Below are positions 1 through 64,000 of a DNA stretch of 64,000 bases, one piece after another. Below the pieces are notes generated by a model that had not been told where the DNA came from, ran no database searches, and saw only the letters and a program-made list of their open reading frames with translations. The position numbers and the translations under genes are program-made. Numbering within the stretch: the first letter of the stretch is position 1; each line of letters opens with the position of its first letter. The DNA comes from an uncultured Christensenellaceae bacterium (GTDB taxonomy: Bacteria; Bacillota; Clostridia; Christensenellales; DTU072): positions 651 through 64,650 of the forward strand of contig CAYZOJ010000001.1 of the NCBI GenBank assembly GCA_964480195.1, in the 5' to 3' direction.

Positions 1-633
1 CGGTTTGACCACACGGTTACCGGCTTTGTCTTCGACAACGATTTGAACATTTCTGCCGAGAAGGCTCGTTACGTCCGCTCCGTATGTTTTTCCGCCCGCT
101 TCCGGCTGAAGTTCGAGATATATCGGCTTTGCAACGTCTATATACGCAGACTTAACTCCGCTTAACGCGTCGCCGAGATCGACGGTTAAAAACAACGTTT
201 CTTCCTTGGTAAGATCAACTTTTATATCGGCGTCTCCGCAAGTCGGAGATGTTTTATCTATGTTGGATATTTTCTTTTCGACATAACGCTCGACGTTTTC
301 CGAATCGTAATAATACGCCCGAACGTACACGTCCCCCTCGATGTCGACGTTGAACGGGTTGGTATAAAGCTTCTTTTGACCGCTGAACATTTCTCCCACG
401 ATTTTGCCTACCGCATAATATCTGCGACTTACGGGCGAAGACGGAGAGTATCCGACGGTAACCATAACGGACTTTACCCACTCCGTTTCGTTATCGACCG
501 AAATCGTGGGCACAGTCGACGCTTCCGCAAACGCGACTTCGCCGTCGCGCACCGACATCGCACAAAACATTATCGACATCGCGACCGCGACAACGCATAT
601 TATCAAGCTGAAACTTCTTCTGAAAATTTTCAT
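1..633 (-). CDS. hypothetical secreted or membrane-anchored protein, 5' part only (gene runs off the left edge)
   Basis: Absent from the ORF track because no stop lies in the window. A reverse-strand ATG at 633-631 opens a frame that stays open for 211 codons to position 1. The product starts MKIFRRSFSLIICVVAVAMSIMFCAMS (basic N-terminus plus hydrophobic helix). No family recognised. Confidence 0.55.
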   Translation of the reverse strand, partial: MKIFRRSFSLIICVVAVAMSIMFCAMSVRDGEVAFAEASTVPTISVDNETEWVKSVMVTVGYSPSSPVSRRYYAVGKIVGEMFSGQKKLYTNPFNVDIEGDVYVRAYYYDSENVERYVEKKISNIDKTSPTCGDADIKVDLTKEETLFLTVDLGDALSGVKSAYIDVAKPIYLELQPEAGGKTYGADVTSLLGRNVQIVVEDKAGNRVVKP

Positions 634-750
634 AACTACACTATACCACATCGCACGCGAGTTTTCAATAATGTTCACTCAAAAATCAATCCTCTCGATG
701 TAACCCGCCACGCGAAACCTTACATAGTATGTAGTGTATCAAGGAGGTAT

Positions 751-1752
751 ATGAAAAAATTCTTACTTATGACGCTTGTCGCGGTAATGGCATCGGTTTG
801 CGTTCTGGGCACCGTCGCTTGTAAAAACGACAACGACAATAACGTTAAAATCAGGCTGAACGAAGTTACTCATTCCGTTTTTTACGCCCCTCTCTACGTC
901 GCGATGAACAACGGCTACTTCGCCGAAGAGGGTTTGGAAATCGAACTCACCAACGGCGGTGGTTCCGATAAAACGATGACGGCTATAATGAGCGGACAGG
1001 CGGATATCGGTCTTGCCGGTCCCGAAACGGTTGTCTATGTTAAAGCGGGAGGCAGTCAAAATCACCCTGTCGTCTTCGGGCAACTTACCCAAAAAGACGG
1101 TTCGTTCTTAATCGGGCGCACTCCCGAGGAAAACTTTAAGTGGAGCAATCTCCGTTCAAAAGAGATAATCGGAGGCAGAAAAGGCGGTATGCCCGCCATG
1201 TGCTTAGAGTATGCGCTATACCTTAACGGGCTCGGCTCTTCCGACGTAAAAATCAACTACGACATCCAATTCGACCTTATCGCTTCTGCGTTTGAAAGCG
1301 GTACGGGCGACTACTGCACGATGTTTGAACCCGTCGCCTCGACATACCAAAATCTCGGTAAAGGCTATGTCGCGACTTCTGTCGGCGCAATGACGGGCAA
1401 TGTACCTTATACCTGCTTTATGGCTACCAAAAAGTATGTTTCGGATAACCGAGATACGGTAACCAAGTTTATGCGTGCTATCATTAAAGGTATAAATTTC
1501 GTGACGGAAAACTCCGGTACCGCGGTAGCGACTGCTATATCACGCTCCTTCCCCGATACCGACACGGAAACTCTCGCAAAAGCCGTCGACGCGTACAAGG
1601 CAATCGACGCCTACAAGACAACTCCCGTTATGAACGAATCGGAGTACGACACTTTAATCAACATTCTGCGCTTTTCGGGTGCAATAGATACTTCCGTCGC
1701 ATTCGCGGACGTTATCGACAACTCCGTCGCGCAATCTCTCGTCAACGGTTAG
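751..1752 (+). CDS. ABC transporter substrate-binding lipoprotein, NMT1/THI5-SsuA/TauA-like
   Basis: The internal ATG at 751 is in frame with ORF 376..1752 and is preceded by aaggagg (741-747). The product MKKFLLMTLVAVMASVCVLGTVAC has a lipobox. The mature part resembles sulfonate/nitrate/HMP-type binding proteins. It is followed by a cognate ATPase and permease. Confidence 0.85.
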   Translation: MKKFLLMTLVAVMASVCVLGTVACKNDNDNNVKIRLNEVTHSVFYAPLYVAMNNGYFAEEGLEIELTNGGGSDKTMTAIMSGQADIGLAGPETVVYVKAGGSQNHPVVFGQLTQKDGSFLIGRTPEENFKWSNLRSKEIIGGRKGGMPAMCLEYALYLNGLGSSDVKINYDIQFDLIASAFESGTGDYCTMFEPVASTYQNLGKGYVATSVGAMTGNVPYTCFMATKKYVSDNRDTVTKFMRAIIKGINFVTENSGTAVATAISRSFPDTDTETLAKAVDAYKAIDAYKTTPVMNESEYDTLINILRFSGAIDTSVAFADVIDNSVAQSLVNG

Positions 1753-1763
1753 GAGAAAGCGAT

Positions 1764-2531
1764 ATGGCACTGCTCGAACTCGACAAAATATCGCTTACCT
1801 ATCACTCGCCCGAAGGCGAAACGTTAGCCATAAGCGACGTGTCTTTTGAGGTAAAAGAGCGCGAGTTCGTGTCTATCGTAGGTCCTTCCGGCTGTGGCAA
1901 AACCACACTCCTTTCGATTATCGCGGGACTACGCGAACCGAGCGGAGGCTCGGTCAAAATCGACGGAAAACCGCTTAAAGACGCAAGGGACTTTACCGCC
2001 CTTATGCCTCAACGCGATATGCTATTCGAATGGCGCAACATCCTTAAAAACGTCCTTCTCGGTCCGGAAATCAAACACACCAAAACGCCGGAAACCGTGG
2101 AGTACGCCTTGCAACTTATGGAAAAATACGGGCTCAAGGAATTTGAAAAGAAACGTCCTTCCGAGCTCTCGGGCGGTATGCGACAGCGTGCGGGGCTCAT
2201 TCGCACTCTCGTAACGTCGCCCAAGCTTTTGCTACTCGACGAGCCTTTTTCCGCACTCGACTTTCAAACGCGCCTCGAAGTCTGCGACGACGTATACCGC
2301 ATTATACGCGAAGAGAAAAAGACCGCTCTCCTCGTAACACACGACATCAACGAAGCAATTTCGATGTCGGACAAAATCATCGTTCTTACCGCACGTCCCG
2401 CACGCGTCAAACGCATATACGACGTACGCATAAACAAGGCTCTGCCTCCCATAAAGCGCAGAGAGGATCCGAACTTCCCCGAATACTTCCGCGACATCTG
2501 GCAAGACATGGAGGCGTACAATGAGTCCTGA
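1764..2531 (+). CDS. ABC transporter ATP-binding protein (SsuB/TauB-like)
   Basis: Walker A GPSGCGKTT, signature LSGGMRQR and Walker B LLLLDEPFSALD. SD aggag lies upstream of the ATG. Confidence 0.92.
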   Translation: MALLELDKISLTYHSPEGETLAISDVSFEVKEREFVSIVGPSGCGKTTLLSIIAGLREPSGGSVKIDGKPLKDARDFTALMPQRDMLFEWRNILKNVLLGPEIKHTKTPETVEYALQLMEKYGLKEFEKKRPSELSGGMRQRAGLIRTLVTSPKLLLLDEPFSALDFQTRLEVCDDVYRIIREEKKTALLVTHDINEAISMSDKIIVLTARPARVKRIYDVRINKALPPIKRREDPNFPEYFRDIWQDMEAYNES

Positions 2532-3312
2532 ACACAAGCAGTATATCAAAAAACTCAAAATTCGTAAAATAGTTATCCTAACTGCTCAAATCGGGTTACT
2601 GATTGCTATATTCGGCGTTTGGGAGCTATCCGCATATCTCGGTTGGGCGGACCCGTTTATTACGAGTTCGCCAAGCCGTATGGCAAAAAGCTTTATAAGC
2701 CTTTACCGTAGCGGAGATCTCTTCCGTCATACATTCGCAACCCTCGGAGAAACCGTAATAAGCTTTTTGCTTTCGACCGCTCTCGGGGTAGTTATCGCCG
2801 TAGCTCTCTGGTGGTCGGAAGTTCTCCGCGATATACTCGAACCCTATCTCGTCGTCTTAAACTCCCTCCCGAAAATTGCTCTCGGACCCGTAATAATCAT
2901 TTGGGTCGGCGCGGGCAAAAGCGCGATTATAACGATGTCGCTCCTCATCTGTATCGTAATAACAATCATTTCCGCATTGACGGGGTTCGTTTCCGTCGAC
3001 AAAGAAAAAATCGACTTGTTACGCTCGATGGGCGCAAACAAAGCGCAGATACTTTTTAAGCTGGTGCTTCCGTCCAATCTCCCGAACATCGTTTCGATAC
3101 TCAAAATAAACGTGGGGTTAAGCTGGGTCGGTACGATTATGGGCGAATATCTCGTATCGCGCGAGGGTATCGGGTATCTGCTCGTATACGGCGGACAGGT
3201 GTTCAAACTCGACCTCGTGATGATGTCCACTATCCTTTTATGCATACTTGCGACGGCAATGTATTTAATAGTCGCATTAATAGAAAAAATAGTAAAAAAG
3301 TTATTCTATTAG
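2521..3312 (+). CDS. ABC transporter permease (SsuC/TauC-like, BPD_transp_1)
   Basis: Polytopic membrane protein that overlaps the ATPase gene by 11 nt (translational coupling). SD ggagg lies 7 nt upstream. Confidence 0.88.
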   Translation: MSPEHKQYIKKLKIRKIVILTAQIGLLIAIFGVWELSAYLGWADPFITSSPSRMAKSFISLYRSGDLFRHTFATLGETVISFLLSTALGVVIAVALWWSEVLRDILEPYLVVLNSLPKIALGPVIIIWVGAGKSAIITMSLLICIVITIISALTGFVSVDKEKIDLLRSMGANKAQILFKLVLPSNLPNIVSILKINVGLSWVGTIMGEYLVSREGIGYLLVYGGQVFKLDLVMMSTILLCILATAMYLIVALIEKIVKKLFY

Positions 3313-3345
3313 CATTACCGCGTCTTACTCGGAATACGGTATAGC

Positions 3346-4314
3346 ATGAGAATAATCACCCTCGCGCTGACTTTTGCCGGCACCCTCATCGGCGCCGGCT
3401 TTATCTCCGGGAAAGAAATCGTCGCGTTCTTCGGCGACGCCGGTATCTTTTCGATTGCGCTCTCCTGCCTTGCCATAGGCGGGTTTGCGTATGTTTTCAT
3501 TCGACTGGGCTCTCTGTACGACGGCGACATCGAGTTTGCCATACTCGGAAAACACAAAAACTTGGCGGTATATGCCTCTCGCACCGTGAATTTCATTACC
3601 CTTTGCGTGATGATTGCGGGCGGGGAGTACGTTCTTAACACCGTTTTTGAGATTCACGGAGGCGGAATTATCACGGCAGTTTGCGCGCTCCCTTTTGCAT
3701 ACGGCAAAGGCAATCCCGTCGGCATACTGAACTCGATTATCGTGCCGATTGCCGTCGGAAGTCTTATTTATATCGCGGTAAAAACTGCCAATCCACTACC
3801 CGCTTCGGGCTCTTTTTACGCCGTCAAACCGCTGATGTATTCCGCGCTCAACCTTTTGGCTTCCGGCTCCATCGTCGCAAAATCGAGTAAAGGCGTAAGT
3901 CGCTCGGGCGCCGTGGTCGCCTCACTCATCGTGTCTACGATAATTTTCGTACTCGTCCTCGCCATTAAAACCGCCATAATCGGCTACGAAAGTTCCGAAA
4001 TGCCCGTTGCCGACGTATTCGCTTTGCTCGGGCAAGAAAAACTCGGCGGAATTATTATCTATACCGCCGTATTCTCGACCGCCGTTTCCGCACTGCGCCT
4101 CGTTTCCGACGGACGAAAGTTCGCGCCCGTTACCGCCGTATCAGCGGGACTTATGGTTTCCGTCGTCGGATTCGGGAATTTGACCGATTTTACCTACCCT
4201 TTAATCGGAGCCGTCGGGATCGTTTACGGCGTGCTCTCTTCCGTAAGGCTCATATCGACTAAAATTAAGCCGAAACTTATCCGTTCCCCCTTGCAAGGCA
4301 AAGCAAATGTTTGA
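3346..4314 (+). CDS. YkvI-family membrane protein
   Basis: The N-terminus LTFAGTLIGAGFISGKEIVAFF matches the GAGFASGQE signature of YkvI-like transporters. About 10 hydrophobic segments. Confidence 0.75.
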   Translation: MRIITLALTFAGTLIGAGFISGKEIVAFFGDAGIFSIALSCLAIGGFAYVFIRLGSLYDGDIEFAILGKHKNLAVYASRTVNFITLCVMIAGGEYVLNTVFEIHGGGIITAVCALPFAYGKGNPVGILNSIIVPIAVGSLIYIAVKTANPLPASGSFYAVKPLMYSALNLLASGSIVAKSSKGVSRSGAVVASLIVSTIIFVLVLAIKTAIIGYESSEMPVADVFALLGQEKLGGIIIYTAVFSTAVSALRLVSDGRKFAPVTAVSAGLMVSVVGFGNLTDFTYPLIGAVGIVYGVLSSVRLISTKIKPKLIRSPLQGKANV

Positions 4315-5215
4315 TATAATTATAGACGAACTGAAAAAAGCGTTCGCCGTCAGCGGTATCTTATATAAAACTTACGTCGACGCGAAGCGCCTCTCCGCAT
4401 ATAAGGGCGGAGGAACTGCAAAACTCGTGGTCTATCCTAAAACCGTTGACGAACTAAAATACGTCTGTTCGACGACTTCGGGGATACCTCGCACGATAAT
4501 CGCAAACGGCAGTAACACGCTCATTGCGGACGGCGGATATAACGGCTTGCTCGTTTCTCTTAAAAAGTTATGCGCTCTCCCGACAATCCACGACGGATAC
4601 GTCGTTGCGCGCGCGGGCGTAAATCTAAGTGCCGTTATATCTTCGGCAATCGGCGCGGGACTTAGCGGTATCGAGGAACTCGCGGGTATTCCAGCAAGCG
4701 TCGGAGGCGCCGTATATATGAACGCCGGTGCGTTCGGAAGAGAAATATGCGAACTTGTATCCGAAATTGCTCTTTTCGACGTGCAAACGTCAGATAGTTA
4801 CGTGTTGACCGACGAAAATCTCTCACCCTCTTACCGTAACGGCGGAATACCGAACGACGCTATAATCACGTCGGTAAAATTAAGGCTTGCTCGTGGCGCG
4901 GAAAACTCCGCGAAACGAAGAGATGAAATCCTCGCAAAACGACGACTCTTGCATCCCGCCGAACCATCCCTCGGCTCGACTTTCAAAAGAACATCGACTG
5001 GCATAGGCGCGGGATACTACATCGACAAAGCGGGCTTGAAAGGCGCAAAAGCGGGTGGCGCGGAAATATCCGAAAAACACGCGAACTTTATTGTCAACAA
5101 ACTTAACGGCACCGCAAGCGACTACCTCGCACTAACGGAAATTGCGGAAACCGCCGTAAAAAACAAATTCGGGATTACTCTCGAAAAAGAAATCAAAATT
5201 ATCGGTACGGAGTAA
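4307..5215 (+). CDS. murB: UDP-N-acetylenolpyruvoylglucosamine reductase
   Basis: FAD-binding N-terminal part (GGGTAKLVVYP, GSNTLIADGGYNG) and a C-terminal MurB motif region (PSLGSTFKR, NFIVN). Confidence 0.9.
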   Translation: MFDIIIDELKKAFAVSGILYKTYVDAKRLSAYKGGGTAKLVVYPKTVDELKYVCSTTSGIPRTIIANGSNTLIADGGYNGLLVSLKKLCALPTIHDGYVVARAGVNLSAVISSAIGAGLSGIEELAGIPASVGGAVYMNAGAFGREICELVSEIALFDVQTSDSYVLTDENLSPSYRNGGIPNDAIITSVKLRLARGAENSAKRRDEILAKRRLLHPAEPSLGSTFKRTSTGIGAGYYIDKAGLKGAKAGGAEISEKHANFIVNKLNGTASDYLALTEIAETAVKNKFGITLEKEIKIIGTE

Positions 5216-5218
5216 AAA

Positions 5219-6187
5219 TTGGAAAACGAAACCTCGACGTCCGCCGTCATCAAAGAAGAAATAACCGAAAGCAAAATCCTTTCGCCTTGCTGTAAAAAGG
5301 CGTTCCTTTCCGGTGCAATACGCGGAGCCGGGAGCTACTATATCAACAGCGAAGGTTTCGGCATAGTCATTCAGCACCAAAACAACGAGTTTATCGCTAA
5401 GTGCGCGGGGCTCGTTAAAAACCTCGTCGGTTTCGAACCCGTAGTCAAAATGCGCCGTCGCGAAAGCGAAAAAAATCCCAAAATCGTTTACGAAGCAGAC
5501 CTTCCCGGCGCAAAATGCTTCGACCTTATGGAAGAGGCGTACATCTCCCCCGCTCCGTTCCAACTTTACGAGGGCATCGCTCCCGAACTCATAGAAAAGG
5601 ACTGCTGTAAAAAAGCGTTTTTGCAAGGCTTGTTCCTCGCAAGCGGGACGGTTTCGATTCCTTCAAGCGAAGGTAGCGGTTCCGCGGGATACTATCTCGA
5701 CATCTCTTTAACCGGAGAAAAGGTCGCTGAAGACCTCCAAAATCTACTCAATGAACTCGATTTCGGAGCAAAAACGCGTAAACGCGGAGAATACTTTTCG
5801 GTCTACATCAAAGACGCCGAAAAAATTTCGGATATTTGCGCTTACATGGGAGCTATGCGCGGAGTGCTCGAAATACAAAACGTCATCGTCTTGCGCTCGA
5901 TAAGAAACATCAGCAACCGTCAATCGAACTGCGTAACCGCGAACGTCGGTAAAGCGGTTGAGGCGGGATTAAAGCAATATATGGCAATAAAGTATATCTT
6001 CGAAACTCGCGGTGAAGCCTATTTGGAAGAGCCCTTGCGCTCGACAGCGATAGCGCGTTTCCGGCACCCCGATATGACGCTCACCGGGCTTTCCGAAGCC
6101 CTCGCGGAGCATCCCTCGAAAAGCTGTCTCAACCACCGACTACGCAAAATTATAGCTATTGCCGAAGAACTCGGAATGAAGGAATAA
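5219..6187 (+). CDS. whiA: DNA-binding protein WhiA
   Basis: TTG start 6 nt after ggag. Duplicated CCKKAFL(S/Q)G motifs of the degenerate LAGLIDADG fold and a C-terminal HTH (SKSCLNHRLRKI). Confidence 0.88.
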   Translation: MENETSTSAVIKEEITESKILSPCCKKAFLSGAIRGAGSYYINSEGFGIVIQHQNNEFIAKCAGLVKNLVGFEPVVKMRRRESEKNPKIVYEADLPGAKCFDLMEEAYISPAPFQLYEGIAPELIEKDCCKKAFLQGLFLASGTVSIPSSEGSGSAGYYLDISLTGEKVAEDLQNLLNELDFGAKTRKRGEYFSVYIKDAEKISDICAYMGAMRGVLEIQNVIVLRSIRNISNRQSNCVTANVGKAVEAGLKQYMAIKYIFETRGEAYLEEPLRSTAIARFRHPDMTLTGLSEALAEHPSKSCLNHRLRKIIAIAEELGMKE

Positions 6188-6191
6188 TAAA

Positions 6192-9100
6192 ATGGAAACC
6201 AACAAACAGTTCGTACACTTACACGTACATACCGAATACAGCCTTCTCGACGGCGCCGCCGCCGTAGAAAAACTCGTAACGAAAGCCGCCTCTTTGGGTA
6301 TGCCCGCGCTCGCGATCACCGACCACGGCAATATGTACGGCACGGTCAAGTTTTACGACTCCTGCAATAAACATAAAATCAAACCCATCATCGGTTGTGA
6401 GTTCTATACCTGTCCGAATAAAGATATCAAGGAAGGCAGAAATACCGATAATAAAAACAACCACCTACTGCTCCTCGCAAAAGACTACGAGGGTTATATG
6501 AACCTCGCGCGCTTAAACTCCATAGCTTGGGTGGACGGTTATTACTATAAACCGCGTATCGACCTCGAAACTCTCGCTAAGCACAGCTCACACCTCATCT
6601 GCTGTTCTGCGTGCATAGCGGGTGCCATTCCGCGTCTTATTCTTGCCGGCGACTACGACGGCGCAAAAGAATACGCATTAAAGCTCAAAGGTATGTTCGA
6701 CGAGGGCGACTTCTATATAGAACTCCAAAATCACGGGCTCGAAGAAGAGCTTGCCGTCAATCCGCAACTAGTAAAACTCGCAAGAGAAATCGGCGTCAAA
6801 TGCGTCGCGACAAACGATATTCACTACATCGAAAAATCGGATGCCGAAATGCACGACGTCTTATTGTGTATCGGAACCGCAAGCTATATTGATACCCCGA
6901 ACCGTATGAAATGGTTACCCAACGACTCGTTTTACCTAAAAACTCGTGAGGAGATGGAAGAGGTCCTCGGCTGGTGCCCGGAAGCCCTCGACACCCCTCT
7001 CGAGATAATGGAAAAGTGTAACTTTAAGTTCCCGCCTCAAGTCTATCAAATCCCCGACTACCCCTGTCCCGGAGGTATGGCTCCCGCCGATTATCTACGA
7101 AAACTCACCTACGAAGGACTCGAACGCAAGTACGGTACCATCACTCCCGAAATACGCGAACGCGCCGAAACGGAGCTCGAAGTTATTATCTCGATGGGTT
7201 TCCCGGACTACTATCTCATCGTTTGGGACTTCATCTTCTGGGCAAAAGCTCACGATATTCCCGTCGGTAAAGGAAGAGGCTCCGGCGTCGGAAGTATCGT
7301 CGCATACGCCATAGGAATTACCAACGTCGACCCCCTCGAATACGACTTGATTTTTGAAAGATTCCTTAACAAAAACCGTACCTCGATGCCCGACTTCGAC
7401 ATAGACATTTGCTATTATCGTCGTGCCGAGGTTATACAATACGTCAAGGAAAAATACGGCGAAAATCGTATATCTCAGATAATAACTTTCGGTAAACTCA
7501 AAAAGAAAGCCGCTATAAAAGACGTTGCGCGCGTGTATAAGCTACCGTTCGCAGACGTTACCAAAATCACCAAAAATATCCCCGACTTCGGCGGAGAAGA
7601 CAAAAAGGTTCACATCAAAGACCTCGTCGATCCGTCGAGTAAATACTGCGTACAGGATCTTTACGACCAATACGTCGAAAATCCCGACATCAAAAAGGTT
7701 ATCGACATAGCAACTCAAGTCGAGGGACTTCCGCGTAACACGTCCATGCACGCGGCGGGCGTCGTTATATATAAATACCCCGCAATAGATACCATTCCCC
7801 TCGCCAGAAACGGCGCCGAAGTAACAACGCAATTCGATATGATAGAAGTCGAACACCTCGGTCTTCTTAAAATGGACTTCCTCGCTCTAATGACGCTGAC
7901 GGATATCAAAATGGCTCACGACTACGTTCTTAAAGCGACGGGACGAGATATCGACTTCGACGTCCTCGGATACAAAGATCCCGAGGTCTATAAACTTATC
8001 GCGGACGGCGATACCGACGCGGTCTTCCAGCTCGAAGGCGGTGGTATGAAAAAGTTTATGACACGCTTCCGCCCCACTCGAATGGAAGATATTATAGCAG
8101 GTATTTCGATGTATCGCCCGGGTCCTATGGACAACATCGACAAGTTCTTAGCAAACCGCTTGGATCCCGATCACATCGTCTACAAGCACCCGCTTCTTAA
8201 AGACATTTTGGAAGTTACAAGCGGTATTATCACCTATCAGGAACAAGCCATGATGATTACCCGCGTGCTTGCGGGCTACAGCATGACCGACGCGGACAAC
8301 TTCAGAAGCATAATAAGTAAAAAGAAAATCGACAAACTCGAAGCCGAACGCAAAAAGTTTATTTTCGGTAAGGACGACCCCGATACCGGTGAGATAATAA
8401 TCAAAGGTTGCGTTCGTAACGGTATCCCCGAAGAAACGGCGCGAGCTATCTTTGCCGAAATGGAATCTTTTGCGTCTTACGCTTTCAACAAGTCCCACGC
8501 GGCGGCTTATGCGTATTTGAGCTATGAAACCGCTTTCTATAAGCGTTACTATCCGACCGAATATATGGCGGCTGTCCTTAACAACAGAATCGACAAGCCC
8601 GACGACACCAAAAAGTATATGGCTATACTCAAAAATATGAATATTCCCATACTTCCGCCGGATATAAACAAGTCGTTCCCCCTGTTCTCGCCTGAAAACG
8701 GAAGCATTCGTTACGGTCTTGCGTGTACCAAAAACGTCGGTATGGGCATAATGAACGATGTCGTTAAAGAACGCGAAGCGCGCGGAGAGTTCAAAGATAT
8801 GCCCGACTTCATCAACAGAATGTCGGATAATCAACAGCTCAACAAACGCACTATCGAAAGCTTAATCAAGGGAGGCGCGTTCGACTGCTTCGGATTGACG
8901 CGCGCAACCCTTATGTGCAACTACGAACGTATTATGACTATCGCCGACGGCAAACGTAAAGAACGTCAACGTCGCGAAGAAACCGGTCAATACGATATGT
9001 TCTCGATGCTCGGCGAAGAAGAAATCAAGGAAGAGCCGTTCAAGTACGACATCATCAAGGAATACTCCACTCGCGAAAAACTCATCGCCGAAAAAGAAAT

Positions 9101-9764
9101 GCTCGGAATGTACGTAACCGGACACCCGCTTGCGGGCTACGAACAAGCGTTTAAGGCGTTTAACTTCAATACCTCGATGATTCCTGAACCCACCGACGAC
9201 GAAGATCGCGACGACGACGCTCAAACCGAAACCGTAAAGGAAGACAGCCCGCTCGAAGACAATATGAACATTACAACGGGCGGAATACTTGCAAACTTCC
9301 AGCTTAAACGCACCAAAGACGGCAAGGAAATGTGCATAATGACGCTCGAAGACTTATACGACCGTATCGAGTGCATAATGATGTCGAGAGCCTTGGCTTC
9401 TGCAAAACCCTACCTCAAAAACGACGCCCTCGTAAAAATTAAAGGCAGACTCTCCGTTCGCGACGGCGAATATAAAATATATGCTTCCGAATTGAAGCCT
9501 TGGGATCTTGCCGAAATTCAGGAGGCTCCCGTCGAAGTAAAAGTCAAGGTTACTCTCTACTTTAAGCTTACGGACGAAGACGTCATAAACGACAACAAAA
9601 TGAAACGCATAACCAACGTCCTTGTGGCGCACCCCGGCGACGTAGACGTCAAATTCCAGCTCGACGGAAAACTATATATGCACAACCTTAAAATAAGCGA
9701 CCCCGAGATAGTCAAAAAAGAATTGTCCGGGATACTCGGACCGCAAAACGTCAAGGTTATGTAG
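6192..9764 (+). CDS. dnaE: DNA polymerase III alpha subunit (DnaE type)
   Basis: 1190 aa with a PHP domain (HLHVHTEYSLLDG), a polymerase core (GRGSGVGS, PDFDIDI) and a C-terminal OB region. Confidence 0.95.
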   Translation: METNKQFVHLHVHTEYSLLDGAAAVEKLVTKAASLGMPALAITDHGNMYGTVKFYDSCNKHKIKPIIGCEFYTCPNKDIKEGRNTDNKNNHLLLLAKDYEGYMNLARLNSIAWVDGYYYKPRIDLETLAKHSSHLICCSACIAGAIPRLILAGDYDGAKEYALKLKGMFDEGDFYIELQNHGLEEELAVNPQLVKLAREIGVKCVATNDIHYIEKSDAEMHDVLLCIGTASYIDTPNRMKWLPNDSFYLKTREEMEEVLGWCPEALDTPLEIMEKCNFKFPPQVYQIPDYPCPGGMAPADYLRKLTYEGLERKYGTITPEIRERAETELEVIISMGFPDYYLIVWDFIFWAKAHDIPVGKGRGSGVGSIVAYAIGITNVDPLEYDLIFERFLNKNRTSMPDFDIDICYYRRAEVIQYVKEKYGENRISQIITFGKLKKKAAIKDVARVYKLPFADVTKITKNIPDFGGEDKKVHIKDLVDPSSKYCVQDLYDQYVENPDIKKVIDIATQVEGLPRNTSMHAAGVVIYKYPAIDTIPLARNGAEVTTQFDMIEVEHLGLLKMDFLALMTLTDIKMAHDYVLKATGRDIDFDVLGYKDPEVYKLIADGDTDAVFQLEGGGMKKFMTRFRPTRMEDIIAGISMYRPGPMDNIDKFLANRLDPDHIVYKHPLLKDILEVTSGIITYQEQAMMITRVLAGYSMTDADNFRSIISKKKIDKLEAERKKFIFGKDDPDTGEIIIKGCVRNGIPEETARAIFAEMESFASYAFNKSHAAAYAYLSYETAFYKRYYPTEYMAAVLNNRIDKPDDTKKYMAILKNMNIPILPPDINKSFPLFSPENGSIRYGLACTKNVGMGIMNDVVKEREARGEFKDMPDFINRMSDNQQLNKRTIESLIKGGAFDCFGLTRATLMCNYERIMTIADGKRKERQRREETGQYDMFSMLGEEEIKEEPFKYDIIKEYSTREKLIAEKEMLGMYVTGHPLAGYEQAFKAFNFNTSMIPEPTDDEDRDDDAQTETVKEDSPLEDNMNITTGGILANFQLKRTKDGKEMCIMTLEDLYDRIECIMMSRALASAKPYLKNDALVKIKGRLSVRDGEYKIYASELKPWDLAEIQEAPVEVKVKVTLYFKLTDEDVINDNKMKRITNVLVAHPGDVDVKFQLDGKLYMHNLKISDPEIVKKELSGILGPQNVKVM

Positions 9765-9800
9765 CTTCGGCAACAGATTTAAGTATTATTTAGGTATTAA

Positions 9801-9826
9801 AAAGAGGAAGCTCGCGCTTCCTCTTT
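9801..9826. terminator. bidirectional stem-loop between convergent dnaE and the HAD hydrolase gene
   Basis: aaagaggaagc (9801-9811) pairs with gcttcctcttt (9816-9826) around the loop tcgc. The flanking A and T runs give a U-tract on both strands. Confidence 0.75.
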
Positions 9827-10636
9827 TTAATCTTGCATCGCTATTTTTATGGCGTCCGCAACTCCCCCGCTCATTGCGTCCGATACAACCAAGTCCGCAA
9901 CTTGTTTGGTGCTCTCCGACGCATTTCCGACGGCAACTCCGAGTCCCGCGACTTTAAGCATCGGCACGTCATTCATACTGTCGCCTACGCATATCACTTC
10001 CTCGGCTTTTATCCCGAGAGATTTGGCATATTTCAAAACGGCGGTACCTTTGTCGACGCCTTTCTTGACGATTTCCAAAATGAACTTCTTACTTGTGTTT
10101 ACGAGTACGTCGTTTCCGAATAATTCCGTGAGAGTCTTAATATATCCCTCGACTTTTTCGGGCTCGGTTACCAACAGCATTTTGGTCGGGGACAACCTCT
10201 TCTTTTGCATATATGTAAGCAACGGTTCCCCCGTAACTTTGGGATCGTCGCGAGTAAACCGACGGTACAATGCGGAATAGTCGTTCTCCTCTTTTATGAC
10301 AAACGTATCGTCCTCGTACAGCTGATAATAAATGTCCTCTTTTTCGAGCCACTCCGCTATCCTTACCGCGACCTCATACGGCACGGCGTCTTCATATAAG
10401 AATTTACCGCTCTTGACGTCCGCCACGACAGAGCCCTGATAGCCGATGACTTCACCCTCGGTATACAGTTCGCGCGCGTAATTAATTACCGCCGATATCA
10501 TTCGTCCTGTACATATCGCAAACCGTCCGCCTGCCGATATGTAGTCCGTTACGGCTTTCTTGACGACCTCGGGAATGACCTGCGTTTCGTCCGTCAAAGT
10601 GTCGTCGAAATCGGCTATTACAAGTTTATACTTCAT
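9827..10636 (-). CDS. Cof-type HAD-IIB hydrolase
   Basis: Motifs KLVIADFDDTL and GDSMNDVPM. The ATG at 10636 (MKYKLV) lies 8 nt after aggag and is preferred over the track's GTG at 10645. The gene overlaps the uvrC 3' end. Confidence 0.85.
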   Translation of the reverse strand: MKYKLVIADFDDTLTDETQVIPEVVKKAVTDYISAGGRFAICTGRMISAVINYARELYTEGEVIGYQGSVVADVKSGKFLYEDAVPYEVAVRIAEWLEKEDIYYQLYEDDTFVIKEENDYSALYRRFTRDDPKVTGEPLLTYMQKKRLSPTKMLLVTEPEKVEGYIKTLTELFGNDVLVNTSKKFILEIVKKGVDKGTAVLKYAKSLGIKAEEVICVGDSMNDVPMLKVAGLGVAVGNASESTKQVADLVVSDAMSGGVADAIKIAMQD

Positions 10637-12446
10637 CGCTCTCACTCCTAAAATAGTTGTATACCGCTTGGGCGGTTTCCAAGCCGAAGCCCTCTACTTC
10701 CATTATTTCCTCGACGGTGGCGCTTGCAATCTTTTCGATCTTCTTAAAGTAACACAAAAGTGCCCTCGCACGCGTTTCGCCGACTCCCGGGATGTTTTTA
10801 AGATTAGACCTCGTCTGCCTTTCCGAACGCAACTTCCGATGATACGTTATTGCAAATCTATGAGCCTCGTCCCTGACGCGTTGGCAGAGTTTTAGCGCAA
10901 GACTGTCGCGCGGTAAAATTACGGGGTCAGAACAATGTGGTCTGAAAATTTCTTCTTCGCGCTTGGCAAGTCCTACAAGCGTTATCCCGGAGCCGTCCAT
11001 AACTTCAACGGCGGAACTCAACTGTCCTTTACCGCCGTCGACGATGATTAAATCGGGCTTTTCCGAAAACGACAAATCACCGCTCGCAAGTTCCGCTCTG
11101 CGCCTTGACAGCACCTCTCGCATACTCGCAAAATCGTCCGACCCGACAACCGTTTTAATGCGGAAGCGTCTATAGCGTTCCTTGGCGGGTTCGCCGTTTA
11201 TAAAGACGACCATACTCGCGACTTTGTCGGTACCGCTGATGTTGGAAATATCGTAACACTCGATGCGCTTGGGCGGTACGTCTAAAGAAAGATATTCTTT
11301 GAGCTGTGCCACGGCTCCCATAGTTAGGGATTCCTTAGTGGCTATTTTGGTTACCGATTTCAAGAGATATTCGCTTGCGTTGTTACGTGCAAGAGCCACA
11401 AGCTGTCCGCGCGCTCCGCCCTTGGGTGTGAGGACTGCGACGCGCTGTCCGCGCTTGGAACTTAGATAATCTTTAAGTTCCGCTTCGAACGTAATGTCGT
11501 CGGACAAGCATATTTCGTCCGCGACTACGGGGTTCTTTTCGTAAAACTGCATTACATAGCTCGACAAAACCTCGTCGGCTTCCCCACACTCGTTTAGCGG
11601 GAAATTCTCGCTTCCGATGACCTTGCCACCGCGGACGACAGTATAGTTAATCGCGCCGTACATCCCGTCCGACGCGTATGCGAAAATGTCGAGATTAAAG
11701 TCCTTGGGAAGGTTTACCGTCTGCTTTCTAACAAGCTTATCGAGGAGCTCCAGATTATCGCGATACTGTATCGCAAGCTCGAATTCCTCGTGTTCTACGG
11801 CGTCCGCAAGCTTGGCTTCCAAAAGCTCTCGCGCCTCTTTATCGTTGCCGGATAAAAAGGACATAACCTTTTTGACAATCTCTTTGTATTCCTCCGACGT
11901 GATACGTCCCGTACAAGGCGCCTTACATCTCCCGATATGGTAATTAAGGCACTCGCGCGCGCCAGCCTTTTTCTTGACTTCGCCGTTACAGCTTCTTATC
12001 GGATAAACGCTATGTATAAGCTCCATTGTCGCCGTTGCGGAAAGCCCCAACATATACGGTCCGAAATACTTGCTTCCGTCAGCACGTAAACGTCTTGTAA
12101 CCTCGATACGCGGGAAATCCTCTTTGACTCTGACCTTTATATACGGATAAGTTTTGTCGTCCTTTAATAGAATGTTATAGTACGGCTTATATTGTTTGAT
12201 GAGATTGTTTTCGAGAACCAACGCTTCAACTTCGGAAGACGTTACTATATATCTGAAATCGCGGATCTTTTCGACAAGCAGAATGGTCTTTTCCGTCTTT
12301 GTCGCGGAATGGAAAAAGTACTGTCTTACGCGGTTTTTAAGGTTCTTCGCCTTGCCGACGTAAATGACTTGCCCGTACTCGTCAAGCATTAGATATACAC
12401 CGCTCGACGACGGTAAATCTTTTAATTTTTCCGTAAAATCCAACAT
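10626..12446 (-). CDS. uvrC: excinuclease ABC subunit C
   Basis: GIY-YIG N-terminal domain (GVYLMLDEYGQVIYVGKAKNLKNRVRQY), a UVR domain, and a C-terminal RNase H-like plus (HhH)2 region. 606 aa. Confidence 0.95.
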   Translation of the reverse strand: MLDFTEKLKDLPSSSGVYLMLDEYGQVIYVGKAKNLKNRVRQYFFHSATKTEKTILLVEKIRDFRYIVTSSEVEALVLENNLIKQYKPYYNILLKDDKTYPYIKVRVKEDFPRIEVTRRLRADGSKYFGPYMLGLSATATMELIHSVYPIRSCNGEVKKKAGARECLNYHIGRCKAPCTGRITSEEYKEIVKKVMSFLSGNDKEARELLEAKLADAVEHEEFELAIQYRDNLELLDKLVRKQTVNLPKDFNLDIFAYASDGMYGAINYTVVRGGKVIGSENFPLNECGEADEVLSSYVMQFYEKNPVVADEICLSDDITFEAELKDYLSSKRGQRVAVLTPKGGARGQLVALARNNASEYLLKSVTKIATKESLTMGAVAQLKEYLSLDVPPKRIECYDISNISGTDKVASMVVFINGEPAKERYRRFRIKTVVGSDDFASMREVLSRRRAELASGDLSFSEKPDLIIVDGGKGQLSSAVEVMDGSGITLVGLAKREEEIFRPHCSDPVILPRDSLALKLCQRVRDEAHRFAITYHRKLRSERQTRSNLKNIPGVGETRARALLCYFKKIEKIASATVEEIMEVEGFGLETAQAVYNYFRSESDEV

Positions 12447-12452
12447 ACTTAG

Positions 12453-12481
12453 ATTATAACCTATATTCTATCTAAAGTTAA
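12453..12481 (-). promoter_or_regulatory. putative sigma-70-type promoter abutting the uvrC start
   Basis: On the minus strand, TTAACT (12481-12476) is followed by a 17-nt spacer and TATAAT (12458-12453). Only 6 nt separate the -10 box from the ATG at 12446, and no SD is visible. Confidence 0.3.
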
Positions 12482-12499
12482 GTAAATCCAAAAAATTGG

Positions 12500-12531
12500 A
12501 TAAAAAATAAAGCACCTGACTTGCAGGTGCT
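12500..12531 (-). terminator. rho-independent terminator-like hairpin closing the hairpin-array block
   Basis: agcacctg (12511-12518) pairs with caggtgct (12524-12531). On the minus strand it is followed by TTATTTTTTAT. Confidence 0.55.
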
Positions 12532-12544
12532 TAACTCAACTCCT

Positions 12545-12765
12545 AATCCGCTTAAATCAACGGCAACGCCGTTGTTAGCCATCACGCGATAGCGTGTGGT
12601 CAATCACACGTAGTGTGTATATCATCAACGCGTAGCGTTGTATATCATCACGCGCAAGCGTGTATATCATCAATCCGAAGGAATACACACTTCGTGTGAT
12701 GACATACAGCTCCGCTGATTACATACGCCTTTCGGCGATTACATACCTATCCTTCGGATTGGATA
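12545..12765. repeat. mini-hairpin array C (type-1 units, inverted relative to array A)
   Basis: About 10 consecutive 5-6 bp stem hairpins, e.g. caacgg-caacg-ccgttg, cacgc-gata-gcgtg, cacac-gta-gtgtg, aacgc-gta-gcgtt, cacgc-gcaa-gcgtg and cacac-ttc-gtgtg. They are separated by the linker tatatcatca, which is the reverse complement of tgatgatata in array A. Confidence 0.85.
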
Positions 12766-12799
12766 AAAAAAATCGCATCTTATCAAGATGCGATTTTTT
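12763..12799 (-). terminator. rho-independent terminator of tRNA-Glu
   Basis: aatcgcatctt (12771-12781) pairs with aagatgcgatt (12785-12795). On the minus strand it is followed by a run of 8 T. Confidence 0.8.
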
Positions 12800-12874
12800 T
12801 GGTACCCCCATGGGGACTCGAACCCCAGATTCCGCCGTGAGAGGGCGACGTCTTAACCGCTTGACCATGAGGGC
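12800..12874 (-). tRNA. tRNA-Glu (anticodon CUC), CCA encoded
   Basis: The reverse complement reads GCCCTCA TG GTC AAGCGGTTAA GAC G TCGCC CTCTCAC GGCGG AATC TGGGG TTCGAGT CCCCA TGGGGGT A CCA. It folds as a 75-nt cloverleaf with a T-loop TTCGAGT. The anticodon arm CGCCCT-CTC-ACGGCGG parallels classical tRNA-Glu. Confidence 0.88.
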
Positions 12875-12891
12875 ATAATCAATGCTCGTTT

Positions 12892-12920
12892 AGTATATCA
12901 TAGCTAAAAACATAGTGCAA
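12892..12920 (-). promoter_or_regulatory. putative promoter of tRNA-Glu
   Basis: On the minus strand, TTGCAC (12920-12915) is followed by a 17-nt spacer and TATACT (12897-12892). It lies about 17 nt upstream of the mature tRNA 5' end. Confidence 0.45.
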
Positions 12921-12984
12921 GCGAATTTTTACATTTTTAATTTTTTTACCGATTACGGAACATTTCTTTGTCATTCCTTGCTCC

Positions 12985-13542
12985 TTATATAAATACCTCG
13001 TAAAGGATTTTGACGCACTCTTTTAGCCTGCCTTGCAGTTGCTCGGCACTCTCTTTTGCTCCGTTTTTGAGCCACGCCGTTAAGAATGCAGACGTGCATA
13101 CCGTCATCGTCGTCATTAAATACGTCATTTGCTCGTCGTCGATATCCGCATTCGGAAAGAAAAATGCCTTGCTCGCGCCGAGATACTTCAAATGTGTATT
13201 GTAAAGAAAATCCATACGGTTACTGTCTACTACCGCCTTTAATAACGCCTTATGCTCCATCCACTTTTTGATGTACGTCAACGTCGTTACGTCGGGCTCG
13301 CGGGACTTCATTTCCGCATACTCGCGACCGACTTCTTCGAATATGCTATCGCATAAATACGACAATACGTCCGCAATATTATCAAAAAGCCTATAAAACG
13401 TCGCACGTCCGACCGATGACGCCTTTTGTACGTCCGTTACCGTTACTTCGGAAAAACTCTTGTTTTTAAGGCAAACAAGCAGTCCGTTGCCTATGCGCTT
13501 TGCAGACCTAATTGCCCTTTTGTCGTTTGAGATATGATACAT
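12985..13542 (-). CDS. TetR/AcrR family transcriptional regulator
   Basis: N-terminal HTH (FSEVTVTDVQKASSVGRATFYRLFDNIADVL). 185 aa. Divergent from the hydrolase operon. Confidence 0.88.
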   Translation of the reverse strand: MYHISNDKRAIRSAKRIGNGLLVCLKNKSFSEVTVTDVQKASSVGRATFYRLFDNIADVLSYLCDSIFEEVGREYAEMKSREPDVTTLTYIKKWMEHKALLKAVVDSNRMDFLYNTHLKYLGASKAFFFPNADIDDEQMTYLMTTMTVCTSAFLTAWLKNGAKESAEQLQGRLKECVKILYEVFI

Positions 13543-13556
13543 CTTCTTCTCCTTTT

Positions 13557-13617
13557 GTTCCGCAATCGAAAACCGATTTACGGAACTATTGTATCACAAA
13601 ATTCTATATGCTACAAT
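13557..13617 (+). promoter_or_regulatory. candidate TetR operator palindrome plus promoter of the hydrolase operon
   Basis: Imperfect palindrome gttccgcaatcg-aaaa-ccgatttacggaac (13557-13586), immediately followed by TTGTAT (13589-13594), a 17-nt spacer and TACAAT (13612-13617). Confidence 0.4.
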
Positions 13618-13644
13618 GATTTTAATAAAAAAGGAGATGTTTTT

Positions 13645-15498
13645 ATGGCTGACAAAAAATTTACGACGCTATACGATAAAGACGGGATAGCTATGCAAAT
13701 TCCCGTTCGCGACGCAATGTCGGTAGCCGATCCGCGCGCAAGATATACCGGATTCAAGCAAGAAAAAGTCGTTCTCAAAAAAGGTAGTGTACGTCTTAAA
13801 GGCGCAAAGCCTCTCGAATGCGACATTCTGCTCGAACGCGACGTGCCCGTTACTCTCCGCGACGGGATTACGATTTATACCGATATATTCCGTCCTGTCG
13901 AAGACGGCAAGTACCCCGCTCTCGTTGCACTAAGCCCATACGGAAAAGAAATCGGAACGCAATGGCTCGACGACGTTCCCATGCGTGCGGGAGTACCCAA
14001 AAAAGCGGTTTCCGGGTTACAGAAATTCGAGGGACCGGATCCCGTTTACTGGGTTAAGCACGGATATGCCGTCATAAATCCGGACGTCAGAGGCGCATAT
14101 AAATCAGAGGGCGTGATACTGTTTTTCGGGAGCGACTACGGAAGAGATGCGCGCGACATTATAGATTGGATCGGTACGCAGTCTTGGTGCAACGGAAACG
14201 TCGGGCTTTCGGGGAACTCTTGGCTTGCGATTTCTCAATGGTTTACCGCAGCCCAACACCCGACGCATCTAAAAGCTATCGCGCCTTGGGAAGGTCTTAC
14301 GGATTGTTATCGCGAAGTCGGCACGCGCGGAGGCGTTGTCATGCCGGAGTTTGTAGAGCTCCTTGCGCAGTCTTTCCCTTCCACCTCAGACGGCGGTGTC
14401 GAAGACGTAATAGAAATGCTAAAAGCGAACCCTACTTGGAATAATTATTGGGAAGACAAACGAGCCGATCTCGAATCCATCACCACCCCCGCTTACATTG
14501 TAGCAAGTTACACCAACCCTATCCATACAAACGGCTCTATAGAAGGTTTTATGCGCATAGCGTCTAAAGATAAATGGCTTCGCATTCACAATACCGGCGA
14601 ATGGGACGACTATTACAATGAAGAACACACCGAAGACCTACGAAAGTTTTTCGATTACTTCCTTAAAGGCGTAAACAACGGTTGGGAAAAGACCCCTCGC
14701 GTTCGTATGAGCGTACTCGATCCCGGCGGGAAAGACATCATCGACCGCGAAGAGAACGAATACCCTCTTTTAAGAACACGCTACCGCAAACTCTATCTTG
14801 ACGGCGCGACCAAAACGCTTGTCCCCACACAACCCACTACCGAAACTTTTAACTACTACGATTCGGACGACAAAAAAGGCTCGATATCGTATAAGTACAG
14901 AATGACGGAGAACACCGAAATCGGCGGTTTTATAAAACTCCGCCTTTGGGCAGAAGCTCCCGATCACGACGACATGGACATTCAGGTTACTCTCGAAAAG
15001 CTCTCGAGGTGCGGAAAAAGAATCGGGCTAAATCCGATGAAACGCGTATCGGCAAAAGGATATATACGCGCGTCGCTACGCAAACTCGACGAAAATCGCA
15101 GTACGGAAGAGTACCCATATCAAATATTCGACGAAGTGCAAAAACTCGAAAAAGGCGAAATCGTGCCTCTCGACATTGCCATATGGCCCATGGGCTTGAA
15201 ATTCCGTAAAGGAGAGATTTTACAGATAACCGTTTCGGCATACAAGACAACCGAATGGGCAAGCCCTTTCGACTTAAAAATGGCAACGCTTAAAGTCGCA
15301 AAAGACGGGTTTACTTACTTCCCGTCCGAAAAGTCCGAAATGATAACTATCGGCGGAGTTTCGGGAGGACTAACCGGAGGCATAGACAGCTCTCGCCTTC
15401 CGAAAGACGTAAATAAAGGTAGACACGTCATTCATACCGGCGGTAAATTCGACAGTTACCTGTATCTACCCGTAATACCTAAAAAGGAGAATATCTAA
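13645..15498 (+). CDS. CocE/NonD family (S15 X-Pro dipeptidyl-peptidase-like) alpha/beta hydrolase
   Basis: The ATG at 13645 is in frame with ORF 13534..15498 and lies 7 nt after aaggag. A nucleophile-elbow-like GLSGNSWLA and a C-terminal beta-sandwich region are typical of the family. Confidence 0.8.
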   Translation: MADKKFTTLYDKDGIAMQIPVRDAMSVADPRARYTGFKQEKVVLKKGSVRLKGAKPLECDILLERDVPVTLRDGITIYTDIFRPVEDGKYPALVALSPYGKEIGTQWLDDVPMRAGVPKKAVSGLQKFEGPDPVYWVKHGYAVINPDVRGAYKSEGVILFFGSDYGRDARDIIDWIGTQSWCNGNVGLSGNSWLAISQWFTAAQHPTHLKAIAPWEGLTDCYREVGTRGGVVMPEFVELLAQSFPSTSDGGVEDVIEMLKANPTWNNYWEDKRADLESITTPAYIVASYTNPIHTNGSIEGFMRIASKDKWLRIHNTGEWDDYYNEEHTEDLRKFFDYFLKGVNNGWEKTPRVRMSVLDPGGKDIIDREENEYPLLRTRYRKLYLDGATKTLVPTQPTTETFNYYDSDDKKGSISYKYRMTENTEIGGFIKLRLWAEAPDHDDMDIQVTLEKLSRCGKRIGLNPMKRVSAKGYIRASLRKLDENRSTEEYPYQIFDEVQKLEKGEIVPLDIAIWPMGLKFRKGEILQITVSAYKTTEWASPFDLKMATLKVAKDGFTYFPSEKSEMITIGGVSGGLTGGIDSSRLPKDVNKGRHVIHTGGKFDSYLYLPVIPKKENI

Positions 15499-16205
15499 TG
15501 GAAACCGTAATCAATGCTTGGCTTTCCGTATGGCTTTACGTCATGGCGGGTATCGGCGTTTTCTTAGCAGTAAAAGTATGGAAAAATCGTAAAACTTGGG
15601 ACACCATCAATATACTTTGCACTATCGCGATAATAGTTTTGGTCCTACACGTAATAGAAGAATGGGTTTTGCCCGGAGGGCTACATTATTCTTACAACAT
15701 CAGCCACGGTTCAAAAGACCTCGCGCGCTATCCTATGAACAGATTGACGGATATGATTACCAATTTCGGCGGAGTTGTCCTCGGATGCGTCGTTCTTAAA
15801 ATTTGGGGATTCAGAAAGCCTGCGGGGATTGCCGTAATGCTATTTTCGTTATTCGAAGTCGTAATACATATAGTCATAGGAATAACTTCGCTCATAACTT
15901 TCGGAAAATACGGAATGCAAACAATCTACTCACCGGGGCTTATTACGTCGTTATTCGGCTTCCTACCCGTTGCTATAGGGCTTGCCGTGCACCTATTCAA
16001 AAAGCCTAACCGCGCTTCCGTAAAGCAATGGATAATGGCTGTCGTCGCTATGTTTGCGCTTTGCTTCTTATTTATCAATTTGCCCGAAATGGTACTCGGG
16101 GACGAAAACAGTCCCTACGCATTTACCGATCGCGGTTACTACGAACGATACGCCGAAGAATTCGAAGCCGACAACGATTACGAATACGGCGAACAGGACG
16201 AATAA
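15498..16205 (+). CDS. HXXEE domain-containing membrane protein
   Basis: HVIEEW motif in the second hydrophobic segment and about 6 TM helices. The start overlaps the hydrolase stop (TAATG). Confidence 0.75.
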   Translation: METVINAWLSVWLYVMAGIGVFLAVKVWKNRKTWDTINILCTIAIIVLVLHVIEEWVLPGGLHYSYNISHGSKDLARYPMNRLTDMITNFGGVVLGCVVLKIWGFRKPAGIAVMLFSLFEVVIHIVIGITSLITFGKYGMQTIYSPGLITSLFGFLPVAIGLAVHLFKKPNRASVKQWIMAVVAMFALCFLFINLPEMVLGDENSPYAFTDRGYYERYAEEFEADNDYEYGEQDE

Positions 16206-16228
16206 ACTTAATCTAATCGCAACGATAT

Positions 16229-16267
16229 AAAAAAGGAAGCGGATCGACAAAATGTCGGTCCGCTTCC
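16229..16267 (-). terminator. rho-independent terminator of the giant lipoprotein gene (also sits after the convergent HXXEE gene)
   Basis: ggaagcggatcgac (16235-16248) pairs with gtcggtccgcttcc (16254-16267) as a 14-bp stem with one G.U pair. A T5 run follows on the minus strand only. Confidence 0.75.
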
Positions 16268-16300
16268 TACAAGGGGGAAAAATATGAGTTTTTTTCTTGA

Positions 16301-19300
16301 TTAAATGAGCGGAGTTTTGTTTTTCAACGCTCTTTGGGTGTAGGCACCGCTGTCCGCTATCGCCGTAACGTACTTGTAAACGGTCAACGAGGTTGCTTCG
16401 GGTGCCGTTACGGAATTGTAGTTATAGATTGATATGAACGTCGCGGGCGCATCGTTAATGTCGATGTCGCTGTACTTGTTCGCATCTCCCGAACCGTAGA
16501 CACTGCCGTTCGCCATATACCAGCCGTTCATATCGGCGTAATGCGGGAGATAGAATACGGCGGACTCTCCGTCTATGGTTACGTCAATCTTGTGGTAATA
16601 GAGCTTGGCGCCCTTGGAATCGGTAAGCGTTACGCCGTTCCTTACAAGGTTCGTGCCGAGTTCGGAATCACCGCCGACGTAGTTTTTGAGGTTCATTTCG
16701 TCCATATTAAGGTCGACAGTAATCTTGTGGGTTCCTACCGCACTATTGCTTTCGCTCAACTTGAATTCTTGCGCCAAGGAGTATACGGAACCGTAACGGA
16801 ATTTGAATACGAGTTTGTTTGCTTCCAAGTCGTAATCGAGGTATGCGCCGTAGAAGAGGTTCGGGTTGTACTCGTCATAGACAGCGCTTTCCGCAAGAGC
16901 CATACCTACCGTGCCGTTTGCCGACTCTACGCCGAACTCGAATTCGATATTGTTATATGCCGAGTATCTGGCGGTACCGACGCCGTCGGCAAGCTTTAAC
17001 GTGCTACCCGCTTTGAGGGTTACCGCGCTTCCGTTGTACATAGTGTACTCGTCGTCGATAAGATAATCGTTATAGGCGTGGTCGTTTTCGACAAAGAGCA
17101 GTTTGTTGTTGGTTACGCGCGTCGCGTTACCGGTGAGCATTACAAACGGCTGTGCGTCGCCTATATCGCCGATACTTGCAAGGTCTACATCCTGCCACGT
17201 AGTCGTGCCGATTTGACGGATACGAATCTTGGCAGAACCGTTACCCATAGCACCGAGTTTATCGTAGTACGCTCTGACTTCGAATCCGACGCCGAGCGCG
17301 CTACCCTTGACATTGCTGTACAGTTGGGTCGTAACGGTCGTAACTTCGGTTGCATCCTTTTCTATACAACGAACGTCGAGATAAACGTCGTAATAATAAT
17401 CGTAAGTTTCGGTTTTGTCGTAGACTTCTTGCGAATTCTGATGACGTTCGAAGCGCAAACGTGCGCCCTTGACGTTGGGATTGGTTGCTATCGACAATGC
17501 GTAATCGGACGTTGCGGTTTTGAGTCCGTTAATGTTATTCGTCGAATATCCGCCTTCCGCGAACAAGTTATAGTAAAGAACGTTAGTTCCCGCTTCGTAA
17601 ATAGCATTACCCGTCAACTGCGCATAACTCGCTATTCTGTCCAAAGTGAACGAGTGCGAATAGTACGAAGGCGCATACATTCCGTTTCCGGTGCTCGATT
17701 CGGTGTCCGTGGCGTAGAGCATATAGCTTCTTGCCGTTGCCGCGTCACTTGTTACAAGGTCGCTGTCGCCGTCAAACGAAGAGTTGACGAGAGGCGTATA
17801 CATACGTAATTTGCTACCCGCGGTAACGATTTCGCCCGTTCCTCCGCTGACGTCGAATGCAAGAGATGTAACGCTCCTCGTTACGGTTACTATTGTATAG
17901 TCGGTATCCAGCAACGCGCCGTTATAGTAGAGAGCAAGCTCTATCATATGCGAACCGCGACCGAGAATGACATTTGCGGGCTCTTCCGCCTTTTCGCCGT
18001 CGACATAGTATTCGGTCGTAAATGCCGAACCGAGCTTCGAAGGCAGACCGAAGAAGTTGTTAAGTAAGCTTGCGTTCGTCTTGAAGAACGCTTCACTCGT
18101 ATCGACGCTTATTACGCCGTTCGCGTTTTGTGCGATGTCGATAAACGTGCCGGTGTGCTCGTACAAGCCTTGCTCGGTTAATGTAAGCGAACCTAACGCG
18201 TACTTCATCGTCGAGGAGATGTAGAACTTGCGAGCATCGGAATCGGCGCCCGTCAAATACGCGCGAGCACTCGTAATGCCGTCTATTGCCGATATGTCCT
18301 TGATTGCGCCGGAGCTTCCGTCAATCGAGGCAATCACCGTTATCAACTCTTTATTGAACTTAATGCGCAAGTCGTGGCTGTAACCGTCAAAGAGCTTGGA
18401 GCAATCCATCGCGTAATTAGCTGTCGACATTGCCGTGAGTTTACCGCCGGATACGCTATAAAGCGTTACGACTGCGTTCGAAACGTCGCTTCTGTTAAAC
18501 GTCATCGCAAGAGCGTATCCGTTAGAAGAAACATCACCCGCAAACACAACGGTGAATTTGTTTTCGCCCTCGGTTTCGGCAAGTCTTACGCGCATACGTA
18601 TTCCGTCGAAATCGTAGGCGTTCTTAGTCGAAACGAACGTTGAATCTCCCGTCGCATTATTGAGTTTACCGTATGTCAAACCGCTTATTTCGGGATCCGA
18701 AACCGTCGATGTCTTGTTCGCATAGAAACGCGTCGGAATGTAGCTCGAAAGCCCGTCGACTTTGGTGGTATCGTACGTATTTTGTCTTGCGTCATCGACA
18801 CGAACTTCTTGGGTCTGAGAGCCAATGGTCGTCGCGTAACTTACTTCGTAGTTAAGGTTCGACATCAAATCGAACAACTTGCATTGGTAGTCGTACTTAA
18901 CCGTTATATAGTTCGTCTTACCGACGGCGCAGGAATCAAGACCTTCGATAACGATACTACCGTTAGATCCGTCAACGATGAATCCCGATTCCAACGAACC
19001 GTTTACCATCATATACATTCCTACGGCGACGTTAAGTTTCTTCTTGACTTCTTCCATATTCGATAGATCTTCGGCAAGAAGTTTTTCCGTCCACTCCGCT
19101 ATTACGCTACGAACTTCGCGTTGGATATCGACCTTGAATTCTTTATAGTCGAGTACGACGTTGTATTCCTTGGTCGCAAAGCTCATTCCGCCGAGCTTCA
19201 TCGTTACGTAGTCGCCGTTTACGTCGTCTTGCGTGTAACCGACCTTGGTTATGCTGTGCGCGTAAAGTTCGCTACCCTTGTAGTACTCAATGTTCTTGCC

Positions 19301-22300
19301 TTCCTTACCGCTTTCTATAACGGTTTTGCTTAAGAAAGCAATCTTGGAAAGCGCGCTTTGTACATACGCGTTCAATGCGCTACTCAATGCGGTATCGAGC
19401 TTTTCTTCATCGGTCATCTCGGCTTCGAAACGGAAGTTGGACTTACCGTAGTTACCGCTGACGATATTGCCTCTTGTCGGGACATAAATCGTTTCTTCGC
19501 CGACCGTCACCGATTTTGTTTCGGTAATACTGATAACATAAGGCGCGACTTCGATTTTTCCGCCGGTGAGCGGGGTAAGGACTTTGTCGACGTCTTCCAA
19601 CCAAACGTAAATTTTACGAGCTTCGACTTTATAGGAGAAGTCCTGAACGACTATCTCGTAATTTTGAACGTTTGCGGTCGCCTTGGAAATGTCTACGGAA
19701 TCGCCGTACATCGTGTGTAGCCCTACTCCGAAATATGAGCCGTTATCCATAAAGGAGATTACGGGGGCGTTTTCGTCGCCTATTCTAAGTCCGAGGCTTT
19801 CCGCCGTATCGTCGTTCTTGAAGCCCTCGTAACTATATATATAGTTGGCGGGAGTTGCCATATATTTGGCGGTTATGACGTTGCCGGCTCCTGCTACCGT
19901 GGATTTCATGGTGAGCGTCAAGGTCGCGCGGACTACTTGAACTTCATACGAATCATCGAATACGATTTCGTAGTTTTCCATATAATAGCCGTTGCTCGAG
20001 AAGCTTACATTATAGCTATCGTCACCCGCATTCGTATATGCGTCCATCGGGTCGATTTCAGACAAGGAAGTATGTGCCCATACAACGTCGGAAAGGCTTA
20101 TGCCGTTTGCCTTATCGGTATCGTCGTCGGCGTATACCAAAATGTTGCGAGTGTCGACAGAGCCGTAATAGAACGAAATGCTTTGGTCGCCGTAAGTCTT
20201 GTTAAGGATTCCGCTGACTCCCGTCATCGCGTAAAGTTTTGCCTTGGCGACGGTGAGTGTGCCGGGAAGTACCTTTATATAATAGTTGTCCGCGGTGTAT
20301 CCGTTGACAGTCCAATCGTAATCGCCTGCGGGGAAGCCGTCAACGTTAAAGATTTCGACTGTGCCGTTTTCGTCGATATAGCAATGGCACCTCAAGGACG
20401 CTCCGCCCTTCAAAATGTCTTTTAAGTCGTTTACGCTATCTCCGCCCGCGAGTCCGCCGAAGCACGCTTGCAACTTTTCTCTTACGGACAATCCGCCGAG
20501 TCCGTTTGCCGTCGCGTACTCCTCAGCCATACGGATGTATTCGAGTTCTTTGGGATCGTTAGTATATTCCGAAATCGAATTGACGTCGAAATAGGTGTAT
20601 TGGCTTACGTATGCCTGTATATCGCTTTGCGAAATCTTGCCGTTATATACGAACTTGCTCTCGTCCGCGATGTCGTTCATCACAATCGTAAGAGTTGCTT
20701 TGCCGACGGTTACTTTTGCGGACGTGCCTATGTCGAGAGAGTAGTTTACGTTGCTTATGCTCATTCCGCTAAGGTCTACGCCGTACGTTCCCGCTTTAAG
20801 AATGTCGATATCCGCAACTATTACGGGCTTACCTTGAATCAACGACTTAATCAGCTTGTCGTCCGTAACGTCTATGCCGTTACTGCTGTCCCATATCGTG
20901 TAAGGAACTTCTACGCCGTCTTTTGCCGTGCCGTAAGGTACCGTTAAGGAATCCACTATTATCTTTAACTTGTGTTCCTTTACTTCCGCCGTGGGCGACG
21001 AGTTGAGCAATTTATAATCGCGGTTATAGTCCGCATAGTACATACTTATTGCGTACTCGCCCTTTTGCGAAGTCGTGTTGTCCCCTTCTGCGCCGAATAC
21101 GAACGCTATATAGGAGTTCTCCTGCGTTACGATGTTCTTGACGACTTTGAACTTGTCGGTTACGTTTTTGAATCGAGTTTCGGCTTTGCCGAGTTCGCCT
21201 TCGTCTATTGCGTCTATCGCGGAGTTTATACTCTCTTGCATCGCGCTTATGGCAAGCAATATGTTTGTCGTGTTTTCTTCCGTAAAGCAATTCAGGTTGG
21301 AGTTGCCGACGTCGTTACCGAACATAACAAGGGTTTGAAGAGCTTCGACAAGCTTGTTGCGTGCGTTGTTTGCTCCGCTTCCGAACGATACCGCTTCGAT
21401 GGCGTTTTTGAGCGTCTTATATTCGGAAGTGAGGTTTTCAAGCTTTGATTTGAACGTGTCGAATTCGTATCCCGCGTCTTTGGAACCGAAAGCAAAATTA
21501 TGGACTATCGGCGCGGTGCCGTAATACGAACTCATCGTAAGTTTGGCGTACTCGATAGAGAAGTCTTCGCCGTCATATGCTTTGGAGAGCGCGGCGGAGC
21601 TTATGGTTACGTTTATCGTCGATCTCTCGATTGTGTAAACGTAATTCTGCAACGTGGTAACGGCAAAGTTCCTGTCGGAGCAGGATATGACAACGTCGTA
21701 CGTGCCTACTGCCGCGTTATCGTTATCGTCGTTGCCGTTACGATCGAACGTGAACGATACGGTGGAGTTATCGAATCCCGTCGTGGCAACCGCGGGTGAG
21801 AACATATTGGAAGTTATGCTCGGTTCCTCGCCGTCGTAGACCTTAGAAAGGTATCTGTCGTTGATACGGATTTCCACACTGCGCGGGACTATCTTGAAGC
21901 GATACGCTTCCTTTAACGCGACGACGTAGTTGGAACTTAAAGAGTTTTCAGCTACTTTGATTTCGTATCCGACTACGGTTACGCCGTCTTCGGCATATCT
22001 GACGTCTTTTGCGGTAACCGCGGTTTCTCCCGAGTATATTCCGAGAGCAAAATACGGGGTACTCTCGCCTGCAATGGTATTTTCGATTTCATAATCCTGC
22101 GAAGTTAAAGTCGCACTCTGGTTATTGAATTCGCGCTCGATTGTGTTTTCGTCCGTTGTCGAATTGCACTTTATTACTATATAAACGGTGCGCGGTTTAA
22201 CGGTAAACGTGATTTCGGGCGAGTTCTCCGAATCGAGTTCGTAGTTCTTGTCCGTAATGTCGGTAACGCGAGTGGTATACGTGCCCGCATTGCGTACGAC

Positions 22301-25300
22301 CGATCTCGAAAGCGAAACGGTATCGTCGTCGAACAACGGACGGTTGTCTTCGTCTGTCGCGTACGTGCCGTCGTCGTTATAAACGTGTTGTAAATCGTCC
22401 GTGCTTATGTGCGCGCTGAATACGTAATCGCTACAGCAATACTCCAATCCGTCCGGAAGTCCGACGTAGTTGTCTATCGTAATGCTTACCTTTCTCTTGG
22501 AGATTACGTACGTATAATCGGCGTCCCCGATAAACGCGACGGAGTAGTTGTTATTGCTTATTTTAACCTTGACGGGATACGTGCCCGCGTCCTTGCTCAT
22601 GCCCTCGAACGAGAACGTTATAAACTTGCTTACCGTACCCGCGTCCGCATAATCGACGTTCTCGCCGTCGACGATTTCGTAAATAGTGTACTCGGAAATC
22701 TCGGGCTTTTTGCCGTCGTATACTTTGGTCAAGGCGCTTTCGTCAACCTTGATATACAAGCTCTTGCTTTCGACCGTGAGCTTGTCGGAAATGAATGTGA
22801 TATAGTAGTTATCGCTACCGAGAGTGCCGATTTGTATGTTGTAGTCGCCTTTGTTTTCGCCGGTTTCTCTACCGAGTGCGCCGGTGAGCGTATCTTTGAC
22901 ACCGTCCTTTACGATAAGTCCGCTCGCCGAGTTACCCTCTATGCCCGAAACGGTATAGGTGAGCACGGGATCCGCGGATCCGTAAATCTTGCTTGCGGGG
23001 TTTGCGGTTACTACTATGGGGCGTTTTGCGACTTCGATATAACCGCCGATATAAACGATATCATAGTTTTCGGCTTTGTCGCCCGTACCGTCGATGGAAA
23101 CGTCGACCGCGTGCATACCCGCCTCTTTGTATCTATCGGGAAGCGACTTATACGTAAGTACGCCGAGGGACGCCAAATCGTCGCCCGGAGCAAACGCGTT
23201 CGTTTCGTCGGTACACTCGGAGTTACCGTAGAAACGTACCTCCGGAACGACGGCTTCTTCGCCGTATACTTTGATTAAAGTGTCAGTCTTAACGTATATC
23301 GTGCGCTTGGTTATCGTTACTTTTGCGCCGGCTTCGTTTGTAAACCTAATATCGTAATTCGGGTTGTAAGTTATGAGGCTTCCTACTTCTATAGCGTACT
23401 CGCCTACGGAATTCTGCTCTCTGTTCTCTCTCGCAAGGTTACCTTTTATGACGTCGGTACCGTACAATCCGCTTTCGGCTTCACCGTCGACTGCAGACAC
23501 CGTAAACGGTATGGCGGAAACAGAGCTTTGTCCGTATGTGTACGTCAAAGACTCGGGAGTTATCACGACCGGACGTTTGGATATGTTGAACGTGCCTCTT
23601 TCAAATACGATTTCGTAGTTCTTGCCTACGATAGAGTTATTGACGTTGAGACTATAAATTCCTTGGGGAGTATCGTTACTGAGATATACTTCGTTACCGC
23701 TTGCGTCGGTGCAGACTATATCGAACATATCGAGCACTATAAGCGCGCCTTCAGAAAGATATTCTTTGCCGTCCGCGTCAACGAGAATTGCGGTGGTCGC
23801 GTACTTCTTATTGTACTCGGTATTAAAGCTTTCGCTATACAAGCCGTCGCCCTCGACGAATACGGAAAGAGGCTCCGCAAGTGCTTCTTTGGACGAATTG
23901 CCGAAAGTCATTTTGAGCTTGGGCATATCCTGTCCGTATACTTTGCTTTGAGATTTTGCAAAACCTACGTAAATCTTCTTCTTGGCAATCTTTAATATAT
24001 TCGTCGCGTCTTCGAATGCGTTGTGTATGCCGTCGCCCGCGTACGATACGACTATGCGATATTCGCCTGCGTCGCTCGGTAACGTCGTATAGTCAGCGCC
24101 CGCTTCACGACGAACGGAAAGCCATATGTTTTGCGGAATATATTCGATTGTAAAGTCGCTTTCTCCAAACGTAACCGTCCTTTCGGTCGCTTCGTACGAG
24201 GAATAACCGTTTATCGTTACGGAAGGCGCTTCCACCGAGCCGTAAACGAAATCGTAATCGTTTTGGTCCGAATACTTTATGGATACGTCCTTACGATCGC
24301 GCATATAGATAACGTAACTCGTGGTGTATTTTTGACCGTAATATGAATACGTTATCTCGATATGTTGAGCTTTGGTTTGACCGTCAAACTCTTCGTTGTT
24401 GAATTTAAGACTGTTGATATTGAACGTGCTCGACGCGTCGTTTATGGCAGCATCGGACATCCTCTTGGTTTCCGTCGTGCCGTTATCGTAATAAAGCATT
24501 ATCGTACCGCCGGAAACGTCGAACTCTTCGTGCTCGATATAGTAACGCTTGGGAAGATCGTTTACGTCGATTTTTACAAGGCTCTTCTCAACAACTCTAA
24601 AATCAACCGTTGCCGTAACGGGCGCCGTTTCGGTTCCGTATGTGTACGAAATCGTTACGGGACGCGCGTCGGACGTGCTGAGGTCGGCTATATCGTATCC
24701 TCCGGGATTGCCGTCGGAAACGTTGATGTACTCGGATTTAAGAGGTATAAGCGTCGAGGTTCCGTCGGTGAACGTCAGACGGAGCATATAATCGGATACC
24801 GCTATCGGCGCACCTTGAATGACTACGAACGCGTCGTCGATATTCGCTTCGAGAGAAACGGAATCGAGTTTCCTATCGCCGACGGTTACCACAACGGTAA
24901 GCGTACGTGCGTTACGCTCCGCCTCGGAAAGGGTCGCCTTTTCTTCCGCGGTACCGTAGAAAAGCTTTACGTATTGGAGTCCCGACGAGTTGGGGGAATA
25001 ATCGGAAACGATAAATCCGTCCGCATATTCCGAAAGAGCGGCGTTACGCATATTGCCGTTGGTTTCCTTGACGTTGATTTGCAACGTTCCCAAACGTACA
25101 AGACGATTGTCTTTGTCCTTAACCGCAAACGAGGTTATGTCAAATCTCGTGCCCGCGGATACTTCCGCCGTCGGGTCGGAACCGCTGTTCCAAGAAACTT
25201 CGCTGACAGACGACGAAACAACCGTTACCTTGACTTCTGCATCCAACGTCTTTTCGTCACTGTAATTATATTTTACCTGTATCGTCTGTTCGCCGATTTC

Positions 25301-27661
25301 GGAATCAAGACCGACAAACTGCAACGTGTTATCCGCAACGGCGTCTTCGATAACTATTTCTTCGTACGTATCGTTGTTGTATATCAGCCACAAGATCATT
25401 CCGTCATAATTGAACGTCAATCCGCTACCTTTGGAAACATAAGTCTTTTGGGTGGGTTCTTGCTTGATTTCGATACTTACGGCTTCTTTTGCGACAACTA
25501 TTACCTTGCTTTGAAGCGTGGCACCGTTATATTCTATTGTTACGATTCTTTCGCCGATAGATGTGTTGCGACTGTTATAATCGAGCATATCTTTGGTAAC
25601 TTCGACATACTCGTCTCCGCCCGCGCGACTGATTAGAAGCGCATAACCGGTAAGATCGATGTCTGTGCCTTCCGTTACGACGCCGAAATCTACGTTCTCG
25701 GAATCATAGCCACCGTCTTCGTTTTCTTTGCACAGCTCTTTTATCTCTTCGAACTCGTTGGTTACTTCTACCGTTATAAAGCACTCTTGCTCCAGTCCAT
25801 TCGTTTCGAAATAAACGCGATACGTGCCGACTTCGGTAAATTGGGTCGAGAGATCTTTGTCTTGCGGTTCGTCGGTATCGTATCCGACGCTAATCGTCCA
25901 ATCCTTTCCGAAATTGTCGGAACCCGCGTCGATATATTGAGCGTTGACTTCGCCTTCGTACGTTACTGCGAGAATGAGGTTTTCAAGGTTCAATTCTTCG
26001 CCTATGGTATATTGGATTTTTACGTCCCCGCCTAATTTGACTTCTTTGATTTTGCGAACTACAGTTACGGTAAAGGCGTTCTCGACGGTGAAACTCAAAT
26101 CGTATTCGTCGACATATGTAAGCTTTGCTGATACCGAACCTACTGCGGTATTGTCGAACTCGACGGTCGCGTCGCCTATCGGAAGATTCTCTTTTACGGC
26201 TCCACTGTTGTACGTAACGTTAATGGTGATGTCCGACGTGTCCGCCGTTCCGTTAAGGTATGCGATTACGCCTTCTTGATTGTTTAGTTCTATGTCGGTA
26301 ATTGCAAGCGCAATGACCTCGAAATCGTATTCTAAGGTTAAGTCGTTATACACAATGACCCAAGTCTGCTCGCCTGCCTCTTCGTAGCGATCTATGACCA
26401 TTCCGCCTTTCCAGTCAACGTACGCGGATATGAGATCGAAAGACTCGCCGACTTCGCCGTTGTTGTAAACGAGTGCTATTTGCCAGTCTTGAAGATTATA
26501 CTCGGTATCTTGATATACTTTGCCTTCTTCGATAACTTTTAAGCCCGTCGCTTCACGCGGGATAACGTCGATTTCAAGTTCGCCGACGGTGGCCAAACAA
26601 ACGTCGCCGTAATAGAAATTGATGTTTACCGTCTGTTTGCCCGCAAGTGTACGGTCATAACCCGAAAACGAAACTTTATCGGAAGGTATAGTGATTTCTT
26701 CACTCGAACCGTTGGTATACGTAACGGCAATCTCGAGTCCGTCTAAATCCAAGTCGAGATATTGATACTTGGGATGCGCTTCGTTTTGCTCTGCGTAATT
26801 CAAGATTTTATAAGAAGCAACGTCGCGATTGGCGATTTTGACGTTAAACTCCGTTTCGAAACCGCCGTACATGACTTTTGCGAATACGCTACTCGCAACT
26901 TGCGTGGAATCGAATTCGTACGTCAATCCCTCAAGCAGAGTGCCGTCCGCCGAGGTCATCGACATCGTGTGTGTATAGCCGTTGTTGTATTTGAGGGTAA
27001 TAATTCCGCCCGTAAGATCGAGCTCGCTGTCGCCGAGGTAGTAGACGGTTTGGTTGGGAACCGTGTGCATGTCGATACCCACAAGTTCGCGGTCTTCGAC
27101 CGTTACGTTGTACGTAGCGGAATAATCGGTGCCGTCGAGGTTGTACGTCACCTTTACTTCTTGCAAACCGAGTGTGTTTCTATCATATCCCGAACACATT
27201 TCGCGCGTAACGGGAACCGTGAGAGCGGTTCCGTCCGAGAATCCGATTACCAAATAACAATCCTCGAGATTGAGTTGTTGCTCGACAATGTAGTTGACGT
27301 TTTCATCGGGAACGATAAGATTGACCGACGCCACTTGCGGACGCATTACCGTAACTTTGAACGTAACGGTTACTCCTTCGTATGAGATCAGTATGTACTG
27401 CTCACCGAGAGTGTCGGGCGAATACGATGATACCATATCAGGCGTAACCGAAACTTTACGCTCGCTCTGGTCGACATACACTACGAGTATGCTCGCGTCG
27501 GTAAGATCGAGCTCTTCGCCTAATACGTACGAAGTTTTGGGCGAAGAATAAATTTCGATATGGTCGATTTTGGGTTCTGCGGTACAAGACACAAACGCGC
27601 ATACCGCGCACACCGTTACAATCAGCGCAATCAACGTCAATAAAAGTTTTCTGTTTTGCAT
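16301..27661 (-). CDS. giant surface lipoprotein (about 3786 aa) with bacterial Ig-like (Big_3-type) repeats and MBG (YGX-type) domains
   Basis: The ATG at 27661 lies after aaagagg, giving MQNRKLLLTLIALIVTVCAVCAFVSC (lipobox-like). In the first ~1000 aa, repeats of the form KTxYxxGExLDLTGxxIxVxYxxG...V occur many times. Mid-protein modules such as KIYGSADPVLTYTVSGIEG...GDYNIQIGTLGSDNYYITF match the MBG YGX type. The last ~900 aa are unassigned. The track start at 27733 is an upstream extension. Confidence 0.9.
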   Translation of the reverse strand: MQNRKLLLTLIALIVTVCAVCAFVSCTAEPKIDHIEIYSSPKTSYVLGEELDLTDASILVVYVDQSERKVSVTPDMVSSYSPDTLGEQYILISYEGVTVTFKVTVMRPQVASVNLIVPDENVNYIVEQQLNLEDCYLVIGFSDGTALTVPVTREMCSGYDRNTLGLQEVKVTYNLDGTDYSATYNVTVEDRELVGIDMHTVPNQTVYYLGDSELDLTGGIITLKYNNGYTHTMSMTSADGTLLEGLTYEFDSTQVASSVFAKVMYGGFETEFNVKIANRDVASYKILNYAEQNEAHPKYQYLDLDLDGLEIAVTYTNGSSEEITIPSDKVSFSGYDRTLAGKQTVNINFYYGDVCLATVGELEIDVIPREATGLKVIEEGKVYQDTEYNLQDWQIALVYNNGEVGESFDLISAYVDWKGGMVIDRYEEAGEQTWVIVYNDLTLEYDFEVIALAITDIELNNQEGVIAYLNGTADTSDITINVTYNSGAVKENLPIGDATVEFDNTAVGSVSAKLTYVDEYDLSFTVENAFTVTVVRKIKEVKLGGDVKIQYTIGEELNLENLILAVTYEGEVNAQYIDAGSDNFGKDWTISVGYDTDEPQDKDLSTQFTEVGTYRVYFETNGLEQECFITVEVTNEFEEIKELCKENEDGGYDSENVDFGVVTEGTDIDLTGYALLISRAGGDEYVEVTKDMLDYNSRNTSIGERIVTIEYNGATLQSKVIVVAKEAVSIEIKQEPTQKTYVSKGSGLTFNYDGMILWLIYNNDTYEEIVIEDAVADNTLQFVGLDSEIGEQTIQVKYNYSDEKTLDAEVKVTVVSSSVSEVSWNSGSDPTAEVSAGTRFDITSFAVKDKDNRLVRLGTLQINVKETNGNMRNAALSEYADGFIVSDYSPNSSGLQYVKLFYGTAEEKATLSEAERNARTLTVVVTVGDRKLDSVSLEANIDDAFVVIQGAPIAVSDYMLRLTFTDGTSTLIPLKSEYINVSDGNPGGYDIADLSTSDARPVTISYTYGTETAPVTATVDFRVVEKSLVKIDVNDLPKRYYIEHEEFDVSGGTIMLYYDNGTTETKRMSDAAINDASSTFNINSLKFNNEEFDGQTKAQHIEITYSYYGQKYTTSYVIYMRDRKDVSIKYSDQNDYDFVYGSVEAPSVTINGYSSYEATERTVTFGESDFTIEYIPQNIWLSVRREAGADYTTLPSDAGEYRIVVSYAGDGIHNAFEDATNILKIAKKKIYVGFAKSQSKVYGQDMPKLKMTFGNSSKEALAEPLSVFVEGDGLYSESFNTEYNKKYATTAILVDADGKEYLSEGALIVLDMFDIVCTDASGNEVYLSNDTPQGIYSLNVNNSIVGKNYEIVFERGTFNISKRPVVITPESLTYTYGQSSVSAIPFTVSAVDGEAESGLYGTDVIKGNLARENREQNSVGEYAIEVGSLITYNPNYDIRFTNEAGAKVTITKRTIYVKTDTLIKVYGEEAVVPEVRFYGNSECTDETNAFAPGDDLASLGVLTYKSLPDRYKEAGMHAVDVSIDGTGDKAENYDIVYIGGYIEVAKRPIVVTANPASKIYGSADPVLTYTVSGIEGNSASGLIVKDGVKDTLTGALGRETGENKGDYNIQIGTLGSDNYYITFISDKLTVESKSLYIKVDESALTKVYDGKKPEISEYTIYEIVDGENVDYADAGTVSKFITFSFEGMSKDAGTYPVKVKISNNNYSVAFIGDADYTYVISKRKVSITIDNYVGLPDGLEYCCSDYVFSAHISTDDLQHVYNDDGTYATDEDNRPLFDDDTVSLSRSVVRNAGTYTTRVTDITDKNYELDSENSPEITFTVKPRTVYIVIKCNSTTDENTIEREFNNQSATLTSQDYEIENTIAGESTPYFALGIYSGETAVTAKDVRYAEDGVTVVGYEIKVAENSLSSNYVVALKEAYRFKIVPRSVEIRINDRYLSKVYDGEEPSITSNMFSPAVATTGFDNSTVSFTFDRNGNDDNDNAAVGTYDVVISCSDRNFAVTTLQNYVYTIERSTINVTISSAALSKAYDGEDFSIEYAKLTMSSYYGTAPIVHNFAFGSKDAGYEFDTFKSKLENLTSEYKTLKNAIEAVSFGSGANNARNKLVEALQTLVMFGNDVGNSNLNCFTEENTTNILLAISAMQESINSAIDAIDEGELGKAETRFKNVTDKFKVVKNIVTQENSYIAFVFGAEGDNTTSQKGEYAISMYYADYNRDYKLLNSSPTAEVKEHKLKIIVDSLTVPYGTAKDGVEVPYTIWDSSNGIDVTDDKLIKSLIQGKPVIVADIDILKAGTYGVDLSGMSISNVNYSLDIGTSAKVTVGKATLTIVMNDIADESKFVYNGKISQSDIQAYVSQYTYFDVNSISEYTNDPKELEYIRMAEEYATANGLGGLSVREKLQACFGGLAGGDSVNDLKDILKGGASLRCHCYIDENGTVEIFNVDGFPAGDYDWTVNGYTADNYYIKVLPGTLTVAKAKLYAMTGVSGILNKTYGDQSISFYYGSVDTRNILVYADDDTDKANGISLSDVVWAHTSLSEIDPMDAYTNAGDDSYNVSFSSNGYYMENYEIVFDDSYEVQVVRATLTLTMKSTVAGAGNVITAKYMATPANYIYSYEGFKNDDTAESLGLRIGDENAPVISFMDNGSYFGVGLHTMYGDSVDISKATANVQNYEIVVQDFSYKVEARKIYVWLEDVDKVLTPLTGGKIEVAPYVISITETKSVTVGEETIYVPTRGNIVSGNYGKSNFRFEAEMTDEEKLDTALSSALNAYVQSALSKIAFLSKTVIESGKEGKNIEYYKGSELYAHSITKVGYTQDDVNGDYVTMKLGGMSFATKEYNVVLDYKEFKVDIQREVRSVIAEWTEKLLAEDLSNMEEVKKKLNVAVGMYMMVNGSLESGFIVDGSNGSIVIEGLDSCAVGKTNYITVKYDYQCKLFDLMSNLNYEVSYATTIGSQTQEVRVDDARQNTYDTTKVDGLSSYIPTRFYANKTSTVSDPEISGLTYGKLNNATGDSTFVSTKNAYDFDGIRMRVRLAETEGENKFTVVFAGDVSSNGYALAMTFNRSDVSNAVVTLYSVSGGKLTAMSTANYAMDCSKLFDGYSHDLRIKFNKELITVIASIDGSSGAIKDISAIDGITSARAYLTGADSDARKFYISSTMKYALGSLTLTEQGLYEHTGTFIDIAQNANGVISVDTSEAFFKTNASLLNNFFGLPSKLGSAFTTEYYVDGEKAEEPANVILGRGSHMIELALYYNGALLDTDYTIVTVTRSVTSLAFDVSGGTGEIVTAGSKLRMYTPLVNSSFDGDSDLVTSDAATARSYMLYATDTESSTGNGMYAPSYYSHSFTLDRIASYAQLTGNAIYEAGTNVLYYNLFAEGGYSTNNINGLKTATSDYALSIATNPNVKGARLRFERHQNSQEVYDKTETYDYYYDVYLDVRCIEKDATEVTTVTTQLYSNVKGSALGVGFEVRAYYDKLGAMGNGSAKIRIRQIGTTTWQDVDLASIGDIGDAQPFVMLTGNATRVTNNKLLFVENDHAYNDYLIDDEYTMYNGSAVTLKAGSTLKLADGVGTARYSAYNNIEFEFGVESANGTVGMALAESAVYDEYNPNLFYGAYLDYDLEANKLVFKFRYGSVYSLAQEFKLSESNSAVGTHKITVDLNMDEMNLKNYVGGDSELGTNLVRNGVTLTDSKGAKLYYHKIDVTIDGESAVFYLPHYADMNGWYMANGSVYGSGDANKYSDIDINDAPATFISIYNYNSVTAPEATSLTVYKYVTAIADSGAYTQRALKNKTPLI

Positions 27662-27704
27662 ATTACCTCTTTGCGCGCCCTCACGCGCGCGACTATACGT
27701 GTAT

Positions 27705-27733
27705 ATTTTAACATACGCGCGCGTACTTGGCAA
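27705..27733 (-). promoter_or_regulatory. putative promoter of the giant lipoprotein gene
   Basis: On the minus strand, TTGCCA (27733-27728) is followed by a 17-nt spacer and TAAAAT (27710-27705). The resulting 5' UTR contains the hairpin gcgcgc-gtgagg-gcgcgc just before the SD. Confidence 0.4.
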
Positions 27734-27807
27734 TACGTTATGCGATTTTTTATCCCCTATTTATATAATAAAAGCATATGTTGAGCAAATTATTTACTTA
27801 TTATTTA

Positions 27808-28268
27808 CCGCAAAGCGGTGCGCAAGCAAAGCTTGCGCTATACAATCCTTGCGGATTGATGATATACAACGCCTACGCGTTGATGATATACACACTACGT
27901 GTGATGATATACACGCTATCGCGTGATTGACCACAACGGCTGTGCCGTTGATTAAGGTATTTAGGAGCGGAATGACAATCCCTCCGCGCTACGCGCTATA
28001 CAATCCTTACAGATTGATGATATACAACGCCTACGCGTTGATGATATACACACTACGTGTGATGATATACACACTGCGTGTGATGATATACACGCTATCG
28101 CGTGATTGACCACAACGGCACAGCCGTAGACTGAGGGATTGTCATATATATTCTTAAATACCACAACTTTCACGAAGTGAAAATTTCACCTGCCGTAGGC
28201 AGATTTCACCCGCGAAGCGGATTTCACCTTGCGCAAGCAAGATTTCACCGGCGAAAGTCTCTTTCGCC
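27808..28268. repeat. mini-hairpin array A (type-1 units x2 blocks, a core inverted repeat, then type-2 units)
   Basis: About 19 hairpins. The type-1 linker tgatgatataca occurs 7 times, with stems caacgc/gcgttg, cacac/gtgtg, cacgc/gcgtg and caacgg/ccgttg. A block of about 158 bp starting gcgctatacaatcc occurs twice in tandem (27835 and 27993). Type-2 units (28168-28268) use the linker (a/g)atttcacc with stems tttcac-gaa-gtgaaa, cctgcc-gta-ggcag, ccgc-gaa-gcgg, cttgc-gcaa-gcaag and ggcgaaag-tct-ctttcgcc. Confidence 0.9.
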
Positions 28269-28272
28269 CTGT

Positions 28273-28466
28273 GGCGCATTGTATAGCTCTCGGCGGGATA
28301 TTTAGTCCTATAATGCGAAAAAATCGGAGCGGAAGCTGTACAAAGGTACGCGGGCGGAGATTTGGGCGCCCGTAAGGGCTTAACAAGCCCTTTATTTCGC
28401 ATTAGAGGGCTGAAGAGCCCGTCGAGAGCGTGTAGACAAATAAAACCCGAAAAATTAAAAATAGGC
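28273..28466. ncRNA. unclassified structured module, copy 1 (candidate RNA or ssDNA element; strand undetermined)
   Basis: Colinear with 51048-51250 in the same orientation. The closing helix is gctctcggcggg (28286-28297) with cccgtcgagagc (28418-28429). The inner helix aatgcgaaa (28312-28320) with tttcgcatt (28395-28403) shows three compensatory pair changes in copy 2. Nested hairpins are gtac-aaag-gtac, cgggcg-N10-cgcccg and aagggctt-aac-aagccctt. Confidence 0.5.
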
Positions 28467-28483
28467 ATCCGCTATATCTGTTT

Positions 28484-28520
28484 ATACAAAGAAAAAAGCT
28501 GTCCGAGCGTCGAACAGCTT
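28484..28520 (-). terminator. rho-independent terminator of the IS200/RAYT-like gene
   Basis: aagctgt (28496-28502) pairs with acagctt (28514-28520), with an inner cga/tcg extension. On the minus strand it is followed by TTTTTTCTTTGT. Confidence 0.75.
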
Positions 28521-28558
28521 ATCTTCTTACTTCAAGTTAAATGCCTATTTTTCGGGTT

Positions 28559-29869
28559 TTATTTGTCGTAACACATTGAGGTGAGCGTCATTATTCGGTT
28601 GGGATCTTCAAAGGTGTTGATTATACCGAACTGCTTGATTACGAACTCGACGCTCGTATTTCTCTTTTCCGCAACGTATCTGATAAGCTCGACAAGGAAA
28701 TTATCGTTGAAATACACGACTTGTCCGCCGGCAACCGCACAATACGCAAATCCCATCATCGAGAAAATCTGGTCGATGCTGTATCCGAGTCTGTCGGAAA
28801 GCAAAAGTATGGTGTCGCGCATAAGCTTGTTGCCTTCGGGTACGATTTGCAACGCTTCTACGTTCTGGTCGTACGTTTGGCGCATATTGACGGTAAGTTC
28901 CGCCATAACCTTTACGAGAGTAACATACTTGTCGGTGCGGGTTATCGCAAGCTTCGAGCATATAGCATCGTAACTGAATCCACCTCTCTCGTTGATTTCC
29001 GCAATAATCCTCGGCATAAGGTTGTTGGGAATGGCTCTCTTGGTGTAGCAACCATAGTCGATGAGCACGTTTTCGATGGTCGCACGGAACTTGTCGATTT
29101 CGGGAAGATTAAGGAAGTCTTCCGGTATCGTACGCAAGCCGTCGTCATACGCTTCCGCCAAAAGCTTTTCGGCTTTAGCAACGCCCATCGTTTCATACAA
29201 ACTGTCACGGCACGCGAGCGAACCAGCGTCGGAACACGCCTTGCCGTAAGAGCTGAACGGATACGCCCAACTGTGCGTTAAAAAGTTCGCGTACGGCTGA
29301 CTTTCGATAATGGCTACGCTTTCGGCTAAATCTTTATGTTCCTTAACTTTCTTTACGCGAAGTCTGCTCTTGAATACAAAACCCGCCGTCTGGAAGTTCT
29401 CGTTAAAGAACTTGGCGTAAAGCGTGTTTGCCGTATCGAAGAATCTACGGTAGCTTACGGGCGTTTGGTCATATGACGCGATAAGGAAATATGCCCTATT
29501 GTTGATGACGGAGTATGCAACTATATCCACGGGGAACGATCCGACTGCCGTCATTATACATTTGAGATAATACATCTTTGCGCCCGGGGTGGGGAATACT
29601 ATACATTTGGGTCTGCCGTCTACCGCTACACGATAGAAATCCGGTTTGACGGTATTGTACGCGTTGACGCGACGATCCGCCCTACGTTGGTCAGACGGAA
29701 GTCTGCCGATGGGGGCTGCGTTGATTATTGCGCGGGTCGGCTTACCGTGTACAAATCCTGCTTGAATAGTGTTCGCCTCTACGGGTCCCACGTTTGTAGG
29801 ATTGGTTACGCGGATAGTCTCCTGCGGAGTGTTACACGAGCATCCGTTGTGATTGTGTTCGTTTGCCAT
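28559..29869 (-). CDS. IS200/RAYT-like (COG1943, Y1 HUH transposase fold) homolog with degenerate catalytic motifs and an HTH-like C-terminal region
   Basis: The core aligns by eye with Firmicutes IS200-like/REP-associated tyrosine transposases. Examples are DFYRVAVDG vs GIYHVMLRG, VAYSVINNRAYFLIA vs YAYCLMxNHxHLLI, GFVFKSRLRVKKV vs GHLFQDRFKSExV, AIIESQPYANF vs RYIHQNPVKAG, and YPFSSYG vs YKWSSY. HUH is replaced by R-A-Y and the helix Tyr is absent. 436 aa. Confidence 0.65.
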   Translation of the reverse strand: MANEHNHNGCSCNTPQETIRVTNPTNVGPVEANTIQAGFVHGKPTRAIINAAPIGRLPSDQRRADRRVNAYNTVKPDFYRVAVDGRPKCIVFPTPGAKMYYLKCIMTAVGSFPVDIVAYSVINNRAYFLIASYDQTPVSYRRFFDTANTLYAKFFNENFQTAGFVFKSRLRVKKVKEHKDLAESVAIIESQPYANFLTHSWAYPFSSYGKACSDAGSLACRDSLYETMGVAKAEKLLAEAYDDGLRTIPEDFLNLPEIDKFRATIENVLIDYGCYTKRAIPNNLMPRIIAEINERGGFSYDAICSKLAITRTDKYVTLVKVMAELTVNMRQTYDQNVEALQIVPEGNKLMRDTILLLSDRLGYSIDQIFSMMGFAYCAVAGGQVVYFNDNFLVELIRYVAEKRNTSVEFVIKQFGIINTFEDPNRIMTLTSMCYDK

Positions 29870-29921
29870 AGTCTATTAACCTCCTTGACTACGTTCAAAT
29901 CTATTTTTGTTTTTTGTGTTT

Positions 29922-29950
29922 GGGTACCTTAAAGCTATGTTAAGGTACCC
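29922..29950 (-). terminator. perfect 11-bp stem-loop just downstream of the symporter stop (atypical terminator)
   Basis: gggtaccttaa (29922-29932) pairs with ttaaggtaccc (29940-29950). On the minus strand an A-rich rather than T-rich tract follows, so it may be a processing or stability hairpin rather than an intrinsic terminator. Confidence 0.3.
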
Positions 29951-29957
29951 TTAATTA

Positions 29958-31676
29958 TTAGTTTTCTGCGCCTTCGGTTACGACTGCGGTTGCAGGTTCG
30001 GCTTGTGCCGCAGCCGCTTTACGCTCGTTGATTGCCGCAACGAGTTCGCGTTGTTTTTGCTCCGTAATCGTATAGAAGAACATCGGGATGATACAAGCGA
30101 TAAAGCTCAAAACACCGGAAAGTACAAGCATTAGCCAGAGCTTGTTAAGACCTTCGGTCGTCATGGAACCTTCGGGGTTGGTGGGGCTTATTCCTGCCAT
30201 GCCGTATGCGAGAACGCCGATAAACGCGCCGACTGCCATACCTATCTTATTGATTAAGGTCTGCATTGCGAAGCAAATGCCTTCCGCACGTTCGCCGGTC
30301 TTCCACTCGAGATATTCGACGGTGTCGCCTATCATCGCGTACGTCATTATGTTGTTGATACCTTGAGGTATACCGATAATTATCATACATACGATACTTA
30401 CCGCAAGTCCGCCCGTACGGAACGCGCCCGTACCGAAATCCCACATGAAGAACATTATGATCATCGCGACCGCGCCGAGAACGTGCGAACCGATGTACGT
30501 CCATTTCTTGCTGAACTTTTTGGTAAGCCACGGGCAAAGTACCGACGCGACAAGACCTCCGGGGATTACGAGTAGCGTCAAAACGCTGTATGCGGACTCG
30601 TTCTGCAACGCGTATTTACAGAAATACAGACCGCCCGTGTATGTATAGACCATTCTCGCTCCGCCGAGGATACCGGAAAGAACTATGAGCATAAGCTCTT
30701 TATTCTTAAAGAGGAGTTTGAGGTTGTGTCCGAGCGACGGCGGTTTTTGAGTGCTGTCTTCGATTGTTCCGCAACGTTCTTTGGTGTGCTTAAAGCCTAC
30801 GAAGAACAACGGCATAGCTACAACAACGAGAACTACCGCTATAATAAAGTACGTCCAACGCAAGGTTTCTTGGTTTTGAGTCGCATATGCGGGAATCAAA
30901 AGACCTTCGAGGCTCTTCCAAGTGGTTGCAAACTCCGCTTTCAATGCGACGCTTTCTTGTCCTAAGAAGTTAGTTGAAATATCGAGATACGGTTTTGCGG
31001 CTTCGCCGAGAAGTACGGTTCCGTCGGCAATATTCTTAATTGCGTAAGCGTCATACTTGAAACCTGCGGTAACCGCGGAAGTGATAATCGGAACGAATAC
31101 GGTAACGATACCGGCGCCGAGTGTGCATATAAGACGAGCAATCGTAAGCATGTTTCCGCGTTTGGTCGTGTCGTTTGTCATTGCCGTGGACAGCGCCCAA
31201 TACGGAACGTCGGCGACTGTATAAACTACGCTCCAAATAACGTAAATGATAGCAACACCTACAAAACTTCCGGTATCCGCTTTGAACGCGGGCAAAAAGC
31301 AGAGTATCGTCATAATGCCTATCGGGATCGCCATCCATTTAAGATACGGACGGCATTTGCCCCATTTAGTACGTGTTCTATCGACTATCGAGCCCATAAT
31401 CGGGTCGTTGAACGCGTCAAACAATCTGGTTGCAAGCATCAAAATCGCAACTGCGACAACACCTGTCGACGCGCCTACTTTTGCGTTGATGTCGAAGCCC
31501 AACGCGTCTGTCATAAAAATCGTAAGGTAGCTTCCGATGATGGTGCATATCAAGTTTTGTCCGAAACCGGCTATACTGTAAGCCCAGCCTTCGTTTGCCT
31601 GAATATCTCCGTCCCCGGGAGTGGTACCGAACAATTTGTTGGAAAGATTATTCCATGTTTCTTTTAGATTTGCCAT
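29958..31676 (-). CDS. glycoside-pentoside-hexuronide (GPH):cation symporter family transporter (MFS_2)
   Basis: 12-TM profile with an N-terminus WAYSIAGFGQNLICTIIGSYLTIFMTDALGF typical of MelB/GPH carriers. At 572 aa it carries an extra central loop and a C-terminal tail. Confidence 0.85.
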   Translation of the reverse strand: MANLKETWNNLSNKLFGTTPGDGDIQANEGWAYSIAGFGQNLICTIIGSYLTIFMTDALGFDINAKVGASTGVVAVAILMLATRLFDAFNDPIMGSIVDRTRTKWGKCRPYLKWMAIPIGIMTILCFLPAFKADTGSFVGVAIIYVIWSVVYTVADVPYWALSTAMTNDTTKRGNMLTIARLICTLGAGIVTVFVPIITSAVTAGFKYDAYAIKNIADGTVLLGEAAKPYLDISTNFLGQESVALKAEFATTWKSLEGLLIPAYATQNQETLRWTYFIIAVVLVVVAMPLFFVGFKHTKERCGTIEDSTQKPPSLGHNLKLLFKNKELMLIVLSGILGGARMVYTYTGGLYFCKYALQNESAYSVLTLLVIPGGLVASVLCPWLTKKFSKKWTYIGSHVLGAVAMIIMFFMWDFGTGAFRTGGLAVSIVCMIIIGIPQGINNIMTYAMIGDTVEYLEWKTGERAEGICFAMQTLINKIGMAVGAFIGVLAYGMAGISPTNPEGSMTTEGLNKLWLMLVLSGVLSFIACIIPMFFYTITEQKQRELVAAINERKAAAAQAEPATAVVTEGAEN

Positions 31677-31686
31677 TACCTCTCCT

Positions 31687-32322
31687 CTATTTGACTACTT
31701 TACCGAATGCTTCGATAATATCGTCGGTTGTAATATCCGTTTTACCCAAAATTTCGCCCGCTTTTTCCGAGATGTACGCTTTGCTCGCGTCTTCCAACGC
31801 GCGACATACTTCAAAAGCTCCGTCCATATCTTTTGCGCAAGCCAAAACGCCGTGGTTTGCCATAAAGCATGCGTTCTTGCCCTTAATTGCGGTGGTTGCG
31901 CCCGCCGTTAAAGTCTTGGTTCCGGGCAGTCCGTAAGCTCCGCATTCGACGTCTCCGCCGAGTATGACTTTGAGTTCTTCGTCACTGACGGGAAGAGCAA
32001 GACGCGACGCCGCAACTGCAGATCCCCATACGGGATGCGAGTGTATTATCGCGCCGATTTCCGGTCTTTCGCGATATATTGCCGCGTGAATTTTCTTCTC
32101 GGAAGTAGGTTTGACGTCTCCGCCCCACTCGAGGGTGTTGATGTCTACGACAACGAGATCTTCCGGGCGCATACGGATGTAATCCATTCCGCTCGGAGTA
32201 ACCAACATACGGGATTCGTCTATCCTTATAGATATATTACCCCATGTGCCTTGTACCAATCCTGTTTCCAGCAAACGCACGCCGGCGTTCTTAACTATCA
32301 ATCTTAATTCTTGTTCGTTCAT
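31687..32322 (-). CDS. class II aldolase/adducin-family protein (FucA/AraD-like, metal ligands intact)
   Basis: GTWGNISIR, IIHSHPVWGSAVA (HxH) and MANHGVLA (third His) are present. Confidence 0.85.
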   Translation of the reverse strand: MNEQELRLIVKNAGVRLLETGLVQGTWGNISIRIDESRMLVTPSGMDYIRMRPEDLVVVDINTLEWGGDVKPTSEKKIHAAIYRERPEIGAIIHSHPVWGSAVAASRLALPVSDEELKVILGGDVECGAYGLPGTKTLTAGATTAIKGKNACFMANHGVLACAKDMDGAFEVCRALEDASKAYISEKAGEILGKTDITTDDIIEAFGKVVK

Positions 32323-32328
32323 AAGCGC

Positions 32329-32958
32329 CTAACCTTTGATCTCCGCCTTCTTGGCGTCTTGATCTTTCTTGCTGTATTTGGTTTTGTATACAAAACGCAT
32401 AAGTAATGCGTCCGGCAATCCTATTTTTACGGATTTGCCGAGCACGGTCGAACCGACATACGCGACGGCGCCCTTTTCGAGTACCATCGATCCCGTATAC
32501 GCTTCGTCGGGAGTTCTGCCCGTCGAAACGACTCCGCCGTTCTTAATAAGGCACGCGTTCCTGCCGTTCAACGTGTGGAGTACGTCCGTCGCGTTGTTCG
32601 AGGGGGATACTCTCGCGGAAGGTCCTATTATTTGAGCCATGTCGTCGAGTACGGCGGGGAGCTTCTTTGCGTACTTCGCAACGCCTACGCAATACGGCGC
32701 GTGATTGATTACTATCGACGCGACGTCGGCTCTTCCCGCATATATGGCAAGGTGAAGAGCTTGGTTTTCGGTAAGCACACCCTTTTTGTCGACAAAAATG
32801 ATATCGGCTTCGGAAAGCTCGGACATCGGCTTGTTTTCGGCGGTGATATACATGCCCGCGTCTGTTTTGACGCTAATGGTATCGCCTACTCGGACAAGAC
32901 CGTTAGCGTCGAGTTCGGACGCGTACTTCAACATTTGATTGACTACGACTTTGTTCAT
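32329..32958 (-). CDS. class II aldolase/adducin-family paralog lacking two of three metal-binding His
   Basis: The same fold is recognisable, but the HxH position reads IVINHAP and the NHG position reads KNGGVV. Confidence 0.8.
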   Translation of the reverse strand: MNKVVVNQMLKYASELDANGLVRVGDTISVKTDAGMYITAENKPMSELSEADIIFVDKKGVLTENQALHLAIYAGRADVASIVINHAPYCVGVAKYAKKLPAVLDDMAQIIGPSARVSPSNNATDVLHTLNGRNACLIKNGGVVSTGRTPDEAYTGSMVLEKGAVAYVGSTVLGKSVKIGLPDALLMRFVYKTKYSKKDQDAKKAEIKG

Positions 32959-32959
32959 A

Positions 32960-34462
32960 TTATTTTACAAGACCTCTATCCGTTTTGACGACGGTCGAGA
33001 ATACTCTGTCGAAACGACGGAGAGCTTCGTCGATGACTTCGTCGGTATCGGCAAGCGAGGTGTAGAGTCTGGATCCCGCGAGGGTGACTATGCCGTTTGC
33101 CATGTATGCAGCACCCATGTGCTCCATAGCGACTTTACGTTCCATAACCATAGGCTTGTTCTTGAGAACGCCGAGGAGAGATTTTACGAGGCTGAACGAA
33201 GAATAGTCGAAGCTCATAGCGCCCGTGCACTCGAGGTGGACGATCGAACCTTGGTTGTATACGACGTACGGGAGATTGTACTTCGCGACGAGTTCTTTAA
33301 GACCCGCGGTAAGTCTGTCGCCCGCAAGACCTGCTTTGACGCAAGCGTTGGTGCGTTCGATTTCTTGGATGGTGAGGTAACCTGCGAGAGAGCTCAAGGG
33401 GTTAGCAGCGAGGGTTCCGCCTACGTATGCACGATGTTTGCCGGTCGCGACGCCTGCAGCCATAAGACCTGCGTACTTCTTGAATCCGCCGACACCGCCT
33501 GCCGCGGGATATCCGCCTGCGATGATCTTACCGAATACGGTAAGGTCGGGTTCTACGCCGAAGTAACCTTGTGCACCGCCGAGTCCCAAACGGAAACCGG
33601 TAACGACTTCGTCAAAGATGAACAACGCGCCGTACTTGTGAGCAAGTTTCAGAGCTTCCTCATTGTAGTTCTTATGTACGGGACGGGTACCCGATTCTGC
33701 GCCTACGGGTTCCACTATTACGGCTGCGGTGCCACCGCGCAACGTGTTGAGTTTGAGCATTTTCTCGAGCATTTCGAGGGAGTCGGGTTTGACTTCGTCG
33801 GTTTCTCTATATGCGTTTCCGGGGATACCGTGAGATTCGAGGAACTGTCTGGTTCCGGGTATTTTAAGACCGTAAACGACCTGATCCGACCAGCCGTGAT
33901 AAGCACCGCCGACTTTGATTACTCTCTTTTTTCCGGTAGCTATACGAGCGATACGGAGAGCCGCCATAACGGACTCCGTGCCCGAACCGAGCATACGGAA
34001 CATTTCCACAGCAGGCATATGCTTGTTGATTTCTTTTGCGAGCAAAAGTTCGGACTCGTGCAAAAGTCCGGTAACGGGACCGCAAGTGTCGAGGAGCTTT
34101 TTAACTTCTTCTCTGACAGCGGGATAGTTGGAACCGAGAATGGTCGGACCGCCGGCTTGCAAAAAGTCGATGTATTGATTGCCGTCAACGTCGTACATAT
34201 AAGCGCCTTCCGCTCTTTCCATTGCAATCGGGAAGGGATAGTTGAACGCGAGGTTGTGTTGAACACCGCCGGGGATATAGTTCTTAGCCTCGGTGGCTAT
34301 ACGCTTGGAACCTGCGCAATGAGTGTCGAAATACTCGAGCACTCTCTTATGCTCTTCTTCCGAAATTTCGTAGATGGGTTGTGCGGTAAGCTCTTTGAGC
34401 TCTTTGTAAATACGTTCCGGTTCTTCCCATTGTTTAATCGAATACCTTTGTTCGTTGTCCAT
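32960..34462 (-). CDS. class III PLP-dependent aminotransferase/aminomutase (glutamate-1-semialdehyde aminomutase-like)
   Basis: GGAYHGW, FIFDEVVTGFR and the PLP-lysine context FGKIIAGGYP. 500 aa with a roughly 60-aa N-terminal extension. Confidence 0.88.
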   Translation of the reverse strand: MDNEQRYSIKQWEEPERIYKELKELTAQPIYEISEEEHKRVLEYFDTHCAGSKRIATEAKNYIPGGVQHNLAFNYPFPIAMERAEGAYMYDVDGNQYIDFLQAGGPTILGSNYPAVREEVKKLLDTCGPVTGLLHESELLLAKEINKHMPAVEMFRMLGSGTESVMAALRIARIATGKKRVIKVGGAYHGWSDQVVYGLKIPGTRQFLESHGIPGNAYRETDEVKPDSLEMLEKMLKLNTLRGGTAAVIVEPVGAESGTRPVHKNYNEEALKLAHKYGALFIFDEVVTGFRLGLGGAQGYFGVEPDLTVFGKIIAGGYPAAGGVGGFKKYAGLMAAGVATGKHRAYVGGTLAANPLSSLAGYLTIQEIERTNACVKAGLAGDRLTAGLKELVAKYNLPYVVYNQGSIVHLECTGAMSFDYSSFSLVKSLLGVLKNKPMVMERKVAMEHMGAAYMANGIVTLAGSRLYTSLADTDEVIDEALRRFDRVFSTVVKTDRGLVK

Positions 34463-34495
34463 TTGTTGCCTCCTATATGGAAATGTTTTTATTTT

Positions 34496-37400
34496 TTATA
34501 CTATTTCAAAATCCAGCGACGACTTGCCCTCAAACGAGTAGTTGCCGGAAATCTTTACCGTGTATTTGCCCTTTTCGCGCGGGAGCGAATCGAGGAGTAT
34601 GCCGTTTGCGTCGTAATACAATATGTCTTTGGCGTCGATACGAGATATTGCGCCGATGGCGTCGGTATATTGAGCGCCGAACGACTGTATTTCGCTACCC
34701 GTAAACGGCACGGTCGAGCTTTGCTTATTGTAGTTGTTGGGCGTGATGAAATCGACGTTTATCACGGCACCGCTCTTGTTCTTTTCGACGCGCTTGGGAT
34801 AAATCGTGAGAGTGGGCTTGCCGTAACCTATATTATACAGAGCGTTTTGGTTCTGTCCGTCTTTGAGCTTTACGAATATTTCGTACGTTCCGTATCCGCC
34901 CTGCGCGGTGTATTTGACGTCCTCGCCCTCTTCGCGATATATTTCAAGCTCGACTACGTCGTTACCGACGAGTTCGTCCTCTTCGATGGTGTATACGATG
35001 TCGGCGTCCGCCTCACCGTACGTCTTTGTCATACTCGAAACGTTAACCATTATATACTTTCTGGTTATGGTGAGTTTGAGAGTGTCTTCCTCGACCCAGC
35101 TTTCGTTATAATATTCGTTCGCGAGTACGTGTATGCGGAGAGGATATACTCCGGGATAAACGGGAGCTTCCGTACTCCATTCGCCGTCGACGAGGAATTC
35201 GACTTCGGTATCGGGAACGGTAAATCCCGCTATCGACTGAGTTATCGTAATGGTCGGTTTGGTGACGGAGCCGTAAGCCATGGTCGAGTTACCGCACTTG
35301 GGCTCGGCGGTAAGTTTACGGTACGACGTAACGTCGAACGCGGTCGTTCTTTCGCCGTAAATGAGAGTTACGGTCTGAGTGGTCTTGGTACCGCCCTGAA
35401 CGTTTGCAAACGGATCTTGAGAATATCCGTTTATAGCTATAAGACCGCTCGTCATAGGCAATACGTCGGACTCGCCGTTATCGTATATGCGTTCGATATA
35501 TCCGCCCTCGGTATTGAGCGCCTGACCTTCCGCATACGTCAGAACGGTCGGGACGGTCTTTACTCTGATTTCCTTGAGCGTACGCTCGGATACGTAAAGC
35601 CAGAAAGTCGCGTTGCAACCGCCGTACGATATCGTAGCTTGTTGGAAATAACCGCCTTTATCGCTCTTTACGTAGTGCTTGTCGTAATCGAGATATCCAG
35701 CTTTCAACGTGCGCGTAACGCGCTCCCCGCTCGTAAATTCGACATCGAAATACAAATTGCCTATCGTATCCTCATCGAGATACGTGGCGTTGAGGTCGTC
35801 TTTATATGTTACTTTGTACGCGTTGCGCGTAACGCCATCGACGGTAACAGCCTCCATTCCGGGTTGCTTATCGTCAAACGAAATGCTTTGGACGCTTCCC
35901 GACGCGACTTCGACTTGGAATGTCGTAACGTATCTTCTTACGGTTCCGTCGTTATCGGTTATCGAATAAGTCGCGGTAATCGTCTGGATTCCCAAAACGT
36001 CGGGCGTAAATCCGGTAAACGTCCAGAGGCTCGAATCCAACGTGGATATGACGGACGACGTGCCGTCGTTAAACGTACGCGTAATCTTTATTCCGCTCAA
36101 ATCGAGTTCGTCGTCTATGCCCGAAACGTAAACGGTTTTATCGGGAGCTCCGGTAACTTCTATTGCGGAGACCTGTCTTCCCTCAATCTTGGTTTTTATC
36201 GTAAACACCGTGCCGTAATAACGGAACATTACGTCTTTTCTGCCGGACTTGCCGTCGTCTTCCGTAAGAAGTTCGACGTCATTGCCGTCGATAGTGAAGA
36301 TTACGGAATTCGATCCCGATTTCGTAGCAAGCATTCTTATCTTGGAATTGATTAGATCCGAAATCGACGCGAACGTGTAAGTCGAATCGAAATTGTATCC
36401 GCTTTCCGCAAACGTTATCTTGGTTACGTAGTCCTCTTCGGGTACGGCGTGAACGGTAAAGGTGCTCTCCTTCCCGGTGATATTAACATTGACGGTGTAA
36501 TCTCCGACATAGGAAAGAATATCCGTCGGGGTACCGTCGTAATATATCGAAATGTACTTTTCGGGTATCGGCGACAGCGTTTCTACGGTATTGTCGTTAT
36601 ACTCGACGTATACGGAAGAACCGTCAAGATCGAGCTCCGAACCGATTTTATAGTAGTTGCGATAAGGCTCTTTCGCGCTGACGGATACCGCTACGCGAGC
36701 GATTACCTTGACTTTGAATCCCGCCGTTACACCGCCGACGGAGAAATTGATGGTCTGATATCCGTCTTTGCACGCGCTGAGCGAAAGACGGAATTGCGAA
36801 CCGTCGGACGCCAAATCGTTTTCGTTAAGCGAAGCCCACGTCGAAACGTCGTTCTCGTCGAACTCGTACGTGCCGTTATCGTAAAGGGTGTTGTAACGAA
36901 GATATGCCGTCGTAAACATCTGCCCTTCGACAAAAACTTTATTGGCAACCTGTTCGGCGGGGTCTTTGCGCGAATCGGCAACCAAAAGACGGTATGCCTT
37001 TTTGCCCTCTACCGCGATGTGCATGGGGGTAGCCCAATCGCTGTTGCCGTAACAAATATAGACAACGTGTTCTTTGAGCTCGGTGAAACTATGGTCTTTG
37101 GTTATGCGCTTATCGGCGGTCGTACCGTCCAAATAGTAATAAAGGTTGTCGCCGTCGAGAGAAATATTCTCTTTTTTGCCGTCTTCGTAAACGACGGTCG
37201 CCCTACCCGTACTCCAGTCGATTTTGTCGCCCTCTCGGATTTTGGAAATTTCCGTTATCCACGTACTTCCGTCAAGCACTATGCCGACGGTTTTGGGGAA
37301 GACGTCAATAGTTAAAGTCTTGGCTGTAGGAACCGCAACCGCACAATTAAATCTTGCGGACTTACCCATATACGTTACGGTTACTTTGGAATATGCGTTT

Positions 37401-38161
37401 TCCTCCGAAAAGTCATAAGATATTTCGAAGTCCTCGGAGGAATCCTCGTAATCGACGGTTTCGGTCGTCGCGTTATCGTATGTGCACTTGACGGAAAGAC
37501 CCGTAAGGTCTATGTCACTGCCTACGAAATAATTGAGTTTTTTGGGTTTGGAAATAATTTCGATTTTGGTAAGCGTCCTCGGAAGAACGGTCAATACGAA
37601 CGAAACTTCGTAATTTGCAAAACCTATGTAAATAGTATGCTCGCCGGGCTCCAAGTCTTCGGAATAACCGCGAAGCATCGAATAAGTGATTTCTTCCAAT
37701 ACGACGGTGGTCGTTTGGTAATGAACGTTGATTTTTATTCCGCTCAAATCGAGCGAAGCGCCTTGTACGACGGAAACGTCGTCGGGAATTTCCGCAATGG
37801 AAATGCTCTGCACCTCTGCCGAGATAACTTCGAGCGTAACAGTTGTGGTCTTGCCGGAATAAGTTATGGTAAGCGTTTGCGTGCCTGCCGAAAGTTTATC
37901 GTATCCGGAAACCATATCTTCCGTGACCGGCACGTTGTATCTCGCACCCTTGACGGTAACGGCTTGAACGTAACAATCGGTGAGATCGAGATCGTCCCCT
38001 TGGTAAACTTGCGTTAACGGAAATTCGTAAACACGCAAAGAAACGACGTCGTTACCGCTGTAACCGCCGTCCTCGCCGTCGGAAGATGTGCATGCCGCCG
38101 CGATAAACGCGCCGGAAGCAAGCAATAATATAAGTAAAACCGTAATTACAGAACGACGCAT
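34496..38161 (-). CDS. large surface lipoprotein (about 1221 aa) with Ig-like (Big_3-type) repeats and a C-terminal MBG (YGX) domain
   Basis: The ATG at 38161 lies 5 nt after ggag (the track uses the GTG at 38167). The signal SVITVLLILLLASGAFIAAAC carries a lipobox. Repeats such as YQGDDLDLTDCYVQAVTVKG...VSGYDKLSAGTQTLTITYSGKTTTVTLEV recur. The C-terminal KTYGEADADIVYTIEED...YGTYEIFV is MBG-like. Confidence 0.88.
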   Translation of the reverse strand: MRRSVITVLLILLLASGAFIAAACTSSDGEDGGYSGNDVVSLRVYEFPLTQVYQGDDLDLTDCYVQAVTVKGARYNVPVTEDMVSGYDKLSAGTQTLTITYSGKTTTVTLEVISAEVQSISIAEIPDDVSVVQGASLDLSGIKINVHYQTTTVVLEEITYSMLRGYSEDLEPGEHTIYIGFANYEVSFVLTVLPRTLTKIEIISKPKKLNYFVGSDIDLTGLSVKCTYDNATTETVDYEDSSEDFEISYDFSEENAYSKVTVTYMGKSARFNCAVAVPTAKTLTIDVFPKTVGIVLDGSTWITEISKIREGDKIDWSTGRATVVYEDGKKENISLDGDNLYYYLDGTTADKRITKDHSFTELKEHVVYICYGNSDWATPMHIAVEGKKAYRLLVADSRKDPAEQVANKVFVEGQMFTTAYLRYNTLYDNGTYEFDENDVSTWASLNENDLASDGSQFRLSLSACKDGYQTINFSVGGVTAGFKVKVIARVAVSVSAKEPYRNYYKIGSELDLDGSSVYVEYNDNTVETLSPIPEKYISIYYDGTPTDILSYVGDYTVNVNITGKESTFTVHAVPEEDYVTKITFAESGYNFDSTYTFASISDLINSKIRMLATKSGSNSVIFTIDGNDVELLTEDDGKSGRKDVMFRYYGTVFTIKTKIEGRQVSAIEVTGAPDKTVYVSGIDDELDLSGIKITRTFNDGTSSVISTLDSSLWTFTGFTPDVLGIQTITATYSITDNDGTVRRYVTTFQVEVASGSVQSISFDDKQPGMEAVTVDGVTRNAYKVTYKDDLNATYLDEDTIGNLYFDVEFTSGERVTRTLKAGYLDYDKHYVKSDKGGYFQQATISYGGCNATFWLYVSERTLKEIRVKTVPTVLTYAEGQALNTEGGYIERIYDNGESDVLPMTSGLIAINGYSQDPFANVQGGTKTTQTVTLIYGERTTAFDVTSYRKLTAEPKCGNSTMAYGSVTKPTITITQSIAGFTVPDTEVEFLVDGEWSTEAPVYPGVYPLRIHVLANEYYNESWVEEDTLKLTITRKYIMVNVSSMTKTYGEADADIVYTIEEDELVGNDVVELEIYREEGEDVKYTAQGGYGTYEIFVKLKDGQNQNALYNIGYGKPTLTIYPKRVEKNKSGAVINVDFITPNNYNKQSSTVPFTGSEIQSFGAQYTDAIGAISRIDAKDILYYDANGILLDSLPREKGKYTVKISGNYSFEGKSSLDFEIV

Positions 38162-38191
38162 ACGCACTCCGCAGTCGATAGTATTGCTTAT

Positions 38192-38220
38192 ATTATATAT
38201 TAAAATATTATATAAAGCAA
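38192..38220 (-). promoter_or_regulatory. putative promoter of the 1221-aa lipoprotein operon
   Basis: On the minus strand, TTGCTT (38220-38215) is followed by a 17-nt spacer and TATAAT (38197-38192). Confidence 0.45.
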
Positions 38221-38269
38221 GTTATGCGCGCGTTATTTACTTTTATATTACCGTCGGGTTACATCTTTT

Positions 38270-38295
38270 TTCAAAAAAAGAAGCCCGAGGGCTCC
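38270..38295 (-). terminator. rho-independent terminator after the GDE_C-like hydrolase gene
   Basis: On the minus strand, GGAGCC-CTCG-GGCTTC is followed by T7. The stem needs a G.U pair that exists only in the minus-sense RNA. Confidence 0.7.
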
Positions 38296-38297
38296 TT

Positions 38298-40214
38298 TCA
38301 GTCGAAGAATTTGCCGTCCGGGTATGAATACACGAACGCACCGAACCCGCTCCAGCCTTGGAGTAGCGATCCGTCCTCTCGGGGAGGCGCGAAAAATTCT
38401 ACGGGCGTATAGTTGCCCTTTTCGGCATTATAAACGAACCAACGGGTCAACGGATACTCGTAGTCCATCCCGCGACCGAGTTTAGCATATGCGTAAACAG
38501 CCGACCAGTACGGCCAATCTCCGCCGTTATGGTAGTAGAACGGAAGACTCGATTTAAGCACCGTCGCACGCGGGTTTTTGTAGAACGGATAAACCGAGAG
38601 CACGCCGAAATCGCCCGCACCCTGTTCTTTATTGTTTTTAGATTCGAGCATACGTTCCATATTCTTTAATACCGAAGTCGCCCTCTCGTCATCCGTAAGC
38701 CCGAACAGCACCGTCAAAACGGTATCGACGGACAAGTTGTCTTCTACATAGTTTTCCGTTTTATAGTTTACGAAATACCCGAGTTCGGAATCCCAAAGCA
38801 ATTCGTTTATTGCTTTTTTGACGGTTTCGAACCGAACGGCGTAATCTGCGGATACGGTCGGACGCGAAGTCTTGGTAAGCTCGGATACGGCATACAACGC
38901 GCGAGCATACAACGCCTCGTCATACGTACAATATCCCGTTCTGAATACGTTATCGCACCAGTCGCGACGGTTATATTCTCCCGCCTTATACAAAAGTCCC
39001 GTGCCGTCCGTCTGCTCGGAAAGCTTCTCCACGACTTTGATAACGGAATCGAGTACGGTACCGCCCCTCCATTTAACGCTAAGTACGTCGTAATCTCCCG
39101 TCGTGCGAACGTAATCGTAAACGAGGATAGCATAAAACGACGGGCTGTCGTAATGGTCGCCCCACCAGTTCTTGAAATTGTATTTGACGGCGGACGGGCA
39201 TCTGCCGTCTTTGTCGATGCCCCTTGCAAGCGTCAAAATCTCGTTGCGGACAAGCTCGGGACGGTATTTAAGCACGGCAAGAGCCGTCCAATATCCGTCG
39301 CGGAAGTACGTACGCGCGGGCGATTGGTAATTTATACCCGCAAGAAAACCTTTGAATGCGCCCGTTTCCTTATACATACTCAACGCGCAGTTGTAGAGGC
39401 TCGAAAAATAAGCCCTATCGAACTCGGTACGACACGACGAAGGTATCGGAAGGTTTTTAACGTAGTCAAGCGACTCTTGTCTGTATTCCTCGAAACGACG
39501 GTAACAGTCCGAAACGTCGCAGGCGGAAAAATCGCCGTGCGTATATCCCGATACGACAAGTTTGACAGTTCCCGTTTCTCCCGATTTAAGATCGAGAGTT
39601 GCCGAAAACTGATTTGTGTACATATGCGTGGTTTCGAGCGCGACAGCCGGCTCCGACACCGCTATATCGAAACGGAAATTCTCTATTATATTATTGGAAA
39701 TAAGTAAGAAACCGTCGTTCTTTTTTACACTGCGATGACCTTTGATTTCCGCACCCAACGTGCCGAAAACAAGTCGCGAAAGGTTTTTGAAATCGAACCG
39801 AGAAGCGAACAAGTTTTTAAGATACGACGTGAAATTTATGCCGAAATTGACGGTATTTTCAAATTTTACATCCTTTTTCGCGTGCACGGCAAACTCCGTA
39901 AACAACGCGTTGACATCGTTACCCGTAAAATGCGAAATCGTGAGCGCGACTTCGTCGTTTTCGAGTTCGACGATCATGCGCTTTCCGACCATAGATACTT
40001 TCTTGTGCGTATACGGGTCGACGGGTCTTCCGTTTACGAATATTTGGTTATACCAGCACTCGAGAAAATCCCATTTGTTGACGACGGAATATTTCTTTAA
40101 TCCGCCCGTTCCGTCGAACTCCGCCATTAAAAGGTTGTTGGAAACGTCGTATAAAGTCGGTTTGTAATACTCGCCCTCGGCTACGATTGCGCCGTTTTCG
40201 TAAGATACTTTCAT
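38298..40214 (-). CDS. (alpha/alpha)6-barrel glycoside hydrolase, amylo-alpha-1,6-glucosidase (GDE_C)/GH63-like
   Basis: C-terminal half motifs YFRDGYWTALAV, RRDWCDN and YYHNGGDWPYW resemble GDE_C-type enzymes. The N-terminal beta-sandwich is unassigned. Confidence 0.7.
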   Translation of the reverse strand: MKVSYENGAIVAEGEYYKPTLYDVSNNLLMAEFDGTGGLKKYSVVNKWDFLECWYNQIFVNGRPVDPYTHKKVSMVGKRMIVELENDEVALTISHFTGNDVNALFTEFAVHAKKDVKFENTVNFGINFTSYLKNLFASRFDFKNLSRLVFGTLGAEIKGHRSVKKNDGFLLISNNIIENFRFDIAVSEPAVALETTHMYTNQFSATLDLKSGETGTVKLVVSGYTHGDFSACDVSDCYRRFEEYRQESLDYVKNLPIPSSCRTEFDRAYFSSLYNCALSMYKETGAFKGFLAGINYQSPARTYFRDGYWTALAVLKYRPELVRNEILTLARGIDKDGRCPSAVKYNFKNWWGDHYDSPSFYAILVYDYVRTTGDYDVLSVKWRGGTVLDSVIKVVEKLSEQTDGTGLLYKAGEYNRRDWCDNVFRTGYCTYDEALYARALYAVSELTKTSRPTVSADYAVRFETVKKAINELLWDSELGYFVNYKTENYVEDNLSVDTVLTVLFGLTDDERATSVLKNMERMLESKNNKEQGAGDFGVLSVYPFYKNPRATVLKSSLPFYYHNGGDWPYWSAVYAYAKLGRGMDYEYPLTRWFVYNAEKGNYTPVEFFAPPREDGSLLQGWSGFGAFVYSYPDGKFFD

Positions 40215-41338
40215 TACTCCTCTCTGCTCCTAAGTTCGGCGTACAGCTCTTCCGTTTCGATCGGGTCAAGCGGAAGCTCCGCCGTTTTGTTTTTATATGC
40301 CGACAAATAAATGCCGTTGATTATCGACAATGCGTTTATGCCCTCTTCCCCGAACGCGACGGGCGTTTTGCGCCTGCCTTCGAGAGTTTCCGCAAACGCG
40401 CGCACTACGCGTATCTGCTGTCCGTAAACAAGATCGGTTATAAGCCTGAACAAGCCGTAATAATACCGCTTGGTATGCGCTTTAACCGAGCCGTAACCCT
40501 TTGTAACAGACGCGTTAACCTCGGGTTCGGAACGATCGAAACTAACGTATTTAAGACTATATTTGCCGATTACGAGTTTGCCTTTATCCCCGGCTATTTC
40601 CAATCTGTTCGTGCCGTGAAGTTCGTGTCCGGACGCAATAAAGGTACCCATAGCGCCGTTTTTGTATTCCAAAACCGCGGTTACATCGTTTTCGACGGTT
40701 ATGTCTCGATTGACTGTACGGGCGGTCGCGTCGATTTTTACGGGCATACCGCATATCCATTGCATGACGTCGAGTTGGTGCACGCATTGATTGATGAGAA
40801 TACCACCGCCTTCGCCCTTCCAGCTCGCTCGCCATTCTCCCATATCGTAATAAAACTGCGAACGGTACCAGTCGGTTACTATAAAGGTTACACGACGGAT
40901 TTCGCCTATCCCGCCGGACGCGACTATTTCTTTTGCCTTTGCGTAAACGCGGTTAGTACGCTGATTGAACATTATCCCGTACAGCGCGTTCGGACGTGCT
41001 TCCGCCACGGCGTTTGCTCGCATACACTCGCCGACGGTAACAGCCTGAGGCTTTTCCGAAAGAACGTTAACGCCGTTTTCAAGGCAATAAATCGCGATTT
41101 CCACGTGCGAATAATGCGGTGTCGCGATGATTACCGCGTCGGGTTTGACGAGAGAAATCATTTCTTTATAGTCGGTAAACGCAAGCACGCCTTTGTGCTT
41201 TGCCGTGAACTTATCGAGCTTTAATTCGTCAAGGTCGCATACCGCCGTCAACCGTGCGAATTTTACCCTGCCTCTTACAAGATTTTCGGCGTGAATTCCG
41301 CCCATTCTGCCTATGCCTATTACGGCAAAACTTTTCAT
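40214..41338 (-). CDS. Gfo/Idh/MocA family oxidoreductase
   Basis: N-terminal Rossmann FAVIGIGRMGGIHAENL plus the C-terminal alpha/beta domain. The stop overlaps the next start (TAATG). Confidence 0.88.
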   Translation of the reverse strand: MKSFAVIGIGRMGGIHAENLVRGRVKFARLTAVCDLDELKLDKFTAKHKGVLAFTDYKEMISLVKPDAVIIATPHYSHVEIAIYCLENGVNVLSEKPQAVTVGECMRANAVAEARPNALYGIMFNQRTNRVYAKAKEIVASGGIGEIRRVTFIVTDWYRSQFYYDMGEWRASWKGEGGGILINQCVHQLDVMQWICGMPVKIDATARTVNRDITVENDVTAVLEYKNGAMGTFIASGHELHGTNRLEIAGDKGKLVIGKYSLKYVSFDRSEPEVNASVTKGYGSVKAHTKRYYYGLFRLITDLVYGQQIRVVRAFAETLEGRRKTPVAFGEEGINALSIINGIYLSAYKNKTAELPLDPIETEELYAELRSREE

Positions 41339-41976
41339 TTCCGTCCAAGCTCCTCTAACGCGACGTCCGTTATGTTAGTCGTTACGTTTTCAAACGGCAT
41401 TTTGAGAATGCGCTTTAAGGTTTCGGGGTCGTCTACCGTAAAAATCGAAACGCCGAGCCCTATCTCGAAAGCTTTGTTCCAGAGTTCTTCGTCCGTGAGT
41501 TTATAATTTATGTTTATTCCGTTAATAACAGACTCGCCGAAACTTGCAAGATACTCTTTTATCTCGGGTAGATTCTTGGCTTCGAGAGGATACTTGCGGG
41601 AATAAAAGCCTTTATTGACGTATACGTCTACGCCGTCCAAGTCCTTGATTTCTTCGGGCGTAACCGCACCCGTAAAGTATATCAGCTTTTCGACGCCGAC
41701 TTCCTTTGCAAGAGCCACTATCTTCTTTATAAGACCCTTCTTTTTGAGATCGACGTTTACGCGCTTAGAATACTTCGATGCGTACTCGAATACCGTGCGG
41801 AGGGTTACACGACGACTTTTAAGAGGCGGGGCGAACCAATGTCCGAGCACGATTTCTCCGCCCGCCGTTCTGACGTCGACTTCGATTGCGCCGACTTCCG
41901 TACGGCAAACTTTTTCCAGATACTCTATAGTGTTTTTACGCGTGCCGAGAGCTCCGCCGTGTGCGGTTAATAACAT
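41335..41976 (-). CDS. glycerophosphodiester phosphodiesterase (GDPD) family protein
   Basis: LTAHGGA...IEVDVR N-terminal motifs in a short 213-aa form. ATGA overlap with the downstream gene. Confidence 0.7.
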   Translation of the reverse strand: MLLTAHGGALGTRKNTIEYLEKVCRTEVGAIEVDVRTAGGEIVLGHWFAPPLKSRRVTLRTVFEYASKYSKRVNVDLKKKGLIKKIVALAKEVGVEKLIYFTGAVTPEEIKDLDGVDVYVNKGFYSRKYPLEAKNLPEIKEYLASFGESVINGININYKLTDEELWNKAFEIGLGVSIFTVDDPETLKRILKMPFENVTTNITDVALEELGRK

Positions 41977-43589
41977 TATCTTCTCCTTTTTTTAACGACC
42001 ATTGCGCGATTGTATTCTACGTGCGCGTTCGTTTTTTGGAACTTGCGCATTATATTGAGCTTCGTAAGACCGCCCGTATTTACCATCGAAAGCGGACAAT
42101 ACTCCACTCCGAGTTTGTCGAGGGTAGGTAAAAACTTTTTAAGACGCTTTTCAAAATCACTGTAGTCGCGCTCCGCAGACGGCGTCCAAGCGACTTCCGC
42201 AAACGCTTCCATTCTCGGGAAGAGTTGGAATTGGAGTCTTTCTTCCGTCGGTACCCATTCCGTCCAAAGCGGTCCTTCAAGCCCGAGTATCCCGCCTCGC
42301 TTATCGCTAAGACCGTACTTTTCGGGTTCGAACGCGTAAGTGGTTTTGAGGTTGTTTTGAGCATATGGCATATCGAAATAGAATGCTTGATGCTTGGCTA
42401 TTACCGCCTGTCCACCGCCGAGAAGATAGTTCTCTACCGCCGAATCCCTCGCGTGCGTCCAATATTCGACGATGACGGATCTGTCGAGGCTGTCGGCTTT
42501 GAGTATCTCGTTCCAACCGATTAAACGTTTGCCCTTGCGTTTTAAGTAAACGGCGATTTTATTGTTGAAATAGCCTTGAAGGTCCTCTTCCGTTTTGAGT
42601 CCCTCTTCTTCCATACGTTTTTGACAGTCGGGGCACCTTTTCCATTCGTATTTGGGCGCTTCGTCCCCTCCGATATGGAAATACGGTCCCGGGAACATCG
42701 CGCAGAGCTCGTCGATGACATCGTATATGAACGTATACGTAAAGTCCTTACCCGCACAAGCTATGATATTGCCGACTCCGTTGTCTTCGGGGGAGCCTCC
42801 GTGTACGACCGGAACGTCCATTTTGATGTTACGGCAAGAAAGACGCGGATACGCTGCGATTGCCGCTCCGAGGTGCGCAGGCATATCCACTTCCGGCACT
42901 ATCGTTATGTTGAGCCTCGACGCATATGCCACAATCTCTTTTATCTCGGTCTGAGTATAATAGCCTTCGTGCGGTATCCAATCTATGGACTTATTGCCCC
43001 ACGCCATATTCTGACTGCCCTTGCGGTACGATCCGACTTCGGTAAGACGTGGATATTTTTTGATTTCGACGCGCCATCCTTCGTTGTCCGTCAAATGCCA
43101 ATGCAAAACGTTGAGTTTATGGAACGCCATCATATCGAGAAGTCTTTTAACCGCTTCAGCTCCGTGGAAATAACGGCTTTCGTCAAGCATTATGCCTCTG
43201 TACGCATATCTCGGTTCGTCCTTTATAGACAACGCGTGAAGCGTAAGCACCTCGCTTTCGCCGAGGACGTCGGCACCCGTCAACTGACGGAGCGTCTGCG
43301 TTGCGTAAAACGCGCCCGCCATAGCGGAAGCTTTGATTATGACTTTTTCGGTATCGGCTTCTATTGTATATCCCTCTCTCGGAAGGTTGCGATCGTGCAA
43401 AAAGCTTATAGCCGCCTTTTTGCTGGCGACAACGGGTAGTTTGAATCCGCATACGCTTTCAACCATCGCGACCAAAACGTCGCGCGCAAACGTCAACGAC
43501 GCGTCCGCGTAAACGGTCGTATCCGAATTTATGATGAACTCACCGAACTTTTCTTCCGCATATGCGGGCTTGGGAATGATATTTAACAT
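41976..43589 (-). CDS. beta-N-acetylhexosaminidase, GH20
   Basis: LHWHLTDNEGWR and the catalytic FHIGGDE motif. 537 aa with no signal peptide seen. Confidence 0.9.
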   Translation of the reverse strand: MLNIIPKPAYAEEKFGEFIINSDTTVYADASLTFARDVLVAMVESVCGFKLPVVASKKAAISFLHDRNLPREGYTIEADTEKVIIKASAMAGAFYATQTLRQLTGADVLGESEVLTLHALSIKDEPRYAYRGIMLDESRYFHGAEAVKRLLDMMAFHKLNVLHWHLTDNEGWRVEIKKYPRLTEVGSYRKGSQNMAWGNKSIDWIPHEGYYTQTEIKEIVAYASRLNITIVPEVDMPAHLGAAIAAYPRLSCRNIKMDVPVVHGGSPEDNGVGNIIACAGKDFTYTFIYDVIDELCAMFPGPYFHIGGDEAPKYEWKRCPDCQKRMEEEGLKTEEDLQGYFNNKIAVYLKRKGKRLIGWNEILKADSLDRSVIVEYWTHARDSAVENYLLGGGQAVIAKHQAFYFDMPYAQNNLKTTYAFEPEKYGLSDKRGGILGLEGPLWTEWVPTEERLQFQLFPRMEAFAEVAWTPSAERDYSDFEKRLKKFLPTLDKLGVEYCPLSMVNTGGLTKLNIMRKFQKTNAHVEYNRAMVVKKRRR

Positions 43590-43603
43590 ATGTCCTCCGC
43601 TGA

Positions 43604-44971
43604 TTATTTCCTGTCACTCTTTTTGACGTAATCGGTTACGGGCGATACCGACGTGTACTTGGGACGTATCATCTTACCGCCGTTGGCAATCTCCTCTATG
43701 CGATGTGCCGAAAGTCCCGCAATGCGCGCGGTAGCGAATATCGCGGTGTAGAACTCGACGGGTATACCCAACATCGTATATATGAAGCTCGTGTAAAAAT
43801 CGACGTTTGCCGATACGCCTTTATAAATCTTGCGTTTTTCCGATATCGTTTCGGGGGCAAGGCGCTCGATCTTACGATAGAAATTATACTGCTCTTCCAT
43901 ATCCTTTTCGACCGCAAGAGGCTTGATAAAGCTACGCAATATCTTTACGCGCGGATCCGAAACGGAATAGACCGCGTGCCCTACGCCGTATATTTTGCCG
44001 GTTTTGTCGTACGCCTTTCCGTCTATGATTTCGGCAAGATAAGCTTTTAGGTCTTCGTCCGAATGACTGCGTGCGTTTTTATAAATATCCGCCATCATTC
44101 CCGGGACCTTGGCGCAAGCTCCGCCGTGCCTGAATCCTTTTACGGACGCCAACGCCGACGACAACGCCGAGTAAGTATCGGTACCCGAACTCGATACTAT
44201 GTGCTCCACAAACGCCGAATTGTCGCCACCTCCGTTATCCGCTTGCAGTACAAGACAGACGTCCAATATCTTGGCTTCGAGAGGCGTATATTCGCCGTTA
44301 GGTCTTATCATACGCAATATGTTTTCCGCGGTGGAAAGTCCCGTAACGTCGGGTTTACGGAGCGTTACGGGTTCATCTCCGCGCATACGCTTTGCGTTAT
44401 AAATAACCGAACCGATAACGGGAAGTTTTGCGATGATACTCAAACTCTGAGCTACCACGTGGTCGATATCGAGGGATTCCGGCTCGGGGTCTTCGTCGTA
44501 CAAGTCGAGTACGCTTTTTTGTAACATCGTCATTATGTTCGCATTCGCGGGAGCTGTAAGGCAGTTATCGACGACGCTTTCGGGAAGCGCGCGAAGAGAT
44601 GCGAGTATTTCCGTAAATGCCTTCAAATTTTCGTCGGTCGGAAGTTTGCCGAACAGTAAAAGATATACGACTTCTTCAAATCCGAACCTCTTTTCTTTGA
44701 CAAAACCTTTGACTATGCTTTCTACCGATATTCCTCGATAATACAGCGATCCCGCGCAAGGCACGATTTCGCCGTCCTTATTCTTCTTTGTCGCAACAGG
44801 CTCTGCGACTCGGGTAAGTCCTACCTGTACGCCGATACCGTTGATGTTGCGAAGACCTTTCGGCAGTCCGTTCTCCGCATAGGCGGAGTCGTTTATCTTT
44901 GCAGAATCCACTGCCAAACGGCTAAGTTCTTTGATTTTTTTGCGATTTGCGACTATTTCTTGTTTTGCCAT
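43604..44971 (-). CDS. citrate synthase family protein
   Basis: GHAVYSVSDPR and ANVDFYTS active-site contexts. 455 aa. Confidence 0.85.
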   Translation of the reverse strand: MAKQEIVANRKKIKELSRLAVDSAKINDSAYAENGLPKGLRNINGIGVQVGLTRVAEPVATKKNKDGEIVPCAGSLYYRGISVESIVKGFVKEKRFGFEEVVYLLLFGKLPTDENLKAFTEILASLRALPESVVDNCLTAPANANIMTMLQKSVLDLYDEDPEPESLDIDHVVAQSLSIIAKLPVIGSVIYNAKRMRGDEPVTLRKPDVTGLSTAENILRMIRPNGEYTPLEAKILDVCLVLQADNGGGDNSAFVEHIVSSSGTDTYSALSSALASVKGFRHGGACAKVPGMMADIYKNARSHSDEDLKAYLAEIIDGKAYDKTGKIYGVGHAVYSVSDPRVKILRSFIKPLAVEKDMEEQYNFYRKIERLAPETISEKRKIYKGVSANVDFYTSFIYTMLGIPVEFYTAIFATARIAGLSAHRIEEIANGGKMIRPKYTSVSPVTDYVKKSDRK

Positions 44972-44996
44972 GTCCTATCTCCGATTTCCCGATGTC

Positions 44997-47900
44997 CTAA
45001 TCTCTATACTTGATGTAGCGTTTTTCTCTCTTCTTCTTGACGCGCACCGATATGAATATAATCAACACGATTACGACTACCGCCGCCGCGATGACGATTA
45101 TGTACATCTGCGATCCCGCTTCCGAGGTACGGGCGATAACCACGCCCGACGCGCCCGTTACGTTGATTTTGACGTCGTCGCCGTCTATTACGACGTCGCG
45201 AACGTATATGAGTTCACCGCTACGACTTACGGTAAAGAATGCGAGTTCTTCCGTGTTTCCTGCGTCTTCCGGGAGCGTAAACGTAAGGTATATTTCGCCG
45301 TCCGGTGTAATTTCGGCATCGCCTACGCTGTATTTGATGTTGTAATACTTATACGCGCTCTTGTCTTCGAGAGTGGTATACGCGCTCTTTGCGTCGTTAA
45401 ACGCCGTGAGTATCCTCGACGTGTCTGCGTCCTTGACCGTAATGACGGTTTCCGCGTCGAATTTTCCGTCGAAAGTTGCTTCGACTTCGCCGTCCTCTTC
45501 GCCGGTCGCGTTTATTTGCGGTGCGTAGATTTTTACGGTAGCGTCAAGATAAATAAAATCGTAATTGTCGTCTTTGGCTCCGTACGGCGTTACCTTATAA
45601 GTTCCAGCGACCGAGGGTAGATCTACCGACGGTTTGACTTTAAGGTCGTCCTCGCCGTCGCCACCGCAGAATCCCTCGTAATAGAATTCGGCACGGAACT
45701 CGGAACCTTCTATCGCCTCTATATCCTCTATCGAGATGTTGAGTTCGGCTTTTTTGATTTTGAAATTATATGACGTCGAACCGCCGAGTACGTAATTTTT
45801 GTTGCCTATCGCTATCTTTAGCGTATGTGTGCCCGCGCCGATGAAGTCGCCGTCGTAAGTTTTGATTACGCCGAGATCTTCTTCCGTGTCGCCCTCGCGA
45901 AGACCGCGGAAAGAGTATTTAACGTCGTCTTTGTGAACGGAACCGTCATACGACGTACCGCTACCCGAGAAAGAAACCGTTATGCGTATGGGATTTACCT
46001 TAACGGTTACGTCCGCTTCGCACTCGTCGTAATTGGGGTCTTCCGGCGAGAATACAACCTTGCAAGTGCGGGTTTCGGATTCTTTGAAATCGAGCGTTTC
46101 ATCGTTTGCCCACGCAAGAGTTCCTTTGAGAGTAGCTTCCTTTGCTCCGTAAAATTCGAGTTCGGGAACCGCTATCTCGGATAACAAGGTACCGGGATCC
46201 GCATTTACGGTGATATTGTCGGTCGTTTCAGGAAGCGCGCGGGTTATTTTGAGCCCGCTCGTTTCGAACAGAACCGTCGCAAGGTAGTTCTCGGAAGAAT
46301 GGCTGATGCCTTTGTTTATGTATTCGTACGTCGCGTAACCTACGGTCGACGTGCCGATGTAGGCGTTTTCGCCCTCGATTCTCGTAAGAGATACTTCTAA
46401 CTCTATACTTTCTGCGGTATCGCCGTTTGCAAGTCCCTCTATCGTATATGCGGGCTTGGGATCTGCTTCCCCGTACTTTTTGGTTTGGGGCGTTACCTTG
46501 ACGGTCAACGTCGCGGGGGTTATCTTGTACGTTCCCGATACGAACGTGATTTCGTAATCGGGGTTTTCTTCTGCCAAATTGCCTGCCGATATCGGATAGC
46601 TACCTACTTTAGCTTCCGTTTCGCACGCAAGAGCTCCGCTCAATGTCGCTTCCGGACTCGTCGTAAAGGTAAGTTCCGCAAGCTCCTCGCCGTATACCGA
46701 CGATACATCGTCCGCCGTAACCGTTATCGCAAGTTTCGATACGGTAAGAGTGCCGTCCGCGCCTGCTTTAAACGTGTAACCGTCGGACACAGCCTCCGAC
46801 AAATCGAGTCCGAGAGTGTGGTTTCCTGCCGAATAAACCGAGTCTTCCTCGTGTTTAACGCCGTCTACGAGTACGATTATACCGCTTACTCCGCTCGGGA
46901 CTTCCGTCGAATCGCCGTAACGAACGGTAAATTCGGGGGACACGCCGTAATCAATCGTCTTGTCGCAAACGACCAACGTCATTTGGGCCTTGTTTATGAT
47001 TATAGTCGCCTCTGCTGAAACGGATTTATAGTTGGAAGTTTCGCATTTAGTAACGATTATTTCGATTTTGCCGGCTTTGCTAAACGAAAGAACGTTGCCA
47101 TCGAACGAACCGACATCCGAATAGCCTTCTTTTACTTCGTACGTATAGCGGTCGGGCTCGTTGCCGTCGGTATTCCCGCCCGTTGCAGTAACGGTTACGG
47201 TATGTCCGAATACGACTTCATTTGCGCAGTCAAGCGTAATCGCGGACTGCTCGGCTTTTTCGATGACAACCTCGACTTTCGGGTTGACGAGTTTATAGTT
47301 GCCGTCCGTAAAACCTATGACCTCGAACGAATACGTGCCCGCGCCTTGCATTGCGGTTATGTCCGCCTTTTCTGCGGGAGTGAGCATTTTGCCCGTAACG
47401 CTTAACTTTCGAGTTTTGTTGTCGACATCCGTAAACGACGCTTCGACGATATGTTCTTTGCCGTCGTAAACGAGATTGTTTCCGTCGCTTCCTAAAATTC
47501 CGTCATATTGTACGTAGACTTCCTTGGGATTAACCTTGTAGACGACGTAATCGTTTCCTTCTTCCGCCTCTTTGAATGTAAGGTTATAATATTTATCGGC
47601 ACTTCCGGATGTCGAGTCTATCGACACTCTGAGTTTGTAATTTCCTACATCCCCCATTGTCTGCCCGTCCAAAGGCTCAAACGAGAATTTAGGCAAAAGA
47701 CGGACGCTTACTACCGCGCCTTCCAAACTCCATTCGTGCGTGGTCAAACTCGGCATACGACCCGTTCCCGCATACTCGCCCTCGTATCCGCTTACGAAAG
47801 AAACGGTAACGTTACGCTTGACTATCTTGCCGTTTCCGACATAATCTTCGGGTGCCTTATAGTTGGTTTTGTCCGCGCCCGAAAGCGTAAACGTATAAGT

Positions 47901-50579
47901 TACGTTTGTCTTATCGGTGATGTCGAGAGTGTCAAACTTCATTGTCGCTTCGACTATAACCTCGTCGCCTTCGACAATTCCGATTACGTCGCTTTGTCTG
48001 ACTTCGGCGGGCAACGCGTCATAGCTGTTGTCCCATTCCTTGGTGTCGGTCAACGTTCCCGTGTTGTAACTCATACTCAACTGATACGGCTCTATGCGGA
48101 AACTTACCTGTCGCGATCCCATCCTTATGCCGTCTTTGTTGGCGTAAACTACCGTAAGCGTGTACTGCTCTTTGTCCGTTACGTTTGCGTCAACGGGCGC
48201 CCTACCGCCGTTATATATGACGGATACGCCGTAACCTTCGGGTTTACCAAGCTTCGATGTCGGGAATTCGACGGCTTTTCCGGAATACTCAACTCTGGAC
48301 GAGAATACGTCGGAGTCCCACTGGATGTATTCGACCTTGACTTCGAGAGAACTGAGTTTCTCGCTCATCTCGGTATCGAGTACTACCGCGGTACGATCTG
48401 CGTCGTAAGAATATTGCTCTTTTGTAAGAGCTATTTGGTTACCGCCGTTGTCGCGAGCGATGATTTGAGCTACGTAAGCACCGTCTTTAACAGTAACGGA
48501 GAAGTTAATCTTCTGTCCGACATAGTAAGTGGATGCGAATGTGGACGCGTCGGGCAACGTTACCGATACTTTATCCTCGCACGAATACTCTAACGTTTTT
48601 ACAAAACGCGCGTATACCGTGCCGTAAATTCCCGCGTCTTCTTCGGGAGCGTAATCGTTGCTGTCTTTGTATACGATACCTTCGTCTTTGTATCTGTATT
48701 CGACGCTAAAGCCGTCGTCTATATTCGTGCAATTAAAGCTTATCTTGCCGTCAGCGCTCTTTACCGCGTTTATCTTGCCGTTACGGGAATCGTAACACAA
48801 CGTGTTGCCTACGTCGCCCGTGAGTACGAAGGGGTTTTCCGTTCCGTCTTTTTTGGTGAGGCTTACAAAATACCATGCGTTTTTAACGGTTGTGGCTTTT
48901 GCTTCCCTATATCCGCCCGCCACGCCGTACATATTGGTCGACGTTCCGAGCGCGACAAACGTTACCGCACTCAAAATGTTTTGGTAAGTACCGCGATTTA
49001 CGCAACCTACCACACCGCCGGAATTGCCGAACGCGGATACCGTCGCACGGGTTTCGACATTGTAAATCTTGCCGTTTTCGGAATAGCCAACAAGAGATCC
49101 TACATACTCCGTACCCGTTATTACGCAGTTCGACGTAATCGTCAAATTCTTGATCTCCGCACCGTCGCGGATATATCCGAATATGCCTACGTAAGACGCG
49201 TCGCCGGATTCCGACACGTTCTTGTAACTATCGAGTTTGTGATATTTGCCGTCGAATACTCCGCGGAACGCGGTATCCGAATCGACGTCGCCGATAGGCG
49301 TTTGCTCGGACGTGAAAGTTATGTCCGCGCCGAGAGCAAAATACTCGCCGACGTAAGTTTCTTTATAAGTGTTTACGGCTTCCGCAAGATACGCGAACTG
49401 CGTTTCCGTTTTAATCACATAGGGATTTTGTTCACTGCCCCATTCATCTTCGGAAGTTACGTCCTTATCGAATTTGCGGACGGTTACCGCGGTTTGTACC
49501 GCCGTTTTGTTAGTGCTGTCGCGGAATTCGTATATAACCGGTCCCGCATACGCCGTGTGGTTATCGACGGAATACATTCTTACCCACTTGCGTTGAGAAA
49601 CAATCTGAGCACCGAATAAATCGTTAAGGTCCTCGGAGTTGAGTTCAACGTCCGTTATGCCCTTTACGCTATTTGCACTACTCGATATTTCGACAGCCGT
49701 TTTGTCGTAAGAATCGGTAGCTCCTCCGCCTATTGCTTTGACGTTACCGCCGTAACTTGCAAAAGAATTGTCAAAATACGACAGGTACGGAGTTCCCGTA
49801 TCGCTCGTTCTACCGCCTATTACACCGCCGACATTGAGCGGTGACGGGTTTTGCGAAGATACTTCCGCTATCGAATACGAGTACGCAAGCGTTCCCGAAT
49901 TCTTGCCTACCAAGCCTCCTATGTATGCGTTTAACGCGGAAGCCGTCGCTTTCCCGGACGCGAACGAAAAACGTATTATACCGTCGTTCACTCCGACTAA
50001 ACCGCCGATTTCGGAATATCCGCTGACCGTTCCGTTAAAGAACGAGCTCTCTATTTTACCCTTGTTTATGCCGACAAGACCGCCGACCGTCGGGTAAATG
50101 TCGCCGTCGACATTTGCGTCGTACACGCCGAGTTTGGTTATCTCACCCGAGGTACCGACATATCCGAAAAGTCCCGCCGTACCCGAAGTTGCCGTCAACG
50201 AGTAGTTCGAGATGATTTTGCCGTTACCGTCGAACTTGCCGTCAAACGGATACGCCTCCGTGCCTATCGGGCTGATTTCCGTTCCGTCGAGATCCAAATC
50301 GTTGCCGAGTCTGTACCAAGCGGTTCCGTAAGCGACTCCGTCTTTTGAGCCTCCGGCATTCACTTGCTCTGCAAAGAATACGAATTCCGCCTCGTTGTTG
50401 ATAAAGAACGGGGCATTCTCCGAGGTTCCGGAACCCATAAGTTCCGTGACGACCTCGCCTTCTTCGTCAAGAGCGACGGCTCTCATAGCGGGATTAAGCC
50501 CGACAAAAAGCATCGCAAATGCCAATGCGACTATCGTGATAGTAACGAATATAAACTTTCGGTTCGTCTTTATATACAT
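44997..50579 (-). CDS. giant cell-surface protein (1860 aa) with GLUG-motif regions, Ig-like modules, MBG (YGX) domains and a C-terminal TM anchor
   Basis: Signal peptide MYIKTNRKFIFVTITIVALAFAMLFVGLNPAMRAVA. GLUG-type repeats (VGGLVGINKGKIESS, IGGLVGVNDGII, IGGLVGKNSGTL, VGSLVGYSENGKI). MBG modules (KKYGEADPKPAYTIEGLANGDTAESI). The C-terminus YIIVIAAAVVVIVLIIFISVRVKKKREK is hydrophobic then basic. Confidence 0.9.
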   Translation of the reverse strand: MYIKTNRKFIFVTITIVALAFAMLFVGLNPAMRAVALDEEGEVVTELMGSGTSENAPFFINNEAEFVFFAEQVNAGGSKDGVAYGTAWYRLGNDLDLDGTEISPIGTEAYPFDGKFDGNGKIISNYSLTATSGTAGLFGYVGTSGEITKLGVYDANVDGDIYPTVGGLVGINKGKIESSFFNGTVSGYSEIGGLVGVNDGIIRFSFASGKATASALNAYIGGLVGKNSGTLAYSYSIAEVSSQNPSPLNVGGVIGGRTSDTGTPYLSYFDNSFASYGGNVKAIGGGATDSYDKTAVEISSSANSVKGITDVELNSEDLNDLFGAQIVSQRKWVRMYSVDNHTAYAGPVIYEFRDSTNKTAVQTAVTVRKFDKDVTSEDEWGSEQNPYVIKTETQFAYLAEAVNTYKETYVGEYFALGADITFTSEQTPIGDVDSDTAFRGVFDGKYHKLDSYKNVSESGDASYVGIFGYIRDGAEIKNLTITSNCVITGTEYVGSLVGYSENGKIYNVETRATVSAFGNSGGVVGCVNRGTYQNILSAVTFVALGTSTNMYGVAGGYREAKATTVKNAWYFVSLTKKDGTENPFVLTGDVGNTLCYDSRNGKINAVKSADGKISFNCTNIDDGFSVEYRYKDEGIVYKDSNDYAPEEDAGIYGTVYARFVKTLEYSCEDKVSVTLPDASTFASTYYVGQKINFSVTVKDGAYVAQIIARDNGGNQIALTKEQYSYDADRTAVVLDTEMSEKLSSLEVKVEYIQWDSDVFSSRVEYSGKAVEFPTSKLGKPEGYGVSVIYNGGRAPVDANVTDKEQYTLTVVYANKDGIRMGSRQVSFRIEPYQLSMSYNTGTLTDTKEWDNSYDALPAEVRQSDVIGIVEGDEVIVEATMKFDTLDITDKTNVTYTFTLSGADKTNYKAPEDYVGNGKIVKRNVTVSFVSGYEGEYAGTGRMPSLTTHEWSLEGAVVSVRLLPKFSFEPLDGQTMGDVGNYKLRVSIDSTSGSADKYYNLTFKEAEEGNDYVVYKVNPKEVYVQYDGILGSDGNNLVYDGKEHIVEASFTDVDNKTRKLSVTGKMLTPAEKADITAMQGAGTYSFEVIGFTDGNYKLVNPKVEVVIEKAEQSAITLDCANEVVFGHTVTVTATGGNTDGNEPDRYTYEVKEGYSDVGSFDGNVLSFSKAGKIEIIVTKCETSNYKSVSAEATIIINKAQMTLVVCDKTIDYGVSPEFTVRYGDSTEVPSGVSGIIVLVDGVKHEEDSVYSAGNHTLGLDLSEAVSDGYTFKAGADGTLTVSKLAITVTADDVSSVYGEELAELTFTTSPEATLSGALACETEAKVGSYPISAGNLAEENPDYEITFVSGTYKITPATLTVKVTPQTKKYGEADPKPAYTIEGLANGDTAESIELEVSLTRIEGENAYIGTSTVGYATYEYINKGISHSSENYLATVLFETSGLKITRALPETTDNITVNADPGTLLSEIAVPELEFYGAKEATLKGTLAWANDETLDFKESETRTCKVVFSPEDPNYDECEADVTVKVNPIRITVSFSGSGTSYDGSVHKDDVKYSFRGLREGDTEEDLGVIKTYDGDFIGAGTHTLKIAIGNKNYVLGGSTSYNFKIKKAELNISIEDIEAIEGSEFRAEFYYEGFCGGDGEDDLKVKPSVDLPSVAGTYKVTPYGAKDDNYDFIYLDATVKIYAPQINATGEEDGEVEATFDGKFDAETVITVKDADTSRILTAFNDAKSAYTTLEDKSAYKYYNIKYSVGDAEITPDGEIYLTFTLPEDAGNTEELAFFTVSRSGELIYVRDVVIDGDDVKINVTGASGVVIARTSEAGSQMYIIVIAAAVVVIVLIIFISVRVKKKREKRYIKYRD

Positions 50580-50611
50580 ACGCGCACCTTAAAATATAAA
50601 TATACATAAGC

Positions 50612-50640
50612 ATTATAGCATAGATATATAGAAAAGTAAA
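50612..50640 (-). promoter_or_regulatory. putative promoter of the 1860-aa surface protein operon
   Basis: On the minus strand, TTTACT (50640-50635) is followed by a 17-nt spacer and tgcTATAAT (-10 at 50617-50612, with an extended TG). SD aaggtg precedes the ATG at 50579. Confidence 0.45.
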
Positions 50641-50675
50641 TATTAAAAGTGAATCTCAAAAAAATATGCGAGAAG

Positions 50676-50930
50676 GCTTAGTGCTAAGATGGGCTGACGG
50701 AATGATGTTTGCCTTACGGCAATGAGGCTTGCGCAATGATGTTGCCTTCGGCAATACTGCTTGCGCAATGAAATCTTGCTTTGCAAGATGAAATCCGCAT
50801 TCGCGGGTGAAATCTGCCTACGGCAGGTGAAATATTCGCTTCGCGAATGTTGTGGTATTTAGGAGCAGAATGACAATCCCTCAGTCTACGCCGTAAACGG
50901 CGTATCCAGCTCCCTTTACACAAAGGAGCC
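50676..50930. repeat. mini-hairpin array B (type-2 units and core motif, inverted relative to array A)
   Basis: Hairpins include ttgcc-ttac-ggcaa, ttgcc-ttc-ggcaa, tcttgc-ttt-gcaaga, ccgc-attc-gcgg, ctgcc-tac-ggcag, attcgc-ttc-gcgaat and cgccg-taaa-cggcg. The linker (g/a)tgaaat is the reverse complement of atttca(c/t) in array A. The core motif ttgtggtatttaggagcagaatgacaatccctcagtctacg lies at 50849-50889. Confidence 0.85.
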
Positions 50931-51047
50931 TTAAAACTTGCGTAAATTTACTGGTTTTCTTCTAAATTTACCTATTTTTCGATGTTAATACTATCGTTCT
51001 ATAGCGAAATACAGCCGTCAAGATGAACAATACTGTCGCCAATTATA

Positions 51048-51250
51048 GGCGCATTGTGTAGCTCTCGGTGGGATATTTAGTCATATAACGCAAGAAAATC
51101 CGAGCGGAAGCAGTACAAGCGTACGCGGGCGAGGATTTGGGCGCCCGTAAGGGCTTAACAAGCCCTTTATCTTGCGTTAGAGGGCTGAAGAGCACAGCGA
51201 GAGCGTATATAGTGGGGAGCAAGTAAAACCCGAAAAATTAAAAATAGGCT
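51048..51250. ncRNA. unclassified structured module, copy 2
   Basis: Same order and orientation as 28273-28466. The closing helix is gctctcggtggg (51061-51072) with cacagcgagagc (51193-51204). The inner helix is aacgcaaga (51087-51095) with tcttgcgtt (51170-51178). The three nested hairpins are conserved. Confidence 0.5.
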
Positions 51251-51269
51251 ATCCGCTAACGTTCTCCGT

Positions 51270-51305
51270 ATAAGAAAAATAGACTAACGTGTTGCCGTCA
51301 GCCTA
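51270..51305 (-). terminator. rho-independent terminator of the 771-aa gene
   Basis: On the minus strand, TAGGCTGAC-ggcaacac-GTTAGTCTA forms a 9-bp stem with two G.U pairs valid only in the minus sense. It is followed by TTTTTCTTAT. Confidence 0.6.
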
Positions 51306-51341
51306 TTACTTTTCTAATCATACCCGCCTATTTTTCGGGTT

Positions 51342-53657
51342 TTACTTGCTCTTCACGATAAAAATAAGACCTGCGTGCGGAGCAAGTTTGATTGCCTTGC
51401 CGAGATTAAACGGACGTCCCTTTTGCATATTCCTTATCTCGGGACAACGGACTTTTTTGCCGACTGTCGTGAACCCGAGTTTGTTTTCGACGCCTATTTC
51501 GAACGTCTTTTTCTCTTCGGAATCGTTATACAAAACGGCTATCATATCTTTGCCGTTGATATACGACGTGCAATAGACGGACGCGTTATCCGATCTCACG
51601 GGATTGGTCTTGTCCCAATAGCCCTTTAACTCGGCATTTCCTATGTCGAAATCGCGGAATACGCGGTTAAGATCCTCTATCGCCTCGGTCGTTTCTTCAT
51701 CCTCACCGACACACGGGATTATTCCCGTCAGCAATCCCCTGCATATGCCTATCGGCGAGAGCGAATCGACGGTGAAGCCGTACGGCACACCGCTTACGCC
51801 TATCAATGTGGAATCGAGATCACGATCTCCGTATCCTTTTACTGCAACCTTAGAAACGAACGGCAATACGTCCGCATAAGTCGAAAGAGTATCTATGCGA
51901 CAGTCGGAATCCCCGTATCTGTTCGACAACACAAGTTCGGTAAATCCGCCCCCTCTTTTGCGGGTCATACATTTTTGTATTCTCTCCGCAACCGTAGGGG
52001 TAAGCGACGGATTGTGCATCGAAACGAAGTCGATATCCGCAACGCCTATAAGCCTCTTTAACGACTCGACGTAATAGTTATCGAACCTTGACGCCGTGGC
52101 TATGTGCCCGAACTCGCCAAAGTCCGTACGGAAACGGTCGAACATTATTTCGCCGTCCAACGACATTAGCGCGTAATACTCCGCGACATCGGATCCGAGC
52201 GTGTTGATACCGTATTCCAAACCGCACGCAATATCACGCTTATGGGCTACCAAAGTGAGCTTTTTGAGAGCCTTAACATCGTCTTGGACACTCTTTACGT
52301 GAGCGTTGCCCGCAGAAGGACGACCTACCGACAACGACGTCGTGCAGTAGCGCGAAGCGCGTGCCGACTCATCTTGGAAACCGCCTTGACCGAGTGTATA
52401 AATCCTGTTCCCTGCCGAAGCTCTGAGATCCAACGGACGGAACGGAGTAAGGTGTATATCGAAGCAGAACGACACCTTGTCGCCCTTTGCAAAAATCATC
52501 TTGCCTGTATACGCCGAGAACAACGCGCCTTCGTCTATTCTGCGAACGGTTACTCCGCCTTTGCCGTAATTTGCCCAAGTGGTCTTAGGCGGACGGGCGC
52601 CCGTTTCCAACGGGGCTCCGTATACGGGGAAGTCGCAGTTGTCGCGGTTTTCTCTAAGTCTTATACGGGCACCGCAGTTTACGTTGCCGATATAAAGATA
52701 GTCCCCGCCGACTTCCGTCCATTTGTAATCGAGGTCTTTGAGTCTACCCGGAGCCATACCCATTCCGACACCGTAATCGGCAGACGCAAAATACGCGTTC
52801 AGGCGTATGTCTTCGACAATGGCGTCTTCAAACGCGTCTATCGTAACGGTATAATGCAAAACGCCCTCGTAATGCGCTTCTGCGTTTACGGTTATATGCA
52901 ACTTATCGGATCTGCCGTCGGAAACTATTAACGCGGAATCGGGCTTATCGGTAATCTTTATACGGTTATACTTAAACTTTTGCCCTTCCGCGATAAACTC
53001 CATGGGACGGAAAAACAGCGACGCCGTTACCTCGTCCGTAAGCGCGTTGGATTCGGAATAATAGCTCTCGACGTCATTTATAAAGCCGTCGCCCGTAAAA
53101 CTCACGCGTTTTCCCGTAAACGTTACGGAGTTCTTGTCCGCCGAAACCGCGTAGAAACCCGGGACGAGTTTCTTATCCATATATTCGGTGGAATTGAGCC
53201 ATTTTAGCCTTGCAAGCGTGCTTCCGTCGTCCGTACCCTCGTTAAAAACGAGTTTGTCGGTAAGCTTGAATACGAGTTCCACTTTTTCGCCGTCAACGTA
53301 AACGTCCGTGCGATATTCGTCGATATCCGCTCTCGAGAGGTCTACGCCTATCAACAGAACGGTTATCGCGCCCGCGTTTACTCTGACGGGACGGGTAAAT
53401 TTTTTACCGTCCGCGCCGACGCCTTCGGAATTAAAGCAAGTTACGGCTTTATCGAAATTCTTGTTTGCACCTCTGAGCGGTCCCGTTTTGACCTCGACAA
53501 GCGCGTCAAAGCCCGTCAAAACAGCCAGCTGAACGACGTAATACTCGTGCCTTGACGGCGTATATTCGAACGTACGTCCGTCGTTTAACCCGTCAAGCAC
53601 GGAAAGATCGTAACGGTCGCTAATTACCGTTTTTCGGTCAATCGAATAAATTTTCAT
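51342..53657 (-). CDS. uncharacterised 771-aa protein, possibly a glycoside-hydrolase-like enzyme (operonic with GH2)
   Basis: Long ORF with SD ggagaa and no signal peptide. It sits 12 nt downstream of the GH2 gene. I cannot assign a family from sequence alone; the GH123/DUF4091-like idea is only a guess. Confidence 0.6.
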   Translation of the reverse strand: MKIYSIDRKTVISDRYDLSVLDGLNDGRTFEYTPSRHEYYVVQLAVLTGFDALVEVKTGPLRGANKNFDKAVTCFNSEGVGADGKKFTRPVRVNAGAITVLLIGVDLSRADIDEYRTDVYVDGEKVELVFKLTDKLVFNEGTDDGSTLARLKWLNSTEYMDKKLVPGFYAVSADKNSVTFTGKRVSFTGDGFINDVESYYSESNALTDEVTASLFFRPMEFIAEGQKFKYNRIKITDKPDSALIVSDGRSDKLHITVNAEAHYEGVLHYTVTIDAFEDAIVEDIRLNAYFASADYGVGMGMAPGRLKDLDYKWTEVGGDYLYIGNVNCGARIRLRENRDNCDFPVYGAPLETGARPPKTTWANYGKGGVTVRRIDEGALFSAYTGKMIFAKGDKVSFCFDIHLTPFRPLDLRASAGNRIYTLGQGGFQDESARASRYCTTSLSVGRPSAGNAHVKSVQDDVKALKKLTLVAHKRDIACGLEYGINTLGSDVAEYYALMSLDGEIMFDRFRTDFGEFGHIATASRFDNYYVESLKRLIGVADIDFVSMHNPSLTPTVAERIQKCMTRKRGGGFTELVLSNRYGDSDCRIDTLSTYADVLPFVSKVAVKGYGDRDLDSTLIGVSGVPYGFTVDSLSPIGICRGLLTGIIPCVGEDEETTEAIEDLNRVFRDFDIGNAELKGYWDKTNPVRSDNASVYCTSYINGKDMIAVLYNDSEEKKTFEIGVENKLGFTTVGKKVRCPEIRNMQKGRPFNLGKAIKLAPHAGLIFIVKSK

Positions 53658-53669
53658 GTTTTCTCCGAT

Positions 53670-56600
53670 TTATTTTACTATTTTTTTGAGTTTGAGCGCG
53701 GTAAATGGTATGAGCTTAAAGCTATACGTATAACTGCGCTTGGTTTTGAGTCTGTATTGTTCCATCGGACGAGGTCCGCAACTGTTACTGCCTATACCGC
53801 CCATATAGCCGTCGACGGTAACGTAATTGACGTCCTCGGTTACGATGTCTTCCCTATGGTTCCATTTGGACAACGCTTCGGGAGAATAGCGTTTGACGCC
53901 GAAGTTGAACGGCATACTGTCCGCAAGCACCATTACTCCGGCGCCGTTCGCGTTCGCAAACGCCACGTAGCGAACGTCGGTACGGTTACCGCATTCTTGA
54001 GGTCTGATATAGGGTTCCTCGAAATCGGCAACCTTGGCGGAATATACGCCGAGCCTCGATTGAGATTTGAAGTCGGGATAGCATTCTCTCGCGCCGTAGC
54101 CGTAATAAACGACGTTTTCAAAACGCGAAGCAAGTTCGATAATCTTACCGACTCTCGGAAGATCCGGTCCTTGCTTATCAAACGACGTTACACTGCTTTG
54201 TACCGTAACTTCGCCGTTTCCGTCTACGATATAAGTATCCTTGACGGTAAGCACTTTCTTCTTGCCCGCGCGAGCTATGGTAACAACCGAAATTTCGGCT
54301 CTGTCCGCATACTGCGCGACGTTGAAGCTTTGATTTTCGTATACCAACGCGTCGTAACCCGCTTTCGACCAACTCGCCTTGACATCGCGGTCGTTATCCG
54401 TGGGCGCACGATAAATGTTGGTATAAATCCTACCGAAATTCGCTTTACCTATATTCTTTTCGGCAAAATAGCTCACGCCGTCCGCTTCGTACCTGACAAG
54501 TATTCCGCTGGTTTTGTCAAAACGGAGTTTGCCGTTTGTGAACTCCACGTCCAAAAGGTTTGCGATTTCGACTATCTTTACACCGCTTTCGGGTTTTTGA
54601 ACGCCCAAGTCCGTAAGCGCTTCGTTGACGGTTACCTGATCGCACGCAACCAGTCTTTCGCCGTCGTAATAATCGAGATTTATGACGATATCGCCCTTGC
54701 GGATTTCGCAGTTAAGATTATACGCTCTCGACGCTCCCGCTTCGATGTCGGAAGGCAATACGAACTCGTATATAATCTTGCCTTCGAGGAGCATCGCGCA
54801 CTTAACAGTCAGATATGACGCGTTGCGGAATGCGTTACGGTTGCGGAGCTCGAGCATACCGCCACCGAGATATTTTGCATAAAGAGGTCTGTAGCTGTTG
54901 CGCATAGCGTATGCACTCGTCGAAGGAGTACGATCGGGATAGAACAGTCCGTCCACGCAGAAGTTTCCGTCGTGTACGTATTCGCCGTGGTCCCCGCCGT
55001 AGGTATATTTATAAGGCTTGTCGTCGCCGTGTCTTACGGCGTGATCGACCATTTCCCAAATGCAACCGCCCATAAGGTTTTCATAACGGAAGAACGCGTC
55101 GACATACTCTTCGAGACTGCCGGGTCCGACGCCCATGGCGTGTGCGTATTCGCAAAGGAAGAACGGCTTTGTCTTTAAGGCTTTTGTGGCGGGTGCCGTA
55201 TAAAGCCCGGGAGCTCCCTCTCCTATTTTACGGCAATTATCTACCGAAGTGTACATCATCGAAGCCACGTCGTACGCTCCGCGCTTGGTAGCTATCGCGC
55301 GCTCGTAATGAACGGGAAGAAGCGTAAGCTTACGGAGGTTCGCGTAGCAATAATCCTGGCATGCGATACCGTGAGATTCGTTACCGAGCGACCACATGGT
55401 AACGGACGGCGAGTTGCGATCGCGCATATACATCGATCTTACTCTGTCCCAATAATGTTCTTTCCACTTTAGGTTTCTGCTTATCTGTTTACGGTTACTC
55501 AAACCGTGCGTTTCGATATCTGCTTCGTCTATTATGTAAAGTCCGTAAATATCCGCAAGTTCTATAAACAGCGGGTCCGGAGGATAATGGGACGTGCGCA
55601 CGCAGTTGACGTTGAAATCCTTACAGAGGAGAATGTCTTTTTCGATTTTTTCGGGCGTCATATACCAGCCGGTATCGCAGTCGGTATCGTGGTGATTTAC
55701 TCCGAGAAGCTTGACACGTCTGCCGTTCACGCGGAACACTTTGCCGTCTATGGTTACGGTCTTGAAACCGACCTTTTTGACGATACTCTCTTGCGCCTTA
55801 CCGCCCTTAGAAAGAGTCAATACGAGAGTGTAAACCGTCGGCACTTCCGCATTCCATTCTTCGACGTCGAGAGCTCCGAACATAATTTGAGTTTCGGCTT
55901 GCGCGTCGACAGTCCTCGTCGCGACGATTTTGCCGTCTTTTATAATCTTGGCGCATACGCTCGCGCCGTCAGACTCCGTAACTTTGACGTTGAGAATGGC
56001 GTCGTAAGCACCGCCCTGTTTGGTGGTGAAAAACTCGAAATCGTAAATGTGGGTCTTATTGTTGACGTAAAGCAATACGTCGCGGAAAATACCGTTGTTA
56101 CGGAAGAAGTCCTGATCTTCCATATAAGAGCCGTTACACCATTTGTGAACGACGCACACCATTTCGTTTTCGCCGTCGAGAAGATATTTGTCAAGTAAAA
56201 ACTCTGCGGTATTGTGGCTACCCTCGGAATAACCGACGTATTGACCGTTGACGTAAAGCTCGAGATTGGACGCAACTCCGAGGAAAGAAACTATATACGT
56301 CTTATTCGTATCGGAAACGTCGAATTTGGTTCTGTATACGCCTACGCTGTTGTATTGCTTGTCGCCTACAACGTAAGTTTCGCCGTCTACCGCGCCTTGG
56401 TATACGCCTTCGATCTTATTGACCGAAACCTTGGGCGGAGTGGTAAGATACGGGTATCCGATGTTTGTGTAGAAAGGCGGTTCATAACCCGTAAACTGCC
56501 AGCACGACGGAACTTTAACTTTATCGAACGGGATATTGTCGGTATCTATCACGGCGGGCATCGCCTTATCGTTTACGTAATAGATGAAATCCCACTCGCC

Positions 56601-56768
56601 GTTCAGTATGCGAACTTTATCGCTTACGTAACGTTTTTCGGTAGGTTTTGCGCGCAATGCGTCTTTCTCGCTCGAAAACGGAATAAAGTACGCACGGGGT
56701 TCGAGCTTGTTTTCTCTGAAAACTTTGAAGTTCTTGAAGTTCGATTTTTCTTTGAGCTTGTAAATCAT
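53670..56768 (-). CDS. beta-galactosidase, GH2 (LacZ-like)
   Basis: Acid/base motif WSLGNESHG, nucleophile region CEYAHAMGVGPG and a C-terminal small-chain domain. 1032 aa. Confidence 0.92.
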   Translation of the reverse strand: MIYKLKEKSNFKNFKVFRENKLEPRAYFIPFSSEKDALRAKPTEKRYVSDKVRILNGEWDFIYYVNDKAMPAVIDTDNIPFDKVKVPSCWQFTGYEPPFYTNIGYPYLTTPPKVSVNKIEGVYQGAVDGETYVVGDKQYNSVGVYRTKFDVSDTNKTYIVSFLGVASNLELYVNGQYVGYSEGSHNTAEFLLDKYLLDGENEMVCVVHKWCNGSYMEDQDFFRNNGIFRDVLLYVNNKTHIYDFEFFTTKQGGAYDAILNVKVTESDGASVCAKIIKDGKIVATRTVDAQAETQIMFGALDVEEWNAEVPTVYTLVLTLSKGGKAQESIVKKVGFKTVTIDGKVFRVNGRRVKLLGVNHHDTDCDTGWYMTPEKIEKDILLCKDFNVNCVRTSHYPPDPLFIELADIYGLYIIDEADIETHGLSNRKQISRNLKWKEHYWDRVRSMYMRDRNSPSVTMWSLGNESHGIACQDYCYANLRKLTLLPVHYERAIATKRGAYDVASMMYTSVDNCRKIGEGAPGLYTAPATKALKTKPFFLCEYAHAMGVGPGSLEEYVDAFFRYENLMGGCIWEMVDHAVRHGDDKPYKYTYGGDHGEYVHDGNFCVDGLFYPDRTPSTSAYAMRNSYRPLYAKYLGGGMLELRNRNAFRNASYLTVKCAMLLEGKIIYEFVLPSDIEAGASRAYNLNCEIRKGDIVINLDYYDGERLVACDQVTVNEALTDLGVQKPESGVKIVEIANLLDVEFTNGKLRFDKTSGILVRYEADGVSYFAEKNIGKANFGRIYTNIYRAPTDNDRDVKASWSKAGYDALVYENQSFNVAQYADRAEISVVTIARAGKKKVLTVKDTYIVDGNGEVTVQSSVTSFDKQGPDLPRVGKIIELASRFENVVYYGYGARECYPDFKSQSRLGVYSAKVADFEEPYIRPQECGNRTDVRYVAFANANGAGVMVLADSMPFNFGVKRYSPEALSKWNHREDIVTEDVNYVTVDGYMGGIGSNSCGPRPMEQYRLKTKRSYTYSFKLIPFTALKLKKIVK

Positions 56769-56785
56769 ATCTCCTCCGAAATACG

Positions 56786-58321
56786 TTATTTGCTTACGCC
56801 TATCGCGTTATTTTTTGTTTGAATGCCTTGTACTTTGGACGCGTCGGTTTCGATGACAGGTTCGTTTTTGACTTCGCACTTCTCGTACTCGGTTCTCGAA
56901 CCCACTCCTATCAATCCGCCGACGTTGACCGTGCCCAACGAGTATATCTTGATATCTCCGTCGCTTGTAAAACCGCGTACCGCCATACGGTAACCGGTCG
57001 TGTTTTCGGTGCCTCCCGCGACTCCGCCGACGCTTACGTTGACTCGGGTTATGTTTACGTCTATGTCGCCGTCGAACGAGGAATTCGCCACTCCGCGGTT
57101 TTCGAGCCTTCCGAACAATCCGCCTATGTAGCAATAATCGAAATCGTTACCGCCGACAATGTTCACATCTATTACGGCAGAGCTATATAACTTGGCGGTT
57201 TCGTCTATATCGTAAACGCCGACCGTTTCGCGATACTCGGCGGTGTCCGCTCCGACGATTCCGCCTACGTAAAGCGCGCCGAAATCCGCAATCTCTTCCG
57301 ACGAAACGTTAACAGTTATCTCGGAAAAACTGCGACTTTCTCTGACCGTTACGTTTTTGACGCCACCCGCAATACCGCCGACTTTGATGTCGCCTCCCCC
57401 CGAAACGGTTATGTTCGTTTCGGAAACAAGTCCTTTACATATGCGTCCCGACGCAACACTCTTAACGCTCGAAGTCATATATCCTACGATACCGCCCGCA
57501 TAAAGTTGCGCGTCGGAAACAAGCTCAGACTTTACGGTAAAGGCGCCCGACGTTAAGCAATTTTCGATTACGCTGACTTCCGCCCTGTTTGCTATAACTC
57601 CGACATTGCAGGCGCTTTTCGCTACCGCTCCGCCGGTTACTCCGCTTACGGTCAAGCCCTCCACGACGGCTCCGCGCAGTTCGCCGAACAAACCGCCCTT
57701 GCCAATGTCGAGTGCCGTTATTTTGTATCCGTTACCGTAAAACTCTCCCGAGAAAGTCGGATATCTGCGCGCCTCTCCCGAAAAATCCAAGTCGTTCGAC
57801 AGCACGTATACGCCGTTTGCGGACATCGCGAAAAACGAGTCGGCGTCGGTAACGTATCCGTCGACCTTTTTGACTACGATTTTGACTTCCGCAATAACGA
57901 CGTTGCCTTTGTTATACGCAACCTCAAACGTGGCTTCGTCACCCTCTTCCGCTCCGCTTGTTTTGACAATGAAATCTCGGGTTAACTCTATCGACTCGGT
58001 TCCGAGTTTTTGGGTTATAGTAAAGTTTTCGTACGGGATATTACCGCAAAACGACGGTTCGATTTGGTACTGTGTTTTCGAAGAGTTGACGGCGTAGGTG
58101 TAATATCCTTTGTATTTTACGCCCAAAGCGTATGTGGGACCGTCCGGGGTTTCATCGCCCAAAAACACCGCAAGCAAAACGGCGCAAACGATTAAAATGA
58201 TTACAACGCACAACGAAACGCACAAAATGATTTTTTTGCGTTTGCTCATAGGTTGTTTTTCCTCGTTCTTCTTTACCGAAACGGATTTGACGGAGGAATC
58301 GTTTTTTACGTTCTTAGGCAT
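56786..58321 (-). CDS. GLUG-motif protein with an N-terminal TM anchor (511 aa)
   Basis: KRKKIILCVSLCVVIILIVCAVLLAVFLG anchor. Repeated GLUG-type motifs (AGGIVGYMTS, VGGIAGGVKN, VGGIVGADTA, IGGLFGRLEN, VGGVAGGTEN, VGGLIGVGS). Confidence 0.85.
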   Translation of the reverse strand: MPKNVKNDSSVKSVSVKKNEEKQPMSKRKKIILCVSLCVVIILIVCAVLLAVFLGDETPDGPTYALGVKYKGYYTYAVNSSKTQYQIEPSFCGNIPYENFTITQKLGTESIELTRDFIVKTSGAEEGDEATFEVAYNKGNVVIAEVKIVVKKVDGYVTDADSFFAMSANGVYVLSNDLDFSGEARRYPTFSGEFYGNGYKITALDIGKGGLFGELRGAVVEGLTVSGVTGGAVAKSACNVGVIANRAEVSVIENCLTSGAFTVKSELVSDAQLYAGGIVGYMTSSVKSVASGRICKGLVSETNITVSGGGDIKVGGIAGGVKNVTVRESRSFSEITVNVSSEEIADFGALYVGGIVGADTAEYRETVGVYDIDETAKLYSSAVIDVNIVGGNDFDYCYIGGLFGRLENRGVANSSFDGDIDVNITRVNVSVGGVAGGTENTTGYRMAVRGFTSDGDIKIYSLGTVNVGGLIGVGSRTEYEKCEVKNEPVIETDASKVQGIQTKNNAIGVSK

Positions 58322-58384
58322 GTACGCTCCTTAATCCCTATACCTGTCTATTATAACACTAATGTCGCCCGTTGTAAATGCTAA

Positions 58385-58415
58385 ATTAAAAATAAAATCC
58401 GCGTGCGCGGATTTT
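58385..58415 (-). terminator. rho-independent terminator after the three-paralog cluster
   Basis: aaaatccgc-gtgc-gcggatttt (58394-58415). On the minus strand it is followed by ATTTTTAATTT. Confidence 0.7.
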
Positions 58416-58532
58416 TAATTATATGTGCGCTTATGCGTGCGCTTAACTTGCCCTATCCCGTCGGGTTCAGTTAAACCGCATTACGGGCGGAAACGACGTT
58501 TGCGGGCGTATGACCGCCCTCGGTAAAAAGTC

Positions 58533-60026
58533 TTATTTATCGCCGAACACGTCGCGCGGGTCGATACGCTCTTCCGACAACTCGTCTTTTTGAGCCCTCT
58601 GTTCCGCTTTACGCTTTTTGCGCTTTTTGATTTTGACGACTACTACGACGATTATCGTTACGGGTATGACAACTATAACGACAAGTCCGATAATAAGCGC
58701 GACTATTATGAACGTGTATAGTCCGTTGTCGACTTCCTCGGGCGACTCGGACGCGCATACGGAGAACTTAAGTTCGCCGTTCGGGAGCCCGTTCCCGACA
58801 TATTCGTAATATCCGTCGTGTTTCTCGAAACCCTCGAGCGACGGCTCCGACAGGTAATACGACGTGTTTATTCGAATATTAATATCCCCGAAAGACGCCC
58901 ACGTTTTGGCGGGACTCAGGTAATAATTGAACGTGTAAACACTCGGCTCATACCCGTAATCGACGTCGGGAAACAGAGGTGCGGTAACTTCGTTTACAAT
59001 AGTCTGTCCCGAAGCAAAAACGAGTTCGTACTCATACCAACACAGTAAGTCGTCGTCAATCTTGAAGTCGTACGTGCTAAGGAGCTTTTCTTTTCCCGCG
59101 CCGTCCGCGTATGAGTCGTCGAGATTTGCGACGACCGCGTTATACCAGTCGACCTCCGATACGCAAGAGTCTTCCGGTCTAAACTCCATCACCATATCGA
59201 GAAAAGTTATTGTTTCTTTGGAAACGACGTCTATCGACCCTGTGCACTTTTTACTTTCGCTAAAAGCCATCGTATCGTAATACTCGGCGGTTTTAGCGAA
59301 GTTCGCGTTATCCTCTCCTATAAAATAGACTGTGAGTTTTTCTTGATAAGAAGTTTCATCCGACTTTTCCGCCGTCAGCCAAAACGAAATGTGAGTGTAT
59401 TCGTCGTCGCCGTATTCGAATCCCGACGCGTCACTCACCGTTATGCCGTTATATTCGGTCAGCGCAAAACGCACGGCTCTACCCGTCGCGTGCACGTCGT
59501 AAACGTATTTGTATACGACCATATCCGTTTTCCAAAAATCGTTTTGCACATACTCGTCGCACAAAAGTTTTGCGTCTTCGGCGTAATCGAACTCGTCCGT
59601 CCAACGCTGTTTATAGGTATGTCTGACTGTTTTTAAAATATCCGCGCCGTCCGCGGTTATGCGCATATAATTCTGCTCGGCGTCTTCGGGAAGATCGCTA
59701 ACAAACCCTATCGGGAACAAAAGACCAACCTTTGCCGTATAATCGGCGGGGTTACGGAAGGTGTATTTTGCGGTTACCCTGCCTCCGCAATCGTATTGCA
59801 GATAATTTTCCGTTTCCGTTTCGATATCAAAAGTAAGCTCCTCGCTGTCAACGACTATCGGGCAGTCTTCCGTCGTAACGATTACTCCGCTCGAATCCAC
59901 TCCGTCGAAATACCTCATCGCGGAATTTGCCGACGCGGGTGTCCCGCCTAAGCTCGTTAGCGAAAACGCCGTTACGCATACCGCAAACAGCAACGCAAAA
60001 ATGCCGACTTTAATTTTATTCTTCAT
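58533..60026 (-). CDS. uncharacterised type I membrane protein, paralog 1 of 3
   Basis: Signal peptide MKNKIKVGIFALLFAVCVTAFSLTSLGGTPASA. Conserved blocks CPIVVDSEELTFDI, YDCGG(R/K)VTAKY(T/A)FRNPADYT, CWYEY(E/D)L, NEVTAPL(F/Y)PDV and YYLSPAKTWASFG. C-terminal TM helix plus a Lys/Arg-rich tail. Confidence 0.85.
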   Translation of the reverse strand: MKNKIKVGIFALLFAVCVTAFSLTSLGGTPASANSAMRYFDGVDSSGVIVTTEDCPIVVDSEELTFDIETETENYLQYDCGGRVTAKYTFRNPADYTAKVGLLFPIGFVSDLPEDAEQNYMRITADGADILKTVRHTYKQRWTDEFDYAEDAKLLCDEYVQNDFWKTDMVVYKYVYDVHATGRAVRFALTEYNGITVSDASGFEYGDDEYTHISFWLTAEKSDETSYQEKLTVYFIGEDNANFAKTAEYYDTMAFSESKKCTGSIDVVSKETITFLDMVMEFRPEDSCVSEVDWYNAVVANLDDSYADGAGKEKLLSTYDFKIDDDLLCWYEYELVFASGQTIVNEVTAPLFPDVDYGYEPSVYTFNYYLSPAKTWASFGDINIRINTSYYLSEPSLEGFEKHDGYYEYVGNGLPNGELKFSVCASESPEEVDNGLYTFIIVALIIGLVVIVVIPVTIIVVVVVKIKKRKKRKAEQRAQKDELSEERIDPRDVFGDK

Positions 60027-60100
60027 AGAGCCTCCTTTATGCGTAACAACCTATATTCGTATGGCATATTACGTACGATGCCTGTTCCCCACCGGGCATG

Positions 60101-61549
60101 TCAATTCGTTTTCTTTCTGCGTTTAGATCTTTTAGTAAGCAATATTGCAATTATAGTTAAAGCCACGGCTGTCGTCAAAATGATAACACCGACTATAATT
60201 ATCCAAGTTAACGAAGTATGCCCTGTGTATTTAGGATAATAAAGTGCACATGTGGTAAACTTAAGTTCACAATCCGGGAGCCCTTTACCTACATATTCAT
60301 AGTATCCGTCATATTTTTTGAAGCCTTCGAGTGAAGGCTCTTTCACATAATGCGATGTGTTAATTCTTATTGTCAAATCCCCGAAAGACGCCCACGTCTT
60401 AGCGGGGCTTAAGTAATAATTGAATGTGTAAGCTTTAGGATCCGAACCGGTATATACATCCGGATAGAGCGGGGCAGTAACTTCGTTTATTATCGTTTCA
60501 CCGGGCGCAAAACTAAGGTCGTATTCGTACCAGCATATAAGGTCGGAACCCAAGTCCATATAGTCATCGAAAGTCCAATCCGAGGGCTCGGTTTCCCACT
60601 TCTTTTTATCACAACGTTTAGCGACCATTACGTTATACAGATCGACATCCGTGATATCCAAATACGCCGAGCGCTCGGCTTTTAATTCCTTAATCATATC
60701 AAAATATGTGATTTCGTCTTTTGTTGCGATATATACAGAACCGGTACACTCTTCTTCTAAAGACGTATCGTAATATGTAACCGCAGAGCCTAAATTACCG
60801 TTTTCAATATCGACATCATAATAATATCCAAAAGACTCTTCTATATCCACTCCGATAAAATATATCGTAACTCTCTTATAGTAGGTCGTTTCCGATTCCG
60901 CATCCAAACTAAACGTCAGTTTTCTATTGCTTGAATACCCGCAACTCGTCGCGTTGCTAACAGTCATTCCGCCATATCGGCTCAAATCCAACCGCGCGAC
61001 TTGACCGGTTGAATGTACGTCGCAAATATATTTATGAACGCTAAGATCTGCGCTATATATGCCTTGTTTTATACAGTCATCTCTTAAAAGTTGCATGTCT
61101 TTTGCGTAATCGAAATCTTCTCTGTCTTTGTGCTTATAGGTGTAACGCGGGGTCATTTTTACATCCACGCCGTTTGCTGTCACACTACTATAATCACGTC
61201 CTTTATCGTTGGCTTTTTTAGACACAAAACCTGCAGAGAACAATAAACCGACATTGACGGTATAGTCGGCGGGATTGCGGAACGTATATTTAGCCGTTAC
61301 CTTGCCTCCGCAATCGTATTGCCAAAAACGCTCATCATCCGTTTCGATATCGAAAGTAAGCATCTCACTGTCGACAACTATCGGGCACTCTTCCGTCGTA
61401 ATGATTAGACCGCTCGAATTAACTCCGCTATAATACGTCCGCGCGGAATTGGCTGACGCGGGTGCCCCGCCTAAGCTCGTTAGCGAAAACGCCGTTACGC
61501 ATACCGCAAACAGCAACGCAAAAATGCCGACTTTAATTTTATTCTTCAT
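60101..61549 (-). CDS. uncharacterised type I membrane protein, paralog 2 of 3
   Basis: Same architecture as paralog 1. The first 97 nt, including the SD, are identical to paralog 1. Confidence 0.85.
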   Translation of the reverse strand: MKNKIKVGIFALLFAVCVTAFSLTSLGGAPASANSARTYYSGVNSSGLIITTEECPIVVDSEMLTFDIETDDERFWQYDCGGKVTAKYTFRNPADYTVNVGLLFSAGFVSKKANDKGRDYSSVTANGVDVKMTPRYTYKHKDREDFDYAKDMQLLRDDCIKQGIYSADLSVHKYICDVHSTGQVARLDLSRYGGMTVSNATSCGYSSNRKLTFSLDAESETTYYKRVTIYFIGVDIEESFGYYYDVDIENGNLGSAVTYYDTSLEEECTGSVYIATKDEITYFDMIKELKAERSAYLDITDVDLYNVMVAKRCDKKKWETEPSDWTFDDYMDLGSDLICWYEYDLSFAPGETIINEVTAPLYPDVYTGSDPKAYTFNYYLSPAKTWASFGDLTIRINTSHYVKEPSLEGFKKYDGYYEYVGKGLPDCELKFTTCALYYPKYTGHTSLTWIIIVGVIILTTAVALTIIAILLTKRSKRRKKTN

Positions 61550-61608
61550 AGAGCCTCCTTTAAGTTAGTAACCGTCCGCAAAAGGGTTTCTATCGTCGTA
61601 CGCCACTT

Positions 61609-63093
61609 CTATTGCCGTAAGTTAATCAATATGATGACAAGTATCACCACAAAAGCAACAACCGCAAAAACAATAGCGACGGTTTCCACCTTCGGCATCT
61701 GTATATTTGACGTAATCGTGTTTGTTGTTGCTGTTGTTTTTTGCGTGGGCTTCTTTGCTGTTACGGTAAACTTAAGTTCGCCGTTCGGGAGCCCGTTTCC
61801 GACATATTCATAGTACCCGTCATACTTTTCAAACCCGTCTAACGATGGTTTGATCATATATAACGACGTGTTTATCGTTATCTTTAACGAGCCAAATGAC
61901 TTCCACGTCTTTGCGGGACTTAAAAAGTAGTTGTACGTATATTGGTTATCCTCGTGTGCATTCGTTTTATAGTTATAATCTACATCGGGATAGAGCGGTG
62001 CGGTAACTTCGTTTATTATCGTTTCGCCTGGCGCAAAACTAAGGTCGTATTCGTACCAGCATATAAGGTCGGAACCTAAGTCCATATAGTCATCGAAAGT
62101 CCAATTATCGCGACGCCATGCCGACTTACTATTGTTGTGTTTTGCTACTATCGCGTTATGTAGGTCTATGTCCGAAATGCCCGAGATTGCGGAATAATCA
62201 GACATCTCCTTAATCATATCGAAATACGTTATCCGGTCTTGGGAAACAATGCGTACTGAGCCCGTACGCTCTTTTTCAAAAGACATCGTATCGTAATACC
62301 TTACCGCCGAGCCCAAATTGTCGTTATCAATATCGACATCACTATACTTGTACATATCGTTTCCGATGTCCGCTCCGATAAAGTATACGGTAACTCTTTT
62401 GTAGTAAGCCGACTTAGATTTATCGGCGGTATCGCTTTCTTCGTCTAGTTCAAACGTCAATACCCCGCCGTATTGTTCTTCGCTTTTAGTGGCATTGCCC
62501 ACGGCTATTCCGTCGTAATTGCTTAAATAAAATCTTACCGCCCGTCCTGTCGAATGTACGTCACAGACATATTTATAAACTTCGAGGTCTTGGTCATACT
62601 TGCCCCTCTCTATGCACTCGTCACTTAAAAGTTTTACGTCTTCGGAGTAATTGAAATTGTAATTACCGTCATTTACTTTATAACTATAACGAATACGTTT
62701 GTCTATACTATCACCGTTAACCGTTATATTCATATACTCTTTTGTGGCTTCGTCCGGCTCATCGCACACAAAACCTATAGGAAACAAAAGTCCGACATCG
62801 GCTGTATAATCGGCGGGGTTGCGGAACGCATATTTAGCCGTCACCTTGCCTCCGCAATCGTATTGGTTAAACTTCTCCTTATCTATTTGGATATCGAAGG
62901 TAAGCTCCTCGCTGTCGACAACAATAGGACAATCCTCTGTCGTGAGCAACACTCCGCTCGAGTCCACACCCTCAAAATACGTCATCGCGGAATTGGCTGA
63001 CGCGGGTGCCCCGCCTAAGCTCGTTAGCGAAAACGCCGTTACGCATATCGCAAACAACAACGCAAAAGCCACTGCTTCAATTTTTCTTTTCAT
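61609..63093 (-). CDS. uncharacterised type I membrane protein, paralog 3 of 3
   Basis: Same architecture as the other two. It shares a near-identical block of about 118 nt with paralog 2. Confidence 0.85.
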   Translation of the reverse strand: MKRKIEAVAFALLFAICVTAFSLTSLGGAPASANSAMTYFEGVDSSGVLLTTEDCPIVVDSEELTFDIQIDKEKFNQYDCGGKVTAKYAFRNPADYTADVGLLFPIGFVCDEPDEATKEYMNITVNGDSIDKRIRYSYKVNDGNYNFNYSEDVKLLSDECIERGKYDQDLEVYKYVCDVHSTGRAVRFYLSNYDGIAVGNATKSEEQYGGVLTFELDEESDTADKSKSAYYKRVTVYFIGADIGNDMYKYSDVDIDNDNLGSAVRYYDTMSFEKERTGSVRIVSQDRITYFDMIKEMSDYSAISGISDIDLHNAIVAKHNNSKSAWRRDNWTFDDYMDLGSDLICWYEYDLSFAPGETIINEVTAPLYPDVDYNYKTNAHEDNQYTYNYFLSPAKTWKSFGSLKITINTSLYMIKPSLDGFEKYDGYYEYVGNGLPNGELKFTVTAKKPTQKTTATTNTITSNIQMPKVETVAIVFAVVAFVVILVIILINLRQ

Positions 63094-63141
63094 GTCTGCC
63101 TCCTTGTCTTTTAGTTTCTCATTTTTCCGTCTTTAACTCGT

Positions 63142-64000
63142 TTATCTATAATATCTATCGTCGTAACCTCTGTGATAGCCGTCTTTTCTTTCGTCGTGTT
63201 TTTTACCTTTCTTTGTCATGGACGACGCACTGAACGTCTTGAACTCATCGCGGAACTCGCCTTGCTGTACGTCCGAAACGACATAGATTGACACAAATAT
63301 TATCAACGTTAAAACCATTCCGATAACGCTTCCCGCGAAGTCGATAACAACGTCAATAAACGACGCCGTCCTGCCGGACGTAAAAATCGGCAATTGGAAT
63401 ATCTCCGAGATCCCCGCGACGGCAAATGTAATTACCGGGGCGACGACTGCACTCCACCCTTTCTTTTTAAGCATTAACAGGCAACACGTAAGCACGCCTA
63501 CGCCGAGTAAACCGAATGCCGCAAAGTGTCCGATGAATTTACGCACGAACAGTTTGAAGCTCTTATAGATTACTCCGTGAACGGTCTTTTCCGCCACGAG
63601 TTCGGAATTCAATGAAGTCGTGGCTCTAAGCTTTATATCGCCTATTCCGGTGCAAAGAAGATTTCCGTCCTCTCCTATCGTGCCGGGTCCCTCGACAACT
63701 TCCCAAGTAACCTCGGCGTCCGTAAAATTCCTTTCGTACTGCACCGAATACTTCGATGAGGAATTATAAGCTATTCTTTCGTCGCCGACTATTGCCATTT
63801 CCGACGGCACTCCGCCGAGAACGTTAACGACAACGTCTTTTGTAAGGCTCTTATCATATACGGACGTTACCGAAATTACGCACTCGCCGTTAGATACGCC
63901 GTACACTTCGCCGTACTCACCGACCGTCGCAACGCTCGGATCCGACGATACCATAACGAACTCTAAGCTCGACGATATCTTCTTATCCGTATATTTCGGA
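63142..64000 (-). CDS. Big_2 domain - VanZ-like membrane protein fusion (probably 5'-truncated by the window edge)
   Basis: SSDPSVATVGEYGEVYGVSNGECVISVTS is a Big_2 signature, and two Ig-like units are present. The C-terminal FIGHFAAFGLLG...ISEIFQLPIFTSGRTASFIDVVIDFAGSVIG is VanZ-like. The frame upstream of the track's Met (63954) stays open to position 64000 (..KISSSLEFVMVSSDP). Confidence 0.75.
   Translation of the reverse strand, partial: PKYTDKKISSSLEFVMVSSDPSVATVGEYGEVYGVSNGECVISVTSVYDKSLTKDVVVNVLGGVPSEMAIVGDERIAYNSSSKYSVQYERNFTDAEVTWEVVEGPGTIGEDGNLLCTGIGDIKLRATTSLNSELVAEKTVHGVIYKSFKLFVRKFIGHFAAFGLLGVGVLTCCLLMLKKKGWSAVVAPVITFAVAGISEIFQLPIFTSGRTASFIDVVIDFAGSVIGMVLTLIIFVSIYVVSDVQQGEFRDEFKTFSASSMTKKGKKHDERKDGYHRGYDDRYYR

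Follow-up and report, generated by a model that had tools for sequence, protein, structure and literature searches.

Among the described systems closest to the elements studied here, REPs carry a conserved palindrome with a 5' GTAG-type tetranucleotide in a unit of 35-40 nt, and in E. coli mRNAs REP hairpins block exonucleases. Pneumococcal BOX elements follow the plan boxA-boxB(n)-boxC and are assembled from modules of 45-59 conserved nt, iterons are identical direct repeats of 17-22 bp beside a rep gene or origin in a plasmid or phage, and sponge RNAs of the CsrB/RsmZ type carry a GGA motif mainly in hairpin loops and have a promoter of their own for each gene. Gut-1 has been described as a single small RNA to which no function was assigned, found in human-gut metagenomes only (43 examples) and graded as likely RNA (Weinberg et al. 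2010, PMC2864571). As for DNA, d(cGNAg) and d(cGNNAg) are named as stable hairpin motifs in PMC10085684, which cites Nakano 2002. We analysed a window of 64,000 nt from an uncultured Christensenellaceae bacterium, in which an array of short hairpins at 27808-28268 invites comparison with each of these systems.

Layout of the hairpin-linker array

The array comprises 19 hairpins with stems of 4-8 bp and constant linkers between them, in agreement with an initial annotation that had counted about 19. Both strands are predicted to fold some nine standard deviations better than dinucleotide-shuffled sequences, with values of -175 kcal/mol against -116 ± 6.6 for the plus strand (z = -9.0) and -190.5 kcal/mol against -135 ± 5.8 for the minus strand (z = -9.5), and in neither case was any of 100 shuffles as good. 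The 12-nt type-1 linker TGATGATATACA, for which seven constant copies had been claimed, is indeed present in seven exact copies (starting at 27857, 27881, 27902, 28015, 28039, 28060, and 28081), 21-24 nt apart; with up to two mismatches allowed there are 17 copies in the window against 2.8 expected, a number reached in none of 100 shuffles. The type-2 linker, annotated as (a/g)atttcacc, was located in four copies at 28182, 28202, 28220, and 28241 as (A/G)ATTTCACC (i.e. AATTTCACC or GATTTCACC), and the exact GCGAAGC mini-hairpin that the annotation had singled out lies at 28212-28218. Loops that had been called GNA/GNRA-type proved to be of the GNA/GNNA type on one strand. On the plus strand they read CTAC, TAC, or TATC in type 1 and GAA, GTA, GAA, and GCAA in type 2, an opposite polarity that upholds the proposed inversion of one sub-array with respect to the other.

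From its promoter-proximal edge, the array begins with two leading hairpins (27808-27838), CCGC-AAA-GCGG and GCGCAAGC-AAA-GCTTGCGC, recognized in the sequence and in the predicted fold. Type-1 block 1 (27835-27950, plus strand) contains the linkers at 27857, 27881, and 27902 together with a degenerate linker, TGATTGACCACA, each linker being followed by a variable mini-hairpin. Its RTGAWAT reading, the one that resembles the Rfam model, is on the plus strand and its better predicted fold on the minus strand, and it is a paralogue, 88% identical, of the reverse complement of 12555-12650. A connector (27951-27992), of which positions 27956-27984 are found again at 50854-50882, leads to type-1 block 2 (27993-28130, plus strand; linkers at 28015, 28039, 28060, and 28081). 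Block 2 duplicates block 1 and adds one unit, which differs from the neighboring unit by a single loop base. The final hairpin of block 2 (28113-28127) repeats 27936-27950 as an exact reverse complement, so that its loop is flipped. Around block 2, positions 27972-27984 and 28133-28145 form a perfect 13-bp inverted repeat. The connector then recurs in inverted orientation (GAGGGATTGTCAT...AAATACCACAAC, 28131-28167; the same module as 50842-50882), and the type-2 block follows (28168-28268, minus strand), a Gut-1 RNA motif of 4-5 hairpins with GGUGAAAU between them on the minus strand and a paralogue, 89.5% identical, of the reverse complement of 50769-50890.

Two more loci of like kind are present in the window, at 12540-12760 and 50690-50890, and the three have blocks in common that are 86-90% identical, in either orientation. 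The locus at 12540-12760 is a canonical type-1 composite, with reverse units (hairpin-TGTATATCATCA) first and forward units after; it ends in ...GGATAAAAAAAA, after which come a terminator hairpin, a T-run, and a convergent tRNA-Glu gene (12800-12874, minus strand), and the array is missing at the orthologous site in one relative (L376). At 50690-50890 (plus strand), the shared connector comes after Gut-1-like units with AUGAAAU or GUGAAAU linkers, and the promoter of a gene for an 1860-aa MBG_2 protein lies downstream of this locus. Beside the array under study lies a module of about 290 nt (28273-28567, minus strand) that is made of nested long inverted repeats and is not itself a hairpin-linker array; it contains the terminator of the gene for a 436-aa protein (28520-28496), has a paralogue at 51048-51344, and is part of the same lineage-specific filling as the array. 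The promoter of the giant 3810-aa surface-protein gene (TTGCCA-17-TAAAAT, 27705-27733, minus strand) is kept in orthologous loci, and the array upstream of it is missing in three orthologues (L001, L245, and L248). The array fills the gap that separates this promoter from the terminator of the 436-aa gene. Promoters inside the linkers were considered and rejected; the matches reach only 9 of 12 consensus positions (TGGTCA-18-TATCAT), come from one degenerate linker, and do not exceed the shuffle expectation.

Relation to Gut-1 and the strand that folds

The type-2 block is a catalogued family, an identity that the initial annotation had missed: Rfam RF01706 (Gut-1) matches 28178-28250 on the minus strand over its full model (1-77 of 77) with 67.2 bits (gathering score 50, E 3e-11). 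The type-1 TGATGATATACA units score below threshold (24.5 bits at 27835-27915 and 29.9 bits at 28015-28094, both plus strand), as do locus A (20 bits) and the locus at 50690-50890 (34.5 and 28.4 bits). Type-1 units matched no other Rfam family, canonical type-1 composites from 13 other loci gave no Rfam match at the gathering score, and a literature search on the linker sequences returned unrelated primers only. Units of both types consist of an unpaired core of 8 nt, which reads RTGAWAT(A) on one strand and (T)ATWTCAY on its complement, and of a short flanking hairpin. The stem sequence of this hairpin is free, but its pairing, its closing C-G pair, and the type of its loop are maintained. 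The GUGAAAU-linker dialect is the Rfam Gut-1 motif, and the UGAUGAUAUACA-linker dialect is an uncatalogued sister. The Gut-1 seed alignment itself already holds forward then reverse units, with tRNA genes upstream.

In a set of 266 distinct inter-linker segments, Watson-Crick pairing holds at 92% of the symmetric positions, against 28% when shuffled, and a C-G pair closes 195 of 240 hairpins, which divide into 154 triloops and 86 tetraloops. GNA triloops outnumber TNC triloops by 71 to 2 (p 6e-19) and G.T mismatches outnumber A.C mismatches by 30 to 3 (p 1e-6), and it follows from this asymmetry that one defined strand folds. Folding is selected on the strand that carries the linker TATATCAT or ATTTCAC and the GNA/GNNA loops, and the better-folding strand changes between the two arms of one composite. 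Gut-1 proper offers few wobble mismatches for the same comparison (3 against 3). Tetraloops of the GNYA type (19) come close in number to GNRA (25), and the loop profile as a whole fits d(cGNAg)/d(cGNNAg) DNA better than RNA GNRA loops, an argument for DNA over RNA that is built on these loop statistics and on published thermodynamics.

Genomic distribution and the RAYT-like neighbor

The sister dialect occupies more than 120 stretches, spread over at least 63 species-representative MAGs of gut and rumen Clostridia, with several per genome among the matches listed; all genomes scanned were MAGs, and both counts are lower bounds. None of its arrays was found in the viral contigs, plasmids, or phages searched, where a loose pattern (GTGAWAT three times) gave mostly unrelated matches in viral contigs, and a plasmid, phage, or viral origin was rejected on this absence of matches. 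The 215 arrays include 66 inverted composites; type-1 composites run reverse-then-forward in 66 cases and in the opposite order in 2, and for Gut-1 composites a count by hand from printed contexts gave the forward-then-reverse order in about 10 loci and the converse order in none. Composites of both dialects occur directly after a tRNA and its terminator, those of Gut-1 beginning 10-15 nt past the tRNA terminator, and a sub-group of Gut-1 arrays starts directly after stop codons in the sense orientation. Many composites have bidirectional terminators beside them, which makes transcription from the array side plausible. The outer end of composites provides a TTGATT -35 box, 17 nt before TATAAT, in at least 15 of 49 cases, and the centre of the composite and its last hairpin share a covarying complementarity of 9-12 nt (7.9 against 5.25 ± 0.26 with shuffled partners). 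Most arrays elsewhere adjoin unrelated genes, contigs often end at arrays, and solo arrays exhibit no orientation bias relative to flanking genes or a replication proxy.

These observations establish the arrays as a dispersed, expanding repeat, present in many copies and gained or lost between close relatives. Within one genome blocks are duplicated and inverted, units are added in tandem, and loops are flipped. The sites occupied adjoin terminators, above all immediately behind tRNA genes, or lie upstream of promoters. The 9-12-bp inverted repeats that centre and last hairpin form around the forward arm suggested an invertible segment, a candidate we discarded when all 60 terminal CCAAG...CTTGG hairpins proved to be in the canonical context and none flipped. 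Simple inverted duplication was rejected as well, the hairpins of the two arms being unrelated except for the centre/last pair. No target-site duplication, insertion boundary, or transposition footprint could be defined, the intergenic regions of the relatives being too diverged.

The initial annotation had called the array a REP/BIME- or BOX-like element. The first likeness holds in part. The arrays behave like REP/BIME elements because they are multi-copy and intergenic, in inverted clusters with several loci per MAG, but they fail as REPs because the palindromes vary (229-266 distinct stems) and the linker, with the CA/TG feet, is the only conserved part. As to BOX, compared here by its description, the unit of 21-25 nt with its 8-12 conserved positions falls short of a BOX module.

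The same annotation had tied the array to the RAYT-like gene next to it (28559-29869, minus strand), whose 436-aa product combines an N-terminal domain resembling Y1/HUH transposases with a helical C-terminal half. The fold was borne out: the top Foldseek match of the modelled protein (mean pLDDT 75.6) is 4ER8, a RAYT bound to a REP hairpin (E 9e-5, TM 0.66 on target), and further matches (2A6M, 2VJU, 2EC2, 2F4F, and 2XMA) are the IS608, IS200, and ISDra2 TnpA structures, so the model predicts the Y1 HUH beta-alpha-beta-beta-alpha-beta-alpha fold. The active-site motifs were not found. No Pfam or NCBIfam match was found, at lenient thresholds too, nor a PDB sequence match, and PF01797 gave none even at E up to 10. 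In an alignment of 25 homologues no His is conserved at the HUH position and no invariant column holds one; SVINNRAYFLIAS stands in place of the HUH strand, and the helix before 'ESQP' lacks a Tyr, so that the catalytic Tyr is probably absent as well, motif positions being placed by the layout of the family. From its sequence, the protein is predicted to be an inactive neighbor of the array.

Nor did an association between arrays and the gene family survive. The 436-aa gene is fixed in one cluster (MFS, 436-aa gene, giant gene) down to 38% identity, its orthologues in relatives have no arrays beside them, the roughly 4 kb around each of 120 array loci (795 kb) contain no homologue, and the family numbers 25 clusters against arrays in at least 63 species. 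At array loci a flanking cognate RAYT with HUH and catalytic Tyr was not found. That the arrays are REP/BIME-type elements bound and mobilized by this protein is therefore highly improbable, even though its N-terminal domain has the RAYT/IS200 fold, the arrays lie on the 3' side of its gene, and they are intergenic, multi-copy, and inverted as REP/BIME elements are; against the partnership stand the missing motifs (His not conserved, Tyr inferred absent, no PF01797), the strict synteny, the array-free loci of relatives, the absence of homologues around array loci, and the disparity between 25 clusters and 63 or more species.

Competing explanations and comparison with known systems

The explanation we favor, at about even confidence, sees in the array a mosaic insertion that combines two dialects of a single intergenic repeat family typical of uncultured gut and rumen Clostridia, recognized in the manner of single-stranded DNA and independent of the RAYT-like protein. 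Its most likely function is that of a dispersed, strand-specific hairpin-linker repeat recognized, putatively, as single-stranded nucleic acid. Each hairpin with its linker would be a site read in single-stranded form by a putative trans-acting factor, the molecule read being DNA exposed in replication or transcription more probably than RNA. Duplication, template switching, and insertion would let the arrays multiply and lengthen, much like REP/BIME elements, and the neighboring protein would play no role. Several points count against this repeat reading: no trans-acting enzyme or binding protein for the arrays was identified, nor could a transposition footprint or target duplication be defined, the bidirectional terminators beside many composites make transcription from the array side plausible, the centre/last-hairpin covariation and the position-specific design of composites are what is expected of a folded RNA, and the Gut-1 sub-group behind stop codons looks like a 3'-UTR element.

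Those last points bear on two rivals. The arrays may instead be a transcribed structured small RNA whose hairpins keep the conserved linkers single-stranded, either as a protein sponge like CsrB/RsmZ or as a multi-branch domain closed by a helix between centre and last hairpin. For such an RNA speak the 67-bit Gut-1 match and the grading of Gut-1 as likely RNA (PMC2864571), the conserved joining strands, covarying helices, and long-range covariation, the terminators where forward arms end, and a unit number that varies as in sponge RNAs. We nonetheless hold it to be possible though unlikely: there is no promoter ahead of the arrays, Gut-1 composites starting 10-15 nt after the tRNA terminator; the statistics place the better fold on the complement of the Rfam strand (G.T 30 against A.C 3; GNA 71 against TNC 2), and the strand that folds better differs between the arms of one composite; orientation relative to genes is unbiased; copy number is high and presence variable among relatives; and triloops and GNYA loops are atypical as RNA caps. 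A cis-acting element might back up the terminator of a strongly transcribed gene (a tRNA gene or, in this locus, the 436-aa gene) or insulate that gene from the next promoter, or else it might stabilize a 3'-UTR by blocking exonucleases. Such an element would account for the position between terminator and promoter at 27808-28268, at locus C, and in canonical composites, for the TTGATT -35 box at the outer end of composites (17 nt before TATAAT, at least 15 of 49), and for the Gut-1 arrays right behind stop codons. Neither role needs a conserved 12-nt linker, however, strong intrinsic terminators already lie beside the arrays, orthologous promoters in relatives function without arrays, and both orientations are found, and we regard this explanation as improbable. 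More improbable still is an iteron- or operator-like array of double-stranded binding sites at two-helical-turn spacing, bound by a regulator, for example of the downstream giant surface-protein gene. The period of 21-24 bp, the conserved linker sequence, and the position upstream of giant MBG_2/Big_3 gene promoters at two window loci agree with it, but it leaves unexplained the variable spacers that are 92% Watson-Crick paired, the loop polarity fixed to the linker, and the excess of G.T over A.C; there is no plasmid or replication context, and most arrays elsewhere are beside unrelated genes. The iteron idea of the initial annotation likewise does not account for selection for strand-specific hairpins, and the arrays are chromosomal, have housekeeping genes nearby, bear no similarity to the plasmid and phage collections, and have selected palindromes as spacers.

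The repeat reading has a tentative extension. PF05635 genes, which encode the Avd-like '23S rRNA intervening-sequence' four-helix bundle, lie just downstream of the array in every case among the array loci retrieved that have one. Inspection of ORF sizes and tails downstream of 14 of these four-helix-bundle genes noted no reverse-transcriptase gene, on which ground a diversity-generating retroelement was rejected. Arrays and gene could together form a new selfish module that settles behind the 3' ends of stable-RNA genes, where a tRNA gene would be followed by its terminator, the array, an outward promoter, and the four-helix-bundle gene. The four-helix-bundle protein would read the hairpin-linker units as single-stranded nucleic acid, with gene-less arrays such as the present one as non-autonomous copies; we consider this rather unlikely. 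If true, it would give Gut-1 a function and PF05635 proteins outside diversity-generating retroelements a nucleic-acid partner. The tight linkage itself supplies, for arrays and PF05635 genes alike, a first candidate partner that can be tested.

Since 2010 Rfam has listed Gut-1 as an orphan motif, 'from human gut only', without organism, context, or function. It can now be assigned to defined Clostridia lineages and is a single dialect within a far larger family of hairpin-linker repeats, which has a canonical architecture beside tRNA genes, and Gut-1 has possibly been filed on the wrong strand, perhaps even as the wrong molecule. The repeats also appear to interrupt metagenomic assemblies, and in abundant gut bacteria they take up the regulatory regions of genes for giant surface proteins.

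Taken against known systems, the arrays share with REP/BIME/REPIN elements short intergenic palindromes in alternating or inverted clusters near gene 3' ends and terminators, putatively also recognition as single-stranded hairpins, and the distance of most copies from any associated gene. They differ from REPs in their free stems, conserved linker, and 21-25-nt unit, and from REP/RAYT systems in that no active Y1 transposase was found with them, the nearby RAYT-like gene being predicted inactive. With BOX they have in common modular intergenic repeats, a variable number of internal units, and a stable predicted fold; unlike BOX, as described, they have 8-12 conserved nt per 21-25-nt unit and inverted arms. 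CsrB/RsmZ RNAs likewise have a variable number of short motifs between or on hairpins and several gene copies per genome, whereas here the motif is the linker, no promoter is evident, and the strand evidence disagrees with a single transcript spanning the composite. The favored strand resembles d(GCGAAGC)-type DNA mini-hairpins in its C-G-closed GNA triloops (71 of 154), its GNNA tetraloops, and the exact GCGAAGC; d(GCGAAGC), d(cGNAg), and d(cGNNAg) are biophysical motifs, unlike the genetic element here, for which DNA hairpins in the cell are predicted. Closest of all is Gut-1, of which the type-2 block is a full-length member with at least three hairpins and GUGAAAU between them, and whose design (RTGAWAT linker, C-G-closed hairpin, equal loop polarity) is common to the type-1 units. 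Unlike Gut-1 as described, the block here is one module of a larger, multi-copy, variably present mosaic, it is found beside a commoner sister dialect that Rfam does not detect, and for the type-1 units the statistics favor a fold of the strand opposite to the one annotated.

Hairpin units and the strand on which they fold

The region at 27808–28268, between the gene for a 436-aa protein (28559–29869, minus strand) and the promoter of a giant gene encoding 3810 aa, reads as the dense array of mini-hairpins that the initial annotation described, with 19 hairpins and stems of 4–8 bp. It contains seven exact copies of the type 1 linker TGATGATATACA, spaced 21–24 nt apart, four type 2 linkers, (A/G)ATTTCACC, at 28182, 28202, 28220 and 28241, and GCGAAGC at 28212–28218. 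With up to two mismatches allowed, TGATGATATACA occurs 17 times in the window against 2.8 expected, a count reached by none of 100 shuffles, and the predicted fold of either strand of the locus beats that of dinucleotide shuffles by about 9 standard deviations. Two further array loci of like kind are present, at 12540–12760 and 50690–50890, and the blocks of the three loci are 86–90% identical to each other, in either relative orientation. Within the main locus, 27835–27917 and 27993–28075 are 96% identical. The second type 1 block, from 27993, contains one extra unit that differs from its neighbor by a single loop base (28060–28080 versus 28039–28059, TAC versus TGC), and the hairpin at 27936–27950 is the exact reverse complement of that at 28113–28127, i.e. 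its loop is flipped (TGT versus ACA). The flipped hairpin and the extra unit look like footprints of template switching and unit duplication.

An Rfam scan of the main locus returned one family, Gut-1 RNA (RF01706), which matches over its full model at 28178–28250 on the minus strand with 67.2 bits (gathering score, 50 bits), indicating that the type 2 block is a known motif. Weinberg et al. (2010; PMC2864571) reported 43 examples of Gut-1, all of them from human-gut metagenomes, and classed it as a likely small RNA of no known function. The type 1 units align to the Gut-1 model on the plus strand at only 24.5–29.9 bits, with identical loop polarity and with linkers reading UGAUAU versus UGAAAU, and canonical type 1 elements from other genomes match nothing in Rfam at the gathering score. 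On the basis of this sub-threshold score and the lack of an Rfam match elsewhere, type 1 is an uncatalogued sister of Gut-1, and Gut-1 membership at the main locus is limited to 28178–28250. The two co-occur in single genomes, namely those of the window and of L129 and L184 (L numbers denote loci or contigs fetched from other genomes).

Maximal extension of the hairpins leaves as unpaired linker an 8-mer, ATGATATA or TATATCAT (158 occurrences each), with the CA and TG of the 12-mer forming the foot of each hairpin. Across 266 distinct inter-linker segments from 120 genome loci and the window, 92% of symmetric positions are Watson–Crick (28% in shuffled segments), and 195 of 240 hairpins are closed by a C-G pair. 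On the strand carrying the linker as TATATCAT, GNA loops outnumber TNC loops 71 to 2 (p = 6e-19) and single G.T mismatches outnumber A.C mismatches 30 to 3 (p = 1e-6). These pairing, loop and mismatch statistics argue that the hairpins are under selection, on one defined strand relative to the linker. The favored strand is the opposite of the Rfam orientation.

Stable DNA mini-hairpins were described in the original mini-hairpin papers, and RNA caps are expected to be mostly GNRA or UNCG tetraloops. Here triloops number 154 versus 86 tetraloops, and among the latter GNYA (GTTA, GTCA, GATA, GACA; 19) is nearly as common as GNRA (25). PMC10085684, citing Nakano et al. 2002, counts GNA triloops and cGNNAg tetraloops as recognised, very stable DNA loops. 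The loop types favor, rather than prove, DNA over RNA as the folding molecule.

Distribution, composite architecture and variable presence

The pattern TGATGATATACA-N9-13-TGATGATATACA, run on one-genome-per-species contigs, matched more than 120 stretches. Viral contigs, plasmids and phages gave no hits. Among the matches listed, which come from at least 63 different assemblies (several with many loci), every host is an uncultured Clostridia MAG of animal or human gut origin (Oscillospiraceae, Acutalibacteraceae, Eubacteriales, Christensenella-like and Ruminococcus). The comparison genomes are all MAGs, and in the fetched loci long ORFs were taken as genes. Among 215 arrays, 66 pairs form reverse-then-forward composites versus 2 in the opposite order, and 82 arrays are solo. 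The canonical type 1 composite is about 230 nt long and consists of AAATCA and a hairpin, two to four TGTATATCATCA-hairpin units, a centre (e.g. AGCCGCAGG), three TGATGAxATxCA-hairpin units, CCAAGCCTGCGGCTTGG and then ATAAAAAAA, followed by a terminator hairpin, a T-run and a convergent tRNA gene. In a two-armed composite the favored folding strand switches between top and bottom from one arm to the other. Covariation, seen in six or seven variants, links the centre to the apical part of the last hairpin, including its loop; complementary runs average 7.9, versus 5.25 ± 0.26 when partners are shuffled. Genes for tRNAs of many kinds are found at 46 of 120 array loci, with the array typically starting 50–70 nt past the tRNA 3′ end; window 12540–12800 is such a canonical composite, beside tRNA-Glu.

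The true Gut-1 arrays from a metagenome scan (about 24) have the mirror design, a forward arm and then a reverse arm, directly after a tRNA and terminator and with a promoter next; a hand count of printed contexts, made without a script, gave about 10 loci in this order and none in the opposite one. The layout of the main locus is atypical, with two forward type 1 blocks and then one Gut-1 block in reverse. In one Gut-1 sub-group (L255, L260, L290, L291, L309, L353) the array is in sense orientation and opens, immediately behind the stop codon of an unrelated gene, with a GCGCGC-TTAC-GCGCGC hairpin. Another conserved, structured stretch, containing GGGGACGG-GAAG-CCGTCCCC, follows.

Intergenic orthologues of the main locus measure 343, 360 and 184 bp versus 895 bp here (436-aa protein 79%, 67% and 47% identical). 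They retain the giant gene's promoter and 5′ leader and, in these three species, carry no arrays except one type 1-like unit in L001. In the window the array is a lineage-specific filling that takes up the space from the 436-aa gene's terminator (28520–28496) to the promoter of the 3810-aa gene (27733–27705). In L376 (UvrC 78% identical) the tRNA-Glu-to-uvrC spacer holds the tRNA and terminator without an array, and in a relative with 91% UvrC identity the contigs stop inside the tRNA-Glu gene. Given the shared blocks, the absence in relatives and the fact that solo arrays have no orientation preference with respect to flanking genes, the arrays behave as a dispersed, expanding repeat and not as a single conserved small-RNA gene.

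Several other features were noted around these loci. In the 91% relative, which is the closest one, two independent contigs (L374:1–170 and L375:1–170, compared with window 12800–12990) end inside the tRNA-Glu gene; the tRNA upstream region directly abuts uvrC, so the arrangement of the tRNA segment differs from that in the window, reflecting either an inversion or an assembly break at the repeat. Each of the two array loci away from the tRNA (27808–28268 and 50690–50890) precedes the promoter of a giant MBG_2/Big_3 surface-protein gene (3810 aa and 1860 aa, respectively), and giant repeat proteins adjoin several arrays in other genomes too. The −10 box and leader of the giant gene lie between alternating-CG palindromes (window 27664–27745, minus strand; L001:11590–11660; L245:11500–11560), with ACGCGCGCGT between −35 and −10 and CGCGCGC-GTGAGG-GCGCGC just before the ribosome-binding site, and are conserved in orthologues without arrays. 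A repeat of about 290 nt, with nested long inverted repeats and an intrinsic terminator inside, lies in the same orientation directly after the stop codons of two unrelated genes (28273–28567 and 51048–51344); its arms are 38 nt (28286–28323/28392–28429) and 21 nt (28435–28455/28547–28567), and the repeat has no match in Rfam.

Genes adjoining the arrays

The initial annotation linked the array to the 436-aa gene, which it called RAYT-like, and that call holds at the level of fold. The protein has no match in Pfam, NCBIfam or PDB sequences; the N-terminal domain of its AlphaFold model (pLDDT 75.6) best matches RAYT bound to a REP hairpin (4ER8), then the IS608, IS200 and ISDra2 transposases. 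A 25-member alignment has no conserved histidine at the expected HUH position ('SVINNRAYFLIAS') and no tyrosine in the helix before 'ESQP', positions that we take from family knowledge, and the protein is therefore predicted to be catalytically dead. Its gene cluster (GH94-like, Big_3 protein, aminotransferase, two class-II aldolases, MFS_2, 436-aa gene, giant Big_3/MBG_2 protein) is constant even at 38% identity, and the orthologue loci with this cluster hold no arrays. The 795 kb surrounding 120 array loci contain no homologue of the 436-aa protein. Given the fixed cluster, the array-less orthologue loci and the lack of homologues near those arrays, we take the gene to be a resident one, perhaps tied to the giant surface-protein gene, and not the mobiliser of the arrays. 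As a separate observation, this RAYT/IS200-fold protein with a helical C-terminal half is in strict synteny directly upstream of the giant Big_3/MBG_2 gene (3,700–4,100 aa; L001, L245–L251), on which it may act as a domesticated hairpin-binding domain.

Clustering of array-adjacent genes gave one recurrent small family, PF05635/TIGR02436 ('four-helix-bundle, 23S rRNA intervening-sequence protein'), which resembles Avd of diversity-generating retroelements (PMC10053308) and is an unexpected candidate partner of the arrays. The window has no such gene, and only about 1 in 10 array loci has one. In loci fetched by DNA pattern, 16 of 16 have their 5′ end 50–340 nt from the composite outer edge and are transcribed away from it, 14 at type 1 loci (L138, L148, L149, L153, L155, L157, L162, L166, L177, L183, L184, L185, L216, L230) and 2 at Gut-1 loci (L275, L325). 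Their promoter takes its −35 box from the last hairpin plus TTGATT, 17 nt before TATAAT. The usual order is tRNA, terminator, composite, promoter, four-helix-bundle gene, behind differing tRNAs (Arg, Asn, Leu, Thr, Cys and Ser). A search that began with the protein gave three independent contexts, two of which, L380 (after tRNA-Pro) and L396 (after tRNA-Ser), share this order; L386, the third, contains a DUF559 gene but lacks an array. The subfamily (query L184:4515–4859) comprises more than 3,500 clusters, of which the best 120 are nearly all 88–93% identical to the query, across several Clostridia families, and mostly on contigs shorter than 2 kb. This identity and these short contigs fit a gene embedded in repeats that is either spreading horizontally or very strongly constrained, and suggest that the associated repeats break assemblies. 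Among the downstream ORFs listed for 14 of these PF05635 genes, inspection rather than a domain search picked out no reverse transcriptase.

In L396 a 24-nt terminator hairpin (ATCGGCAAGTT..AACTTGCCGAT) occurs twice, with its loop flipped, once ahead of the composite (1230–1270) and once behind the four-helix-bundle gene (1900–1930), and may be the duplicated target of an inserted module; no such duplication was seen in L184, L177 or L380. Some four-helix-bundle genes are flanked by arrays on both sides (L184:4366–4440; L177 at about 990–1130), in these two cases by a type 1 composite on the upstream side and, beyond the gene's terminator, by an array of Gut-1 type with ATGATAT or AGTGATG linkers.

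Possible function and relation to known systems

Our analyses establish what the unit is, that it folds on a specific strand, how widely it has spread, that its presence varies, and that it prefers sites behind terminators and tRNAs and ahead of promoters. We give roughly even odds to the arrays being a dispersed, strand-specific hairpin-linker repeat that a trans-acting factor recognises while it is single-stranded. Such a factor would read the hairpin and linker as a module. In view of the kinds of loop, the change of strand from arm to arm and the missing promoters, the molecule read would more likely be DNA than RNA. The extra unit and the flipped loop suggest that arrays would lengthen through duplication of units and through template switching; arrays would also spread to new intergenic sites.

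That the arrays instead are a transcribed Gut-1-type RNA or a protein sponge accords with the description of Gut-1 as a likely small RNA, and is set against the dispersed behavior and the DNA-type loops; we regard it as rather unlikely. A cis-acting insulator or 3′-UTR element, to be considered alongside the sites after terminators and before promoters and the indifference of solo arrays to gene orientation, seems to us improbable. Still harder to favor is an array of double-stranded binding sites, for which the regular linker spacing has to be read together with the strand-specific loops and mismatches. The RAYT/REP reading, despite the fold of the 436-aa protein, we consider scarcely tenable.

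The array was judged not to be a BOX element, an iteron array or a CRISPR. Membership in REP/BIME, as initially proposed, was not borne out: the array works somewhat like these elements, but it lacks a conserved palindrome, and no cognate active RAYT was found with it. New relative to what is catalogued are the sister dialect of Gut-1, the composite architectures with their tRNA-terminator-promoter setting, the variable presence between relatives, the link to PF05635, and the strand and loop statistics, which call into question the filing of Gut-1 as a small RNA.

Follow-up and report, generated by a model that had tools for sequence, protein, structure and literature searches.

A repeated two-domain intergenic cassette with a five-way-junction fold: an accessory repeat or candidate small RNA in an uncultured Christensenellaceae lineage

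Two intergenic regions of an uncultured Christensenellaceae bacterium carry copies of a strongly structured sequence, which raises the question of whether this is the gene of a structured RNA or a repeat that acts at the level of DNA. The window that we analyzed, the whole 64-kb stretch of DNA (64,000 nt), is chromosomal and encodes, among other proteins, DnaE, UvrC, glycoside hydrolases and transporters. A first-pass annotation had described two colinear copies in the same orientation at 28273-28466 and 51048-51250, and this was borne out both by blastn (28273-28474 against 51048-51258, 85.8% identity, same strand) and by an ungapped core alignment of 28280-28436 with 51055-51211 (137 of 157 positions identical, 87%, with 20 substitutions). 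The copies proved to be real, but the ends given for them were wrong: past the module and a variable spacer the conserved block resumes and runs, with a second domain, to 28567 and 51360, ∼130 nt farther. Thus 28273-28567 and 51048-51360 are same-strand, colinear copies of one non-coding cassette of ∼300 nt (∼295-315 nt), with the multi-stem module in its 5' half (Table 1). The full unit (303 and 318 nt) forms two clean folding domains (z-scores of -11.1 and -8.2), and the window holds two full copies of it. Similarity between the copies begins sharply at GGCGCATTGT (28273 in copy 1); the sequence directly 5' of the two is unrelated, and at copy 1 consists of an inverted Gut-1 array. The module is 87% identical between copies, against ∼50% for the adjoining spacer, which points to constraint on the module.

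Table 1. Coordinates of the two cassette copies and of their parts in the 64-kb window.
Feature	Positions	Strand	Basis or remark
Copy 1, conserved 5' flank	28273..28285	+	blastn; pairs 4-154 and 5-153
Copy 1, multi-stem module	28286..28429	+	MFE -82.8 kcal/mol on + vs. -61.8 on -
Copy 1, helices P1-P3	P1 28286-28297/28418-28429; P2 28301-28309/28406-28414; P3 28311-28320/28395-28404	+	
Copy 1, hairpins P4-P7	P4 28328-28337 (GGAA loop); P5 28338-28349; P6 28350-28373; P7 28374-28392	+	
Copy 1, inverted repeat, left arm	28435..28466	+	GACAAATAAAACCCGAAAAAT, 5-nt bulge TAAAA, ATAGGC
Copy 1, fast-evolving spacer with intrinsic terminator of 436-aa gene	28467..28542	-	hairpin 28520-28496 and T-run
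Copy 1, inverted repeat, right arm	28543..28567	+	overlaps stop codon (28559-28561) of minus-strand 436-aa gene
Copy 2, 5' flank and multi-stem module	51048..51204	+	module 51061-51204; MFE -76.0 kcal/mol on + vs. -51.9 on -
Copy 2, inverted repeat, left arm	51208..51249	+	inverted-repeat search: 31 nt, 90%, 91 nt apart
Copy 2, variable spacer with GH123 gene terminator	51250..51325	-	hairpin 51307-51278
Copy 2, inverted repeat, right arm	51326..51360	+	overlaps stop codon (51342-51344) of 771-aa GH123 gene
Diverged inverted copy of ∼65-nt stop-proximal and terminator unit	50645..50711	+	nhmmer E 4e-14; far edge of locus-2 insert

Both copies have one and the same structure as minimum free energy (MFE) fold and as centroid, and it is the multi-stem junction that had been drawn for them. 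Helices P1-P3 make up an imperfect 34-bp rod, which closes a five-way junction with the small GGAA-loop hairpin P4 and the hairpins P5-P7; the MFE z-scores of the module on the plus strand are -8.3 (copy 1) and -7.7 (copy 2). In the 157-nt core model, 4 of 53 base pairs changed on both sides and still pair, all of them transition-transition, so that each is reachable via a G.U intermediate. Three lie in the inner helix (U-A>C-G, G-C>A-U, A-U>G-C) and one in the outer helix (C-G>U-A), as the first-pass annotation had claimed and as the core alignment shows, although with two full copies this covariation amounts to a single pairwise comparison. When the same 20 substitutions were placed at random, at least four compensated pairs arose in 2.8e-4 of 200,000 trials, and when the 3' partners were slid by 1-3 columns, pairing fell from 92% to 31-49% with no compensated pair. 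In copy 2, new G.G and G.A mismatches adjoin the changed pair in outer helix P1, and the helix there is consequently weaker. Substitutions cluster in the arms of the rod; the P5-P7 stems (19 bp) did not change between copies, which confirms the three invariant stems noted at the outset (gtac/gtac, gcgggcg/cgcccgt and aagggctt/aagccctt), and the loops of the first two differ. Identical wobbles and A.G mismatches are kept in both copies, so the arms have not simply been homogenized.

The fold also distinguishes the strands. The proposal that the plus strand is the one that folds had drawn on a G.U pair in copy 1, which is present at 28293/28422, and it held for the module as a whole: on the plus strand there are four G.U pairs in copy 1 and three in copy 2 (up to 5-7 if a possible P0 extension is included) and no A.C, the remaining mismatches are purine-purine throughout, and every wobble turns into an A.C mismatch on the minus strand. 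Folded as RNA, the plus strand is better by 21-24 kcal/mol (Table 1); folded as single-stranded DNA it is better by ∼12 kcal/mol (-47.7 vs. -36.0). The asymmetry is consistent, though it rests on a handful of wobbles. The outer helix may extend into P0, 28273-28285 pairing with 28431-28436, where in candidate pairs 4-154 and 5-153 only one partner changed and pairing is kept; the same bases can equally be read as imperfect GTRTA direct repeats flanking a 144-nt palindrome. The model further allows a possible 5-bp pseudoknot, invariant in both copies, between AAAUC (28321-28325) and GAUUU (28359-28363).

The second domain is a long inverted repeat. In copy 1 its arms (28435-28455 and 28547-28567) are 21 nt long, 100% complementary and 91 nt apart, and in copy 2 (51208-51238 and 51330-51360) they are 31 nt long, 90% complementary and again 91 nt apart; one substitution and one indel that distinguish the copies appear in both arms, mirrored. 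The arms bracket the spacer, ∼50% identical between copies, in which the upstream gene has its intrinsic terminator, on the minus strand, and at both loci the right arm covers the stop codon of that gene. The module was correctly placed past minus-strand stop codons and beyond their terminators: it ends 130-138 nt from the stops of the genes at 28559-29869 and 51342-53657. Four spacer alleles were found (the two in the window and those of strains L027 and L020), with different yet paired hairpins. All four have one orientation and differ in sequence, not by inversion, which makes an invertible terminator switch less likely; an integron attC site was rejected because the arms, as read from the sequence, do not match RYYYAAC/GTTRRRY. 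A profile of the 65-nt stop-proximal unit (an A-rich box plus a hairpin; 51284-51349, minus strand) detected, by nhmmer, an inverted and diverged copy at 50645-50711, so that the locus-2 insert (50645-51349, ∼700 nt) is bounded by inverted 65-nt units. Strains L020 and L153 also have the ATCTCAAAAAAATATGCGAGA variant of this unit, there behind the 436-aa gene.

Both cassettes lie inside gaps of 760-900 nt that separate a gene from the giant surface-protein gene downstream of it, and these genes, like all others around the cassettes, are on the minus strand. At locus 1 the upstream gene encodes a 436-aa protein (28559-29869, minus) and the downstream one a protein of 3810 aa with Big_3 domains (16301-27733, minus); at locus 2 the upstream gene encodes a 771-aa GH123 protein (51342-53657, minus) and the downstream one a protein of 1860 aa with MBG_2 domains (44997-50579, minus). 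Each giant gene has a good promoter ∼70 nt or less from its start codon, conserved in relatives, which places the cassette upstream of the promoters and outside the leaders of the giant genes. The two giant proteins carry Big_3, MBG_2 and GLUG domains, and a third Big_3 gene in the window (34496-38167) has a short upstream gap with no cassette. Elsewhere, at 56786-63093 on the minus strand, four tandem and possibly paralogous genes of 482-511 aa, with no Pfam match, stand upstream of a beta-galactosidase/GH123 cluster. No transposase, recombinase or reverse transcriptase was found in the 64-kb window, nor any TnpB, IscB, IS110 or Cas gene.

The 436-aa neighbor of copy 1 (28559-29869, minus) has no Pfam, NCBIfam or PDB sequence match. 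The top PDB fold match of its AlphaFold model (pLDDT 74) is the REP-associated tyrosine transposase 4er8 (E 6e-5), and TnpA structures of IS608, IS200 and ISDra2 follow. Its N-terminal domain, read from the sequence, contains no HxH motif in residues 70-200, and there is no tyrosine at what we take to be the position of the RAYT catalytic tyrosine; the protein looks like an inactivated, domesticated RAYT/TnpA derivative. Relatives down to 47% identity conserve the position of the gene, with an MFS transporter gene on one side and a giant Big_3/MBG gene on the other. Because it keeps this place in relatives that have no cassette, it is not linked to the cassette, and as a mobilizing enzyme we rejected it for that stable synteny and for its want of an HxH motif.

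Both loci also contain hairpin arrays of a second kind. The Gut-1 pattern consists of three short hairpins with GUGAAAU linkers. As an RNA motif (RF01706) it has been an orphan, described in 2010 from gut metagenome fragments alone (Weinberg et al., 2010, PMC2864571). A true match (67.2 bits) lies at 28178-28250 on the minus strand, 23 nt from copy 1, and sub-threshold Gut-1-like arrays lie on the plus strand at 27835-27915, 28015-28094 and 50734-50850; in the arrays the linkers GUGAAAU and UGAUAUA are conserved and the hairpin stems vary from unit to unit. Relative to the module, the Gut-1 unit is inverted at locus 1 and in the same orientation at locus 2, which makes the two separate modules. 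A third array site (12540-12760) lies just past the tRNA-Glu gene (12800-12874, minus) and its terminator, and its orientation flips midway. In the published Gut-1 alignment with its flanks, arrays likewise follow a terminator or tRNA, and in at least one entry a reverse array comes after a forward one. Such a layout, arrays in two orientations behind a terminator or tRNA, looks like that of REP/BIME-type clusters. On one viral contig (L058, 250-430), arrays in both orientations stand just before a terminator and a tRNA fragment as fetched. Core strings of the module were absent from the flanks of the published alignment.

Two further repeats were seen beside these arrays. The region 27835-28140 contains a tandem duplication of 158-179 nt built from units with a 21-nt period (TGATGATATACAC plus a hairpin), and since 21 nt equals seven codons, open frames with repeated MIYTLRV-like peptides result (ORFs 27778-27930 and 27927-28109); these ORFs are probably repeat artefacts. 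A block GGTATTTAGGAGC(G/A)GAATGACAATCCCTC, with a good ribosome-binding site and an ATG, occurs three times, at 27956-27994 (plus), 50854-50891 (plus) and 28125-28165 (minus), and the ORFs that follow begin with MTIP and then diverge, at lengths of 8, 16 and 45 aa.

Searches for a known identity of the module were negative. In line with the first-pass annotation, no Rfam 15 family covered it at the gathering score or at E ≤ 10, and 28273-28432 and 51048-51206 gave, at E ≤ 10, nothing beyond a chance-level match to ncS011 (E 3.9). The module does not match Gut-1 (RF01706, threshold at least 50 bits), and the inverted-repeat arms drew only matches of miRNA-precursor type, far below threshold. 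In a six-frame check, stops interrupted five of the six frames and no conserved small ORF was found on either strand. The sole frame open in both copies differs by 14 non-synonymous against 4 synonymous codons and its ATG is lost in copy 2, so the sequence is non-coding. A 104-aa open frame across the module had no candidate in the protein database, where this ORF is uncalled even in the source genome, so that this negative carries no weight. A scan for the sigma-70 consensus on the plus strand found no promoter of at least 9/12 upstream of either module; the single promoter-like match on that strand (28433-28462) lies downstream of the copy-1 module.

Nor did wider searches extend the family much. 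In the covariance-model search that had been proposed to find further homologues, model R1 was run on 313 kb of related contigs, where it recovered the two copies and the L027 fragment and nothing else, and another 71 kb gave no match. In all sequence searched, two full copies and one 30-nt fragment were found. The exact pattern GCGCCCGTAAGGGCNNNNNNGCCCTT, which diverged homologues would escape, gave only chance matches in GC-rich coding DNA in collections of genome and metagenome contigs. Viral contigs scanned with module or arm patterns yielded chance matches only, blastn against phages and plasmids nothing real, and blastn of a further 1.08 Mb of viral loci nothing.

Orthologous loci were retrieved through the flanking proteins, with proteins at least 90% identical taken as one species-level cluster. 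At locus 1, the gene order aldolase, MFS transporter, 436-aa gene and giant protein is shared by relatives with protein identities of 79%, 67% and 47%; their gaps measure 184-360 nt and contain no cassette. In strain L025/L026 of the same species the gap, 305 nt long and with a terminator of its own, is likewise without a cassette. In L027, locus 1 has the right and then the left arm of the inverted repeat around a third, distinct terminator spacer, and the left arm is followed by the module's first 30 nt, with an outer helix of copy-2 type; the contig stops inside the module, 154 nt past the stop codon. Other short-read (Logan) contigs at this locus stop 24-65 nt past the stop codon. At locus 2, the contigs of relatives at 94% and 81% stop 24-27 nt past the stop codon, inside the arm, and in a 65% relative the gap measures 140 nt and lacks the cassette. 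Contigs of the same or close species (L020-L024, L028-L031, L153-L154) all end 24-65 nt past the stops of both upstream genes, inside the cassette. Such contig ends suggest that the cassette is repeated or heterogeneous in those samples. Alleles are mosaic among strains, and the cassette is accessory and allelic, being present, absent or variant from strain to strain, which implies that it spread by duplication or recombination.

Several families of repeats resemble the cassette in part. Like REPIN and REP/BIME elements (RAYT, Y1 HUH), it is intergenic, lies just past stop codons and terminators, has conserved inverted arms around a variable spacer and strand-specific hairpins, and varies among strains, and an IS200/RAYT-fold protein is encoded beside copy 1. 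Unlike them, its arms are not themselves palindromes and its first domain is a five-way junction and not a simple hairpin; copy 2 has no RAYT-fold neighbor, and the one at copy 1 lacks HxH in residues 70-200, with its gene in place in cassette-less relatives. REPINs, like MITEs and PATEs, have many dispersed copies per genome; the 64-kb window holds two cassettes, and the contig ends in the same species are compatible with more copies or with mixed strains. MITE-type repeats (Correia/CREE, ERIC, BOX, RUP) are, like the cassette, imperfect intergenic palindromes of 100-300 nt that fold strongly if transcribed and are modular, mosaic and strain-variable; the cassette differs from them in its compensated palindrome arms around an invariant center, in a conserved unit that exceeds the palindrome, and in having no clear target duplication or parent insertion sequence that we could find. 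The ends of the block, GGCGCATTGT... and ...GGGTTTTATTTGTC, are not complementary, as terminal inverted repeats would be, and the 38-nt arms start 13 nt inside. A target-site duplication is likewise missing at the block ends, the only candidate being the imperfect GTRTA repeats around the inner 144-nt palindrome that may equally form helix P0, and the 5' flanks differ between copies (CCTGT vs. TTATA) at the place of an IS200/IS605 (PATE) cleavage motif. With Gut-1 the cassette shares the character of an orphan structured element of uncultured gut Clostridia that stands after terminators, but the module itself is no match to it and their relative orientation differs between the loci.

The QUAD/Sib repeats of E. 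coli are highly structured units of ∼150-300 nt that are multi-copy, strain-variable and convergent and share a bidirectional terminator. By analogy, the cassette may be compared with such repeated small-RNA loci in size, structure, copy number, strain variability, convergent arrangement and bidirectional terminator. It differs from QUAD/Sib and from type I toxin-antitoxin loci in lacking, on either strand, a conserved small ORF for a hydrophobic peptide; nor did we detect a pair of promoters.

The explanation that we put first, tentatively and at somewhat less than an even chance, is a lineage-restricted structured RNA read from the plus strand and carried on a repeated cassette. Its main competitor is a selfish repeat at the DNA level, non-autonomous and MITE-, REPIN- or IS200/IS605-PATE-like, with no role as RNA, which we consider on balance unlikely and yet a serious possibility. 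The complementarity of the arms would then come from one protein that recognizes both, from intrastrand template switching or from gene conversion, and the element would have landed in neutral sequence behind a terminator and ahead of the next promoter. Its spread as presence, absence, and mosaic alleles (L025 empty; L027 with a third spacer allele and a copy-2-type outer helix at locus 1), the breaking of short-read contigs in the cassette, the inverted 65-nt units that bound the locus-2 insert, the perfectly conserved, REPIN-like arms around a variable spacer, the co-occurrence with dispersed palindromic arrays at three sites, the GTRTA repeats on either side of the 144-nt palindrome and the failure to find a promoter would all fit such an element, and single-stranded DNA folding likewise prefers one strand. 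It is harder to reconcile with arms that vary more than the center, and with compensation, since the termini bound by a transposase should be the most conserved part. The conserved wobbles and A.G mismatches argue against homogenization, the conserved block exceeds the palindrome on both sides and does not end in inverted repeats or in a clean target-site duplication, and the window contains no transposase, recombinase or reverse transcriptase. In addition, the favored strand is probably the leading-strand template, the wrong strand for an IS200/IS605-type single-stranded element, a call that was inferred from gene orientation, holds if genes are co-oriented with replication, and is accompanied by a weak and uneven GC skew.

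The remaining explanations appear much less probable. If the structure belonged to the minus strand, it would be part of the 3' region of the upstream gene, a fail-safe or insulating stack of terminators against read-through into the giant gene; this is very unlikely, even though the element always lies directly behind a minus-strand gene with an arm over the stop codon, presents on that strand an inner terminator followed by an outer hairpin and a U-rich tract, and precedes giant genes that both have promoters of their own near the start codon. On the minus strand, however, the wobbles become A.C and the fold loses 21-24 kcal/mol, two terminators precede the module, which would therefore rarely be transcribed, and relatives manage with an ordinary terminator in a gap of 140-350 nt. 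The chance is slim, too, that a recent neutral duplication merely inherited its complementarity, with the “compensation” due to coincidence or to a single conversion event. The comparison does involve two sequences only, and the three P3 changes lie within 6 bp per arm, where one template-switch event could copy them, but the fourth compensated pair is in a different helix, the probability under random placement is ∼3e-4, and the hairpin stems are 100% identical and the core 87% against ∼50% for the spacer. Membership of a known class (riboswitch, ribozyme, tmRNA, 6S, SRP, group II intron fragment, retron ncRNA, omega or bridge RNA, type I toxin-antitoxin) is largely refuted. The general look, with a long-range closing helix, a multi-way junction and a bidirectional terminator, is that of type I toxin mRNAs and transposon guide RNAs, but against these classes stand the lack of an Rfam 15 match at E ≤ 10, of a conserved small ORF in any frame, of a reverse transcriptase, TnpB, IscB, IS110 or Cas gene in the window, and of a downstream plus-strand gene to regulate. 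A type I toxin-antitoxin locus or small protein was thus rejected for want of a conserved ORF with a ribosome-binding site, an ORF-less group II intron after the terminator for want of an intron-domain match in Rfam, and a retron, omega RNA or bridge RNA for want of a partner gene in the 64-kb window.

What favors the structured plus-strand RNA is the combination of arms that changed with compensation around a core that did not change, wobbles and A.G mismatches that were kept, and a module conserved far above its spacer, which together argue for selection on a single-stranded fold. Variable, compensated arms around a fixed center are the opposite of an element with terminal inverted repeats, whose termini are conserved. 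The first-pass reading of a structured RNA stands in its fold, its compensation, its plus-strand preference and its absence from Rfam; as a functional RNA the element is a candidate. Against it count arms 100% conserved around a variable spacer, which look more like a DNA repeat recognized by a protein or by recombination than like a terminator, the lack of a plus-strand promoter, the unrelated upstream sequence, the limitation to two full copies, the location of every surrounding gene on the opposite strand, and the behavior of a mobile or recombining repeat among palindromes. In view of the missing promoter, the two copies plus a fragment, the absence in relatives and the palindromic mosaic, we keep the alternative of a repeat that acts as single-stranded DNA or at the DNA level. 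On sequence evidence, we would describe the element as a structured intergenic repeat of orphan status or a candidate small RNA, which matches no known RNA family and, within the data searched, is confined to one lineage; given its absence from sister strains, it counts as an accessory repeat or candidate small RNA and not as a core regulator.

For transcription, the transcript end and any function, we infer the following from the preferred RNA reading. Domain 1, the P1-P3 rod and the five-way junction with its three invariant hairpins, would have been selected to pair as a single plus strand. The product would most likely be a small RNA of ∼300 nt, convergent with the upstream gene and heading for its 3' end. 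Its transcript would end at domain 2, where the inverted repeat (A-tract, stem and U-tract) could act as a bidirectional terminator that encloses the terminator hairpin of the neighbor, and, through its 3' domain, the RNA would by necessity run antisense to the neighboring mRNA over its final codons and terminator. The invariant core and the GNRA-type loop suggest an RNA that binds protein or adopts a tertiary fold and less a simple antisense RNA.

A more far-reaching version, which we consider rather improbable, would treat the whole inserts of 600-750 nt as mobile “RNA gene cassettes” of uncultured gut Clostridia. On one strand, these would line up a Gut-1-type hairpin array, a short ORF led by a ribosome-binding site, the five-way-junction RNA and the bidirectional terminator, inserted past the stop codon of one gene and ahead of the promoter that drives a giant adhesin gene, and their presence or absence would modulate surface-protein expression or supply a new protein-binding RNA.

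The cassette was found in one species-level lineage only, and its reach is narrow on either main reading. If it is expressed, it would represent a new structured RNA family in a lineage of uncultured gut Clostridia, and the Gut-1-type arrays would gain an adjoining, fully assembled genomic setting. If it is a DNA-level repeat, it would be an unusually ornate family of intergenic repeats in Clostridia, one that fragments short-read assemblies and remodels the sequence ahead of giant surface-protein genes.

Follow-up and report, generated by a model that had tools for sequence, protein, structure and literature searches.

Several families of short palindromic repeats are known from the intergenic regions of bacteria. 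SPRITEs are small AT-rich interspersed repeats of a Firmicute with AAAA...TTTT ends, which form an unusually long duplex of 18 bp followed by a U-rich tract, are concentrated near the 3' ends of coding sequences (CDS), come with no recognisable transposase or target duplication and are thought to have been co-opted as terminators. The MITEs Correia/CREE, RUP and ERIC measure 100-160 bp, have terminal inverted repeats of ~26 bp and possible TA ends, lie in intergenic DNA beside genes and differ in presence and absence between strains (PMC2649163, PMC10969869). In these MITE families, transcribed hairpins serve as RNase III cleavage sites or change the stability or termination of mRNAs (PMC2649163, PMC10969869). 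REP/BIME elements are mosaics of short palindromic units after gene ends with a limited module set. Moreover, inverted repeats are subject to template switching, which homogenises and expands their arms and gives multi-base compensatory changes in a single step (PMC8794818, PMC5941160, PMC13100816, PMC7202029).

Here we compare with these systems an inverted repeat that occurs twice in the window, i.e. the whole stretch of 64,000 nt (64 kb) from an uncultured Christensenellaceae bacterium that was analysed. The two loci, A (28273-29869) and B (51048-53657), contain the following features and are compared with a homologous site in a relative, L110.

Locus A:
28273-28434, plus strand: 162-nt structured module, copy 1, which directly abuts the arm and is 88% identical to 51048-51209
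28435-28468, minus strand: module-side arm, the complement of 28541-28567, interrupted by a bulge of 6 nt (plus-strand TTAAAA)
28467-28474, minus strand: conserved TAGCGGAT box between terminator and module-side arm, also present in locus B and in the module-less L110
28486-28520, minus strand: inner intrinsic terminator of the 436-aa gene, an 11-bp stem (AAGCTGTTCG..CGGACAGCTT) followed by TTTTTTCTTT
28541-28567, minus strand: gene-side arm, reading GAC AAA TAA AACCCGAAAAATAGGCAT, with the last two codons and the stop (28559-28561)
28559-29869, minus strand: 436-aa gene, whose stop lies within the gene-side arm
Locus B:
51048-51209, plus strand: 162-nt module, copy 2
51208-51249, minus strand: module-side arm with the same 6-nt bulge as in locus A
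51250-51258, minus strand: conserved TAGCGGATA box
51270-51307, minus strand: inner intrinsic terminator, 12 pairs followed by TTTTTCTTAT
51326-51360, minus strand: gene-side arm, (TAT CGT GAA) GAG CAA GTA AAACCCGAAAAATAGGC, printed out of frame
51342-53657, minus strand: GH123 gene with the in-frame end ATC GTG AAG AGC AAG TAA, stop at 51342-51344

The preliminary description had reported that both gene ends are repeated in inverted orientation across their terminators, and this is confirmed. At locus A, GACAAATAAAACCCGAAAAAT (28435-28455) is the perfect complement of ATTTTTCGGGTTTTATTTGTC (28547-28567) over 21 bp, with 91 nt between these arms, and the perfect core of locus B comprises 22 bp (51217-51238 / 51330-51351). 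Both repeats surround the intrinsic terminator of the minus-strand gene (28520-28496 in A, 51307-51278 in B) and hold its stop codon within an arm, and where the gene ends of the loci differ (GACAAA vs GAGCAAG), the partner arm of each locus differs accordingly. However, the preliminary description stated too short a length for the arms. A second paired block at locus A (AAAAATAGGCAT/ATGCCTATTTTT, 28457-28468 / 28541-28552) leads to a 27-bp helix with the TTAAAA bulge in the module-side arm, and locus B forms a 26-bp helix with the same bulge and has a longer form of 31 nt at 90% (51208-51238 / 51330-51360). Past these helices, weaker and interrupted pairing reaches ~15 nt into the coding ends. 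The outer 6 nt of the module-side arm of locus A (28435-28440) match the native gene end, and in the module-side arm of locus B the outer part (51208-51223) repeats the last five GH123 codons in inverted orientation, though imperfectly. No other perfect inverted repeat in the window whose arms lie <=150 nt apart is as long as these two, and chance is excluded because they exceed the longest repeats in 20 block-shuffles of the window, which were typically 11-13 nt and once 17 nt long. Of 283 ends of long ORFs in the window and in 12 related loci, only A, B and the homologous L110 site have their stop codon overlapped by a perfect repeat of >=10 bp. That the feature is general to the terminators of this genome was rejected (stop-overlapping repeat at 0 of ~280 other ORF ends).

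On the gene strand the cassette consists of the stop codon inside GTAAA(A/T)CCCGAAAAA.., a spacer of ~20 nt, the rho-independent terminator, TTTTTCTTAT..TAGCGGATA and a partner arm with the consensus ..TTTTTCGGG(T/A)TTTA(C/T). The arm motif of the family is GTAAA(A/T)CCCGAAAA, and the arm core common to the copies is TAAAACCC/GGGTTTTA. It is the enclosed inner hairpins that have the short GC stem-loop and U-run of a rho-independent terminator, and they yield terminator calls on the minus strand alone; at locus B, two of the 12 pairs are G:U on the minus strand, which corresponds to A:C mismatches on the plus strand. Between arms and inner hairpin, the spacers lack mutual complementarity, and thus the palindrome is not a simple outward growth from the terminator. 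The outer helix has a CCCG/CGGG clamp, then TTTTATTTG / TTTTACTTG on both strands, so that a U-rich tract immediately follows CGGG on either strand at both loci. Its "loop" is a branched interior of ~70 nt, which lies beyond the canonical definition of an intrinsic terminator and beyond the rules of the terminator scan.

With SPRITEs the cassette shares the AT-rich interspersed character, the AAAA/TTTT ends, the long duplex with a U-rich tract and the position at CDS 3' ends without recognisable transposase or target duplication, which is a resemblance of design; a relationship in sequence is not expected. Unlike in SPRITEs, the duplex brackets a second, ordinary terminator together with the ~70-nt interior, it overlaps the stop and the last codons with a locus-specific extension of the pairing, and its copy number is apparently low. 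Arms of 26-27 bp are likewise in the range of MITE terminal inverted repeats, and several copies with presence or absence between strains are found at the ends of the 436-aa, GH123, alcohol dehydrogenase and AraC-like genes. In contrast to Correia-type MITEs there is no clear target-site duplication and no cognate IS in the window, the interior is not conserved (~50% identity between copies with identical arms), and the complementarity runs into unique flanking coding DNA. The flanks are inverted and not direct copies, and the palindromic TA alone is readable as a duplication. Bidirectional intrinsic terminators are similar in that a GC-clamped stem stands between an A-tract and a complementary U-tract, which gives hairpin plus U-run on both strands, and the A-rich end of the gene (Lys codon, TAA and AA) coincides in part with the A-tract; here, however, the helix holds a complete second terminator and ~70 nt, and the pairing exceeds the A/U tracts and includes G and C positions of codons. 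The cassette also resembles an integron attC site, as an imperfect palindrome of 133 bp, within the attC range, that straight after an ORF carries the stop in its outer repeat (..TAAAAC / GTTTTA..), an asymmetric bulge and a variable centre. This identity was rejected: GTAAAAC / GTTTTAC match RYYYAAC / GTTRRRY at five of seven positions, the 64 kb contain neither integrase nor cassette array, and the genes upstream are core genes of the chromosome with conserved synteny. Overall, the cassette looks like an unusual variant of known bacterial intergenic repeats and not like a new kind of system.

The repeat belongs to a polymorphic family of intergenic units that is specific to one lineage, a few related uncultured Clostridia, and whose members start at or on the stop codons of at least four different genes. 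Three unrelated genes, namely the 436-aa gene, GH123 and an alcohol dehydrogenase gene (L007), have the arm TAAAACCCGAAAAATAGGC after their stop codon, and the variant arm TAAATCCCGAAAACAAGCAGG stands at the ends of GH123 and AraC-like genes of a species with 78% identical DNA. Three complete copies are readable (A, B and L110), and the partners of the five other gene-end copies lie past the contig ends; in eight independent assemblies, short-read contigs stop 11-80 nt past the arm. The related contigs derive from the runs SRR10277267/76, SRR330132xx and SRR330365xx. Orthologous loci in relatives (orthologous protein 65-79% identical, DNA identity 68-79%) have just stop, terminator and promoter, spanning 140-360 nt. 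Two strains that are 98.9% identical over 3.8 kb have wholly different sequence from the first base after the stop, and polymorphic alleles are given by L111/L112 and by L110 compared with the window. A scan of contigs for the arm gave 51 matches, all by chance except L007, and scans of JGI metagenomes gave no match to a 21-mer of the module and 34 matches to the arm pair with an 80-110 nt gap, all of them unrelated or low-complexity. Six scans of viral contigs gave nothing relevant, and BLAST searches of phage and plasmid collections found no match. Species-specific concerted evolution of the arm types was considered too and is weakened, as two types co-occur in the samples of one project.

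This distribution bears on the proposal that the repeat is the footprint of a foldback element inserting at, or creating, gene ends of the type AA(A/G)TAA. A repeated polymorphic element is supported, and "foldback" survives only as template switching during replication. The AA(A/G)TAA rule does not hold, because the codon before TAA is not always AAR (TCA in the alcohol dehydrogenase gene) and TAA is out of frame once. Neither is the gene end created by the element at locus A, where an arm-less strain allele has the same YDK* end followed by entirely different DNA; the C-terminus and stop are therefore native and not element-supplied. A mobile element targeting stop-codon regions, either an arm-pair MITE with TA duplication or the whole module island, might carry or gain a guide-like segment complementary to the flank, by foldback or hairpin-primed insertion or by RNA/DNA-guided targeting. 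The arm begins at TAA in five gene ends of four genes (4/5 in frame), the flank-matching segment lies inside the inserted island between arm and module, presence and absence are polymorphic and ends of the form TA..TA would agree with the duplication of a TA target. We nevertheless regard this as very unlikely, given that a direct target-site duplication is lacking except for the ambiguous TA, that transposase, reverse transcriptase and nuclease are absent from the window, that the GH123 locus of L110 has arm and terminator without the island and that the arm-less allele of locus A is not a simple empty site. Removal of a MITE would moreover leave perfect palindromes over the coding end, so that the puzzle is only shifted. 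Slightly more doubtful still is that the flank-matching segment, instead of arising as a by-product of mutation, serves as a functional "address", adapted to its locus, with which a mobile non-coding island of module and hairpin arrays ends: in RNA or ssDNA form, the island would base-pair across the terminator with the region of stop codon and 3' UTR in a host gene and would thereby either guide insertion to the ends of genes or regulate that particular gene by way of read-through or antisense silencing. If true, it would be a guide-bearing element without protein genes in Clostridia. We infer mobility from the distribution only, because no transposase, recombinase or target-site duplication for the arms was found in the window.

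Across the three complete copies the arms change together. Loci A and B co-vary as AAATAA/TTATTT vs AAGTAA/TTACTT, and the window and L110 (86-87% DNA identity) as AAAACCCG/CGGGTTTT vs AAATCCCG/CGGGATTT; L110 has the synonymous codons AAA AGT where the window has AAG AGC, and each fits its own partner arm. L110 pairs TGAAAAGTA[AGTA]AATCCCG with CGGGATTTACTTTTCA across its own terminator, a stem that the minimum-free-energy fold predicts. The flank on the module side of locus B (ATA GTG GGG AGC AAG) compares with ATC GTG AAG AGC AAG at the gene end in the window and with ATA GTA GAG AGC AAG at the GH123 gene end of the 78% species, and from these codons it may be read as a slightly older copy of the gene end.

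The co-variation, with its synonymous codon positions, is what a selected RNA stem on the gene (minus) strand would produce: read-through would let the downstream arm pair with the stop-codon region, and selection on pairing instead of mutation bias would preserve the architecture in three copies. The duplex of 26-27 bp might be an RNase III site, a seal of the 3' end or a translation-sensitive second terminator, which a ribosome at the stop codon could melt. RNase III substrates have a size comparable to the 26-27 bp stem, and thus the length fits. Correia elements are an example of a stem of RNase III size (PMC2649163). This reading also accommodates the 6-nt bulge kept at both loci, the stronger conservation of the arms relative to the module (45/45 arm positions shared by the two loci vs 88% identity, i.e. 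12% difference, in the module; P = 0.003 if divergence were equal) and the G:U pairs of the inner terminator, which make the minus strand the transcribed one. However, all core base pairs are Watson-Crick (27 bp in A, 26 bp in B) with G:U in 0/53, and one co-variation swaps A:T for T:A, a transversion without a wobble intermediate; both fit copying at the DNA level better than the selected read-through stem that had been suggested. The downstream arm moreover lies beyond an apparently strong terminator and, if that inner terminator is efficient, is rarely transcribed on the gene strand, and a clamp of this kind is present at no other terminator in ~190 kb of related sequence, so that it is not a general solution. 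A selected stem on the gene strand is therefore rather unlikely. Quasi-palindrome correction fits the perfect Watson-Crick arms, the simultaneous changes in both arms including transversions and the outward growth into unique flanks, but it is a mutational process and not a functional system, and alone it leaves the conserved bulge unexplained. Frequent correction from arm to arm should erase or copy this bulge, and its conservation at both loci argues for some structural selective constraint.

The inverted repeat is independent of the adjoining 162-nt module, because L110 keeps the repeat without it. Termination of a plus-strand RNA, as had been suggested, is possible within the window, but for the same reason it does not account for the existence of the repeat. 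In such a case a non-coding RNA would start at the module and have the repeat as its 3' hairpin or terminator domain, its end would lie antisense to the final codons of the convergent gene, and that antisense segment would be masked by the module-side arm. The module folds better on the plus strand (-68 vs -51 kcal/mol), as does the whole 300-nt unit (-133 vs -121 kcal/mol), both with G:U pairs that are valid on plus only. On the plus strand a U-tract comes after the outer helix, which begins 0-5 nt past the closing stem of the module, and the two mismatches of the locus B extension are G:U pairs on that strand, which would fit a plus-strand RNA. Besides the module-less repeat of L110, the A:C mismatches of the inner hairpin of locus B stand against it, and so does the lack of a promoter-like site or conserved sequence upstream of the module on the plus strand; no sigma-70 promoter was detected or conserved in or next to arms or module on either strand. 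Rfam, at gathering and permissive thresholds, gave no match on repeat or module and only Gut-1 nearby, which likewise speaks against this RNA, and we consider it improbable. The sole covariance hit, a plant miRNA precursor (26 bits vs a gathering threshold of 211), is spurious and reflects the long hairpin.

Around the loci, short palindromic units in either orientation make up a mosaic; they include Gut-1-type and GAUGAUAUACA hairpin arrays and units ending in TTTAC, cluster past gene ends and use a limited module set. For Gut-1, the literature search returned the original 2010 description only. This organisation is reminiscent of REP/BIME elements, but lineage and sequences are others, no RAYT-type gene was seen and the pairing is of much longer range.

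Inverted repeats of 21-31 bp around a unidirectional terminator, upstream of giant surface-protein genes and with assemblies that break at or near the arms, would also be expected of an invertible DNA switch modelled on the cwpV switch of Clostridioides difficile, in which a site-specific recombinase flips the ~75-bp segment between the arms, reverses the terminator and modulates read-through to the giant gene. The terminator has the same orientation in all four readable interiors (A, B, L007 and L110), the segment is very short for recombinase-mediated inversion, the 64 kb contain no recombinase gene, and past the island the giant genes are served by promoters of their own. Such a switch is thus most improbable.

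The reading that we favour, with a probability of about 0.4, is that the repeats are the outer arms of a palindromic, SPRITE/MITE-like terminator cassette, whose arms are matched and extended by template switching and which acts as a back-up bidirectional terminator. The units would be exchanged or rearranged up to the stop codon, which would be the limit tolerated by selection on the protein. During replication, the nascent strand could fold on the existing repeat and briefly copy the other arm (quasi-palindrome correction or template-switch mutation), which would homogenise the arms and lengthen the palindrome outwards; where it grows inside the gene, synonymous or tolerated changes alone would survive. 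When transcribed, the arms would form the 26-27 bp helix with the CCCG/CGGG clamp at its base and with A-tract and U-tract on both strands, and this helix may separate the upstream operon from the non-coding island and the giant-gene promoter downstream, as a bidirectional back-up terminator or insulator. Its length would also suffice for an RNase III substrate.

If this reading is right, a palindromic intergenic repeat has been recruited as a nested bidirectional terminator exactly on stop codons, and template switching keeps a long stem perfect, pushes it into the coding sequence and constrains synonymous sites at the gene end. In practical terms, such repeats break short-read assemblies at gene ends, and covariation-based searches for RNAs can take stems that co-vary through template switching for selected RNA structure. 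The non-coding islands comprise Gut-1-type hairpin arrays and the 162-nt structured module, which is without a known family. For the organisms themselves it would mean that strain-variable, mosaic non-coding islands precede giant surface-protein genes in uncultured gut Clostridia.

The inverted repeats that the preliminary description had reported at two gene ends are both present as described, and they are a real and statistically solid feature of locus A, at the end of a gene for a 436-aa protein, and of locus B, at the end of a GH123 gene. At both loci the minus-strand stop codon lies inside one arm (the gene-side arm), and the repeat encloses a minus-strand intrinsic terminator, beyond which the partner arm lies beside a structured module. 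The features concerned are:

28559-29869, minus strand, gene of the 436-aa hypothetical protein, its stop inside the locus A arm
51342-53657, minus strand, GH123 glycosidase gene, its stop inside the locus B arm
28273-28434 and 51048-51209, two copies (88% identical) of the 162-nt structured module, more stable on the plus strand

The locus A arms, 28435-28455 and 28547-28567, pair without a mismatch over 21 bp and are separated by 91 nt; with a second block (28457-28468 and 28541-28552) the helix grows to 27 bp and leaves the module-side arm with a bulge of 6 nt. The perfect core of locus B comprises 22 bp (51217-51238 and 51330-51351) in a repeat that extends to 31 nt at 90% and carries the same 6-nt bulge. 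Watson-Crick pairs alone make up the duplex core at each locus (27 bp at A, 26 bp at B), with no G:U pair. No other perfect short-range inverted repeat in the window is as long as these two, and in shuffled sequence the longest one typically reaches 11-13 nt. Among 283 long-ORF ends of the window and 12 related loci, the stop codon is overlapped only at loci A and B and at the homologue in the relative L110; the three complete copies compared all belong to one genus-level group.

The window is ordinary chromosomal DNA from an uncultured clostridial bacterium and carries MurB, WhiA, UvrC, sugar-utilisation genes and two genes for giant surface proteins. An invertible switch and a mobile element that bears a guide are less likely explanations of the repeats; neither a transposase nor a recombinase lies within the 64-kb window. 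On the minus strand both loci have the same order, namely upstream gene, arm, terminator, TAGCGGAT box, partner arm and 162-nt module, followed by hairpin arrays, a sigma-70-like promoter and the giant gene. Since the promoter sits between the non-coding island and the giant gene, the islands lie upstream of the giant-gene promoters and outside the 5' UTRs. For the 3810-aa gene, the start given by mechanical ORF calling (TTG 27733) falls within the gene's own predicted promoter (TTGCCA 27733-27728, TAAAAT 27710-27705); translation probably begins at ATG 27661, which has the ribosome-binding site AAAGAGG in front of it. Elsewhere in the window, 58533-63093 holds three tandem paralogous genes of ~480-500 aa with 72-77% nucleotide identity in blocks; 56786-58321, the sole neighbour of these that was tested, has no Pfam match.

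It had been proposed that the repeat is the terminator of a plus-strand RNA of the module. In its predicted fold a long stem closes the module around four internal hairpins, with 4 compensatory pairs between the copies, and the plus strand is the more stable (-68 kcal/mol, against -51 for the minus strand), but no recognisable module promoter was found. This proposal is unlikely to account for the repeat, which does not depend on the module: in L110 (86-87% DNA identity), locus B lacks module and arrays, and the intergenic region there, 194 nt long, retains the arm, a locus A-type terminator, a TAGCGGATA box and the partner arm, which overlaps the -35 region of the promoter of the giant gene. 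No Rfam family matches the module at E<=5, and it was not found in JGI metagenomes, viral contigs, or phage or plasmid collections.

Island A contains a full-length, bona fide match to the Gut-1 RNA (RF01706; 28178-28250, minus strand, 67 bits), a family which to our knowledge is known only from human-gut metagenomes. Island B has weaker Gut-1-like arrays on the opposite strand (50734-50850, plus), and both islands share a 124-nt array-bearing block (28125-28247 and 50769-50890, 89.5% identity) in opposite orientations relative to the module. In the Gut-1-type arrays, UNCG-type loops co-orient with GUGAAAU spacers. Short variable hairpin arrays of similar design but with the different constant spacer GAUGAUAUACA occur at 27835-28140, where island A has two 83-nt copies; a third array, at 12540-12760, adjoins the tRNA gene at 12803-12874 (minus strand). 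Two more perfect inverted repeats of island A (27936-27950/28113-28127, 15 bp; 27972-27984/28133-28145, 13 bp), their arms ~150-160 nt apart, bracket one hairpin array.

The locus-specific matching of the arms was borne out, as they co-vary both between loci A and B (A:T to G:C in the last codon and one extra G:C pair) and between the window and L110 (A:T to T:A beside the CCCG clamp and two synonymous codon changes). The L110 gene end reads AAA AGT instead of AAG AGC, and these differences are complementary to L110's own partner arm. Such matching could be maintained by selection on a stem formed on read-through. Nevertheless, the Watson-Crick-only cores, the A:T to T:A change, which is a transversion on both arms, the identity of the arms between A and B (45/45) while the adjoining module diverged by 12% (P about 0.003), and the resemblance of the partner arm of locus B, in its outer part, to a slightly earlier state of the last five codons, copied in inverted orientation, lead us to favour arm-to-arm copying at the DNA level over purely RNA-level selection. 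Replication template switching at quasi-palindromes is known to homogenise arms, to extend them into flanks and to yield multi-base compensatory changes in a single event (PMC8794818, PMC5941160, PMC13100816, PMC7202029), and it may be the source of the matched arms. That the 6-nt bulge is conserved, and the arms strictly so, speaks for some constraint on the structure besides copying.

An origin of the gene ends from an inserted element, as suggested earlier, is not tenable at locus A, since C-terminus and stop are native there. Two strain alleles of locus A, L111 and L112 (98.9% identical over 3.8 kb, 436-aa protein identical), share the gene end TAC GAC AAR TAA, and their DNA is unrelated from the first base after the stop; one carries the arm, the other a related unit in inverted orientation, TCTCGCATATTTTTTTGAGATTTAC. 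The intergenic region before the giant gene is a strain-level replacement hot spot, and the stop codon as the edge of the variable DNA probably marks the limit permitted by selection on the protein. The KSK* tail of locus B is common to all arm-bearing species and differs in the arm-less outgroup.

External DNA scans returned almost nothing, and the informative loci came from protein-anchored look-ups. More distant relatives keep the synteny and lack the element, at locus A (L052, L055-64; orthologous proteins 79% and 67% identical) and at locus B (L109; 65%), and their intergenic regions of 140-360 nt consist of stop, terminator and promoter only. In L007, TAAAACCCGAAAAATAGGC comes after the stop codon TAA of an alcohol dehydrogenase gene, and the interiors of this repeat and of locus B share 91% identity. 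A species with 78% DNA identity carries a variant arm after the GH123 gene and after an AraC-like gene; in the latter, the reading frame misses the TAA and continues into the arm. To judge from this distribution, the repeat may be mobile. Eight short-read contigs end 11-80 nt past the arm, as is expected for repeats or strong hairpins. Furthermore, a motif family, TATTTTT(TT)-[CGGG or GAGA]-[A/T]TTTAC, occurs inverted at gene ends, with the stop TAA within GTAAA; a short way upstream of promoters it forms direct repeats, which in L110 overlap the -35. The motif may serve protein binding or recombination, and its sites are:

Window: 50657 (minus), 51231 (minus), 51337 (plus)
L110: 12359, 12376
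L065, a further related locus: 59, 84
L111: 3816 (minus)

The helix has a CCCG/CGGG base with an A-tract and a U-tract beside it on both strands, and for its function a back-up bidirectional terminator or insulator is therefore the simplest proposal; it would bracket the primary terminator, and the outer helix might also be an RNase III substrate. The closest analogues are the pneumococcal SPRITE, which ends in AAAA/TTTT, has an 18-bp duplex with a U-rich tract behind it, lies at 3' ends of coding sequences and is without known transposase (PMC3049150), and Correia-type MITEs, with 26-bp terminal repeats and hairpins cut by RNase III (PMC2649163, PMC10969869). The mosaic of hairpin units around the repeats recalls REP/BIME clusters; an attC identity fails on core sites and context. 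The unusual points are that a normal terminator is nested within a long helix, that the stop and last codons are overlapped, and that the pairing co-evolves in a locus- and allele-specific manner. The repeats are best filed with the terminator-type palindromic intergenic repeats, as a new form.

Follow-up and report, generated by a model that had tools for sequence, protein, structure and literature searches.

What are the tandem hairpins that occupy the 763-nt spacer between a GH123 gene and a gene for a giant MBG-domain protein, and why does a related array lie in the opposite orientation at a second locus of the same chromosome? The window, by which we mean the whole 64-kb stretch of DNA that was analysed, is ordinary chromosome of an uncultured Clostridia bacterium and contains dnaE, whiA, murB, uvrC, glycoside hydrolases and giant MBG/Big_3 surface proteins. 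Hairpin arrays occur in it at three loci only (A, B and C), all of them intergenic. Locus B, at which the question arises, has the following parts.

50612–50640, minus strand: promoter-like site of the gene for the 1860-aa MBG-domain protein, TTTACT-17-TATAAT, with an upstream TG
50690–50768, plus strand: type-3 array, hairpins TTGCC-TTAC-GGCAA and CTTGCGCAA(G), AATGATG-type linkers
50769–50848, plus strand: array B, four Gut-1-type hairpins with ATGAAAT/GTGAAAT linkers, identified by BLAST to array A and sub-threshold in Rfam
50849–50886, plus strand: core copy B, GTTGTGGTATTTAGGAGCAGAATGACAATCCCTCAGTC, aligning with 28129–28167 (minus) and partly with 27956–27984 (plus)
50887–50929, plus strand: two more hairpins past core B, TACGCCG-TAA-ACGGCGTA and GCTCCCTTT-ACAC-AAAGGAGC
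51048–51212, plus strand: module X copy B, about 160 nt, multi-stem, 78% identical to 28273–28437 with four compensated pairs
51218–51356, no strand assigned: long inverted repeat copy B, 25-bp stem with a 7-nt bulge

Relative to the MBG gene, array B is located upstream of the promoter-like site and is not part of the transcription unit. Core copy B holds an AGGAG-N4-ATG motif that starts an 8-codon ORF. One arm of the inverted repeat holds the GH123 stop codon, and the repeat encloses the GH123 terminator (minus strand, 51307–51278). The type-3 array has the same orientation as array B and no counterpart in locus A; Tandem Repeats Finder gives a row at 50701–50771, with a period of 32, at its position, and linkers of this type are also present, antisense, beside Gut-1 arrays in a locus from another genome (L014).

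Array B is an inverted homologue of an array at locus A

The corresponding parts of locus A are given below.

27839–27955, plus strand: type-1 array copy a, five hairpins with (G)ATGATATA(C) linkers, 24.5 bits against Rfam Gut-1
27956–27984, plus strand: core copy A(+), after the first type-1 array; BLAST pairs 27956–28001 with 50854–50898 at 84.8%
27993–28133, plus strand: type-1 array copy b, with one extra unit, 29.9 bits against Rfam Gut-1
28129–28167, minus strand: core copy A(−), adjoining the 3′ end of the Gut-1 array as read in sense
28168–28268, minus strand: array A type 2, a Gut-1 array of five hairpins, with the Rfam match at 28178–28250
28273–28437, plus strand: module X copy A, 78% identical to copy B
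28445–28567, no strand assigned: long inverted repeat copy A, overlapping the stop codon of a 436-aa ORF and enclosing a terminator (28520–28496, minus)

Local alignment of the reverse complement of 28100–28290 with 50676–50940 gave a score of 177, compared with 16.4 ± 2.3 (maximum 27) for shuffled sequences and 18 for the same-strand control. BLAST paired 28125–28247 with 50890–50769 at 89.5% identity over 124 nt (E = 2.5e-33). The block common to both loci comprises four hairpins, the (G/A)TGAAAT linkers between them and then a core of 38 nt, GTTGTGGTATTTAGGAG..ATGACAATCCCTCAGTC. The hairpins at 50774–50788, 50795–50806, 50814–50826 and 50834–50848 match those at 28228–28241, 28210–28220, 28190–28202 and 28168–28182, respectively. 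Homology ends at the limits of this block: 50676–50768, with the AATGATG-linker array, has no partner in A, and the extra hairpin of array A (28250–28268) has none in B. The proposal in the first-pass annotation that array B is an inverted homologue of the type-2 part of array A, with linkers and core in common, is therefore well founded.

That annotation had also stated that several stems changed on both sides, which is an overstatement, as only one stem covaries between A and B. Among the 13 differences between the arrays, four fall in stem columns, and these form two compensated pairs within a single stem, TTTCAC/GTGAAA in A and ATTCGC/GCGAAT in B. The probability that four random stem substitutions would keep all 20 pairs Watson–Crick is about 2e-4. 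This stem was the first example offered, and its compensated pairs are real; in the second (cttgc...gcaag), the stem is unchanged, the loop has changed and one T·G has become T–A at the stem base. A formal alignment thus places the similarity across hairpins, linkers and core, beyond chance, with one covarying stem.

The genes that flank array B are all on the minus strand, and the array is inverted relative to them. A 300-nt block downstream keeps its strand at both loci, as had been claimed (28273–28565 versus 51048–51348, 78% identity over 304 nt), so the array is also inverted relative to that block. That array and module are independently orientable parts is one reading of this flip against a module of constant strand; separate duplication or inversion events via the palindromic hairpins would fit equally well. 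Paralogy between array B and the type-2 part of array A is near-certain: both are copies of a Gut-1-type array and carry, on the 3′ side, a core peculiar to the lineage.

In locus A, type-1 copies a and b are a tandem duplicate, 80% identical by BLAST, and copy a is 82% identical to locus C. The last hairpin of copy b has an inverted loop (TGT to ACA) exactly at the orientation flip (28115–28127), abutting core(−). The plus strand of module X copy B folds with a minimum free energy of −69.7 kcal/mol (z = −7.4), and the minus strand is less stable (−51.9, z = −4.8). Module X matched no Rfam family, and the one match to its pattern in metagenomes was a chance match in unrelated DNA. When module X, the core and the inverted repeat were compared with the loci fetched from other genomes (BLAST, nhmmer), only orthologous inverted-repeat arms matched; plasmids and phages gave no match. 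The core pattern GGTATTTARGAN{4,8}ATGACAATCCCTC was absent from viral, species-representative genome and JGI metagenome contig collections. The core is lineage-specific.

The hairpin unit is Gut-1

The array unit is not novel. The minus-strand segment 28178–28250 matches Rfam Gut-1 (RF01706) at 67.2 bits (E = 3.2e-11), above the gathering threshold of 50 bits, and this family was described on the basis of 43 sequences from human-gut metagenomes (Weinberg et al. 2010, Genome Biol 11:R31, PMC2864571). In that study, GUGAAAU or GUGAUAU linkers join tandem short hairpins from uncultured gut bacteria, and Gut-1 is listed as a probable non-coding RNA to which neither an organism nor a function is assigned (PMC2864571). 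Rfam annotates the family as Gene; sRNA. The flanks of the published seed alignment already hold arrays in both orientations, and, within the library searched for Gut-1, RF01706 and GTGAAAT hairpin repeats, Weinberg et al. 2010 is the one paper that names the motif.

Array B scored 34.5 and 28.4 bits against the Gut-1 model, which is sub-threshold, and its assignment to the family follows from the 89.5% identity between arrays A and B. Type-1 arrays, whose linkers are GATGATATAC, are likewise sub-threshold (24.5–29.9 bits). A Gut-1 array has at least three tandem hairpins with conserved linkers and covarying stems, and arrays A and B both have four to five hairpins with (G/A)TGAAAT linkers. 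The hairpin unit was already catalogued and hence is not new; what had been lacking is its context.

A dispersed family in intergenic spacers of gut Clostridia

Species-representative genomes were scanned for three GTGAWAT linkers at hairpin spacing. At least 120 stretches match this pattern, most of them from uncultured gut Clostridia of humans and ruminants; carriers among the matches listed include Oscillospiraceae, Acutalibacteraceae, Ruminococcaceae, Christensenella and others, and a few matches are chance microsatellites. A further 22 Gut-1 matches at or above the Rfam threshold lie in 18 MAG loci, and second arrays were found within 8-kb loci of other genomes. The units are near-perfect hairpins of 11–19 nt in direct tandem, separated by linkers of 7–10 nt. 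A Clostridia MAG from roe deer has the same convergent pairing of Gut-1 and type-1 arrays as locus A. We consider it near-certain that the Gut-1-type arrays, including types 1 and 3, constitute a dispersed, multi-copy intergenic family of uncultured gut Clostridia.

The third locus of the window joins two arrays directly.

12555–12762, no strand assigned: locus C, a type-1 array on the minus strand (12555–12682) head-to-head with a type-1-like array on the plus strand (12683–12762) that has GATTACATAC linkers

Locus C is 81–87% identical to locus A by BLAST and lies between the tRNA-Glu terminator (minus strand, about 12765–12797 as read from the sequence) and a second terminator upstream of uvrC. 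At all three loci, the arrays follow the intrinsic terminator of the upstream gene and precede the next promoter-like site (minus strand; 50640–50612, 27733–27705 and 12481–12453 for loci B, A and C, respectively). The type-1 arrays contain a weak antisense TGGTCA-N17/18-TATCAT site. The orientation of arrays relative to flanking ORFs is near random (29 versus 22).

Relatives differ in the presence of the arrays. In relatives whose GH123 is 94% and 81% identical, both known from short-read assemblies, the contigs end about 25 nt past the GH123 stop, inside the repeat, a pattern typical of sequences present in many copies. The GH123–MBG spacer of more distant relatives (65% and 56% identity) measures 140 nt (L005) and about 290 nt (L006), compared with 763 nt in the window. 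These short spacers consist of a terminator and a promoter/5′ UTR, with neither arrays nor module, and in L005 the orthologous MBG promoter and 5′ UTR are conserved. The window spacer is a lineage-specific gain, or the others have undergone a loss. No exact protein match is on record for the two flanking window genes, and neither a target-site duplication nor an excision product was observed.

Stem pairing and array geometry suggest a possible role as DNA

Across 262 units (222 distinct), 95.3% of stem pairs are Watson–Crick, compared with 35.4 ± 1.7% when partners are shuffled, so pairing is clearly constrained. The 1267 stem pairs include 13 G·T and 21 A·C, which gives no wobble signature; for 46 tRNAs encoded in the same DNA, counted over their acceptor and T stems, the corresponding numbers are 46 and 5 (Fisher P = 5e-7). 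Terminator hairpins, with 10–12 G·T and 8–9 A·C, did not discriminate, and the tRNA control was used in their place.

Triloops account for 140 of 223 loops, and 136 of the 140 are closed by C–G. Position 1 is T in 117 and position 3 is C in 98; the loops are mostly T-N-C on the GTGAAAT strand, which corresponds to G-N-A on the opposite strand. The idea that a GNA triloop is favoured was tried and rejected: DNA parameters give the GNA strand no advantage (−10.9 versus −11.1 kcal/mol), so the published thermodynamics of C(GNA)G mini-hairpins are the one basis left for the loop argument.

Where two arrays are adjacent in the fetched loci, they converge in 15 cases, run in the same direction in 1 and diverge in 0, and the convergent pairs abut, in most cases without a central terminator. 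Because GTGAAAT and ATTTCAC are complementary, such a pair folds into a branched stem, and linker-to-linker pairing improves the fold by 11–17 kcal/mol with RNA and DNA parameters alike. The branched-foldback model does not extend to locus A, where the linkers of the converging type-1 and Gut-1 arrays lack complementarity.

On balance we favour, at slightly better than even chances, the reading that the arrays are DNA-level palindromic repeats that behave like REPIN/BIME and are copied, expanded and inverted by way of their hairpins and linkers. The hairpins would then act as DNA structures, single-stranded or extruded, and not as strand-specific RNA. Arrays would grow by duplication of a unit with its linker, and blocks would be copied or inverted between loci through recombination or template switching at palindromes and linkers, a step in which a trans-acting, structure-specific protein may help. 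Complementarity of the arms might be kept by selection for foldback, by intra-hairpin correction or by both, and the arrays would be tolerated in the untranscribed spacer from terminator to promoter. On this reading the arrays would spread as DNA, and they might also affect the host.

A conserved PF05635 cassette carries Gut-1 arrays

The Pfam family found most frequently near arrays is PF05635, with 5 members among 118 flanking ORFs. PF05635 comprises the 23S rRNA intervening-sequence proteins, four-helix bundles related to Avd of diversity-generating retroelements (PMC10053308). The fetched loci contain 10 PF05635 genes, 7 of which lie within 155 nt of an array, and at least 5 of these 7 point away from the array 5′ start. 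In these five or more, the gap between array and gene is 40–54 nt and holds a strong promoter and a ribosome-binding site. This PF05635 subfamily has more than 8000 matches, hundreds of them at 90% identity or above, mostly on short contigs. Among the copies sampled, all 26 that had 260 nt or more of sequence upstream have the same module, in the order terminator, Gut-1 sense array, centre, antisense array, promoter and gene.

The module is usually situated just behind a tRNA gene, and the tRNA differs from locus to locus. The distance from the tRNA end to the PF05635 start codon is near-constant, 266–274 nt, in six loci (Arg-ccg twice, Tyr-gta, Glu-ttc twice and Leu-taa), and is 203 nt after Arg-acg. 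Pro-cgg and Gln-ctg lie about 500–600 nt upstream, and the neighbours of the cassette also include non-tRNA genes. No reverse transcriptase and no template or variable repeat was seen in the neighbouring gene calls. The PF05635 module appears to be a conserved, probably mobile cassette of which Gut-1 forms the structured 5′ part. Its gene, very abundant, highly conserved and situated beside tRNA genes, is a concrete candidate for a partner protein.

Locus C resembles this cassette in several respects. It lies directly after tRNA-Glu, its terminator resembles the cassette terminator, and its arrays are followed by AGGAGTTGA, which equals the ribosome-binding sequence of the cassette and here runs straight into a terminator. 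An Acutalibacteraceae MAG (L126) contains a gene-less homologue of the locus C composite, 71.6% identical over 190 nt, with compensated hairpins.

A tentative interpretation, which we put well short of even chances, is that Gut-1 arrays are not an sRNA but the cis-acting, structure-forming DNA of an unrecognised mobile cassette, with an autonomous form and the non-autonomous forms of the window. The autonomous form would comprise a terminator, a convergent array pair, a promoter and the Avd-like PF05635 gene, and would insert immediately 3′ of tRNA genes and of some other genes. Loci A, B and C, which lack the gene, would be rearranged derivatives that stand to it as REPINs stand to RAYT genes.

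Alternative explanations

The arrays could instead work as cis-acting RNA hairpins in either orientation, as exonuclease barriers, termination aids or insulators in read-through transcripts. Their position directly after terminators, those of tRNA genes included, and before the next promoter suits this explanation, and a perfect Watson–Crick palindrome folds as well from one transcribed strand as from the other, which would account for the indifference to orientation and for the missing G–U. REP elements in E. coli 3′ UTRs, for which such a role has been proposed, are a precedent (bioRxiv 10.64898/2026.03.23.713779). We nevertheless judge it unlikely, as it leaves the asymmetric linkers, the T-N-C loop bias and the 15:0 convergent geometry unexplained. 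Moreover, the arrays lie past apparently competent terminators, so that little RNA should arrive, and the orthologous spacers work without them.

It is somewhat more doubtful that Gut-1 arrays are trans-acting sRNAs, that is, multi-hairpin scaffolds in which single-stranded GAA/UGAAAU linkers bind or sequester a protein, with A and B as paralogous sRNA genes. Weinberg et al. rated Gut-1 as ‘certainly’ RNA from covariation (PMC2864571). When folded with RNA parameters, 96 of 101 arrays are more stable on the Rfam sense strand than on the antisense strand, because the linker adds a U·G and an A–U pair at each stem base; these conserved pairs could mark the functional RNA strand, and this stability is the only strand-specific feature that favours RNA. 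The loops and linkers are strongly strand-asymmetric, and there are paralogues of constant architecture in other MAGs, some with a terminator after the array (L014; compare locus C). By contrast, no sense-strand promoter-like site was found ahead of any window array. At many loci, the T-run of the upstream terminator comes right up to the 5′ end of the array (a terminator abuts the 5′ start in 14 of 70 arrays), leaving no room for a promoter. The variable stem positions do not tolerate G–U, unlike those of tRNAs in the same DNA, and the copy number, the assembly breaks and the abutting convergent pairs would be unusual for sRNA genes.

A phase-variation switch, in which inverted cores serve as recombinase sites that control the giant MBG/Big_3 genes downstream of loci A and B, is very improbable. 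Both loci do lie upstream of very large surface-protein genes, the two cores of locus A (27956–27984 and 28129–28167) form an inverted repeat, and the block of Gut-1 array plus core is opposite in orientation at A and B. However, the cores of locus A are the only inverted-repeat pair, and they enclose a type-1 array rather than the Gut-1 block, with the promoter outside; locus B has a single core and, by BLAST, no flanking inverted repeat. A scan of 32 window proteins found no transposase or recombinase, the same arrays adjoin unrelated genes and tRNAs in other genomes, and the L005 orthologue retains the promoter and has no array. The inverton reading was rejected on the lack of a promoter between inverted cores, of such cores around locus B and of a recombinase in the scanned proteins.

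Least credible of all is the translation of small repetitive peptides from the AGGAG-N4/5-ATG of the core, which was rejected: a Shine–Dalgarno-like AGGAG does precede the ATG, and the locus A(+) frame runs through the next array, but unit periods of 18, 19, 21 and 24 nt do not keep the frame, the peptides are unconserved (the three ORFs have only MTIP(Q/P) in common), the A(−) core copy has lost AGGAG and every sense linker contains TGA.

Implications and comparison with known systems

Gut-1 has been an orphan ‘sRNA’ in Rfam since 2010, and the window and the fetched loci now give it a host clade, a location and a behaviour. If the arrays are DNA repeats, as we favour, the Rfam ‘gene’ Gut-1 should be reclassified, and gut Clostridia would gain a counterpart of REP/BIME/REPIN, which are known mainly from Proteobacteria. 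For assembly and annotation, the arrays account both for breaks in contigs and for spurious ORFs in MAGs.

The first-pass annotation had likened the arrays to BOX and BIME elements. The likeness is apt for behaviour (multiple copies, intergenic position, either orientation, gain and loss of units, and patchy occurrence among lineages). Pneumococcal BOX (boxA–boxB(n)–boxC) is an intergenic repeat built of modules, with tandem middle units that vary in number; it is found in either orientation and predicted to be strongly structured. Its modules measure 45–59 nt, belong to another taxon, have other sequences and are not linker-joined arrays of single hairpins. The likeness to BOX is architectural only.

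With Gut-1 as published, the window shares the tandem hairpins and linkers, array A lying above the Rfam threshold and array B and the type-1 and type-3 arrays below it (24–35 bits). The absence of a G–U signature, the multi-copy intergenic spread, the convergent pairs, the position in the 3′ flank of tRNA genes and the linkage to PF05635 do not appear in PMC2864571 or its supplement. Compared with the genes for Avd of diversity-generating retroelements and for intervening-sequence proteins, the PF05635 genes of other genomes are preceded by a convergent Gut-1 pair in a conserved cassette beside tRNA genes; the window contains no PF05635 gene, and the link between protein and array is an association.

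REP elements are imperfect palindromes of 30–40 nt with a 5′ GTAG (PMC3333891). REP/BIME/REPIN are short, multi-copy extragenic palindromes whose inverted partners fold back and which are associated with RAYT (TnpA-REP) transposases (PMC3333891, PMC3116915). The units described here differ from REP in having GTGAAAT or GATGATATAC linkers, no GTAG and no sequence similarity. They are also direct repeats, unlike the alternating orientation of REP, and it is whole arrays that are inverted. Foldback of the REP-plus-iREP type is therefore absent among the units of an array; among whole arrays, 15 of 16 adjacent pairs converge and are predicted to fold back through linker pairing, which may be comparable, whereas loci A and B have no complementary pair and the pair at locus C is divergent. 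No RAYT/Y1 protein (PF01797-type) was found among the 32 window proteins or in the 25 most frequent of the 122 families matched by the 118 flanking ORFs. As neither a 30–40-nt GTAG palindrome nor a RAYT was found, we file the arrays as elements that work like REP/BIME and not as REP/BIME themselves. What they share with REP/BIME/REPIN is the occupation of extragenic space in many copies (here, three intergenic loci in 64 kb), together with clustering, tandem amplification, sequence variation, and presence or absence among relatives.

Module X and the inverted repeat at gene ends

Module X is a structured element of ~160 nt in which nested stems surround three hairpins, and which is present in the window in two plus-strand copies.

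28273-28437 (+), module X
51048-51212 (+), module X

The two copies share 78% identity and differ by four compensated pairs. The plus strand, which is antisense to every neighbouring gene, folds at -69.7 kcal/mol (z = -7.4), and the minus strand at -51.9 kcal/mol (z = -4.8). Module X matched no Rfam family, and a homolog was not found in any collection searched. We consider it a candidate new structured RNA.

The window also has two copies of an inverted repeat whose 25-bp stem is interrupted by a 7-nt bulge.

28445-28567, inverted repeat
51218-51356, inverted repeat

Its proximal arm covers the last codons and the stop codon of the gene upstream, either the 436-aa ORF or the GH123 gene. The distal arm matches the proximal arm of its own locus, with three compensated pairs, and the intrinsic terminator of the same gene lies inside the repeat. 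Short-read contigs of the closest relatives (L001, at 8316-8343, and L002-L004) stop ~25 nt past the GH123 stop codon. Because these ends fall within the inverted-repeat arm, MAG assemblies of this lineage are fragmented by these repeats.

Short reading frames and promoter-like sites at the arrays

The core, a stretch that follows an array, carries AGGAG-N4/5-ATG ACA ATC CCT.

27956-27984 (+), core
28129-28167 (-), core
50849-50886 (+), core

The AGGAG-N4/5-ATG starts short ORFs that lack conservation (MTIPQSTP* at array locus B), and the ACAATCC is complementary to GGATTG in the first unit of the type-1 array, a pairing that would close off the whole array. The core may be what is left of a gene start, or a stem that closes the array. 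All sense-strand linkers (GTGAAAT, ATGAAAT, GATGATATAC and AATGATG) include RTGA, in which a start and a stop codon overlap. The sense array therefore has TGA in all three frames and the antisense strand in none, possibly by coincidence.

Each type-1 array contains one weak promoter-like site, TGGTCA-N17/18-TATCAT, directed antisense to the array.

27904-27933 (-), promoter-like site
28083-28112 (-), promoter-like site
12597-12625 (+), promoter-like site

Array loci A and B each lie upstream of one of three giant genes for predicted surface proteins with MBG and Big_3 domains.

16301-27661 (-), 3786 aa
34496-38167 (-), 1223 aa
44997-50579 (-), 1860 aa

The region upstream of the 1860-aa gene's ortholog in a more distant relative (L005) is without arrays.

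Arrays and repeats in other genomes

A conserved cassette runs from a terminator through a convergent pair of Gut-1 (RF01706) arrays and a promoter to a PF05635 gene, which encodes an Avd-like four-helix bundle.

L015 4814-5436, PF05635 cassette
L059 760-1393, PF05635 cassette
L130-L159 (gene start ~1501) and others, PF05635 cassette

It lies 266-274 nt beyond the 3′ ends of tRNA genes of several kinds. Members of this protein subfamily are very numerous and highly conserved, with at least 90% identity across families, and are found chiefly on short contigs.

Another locus, L014, holds a tandem-duplicated composite of ~270 nt (3350-3900, minus strand), ordered as a Gut-1 sense array, the Shine-Dalgarno-like GTGAAGGAAG, a hairpin, a perfect bidirectional terminator and an antisense type-3 array. 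In this MAG every array points to a terminator, in contrast to most loci.

At L009, a separate repeat, GTAGGGGTCGACGTCCCCGACGACCCG, is interspersed with the hairpin arrays, in three copies within 300 nt.

L009 4855-4885, repeat copy
L009 4988-5015, repeat copy
L009 5145-5160, repeat copy

This repeat resembles REP elements in having GTAG at its 5′ end and a palindrome after it.
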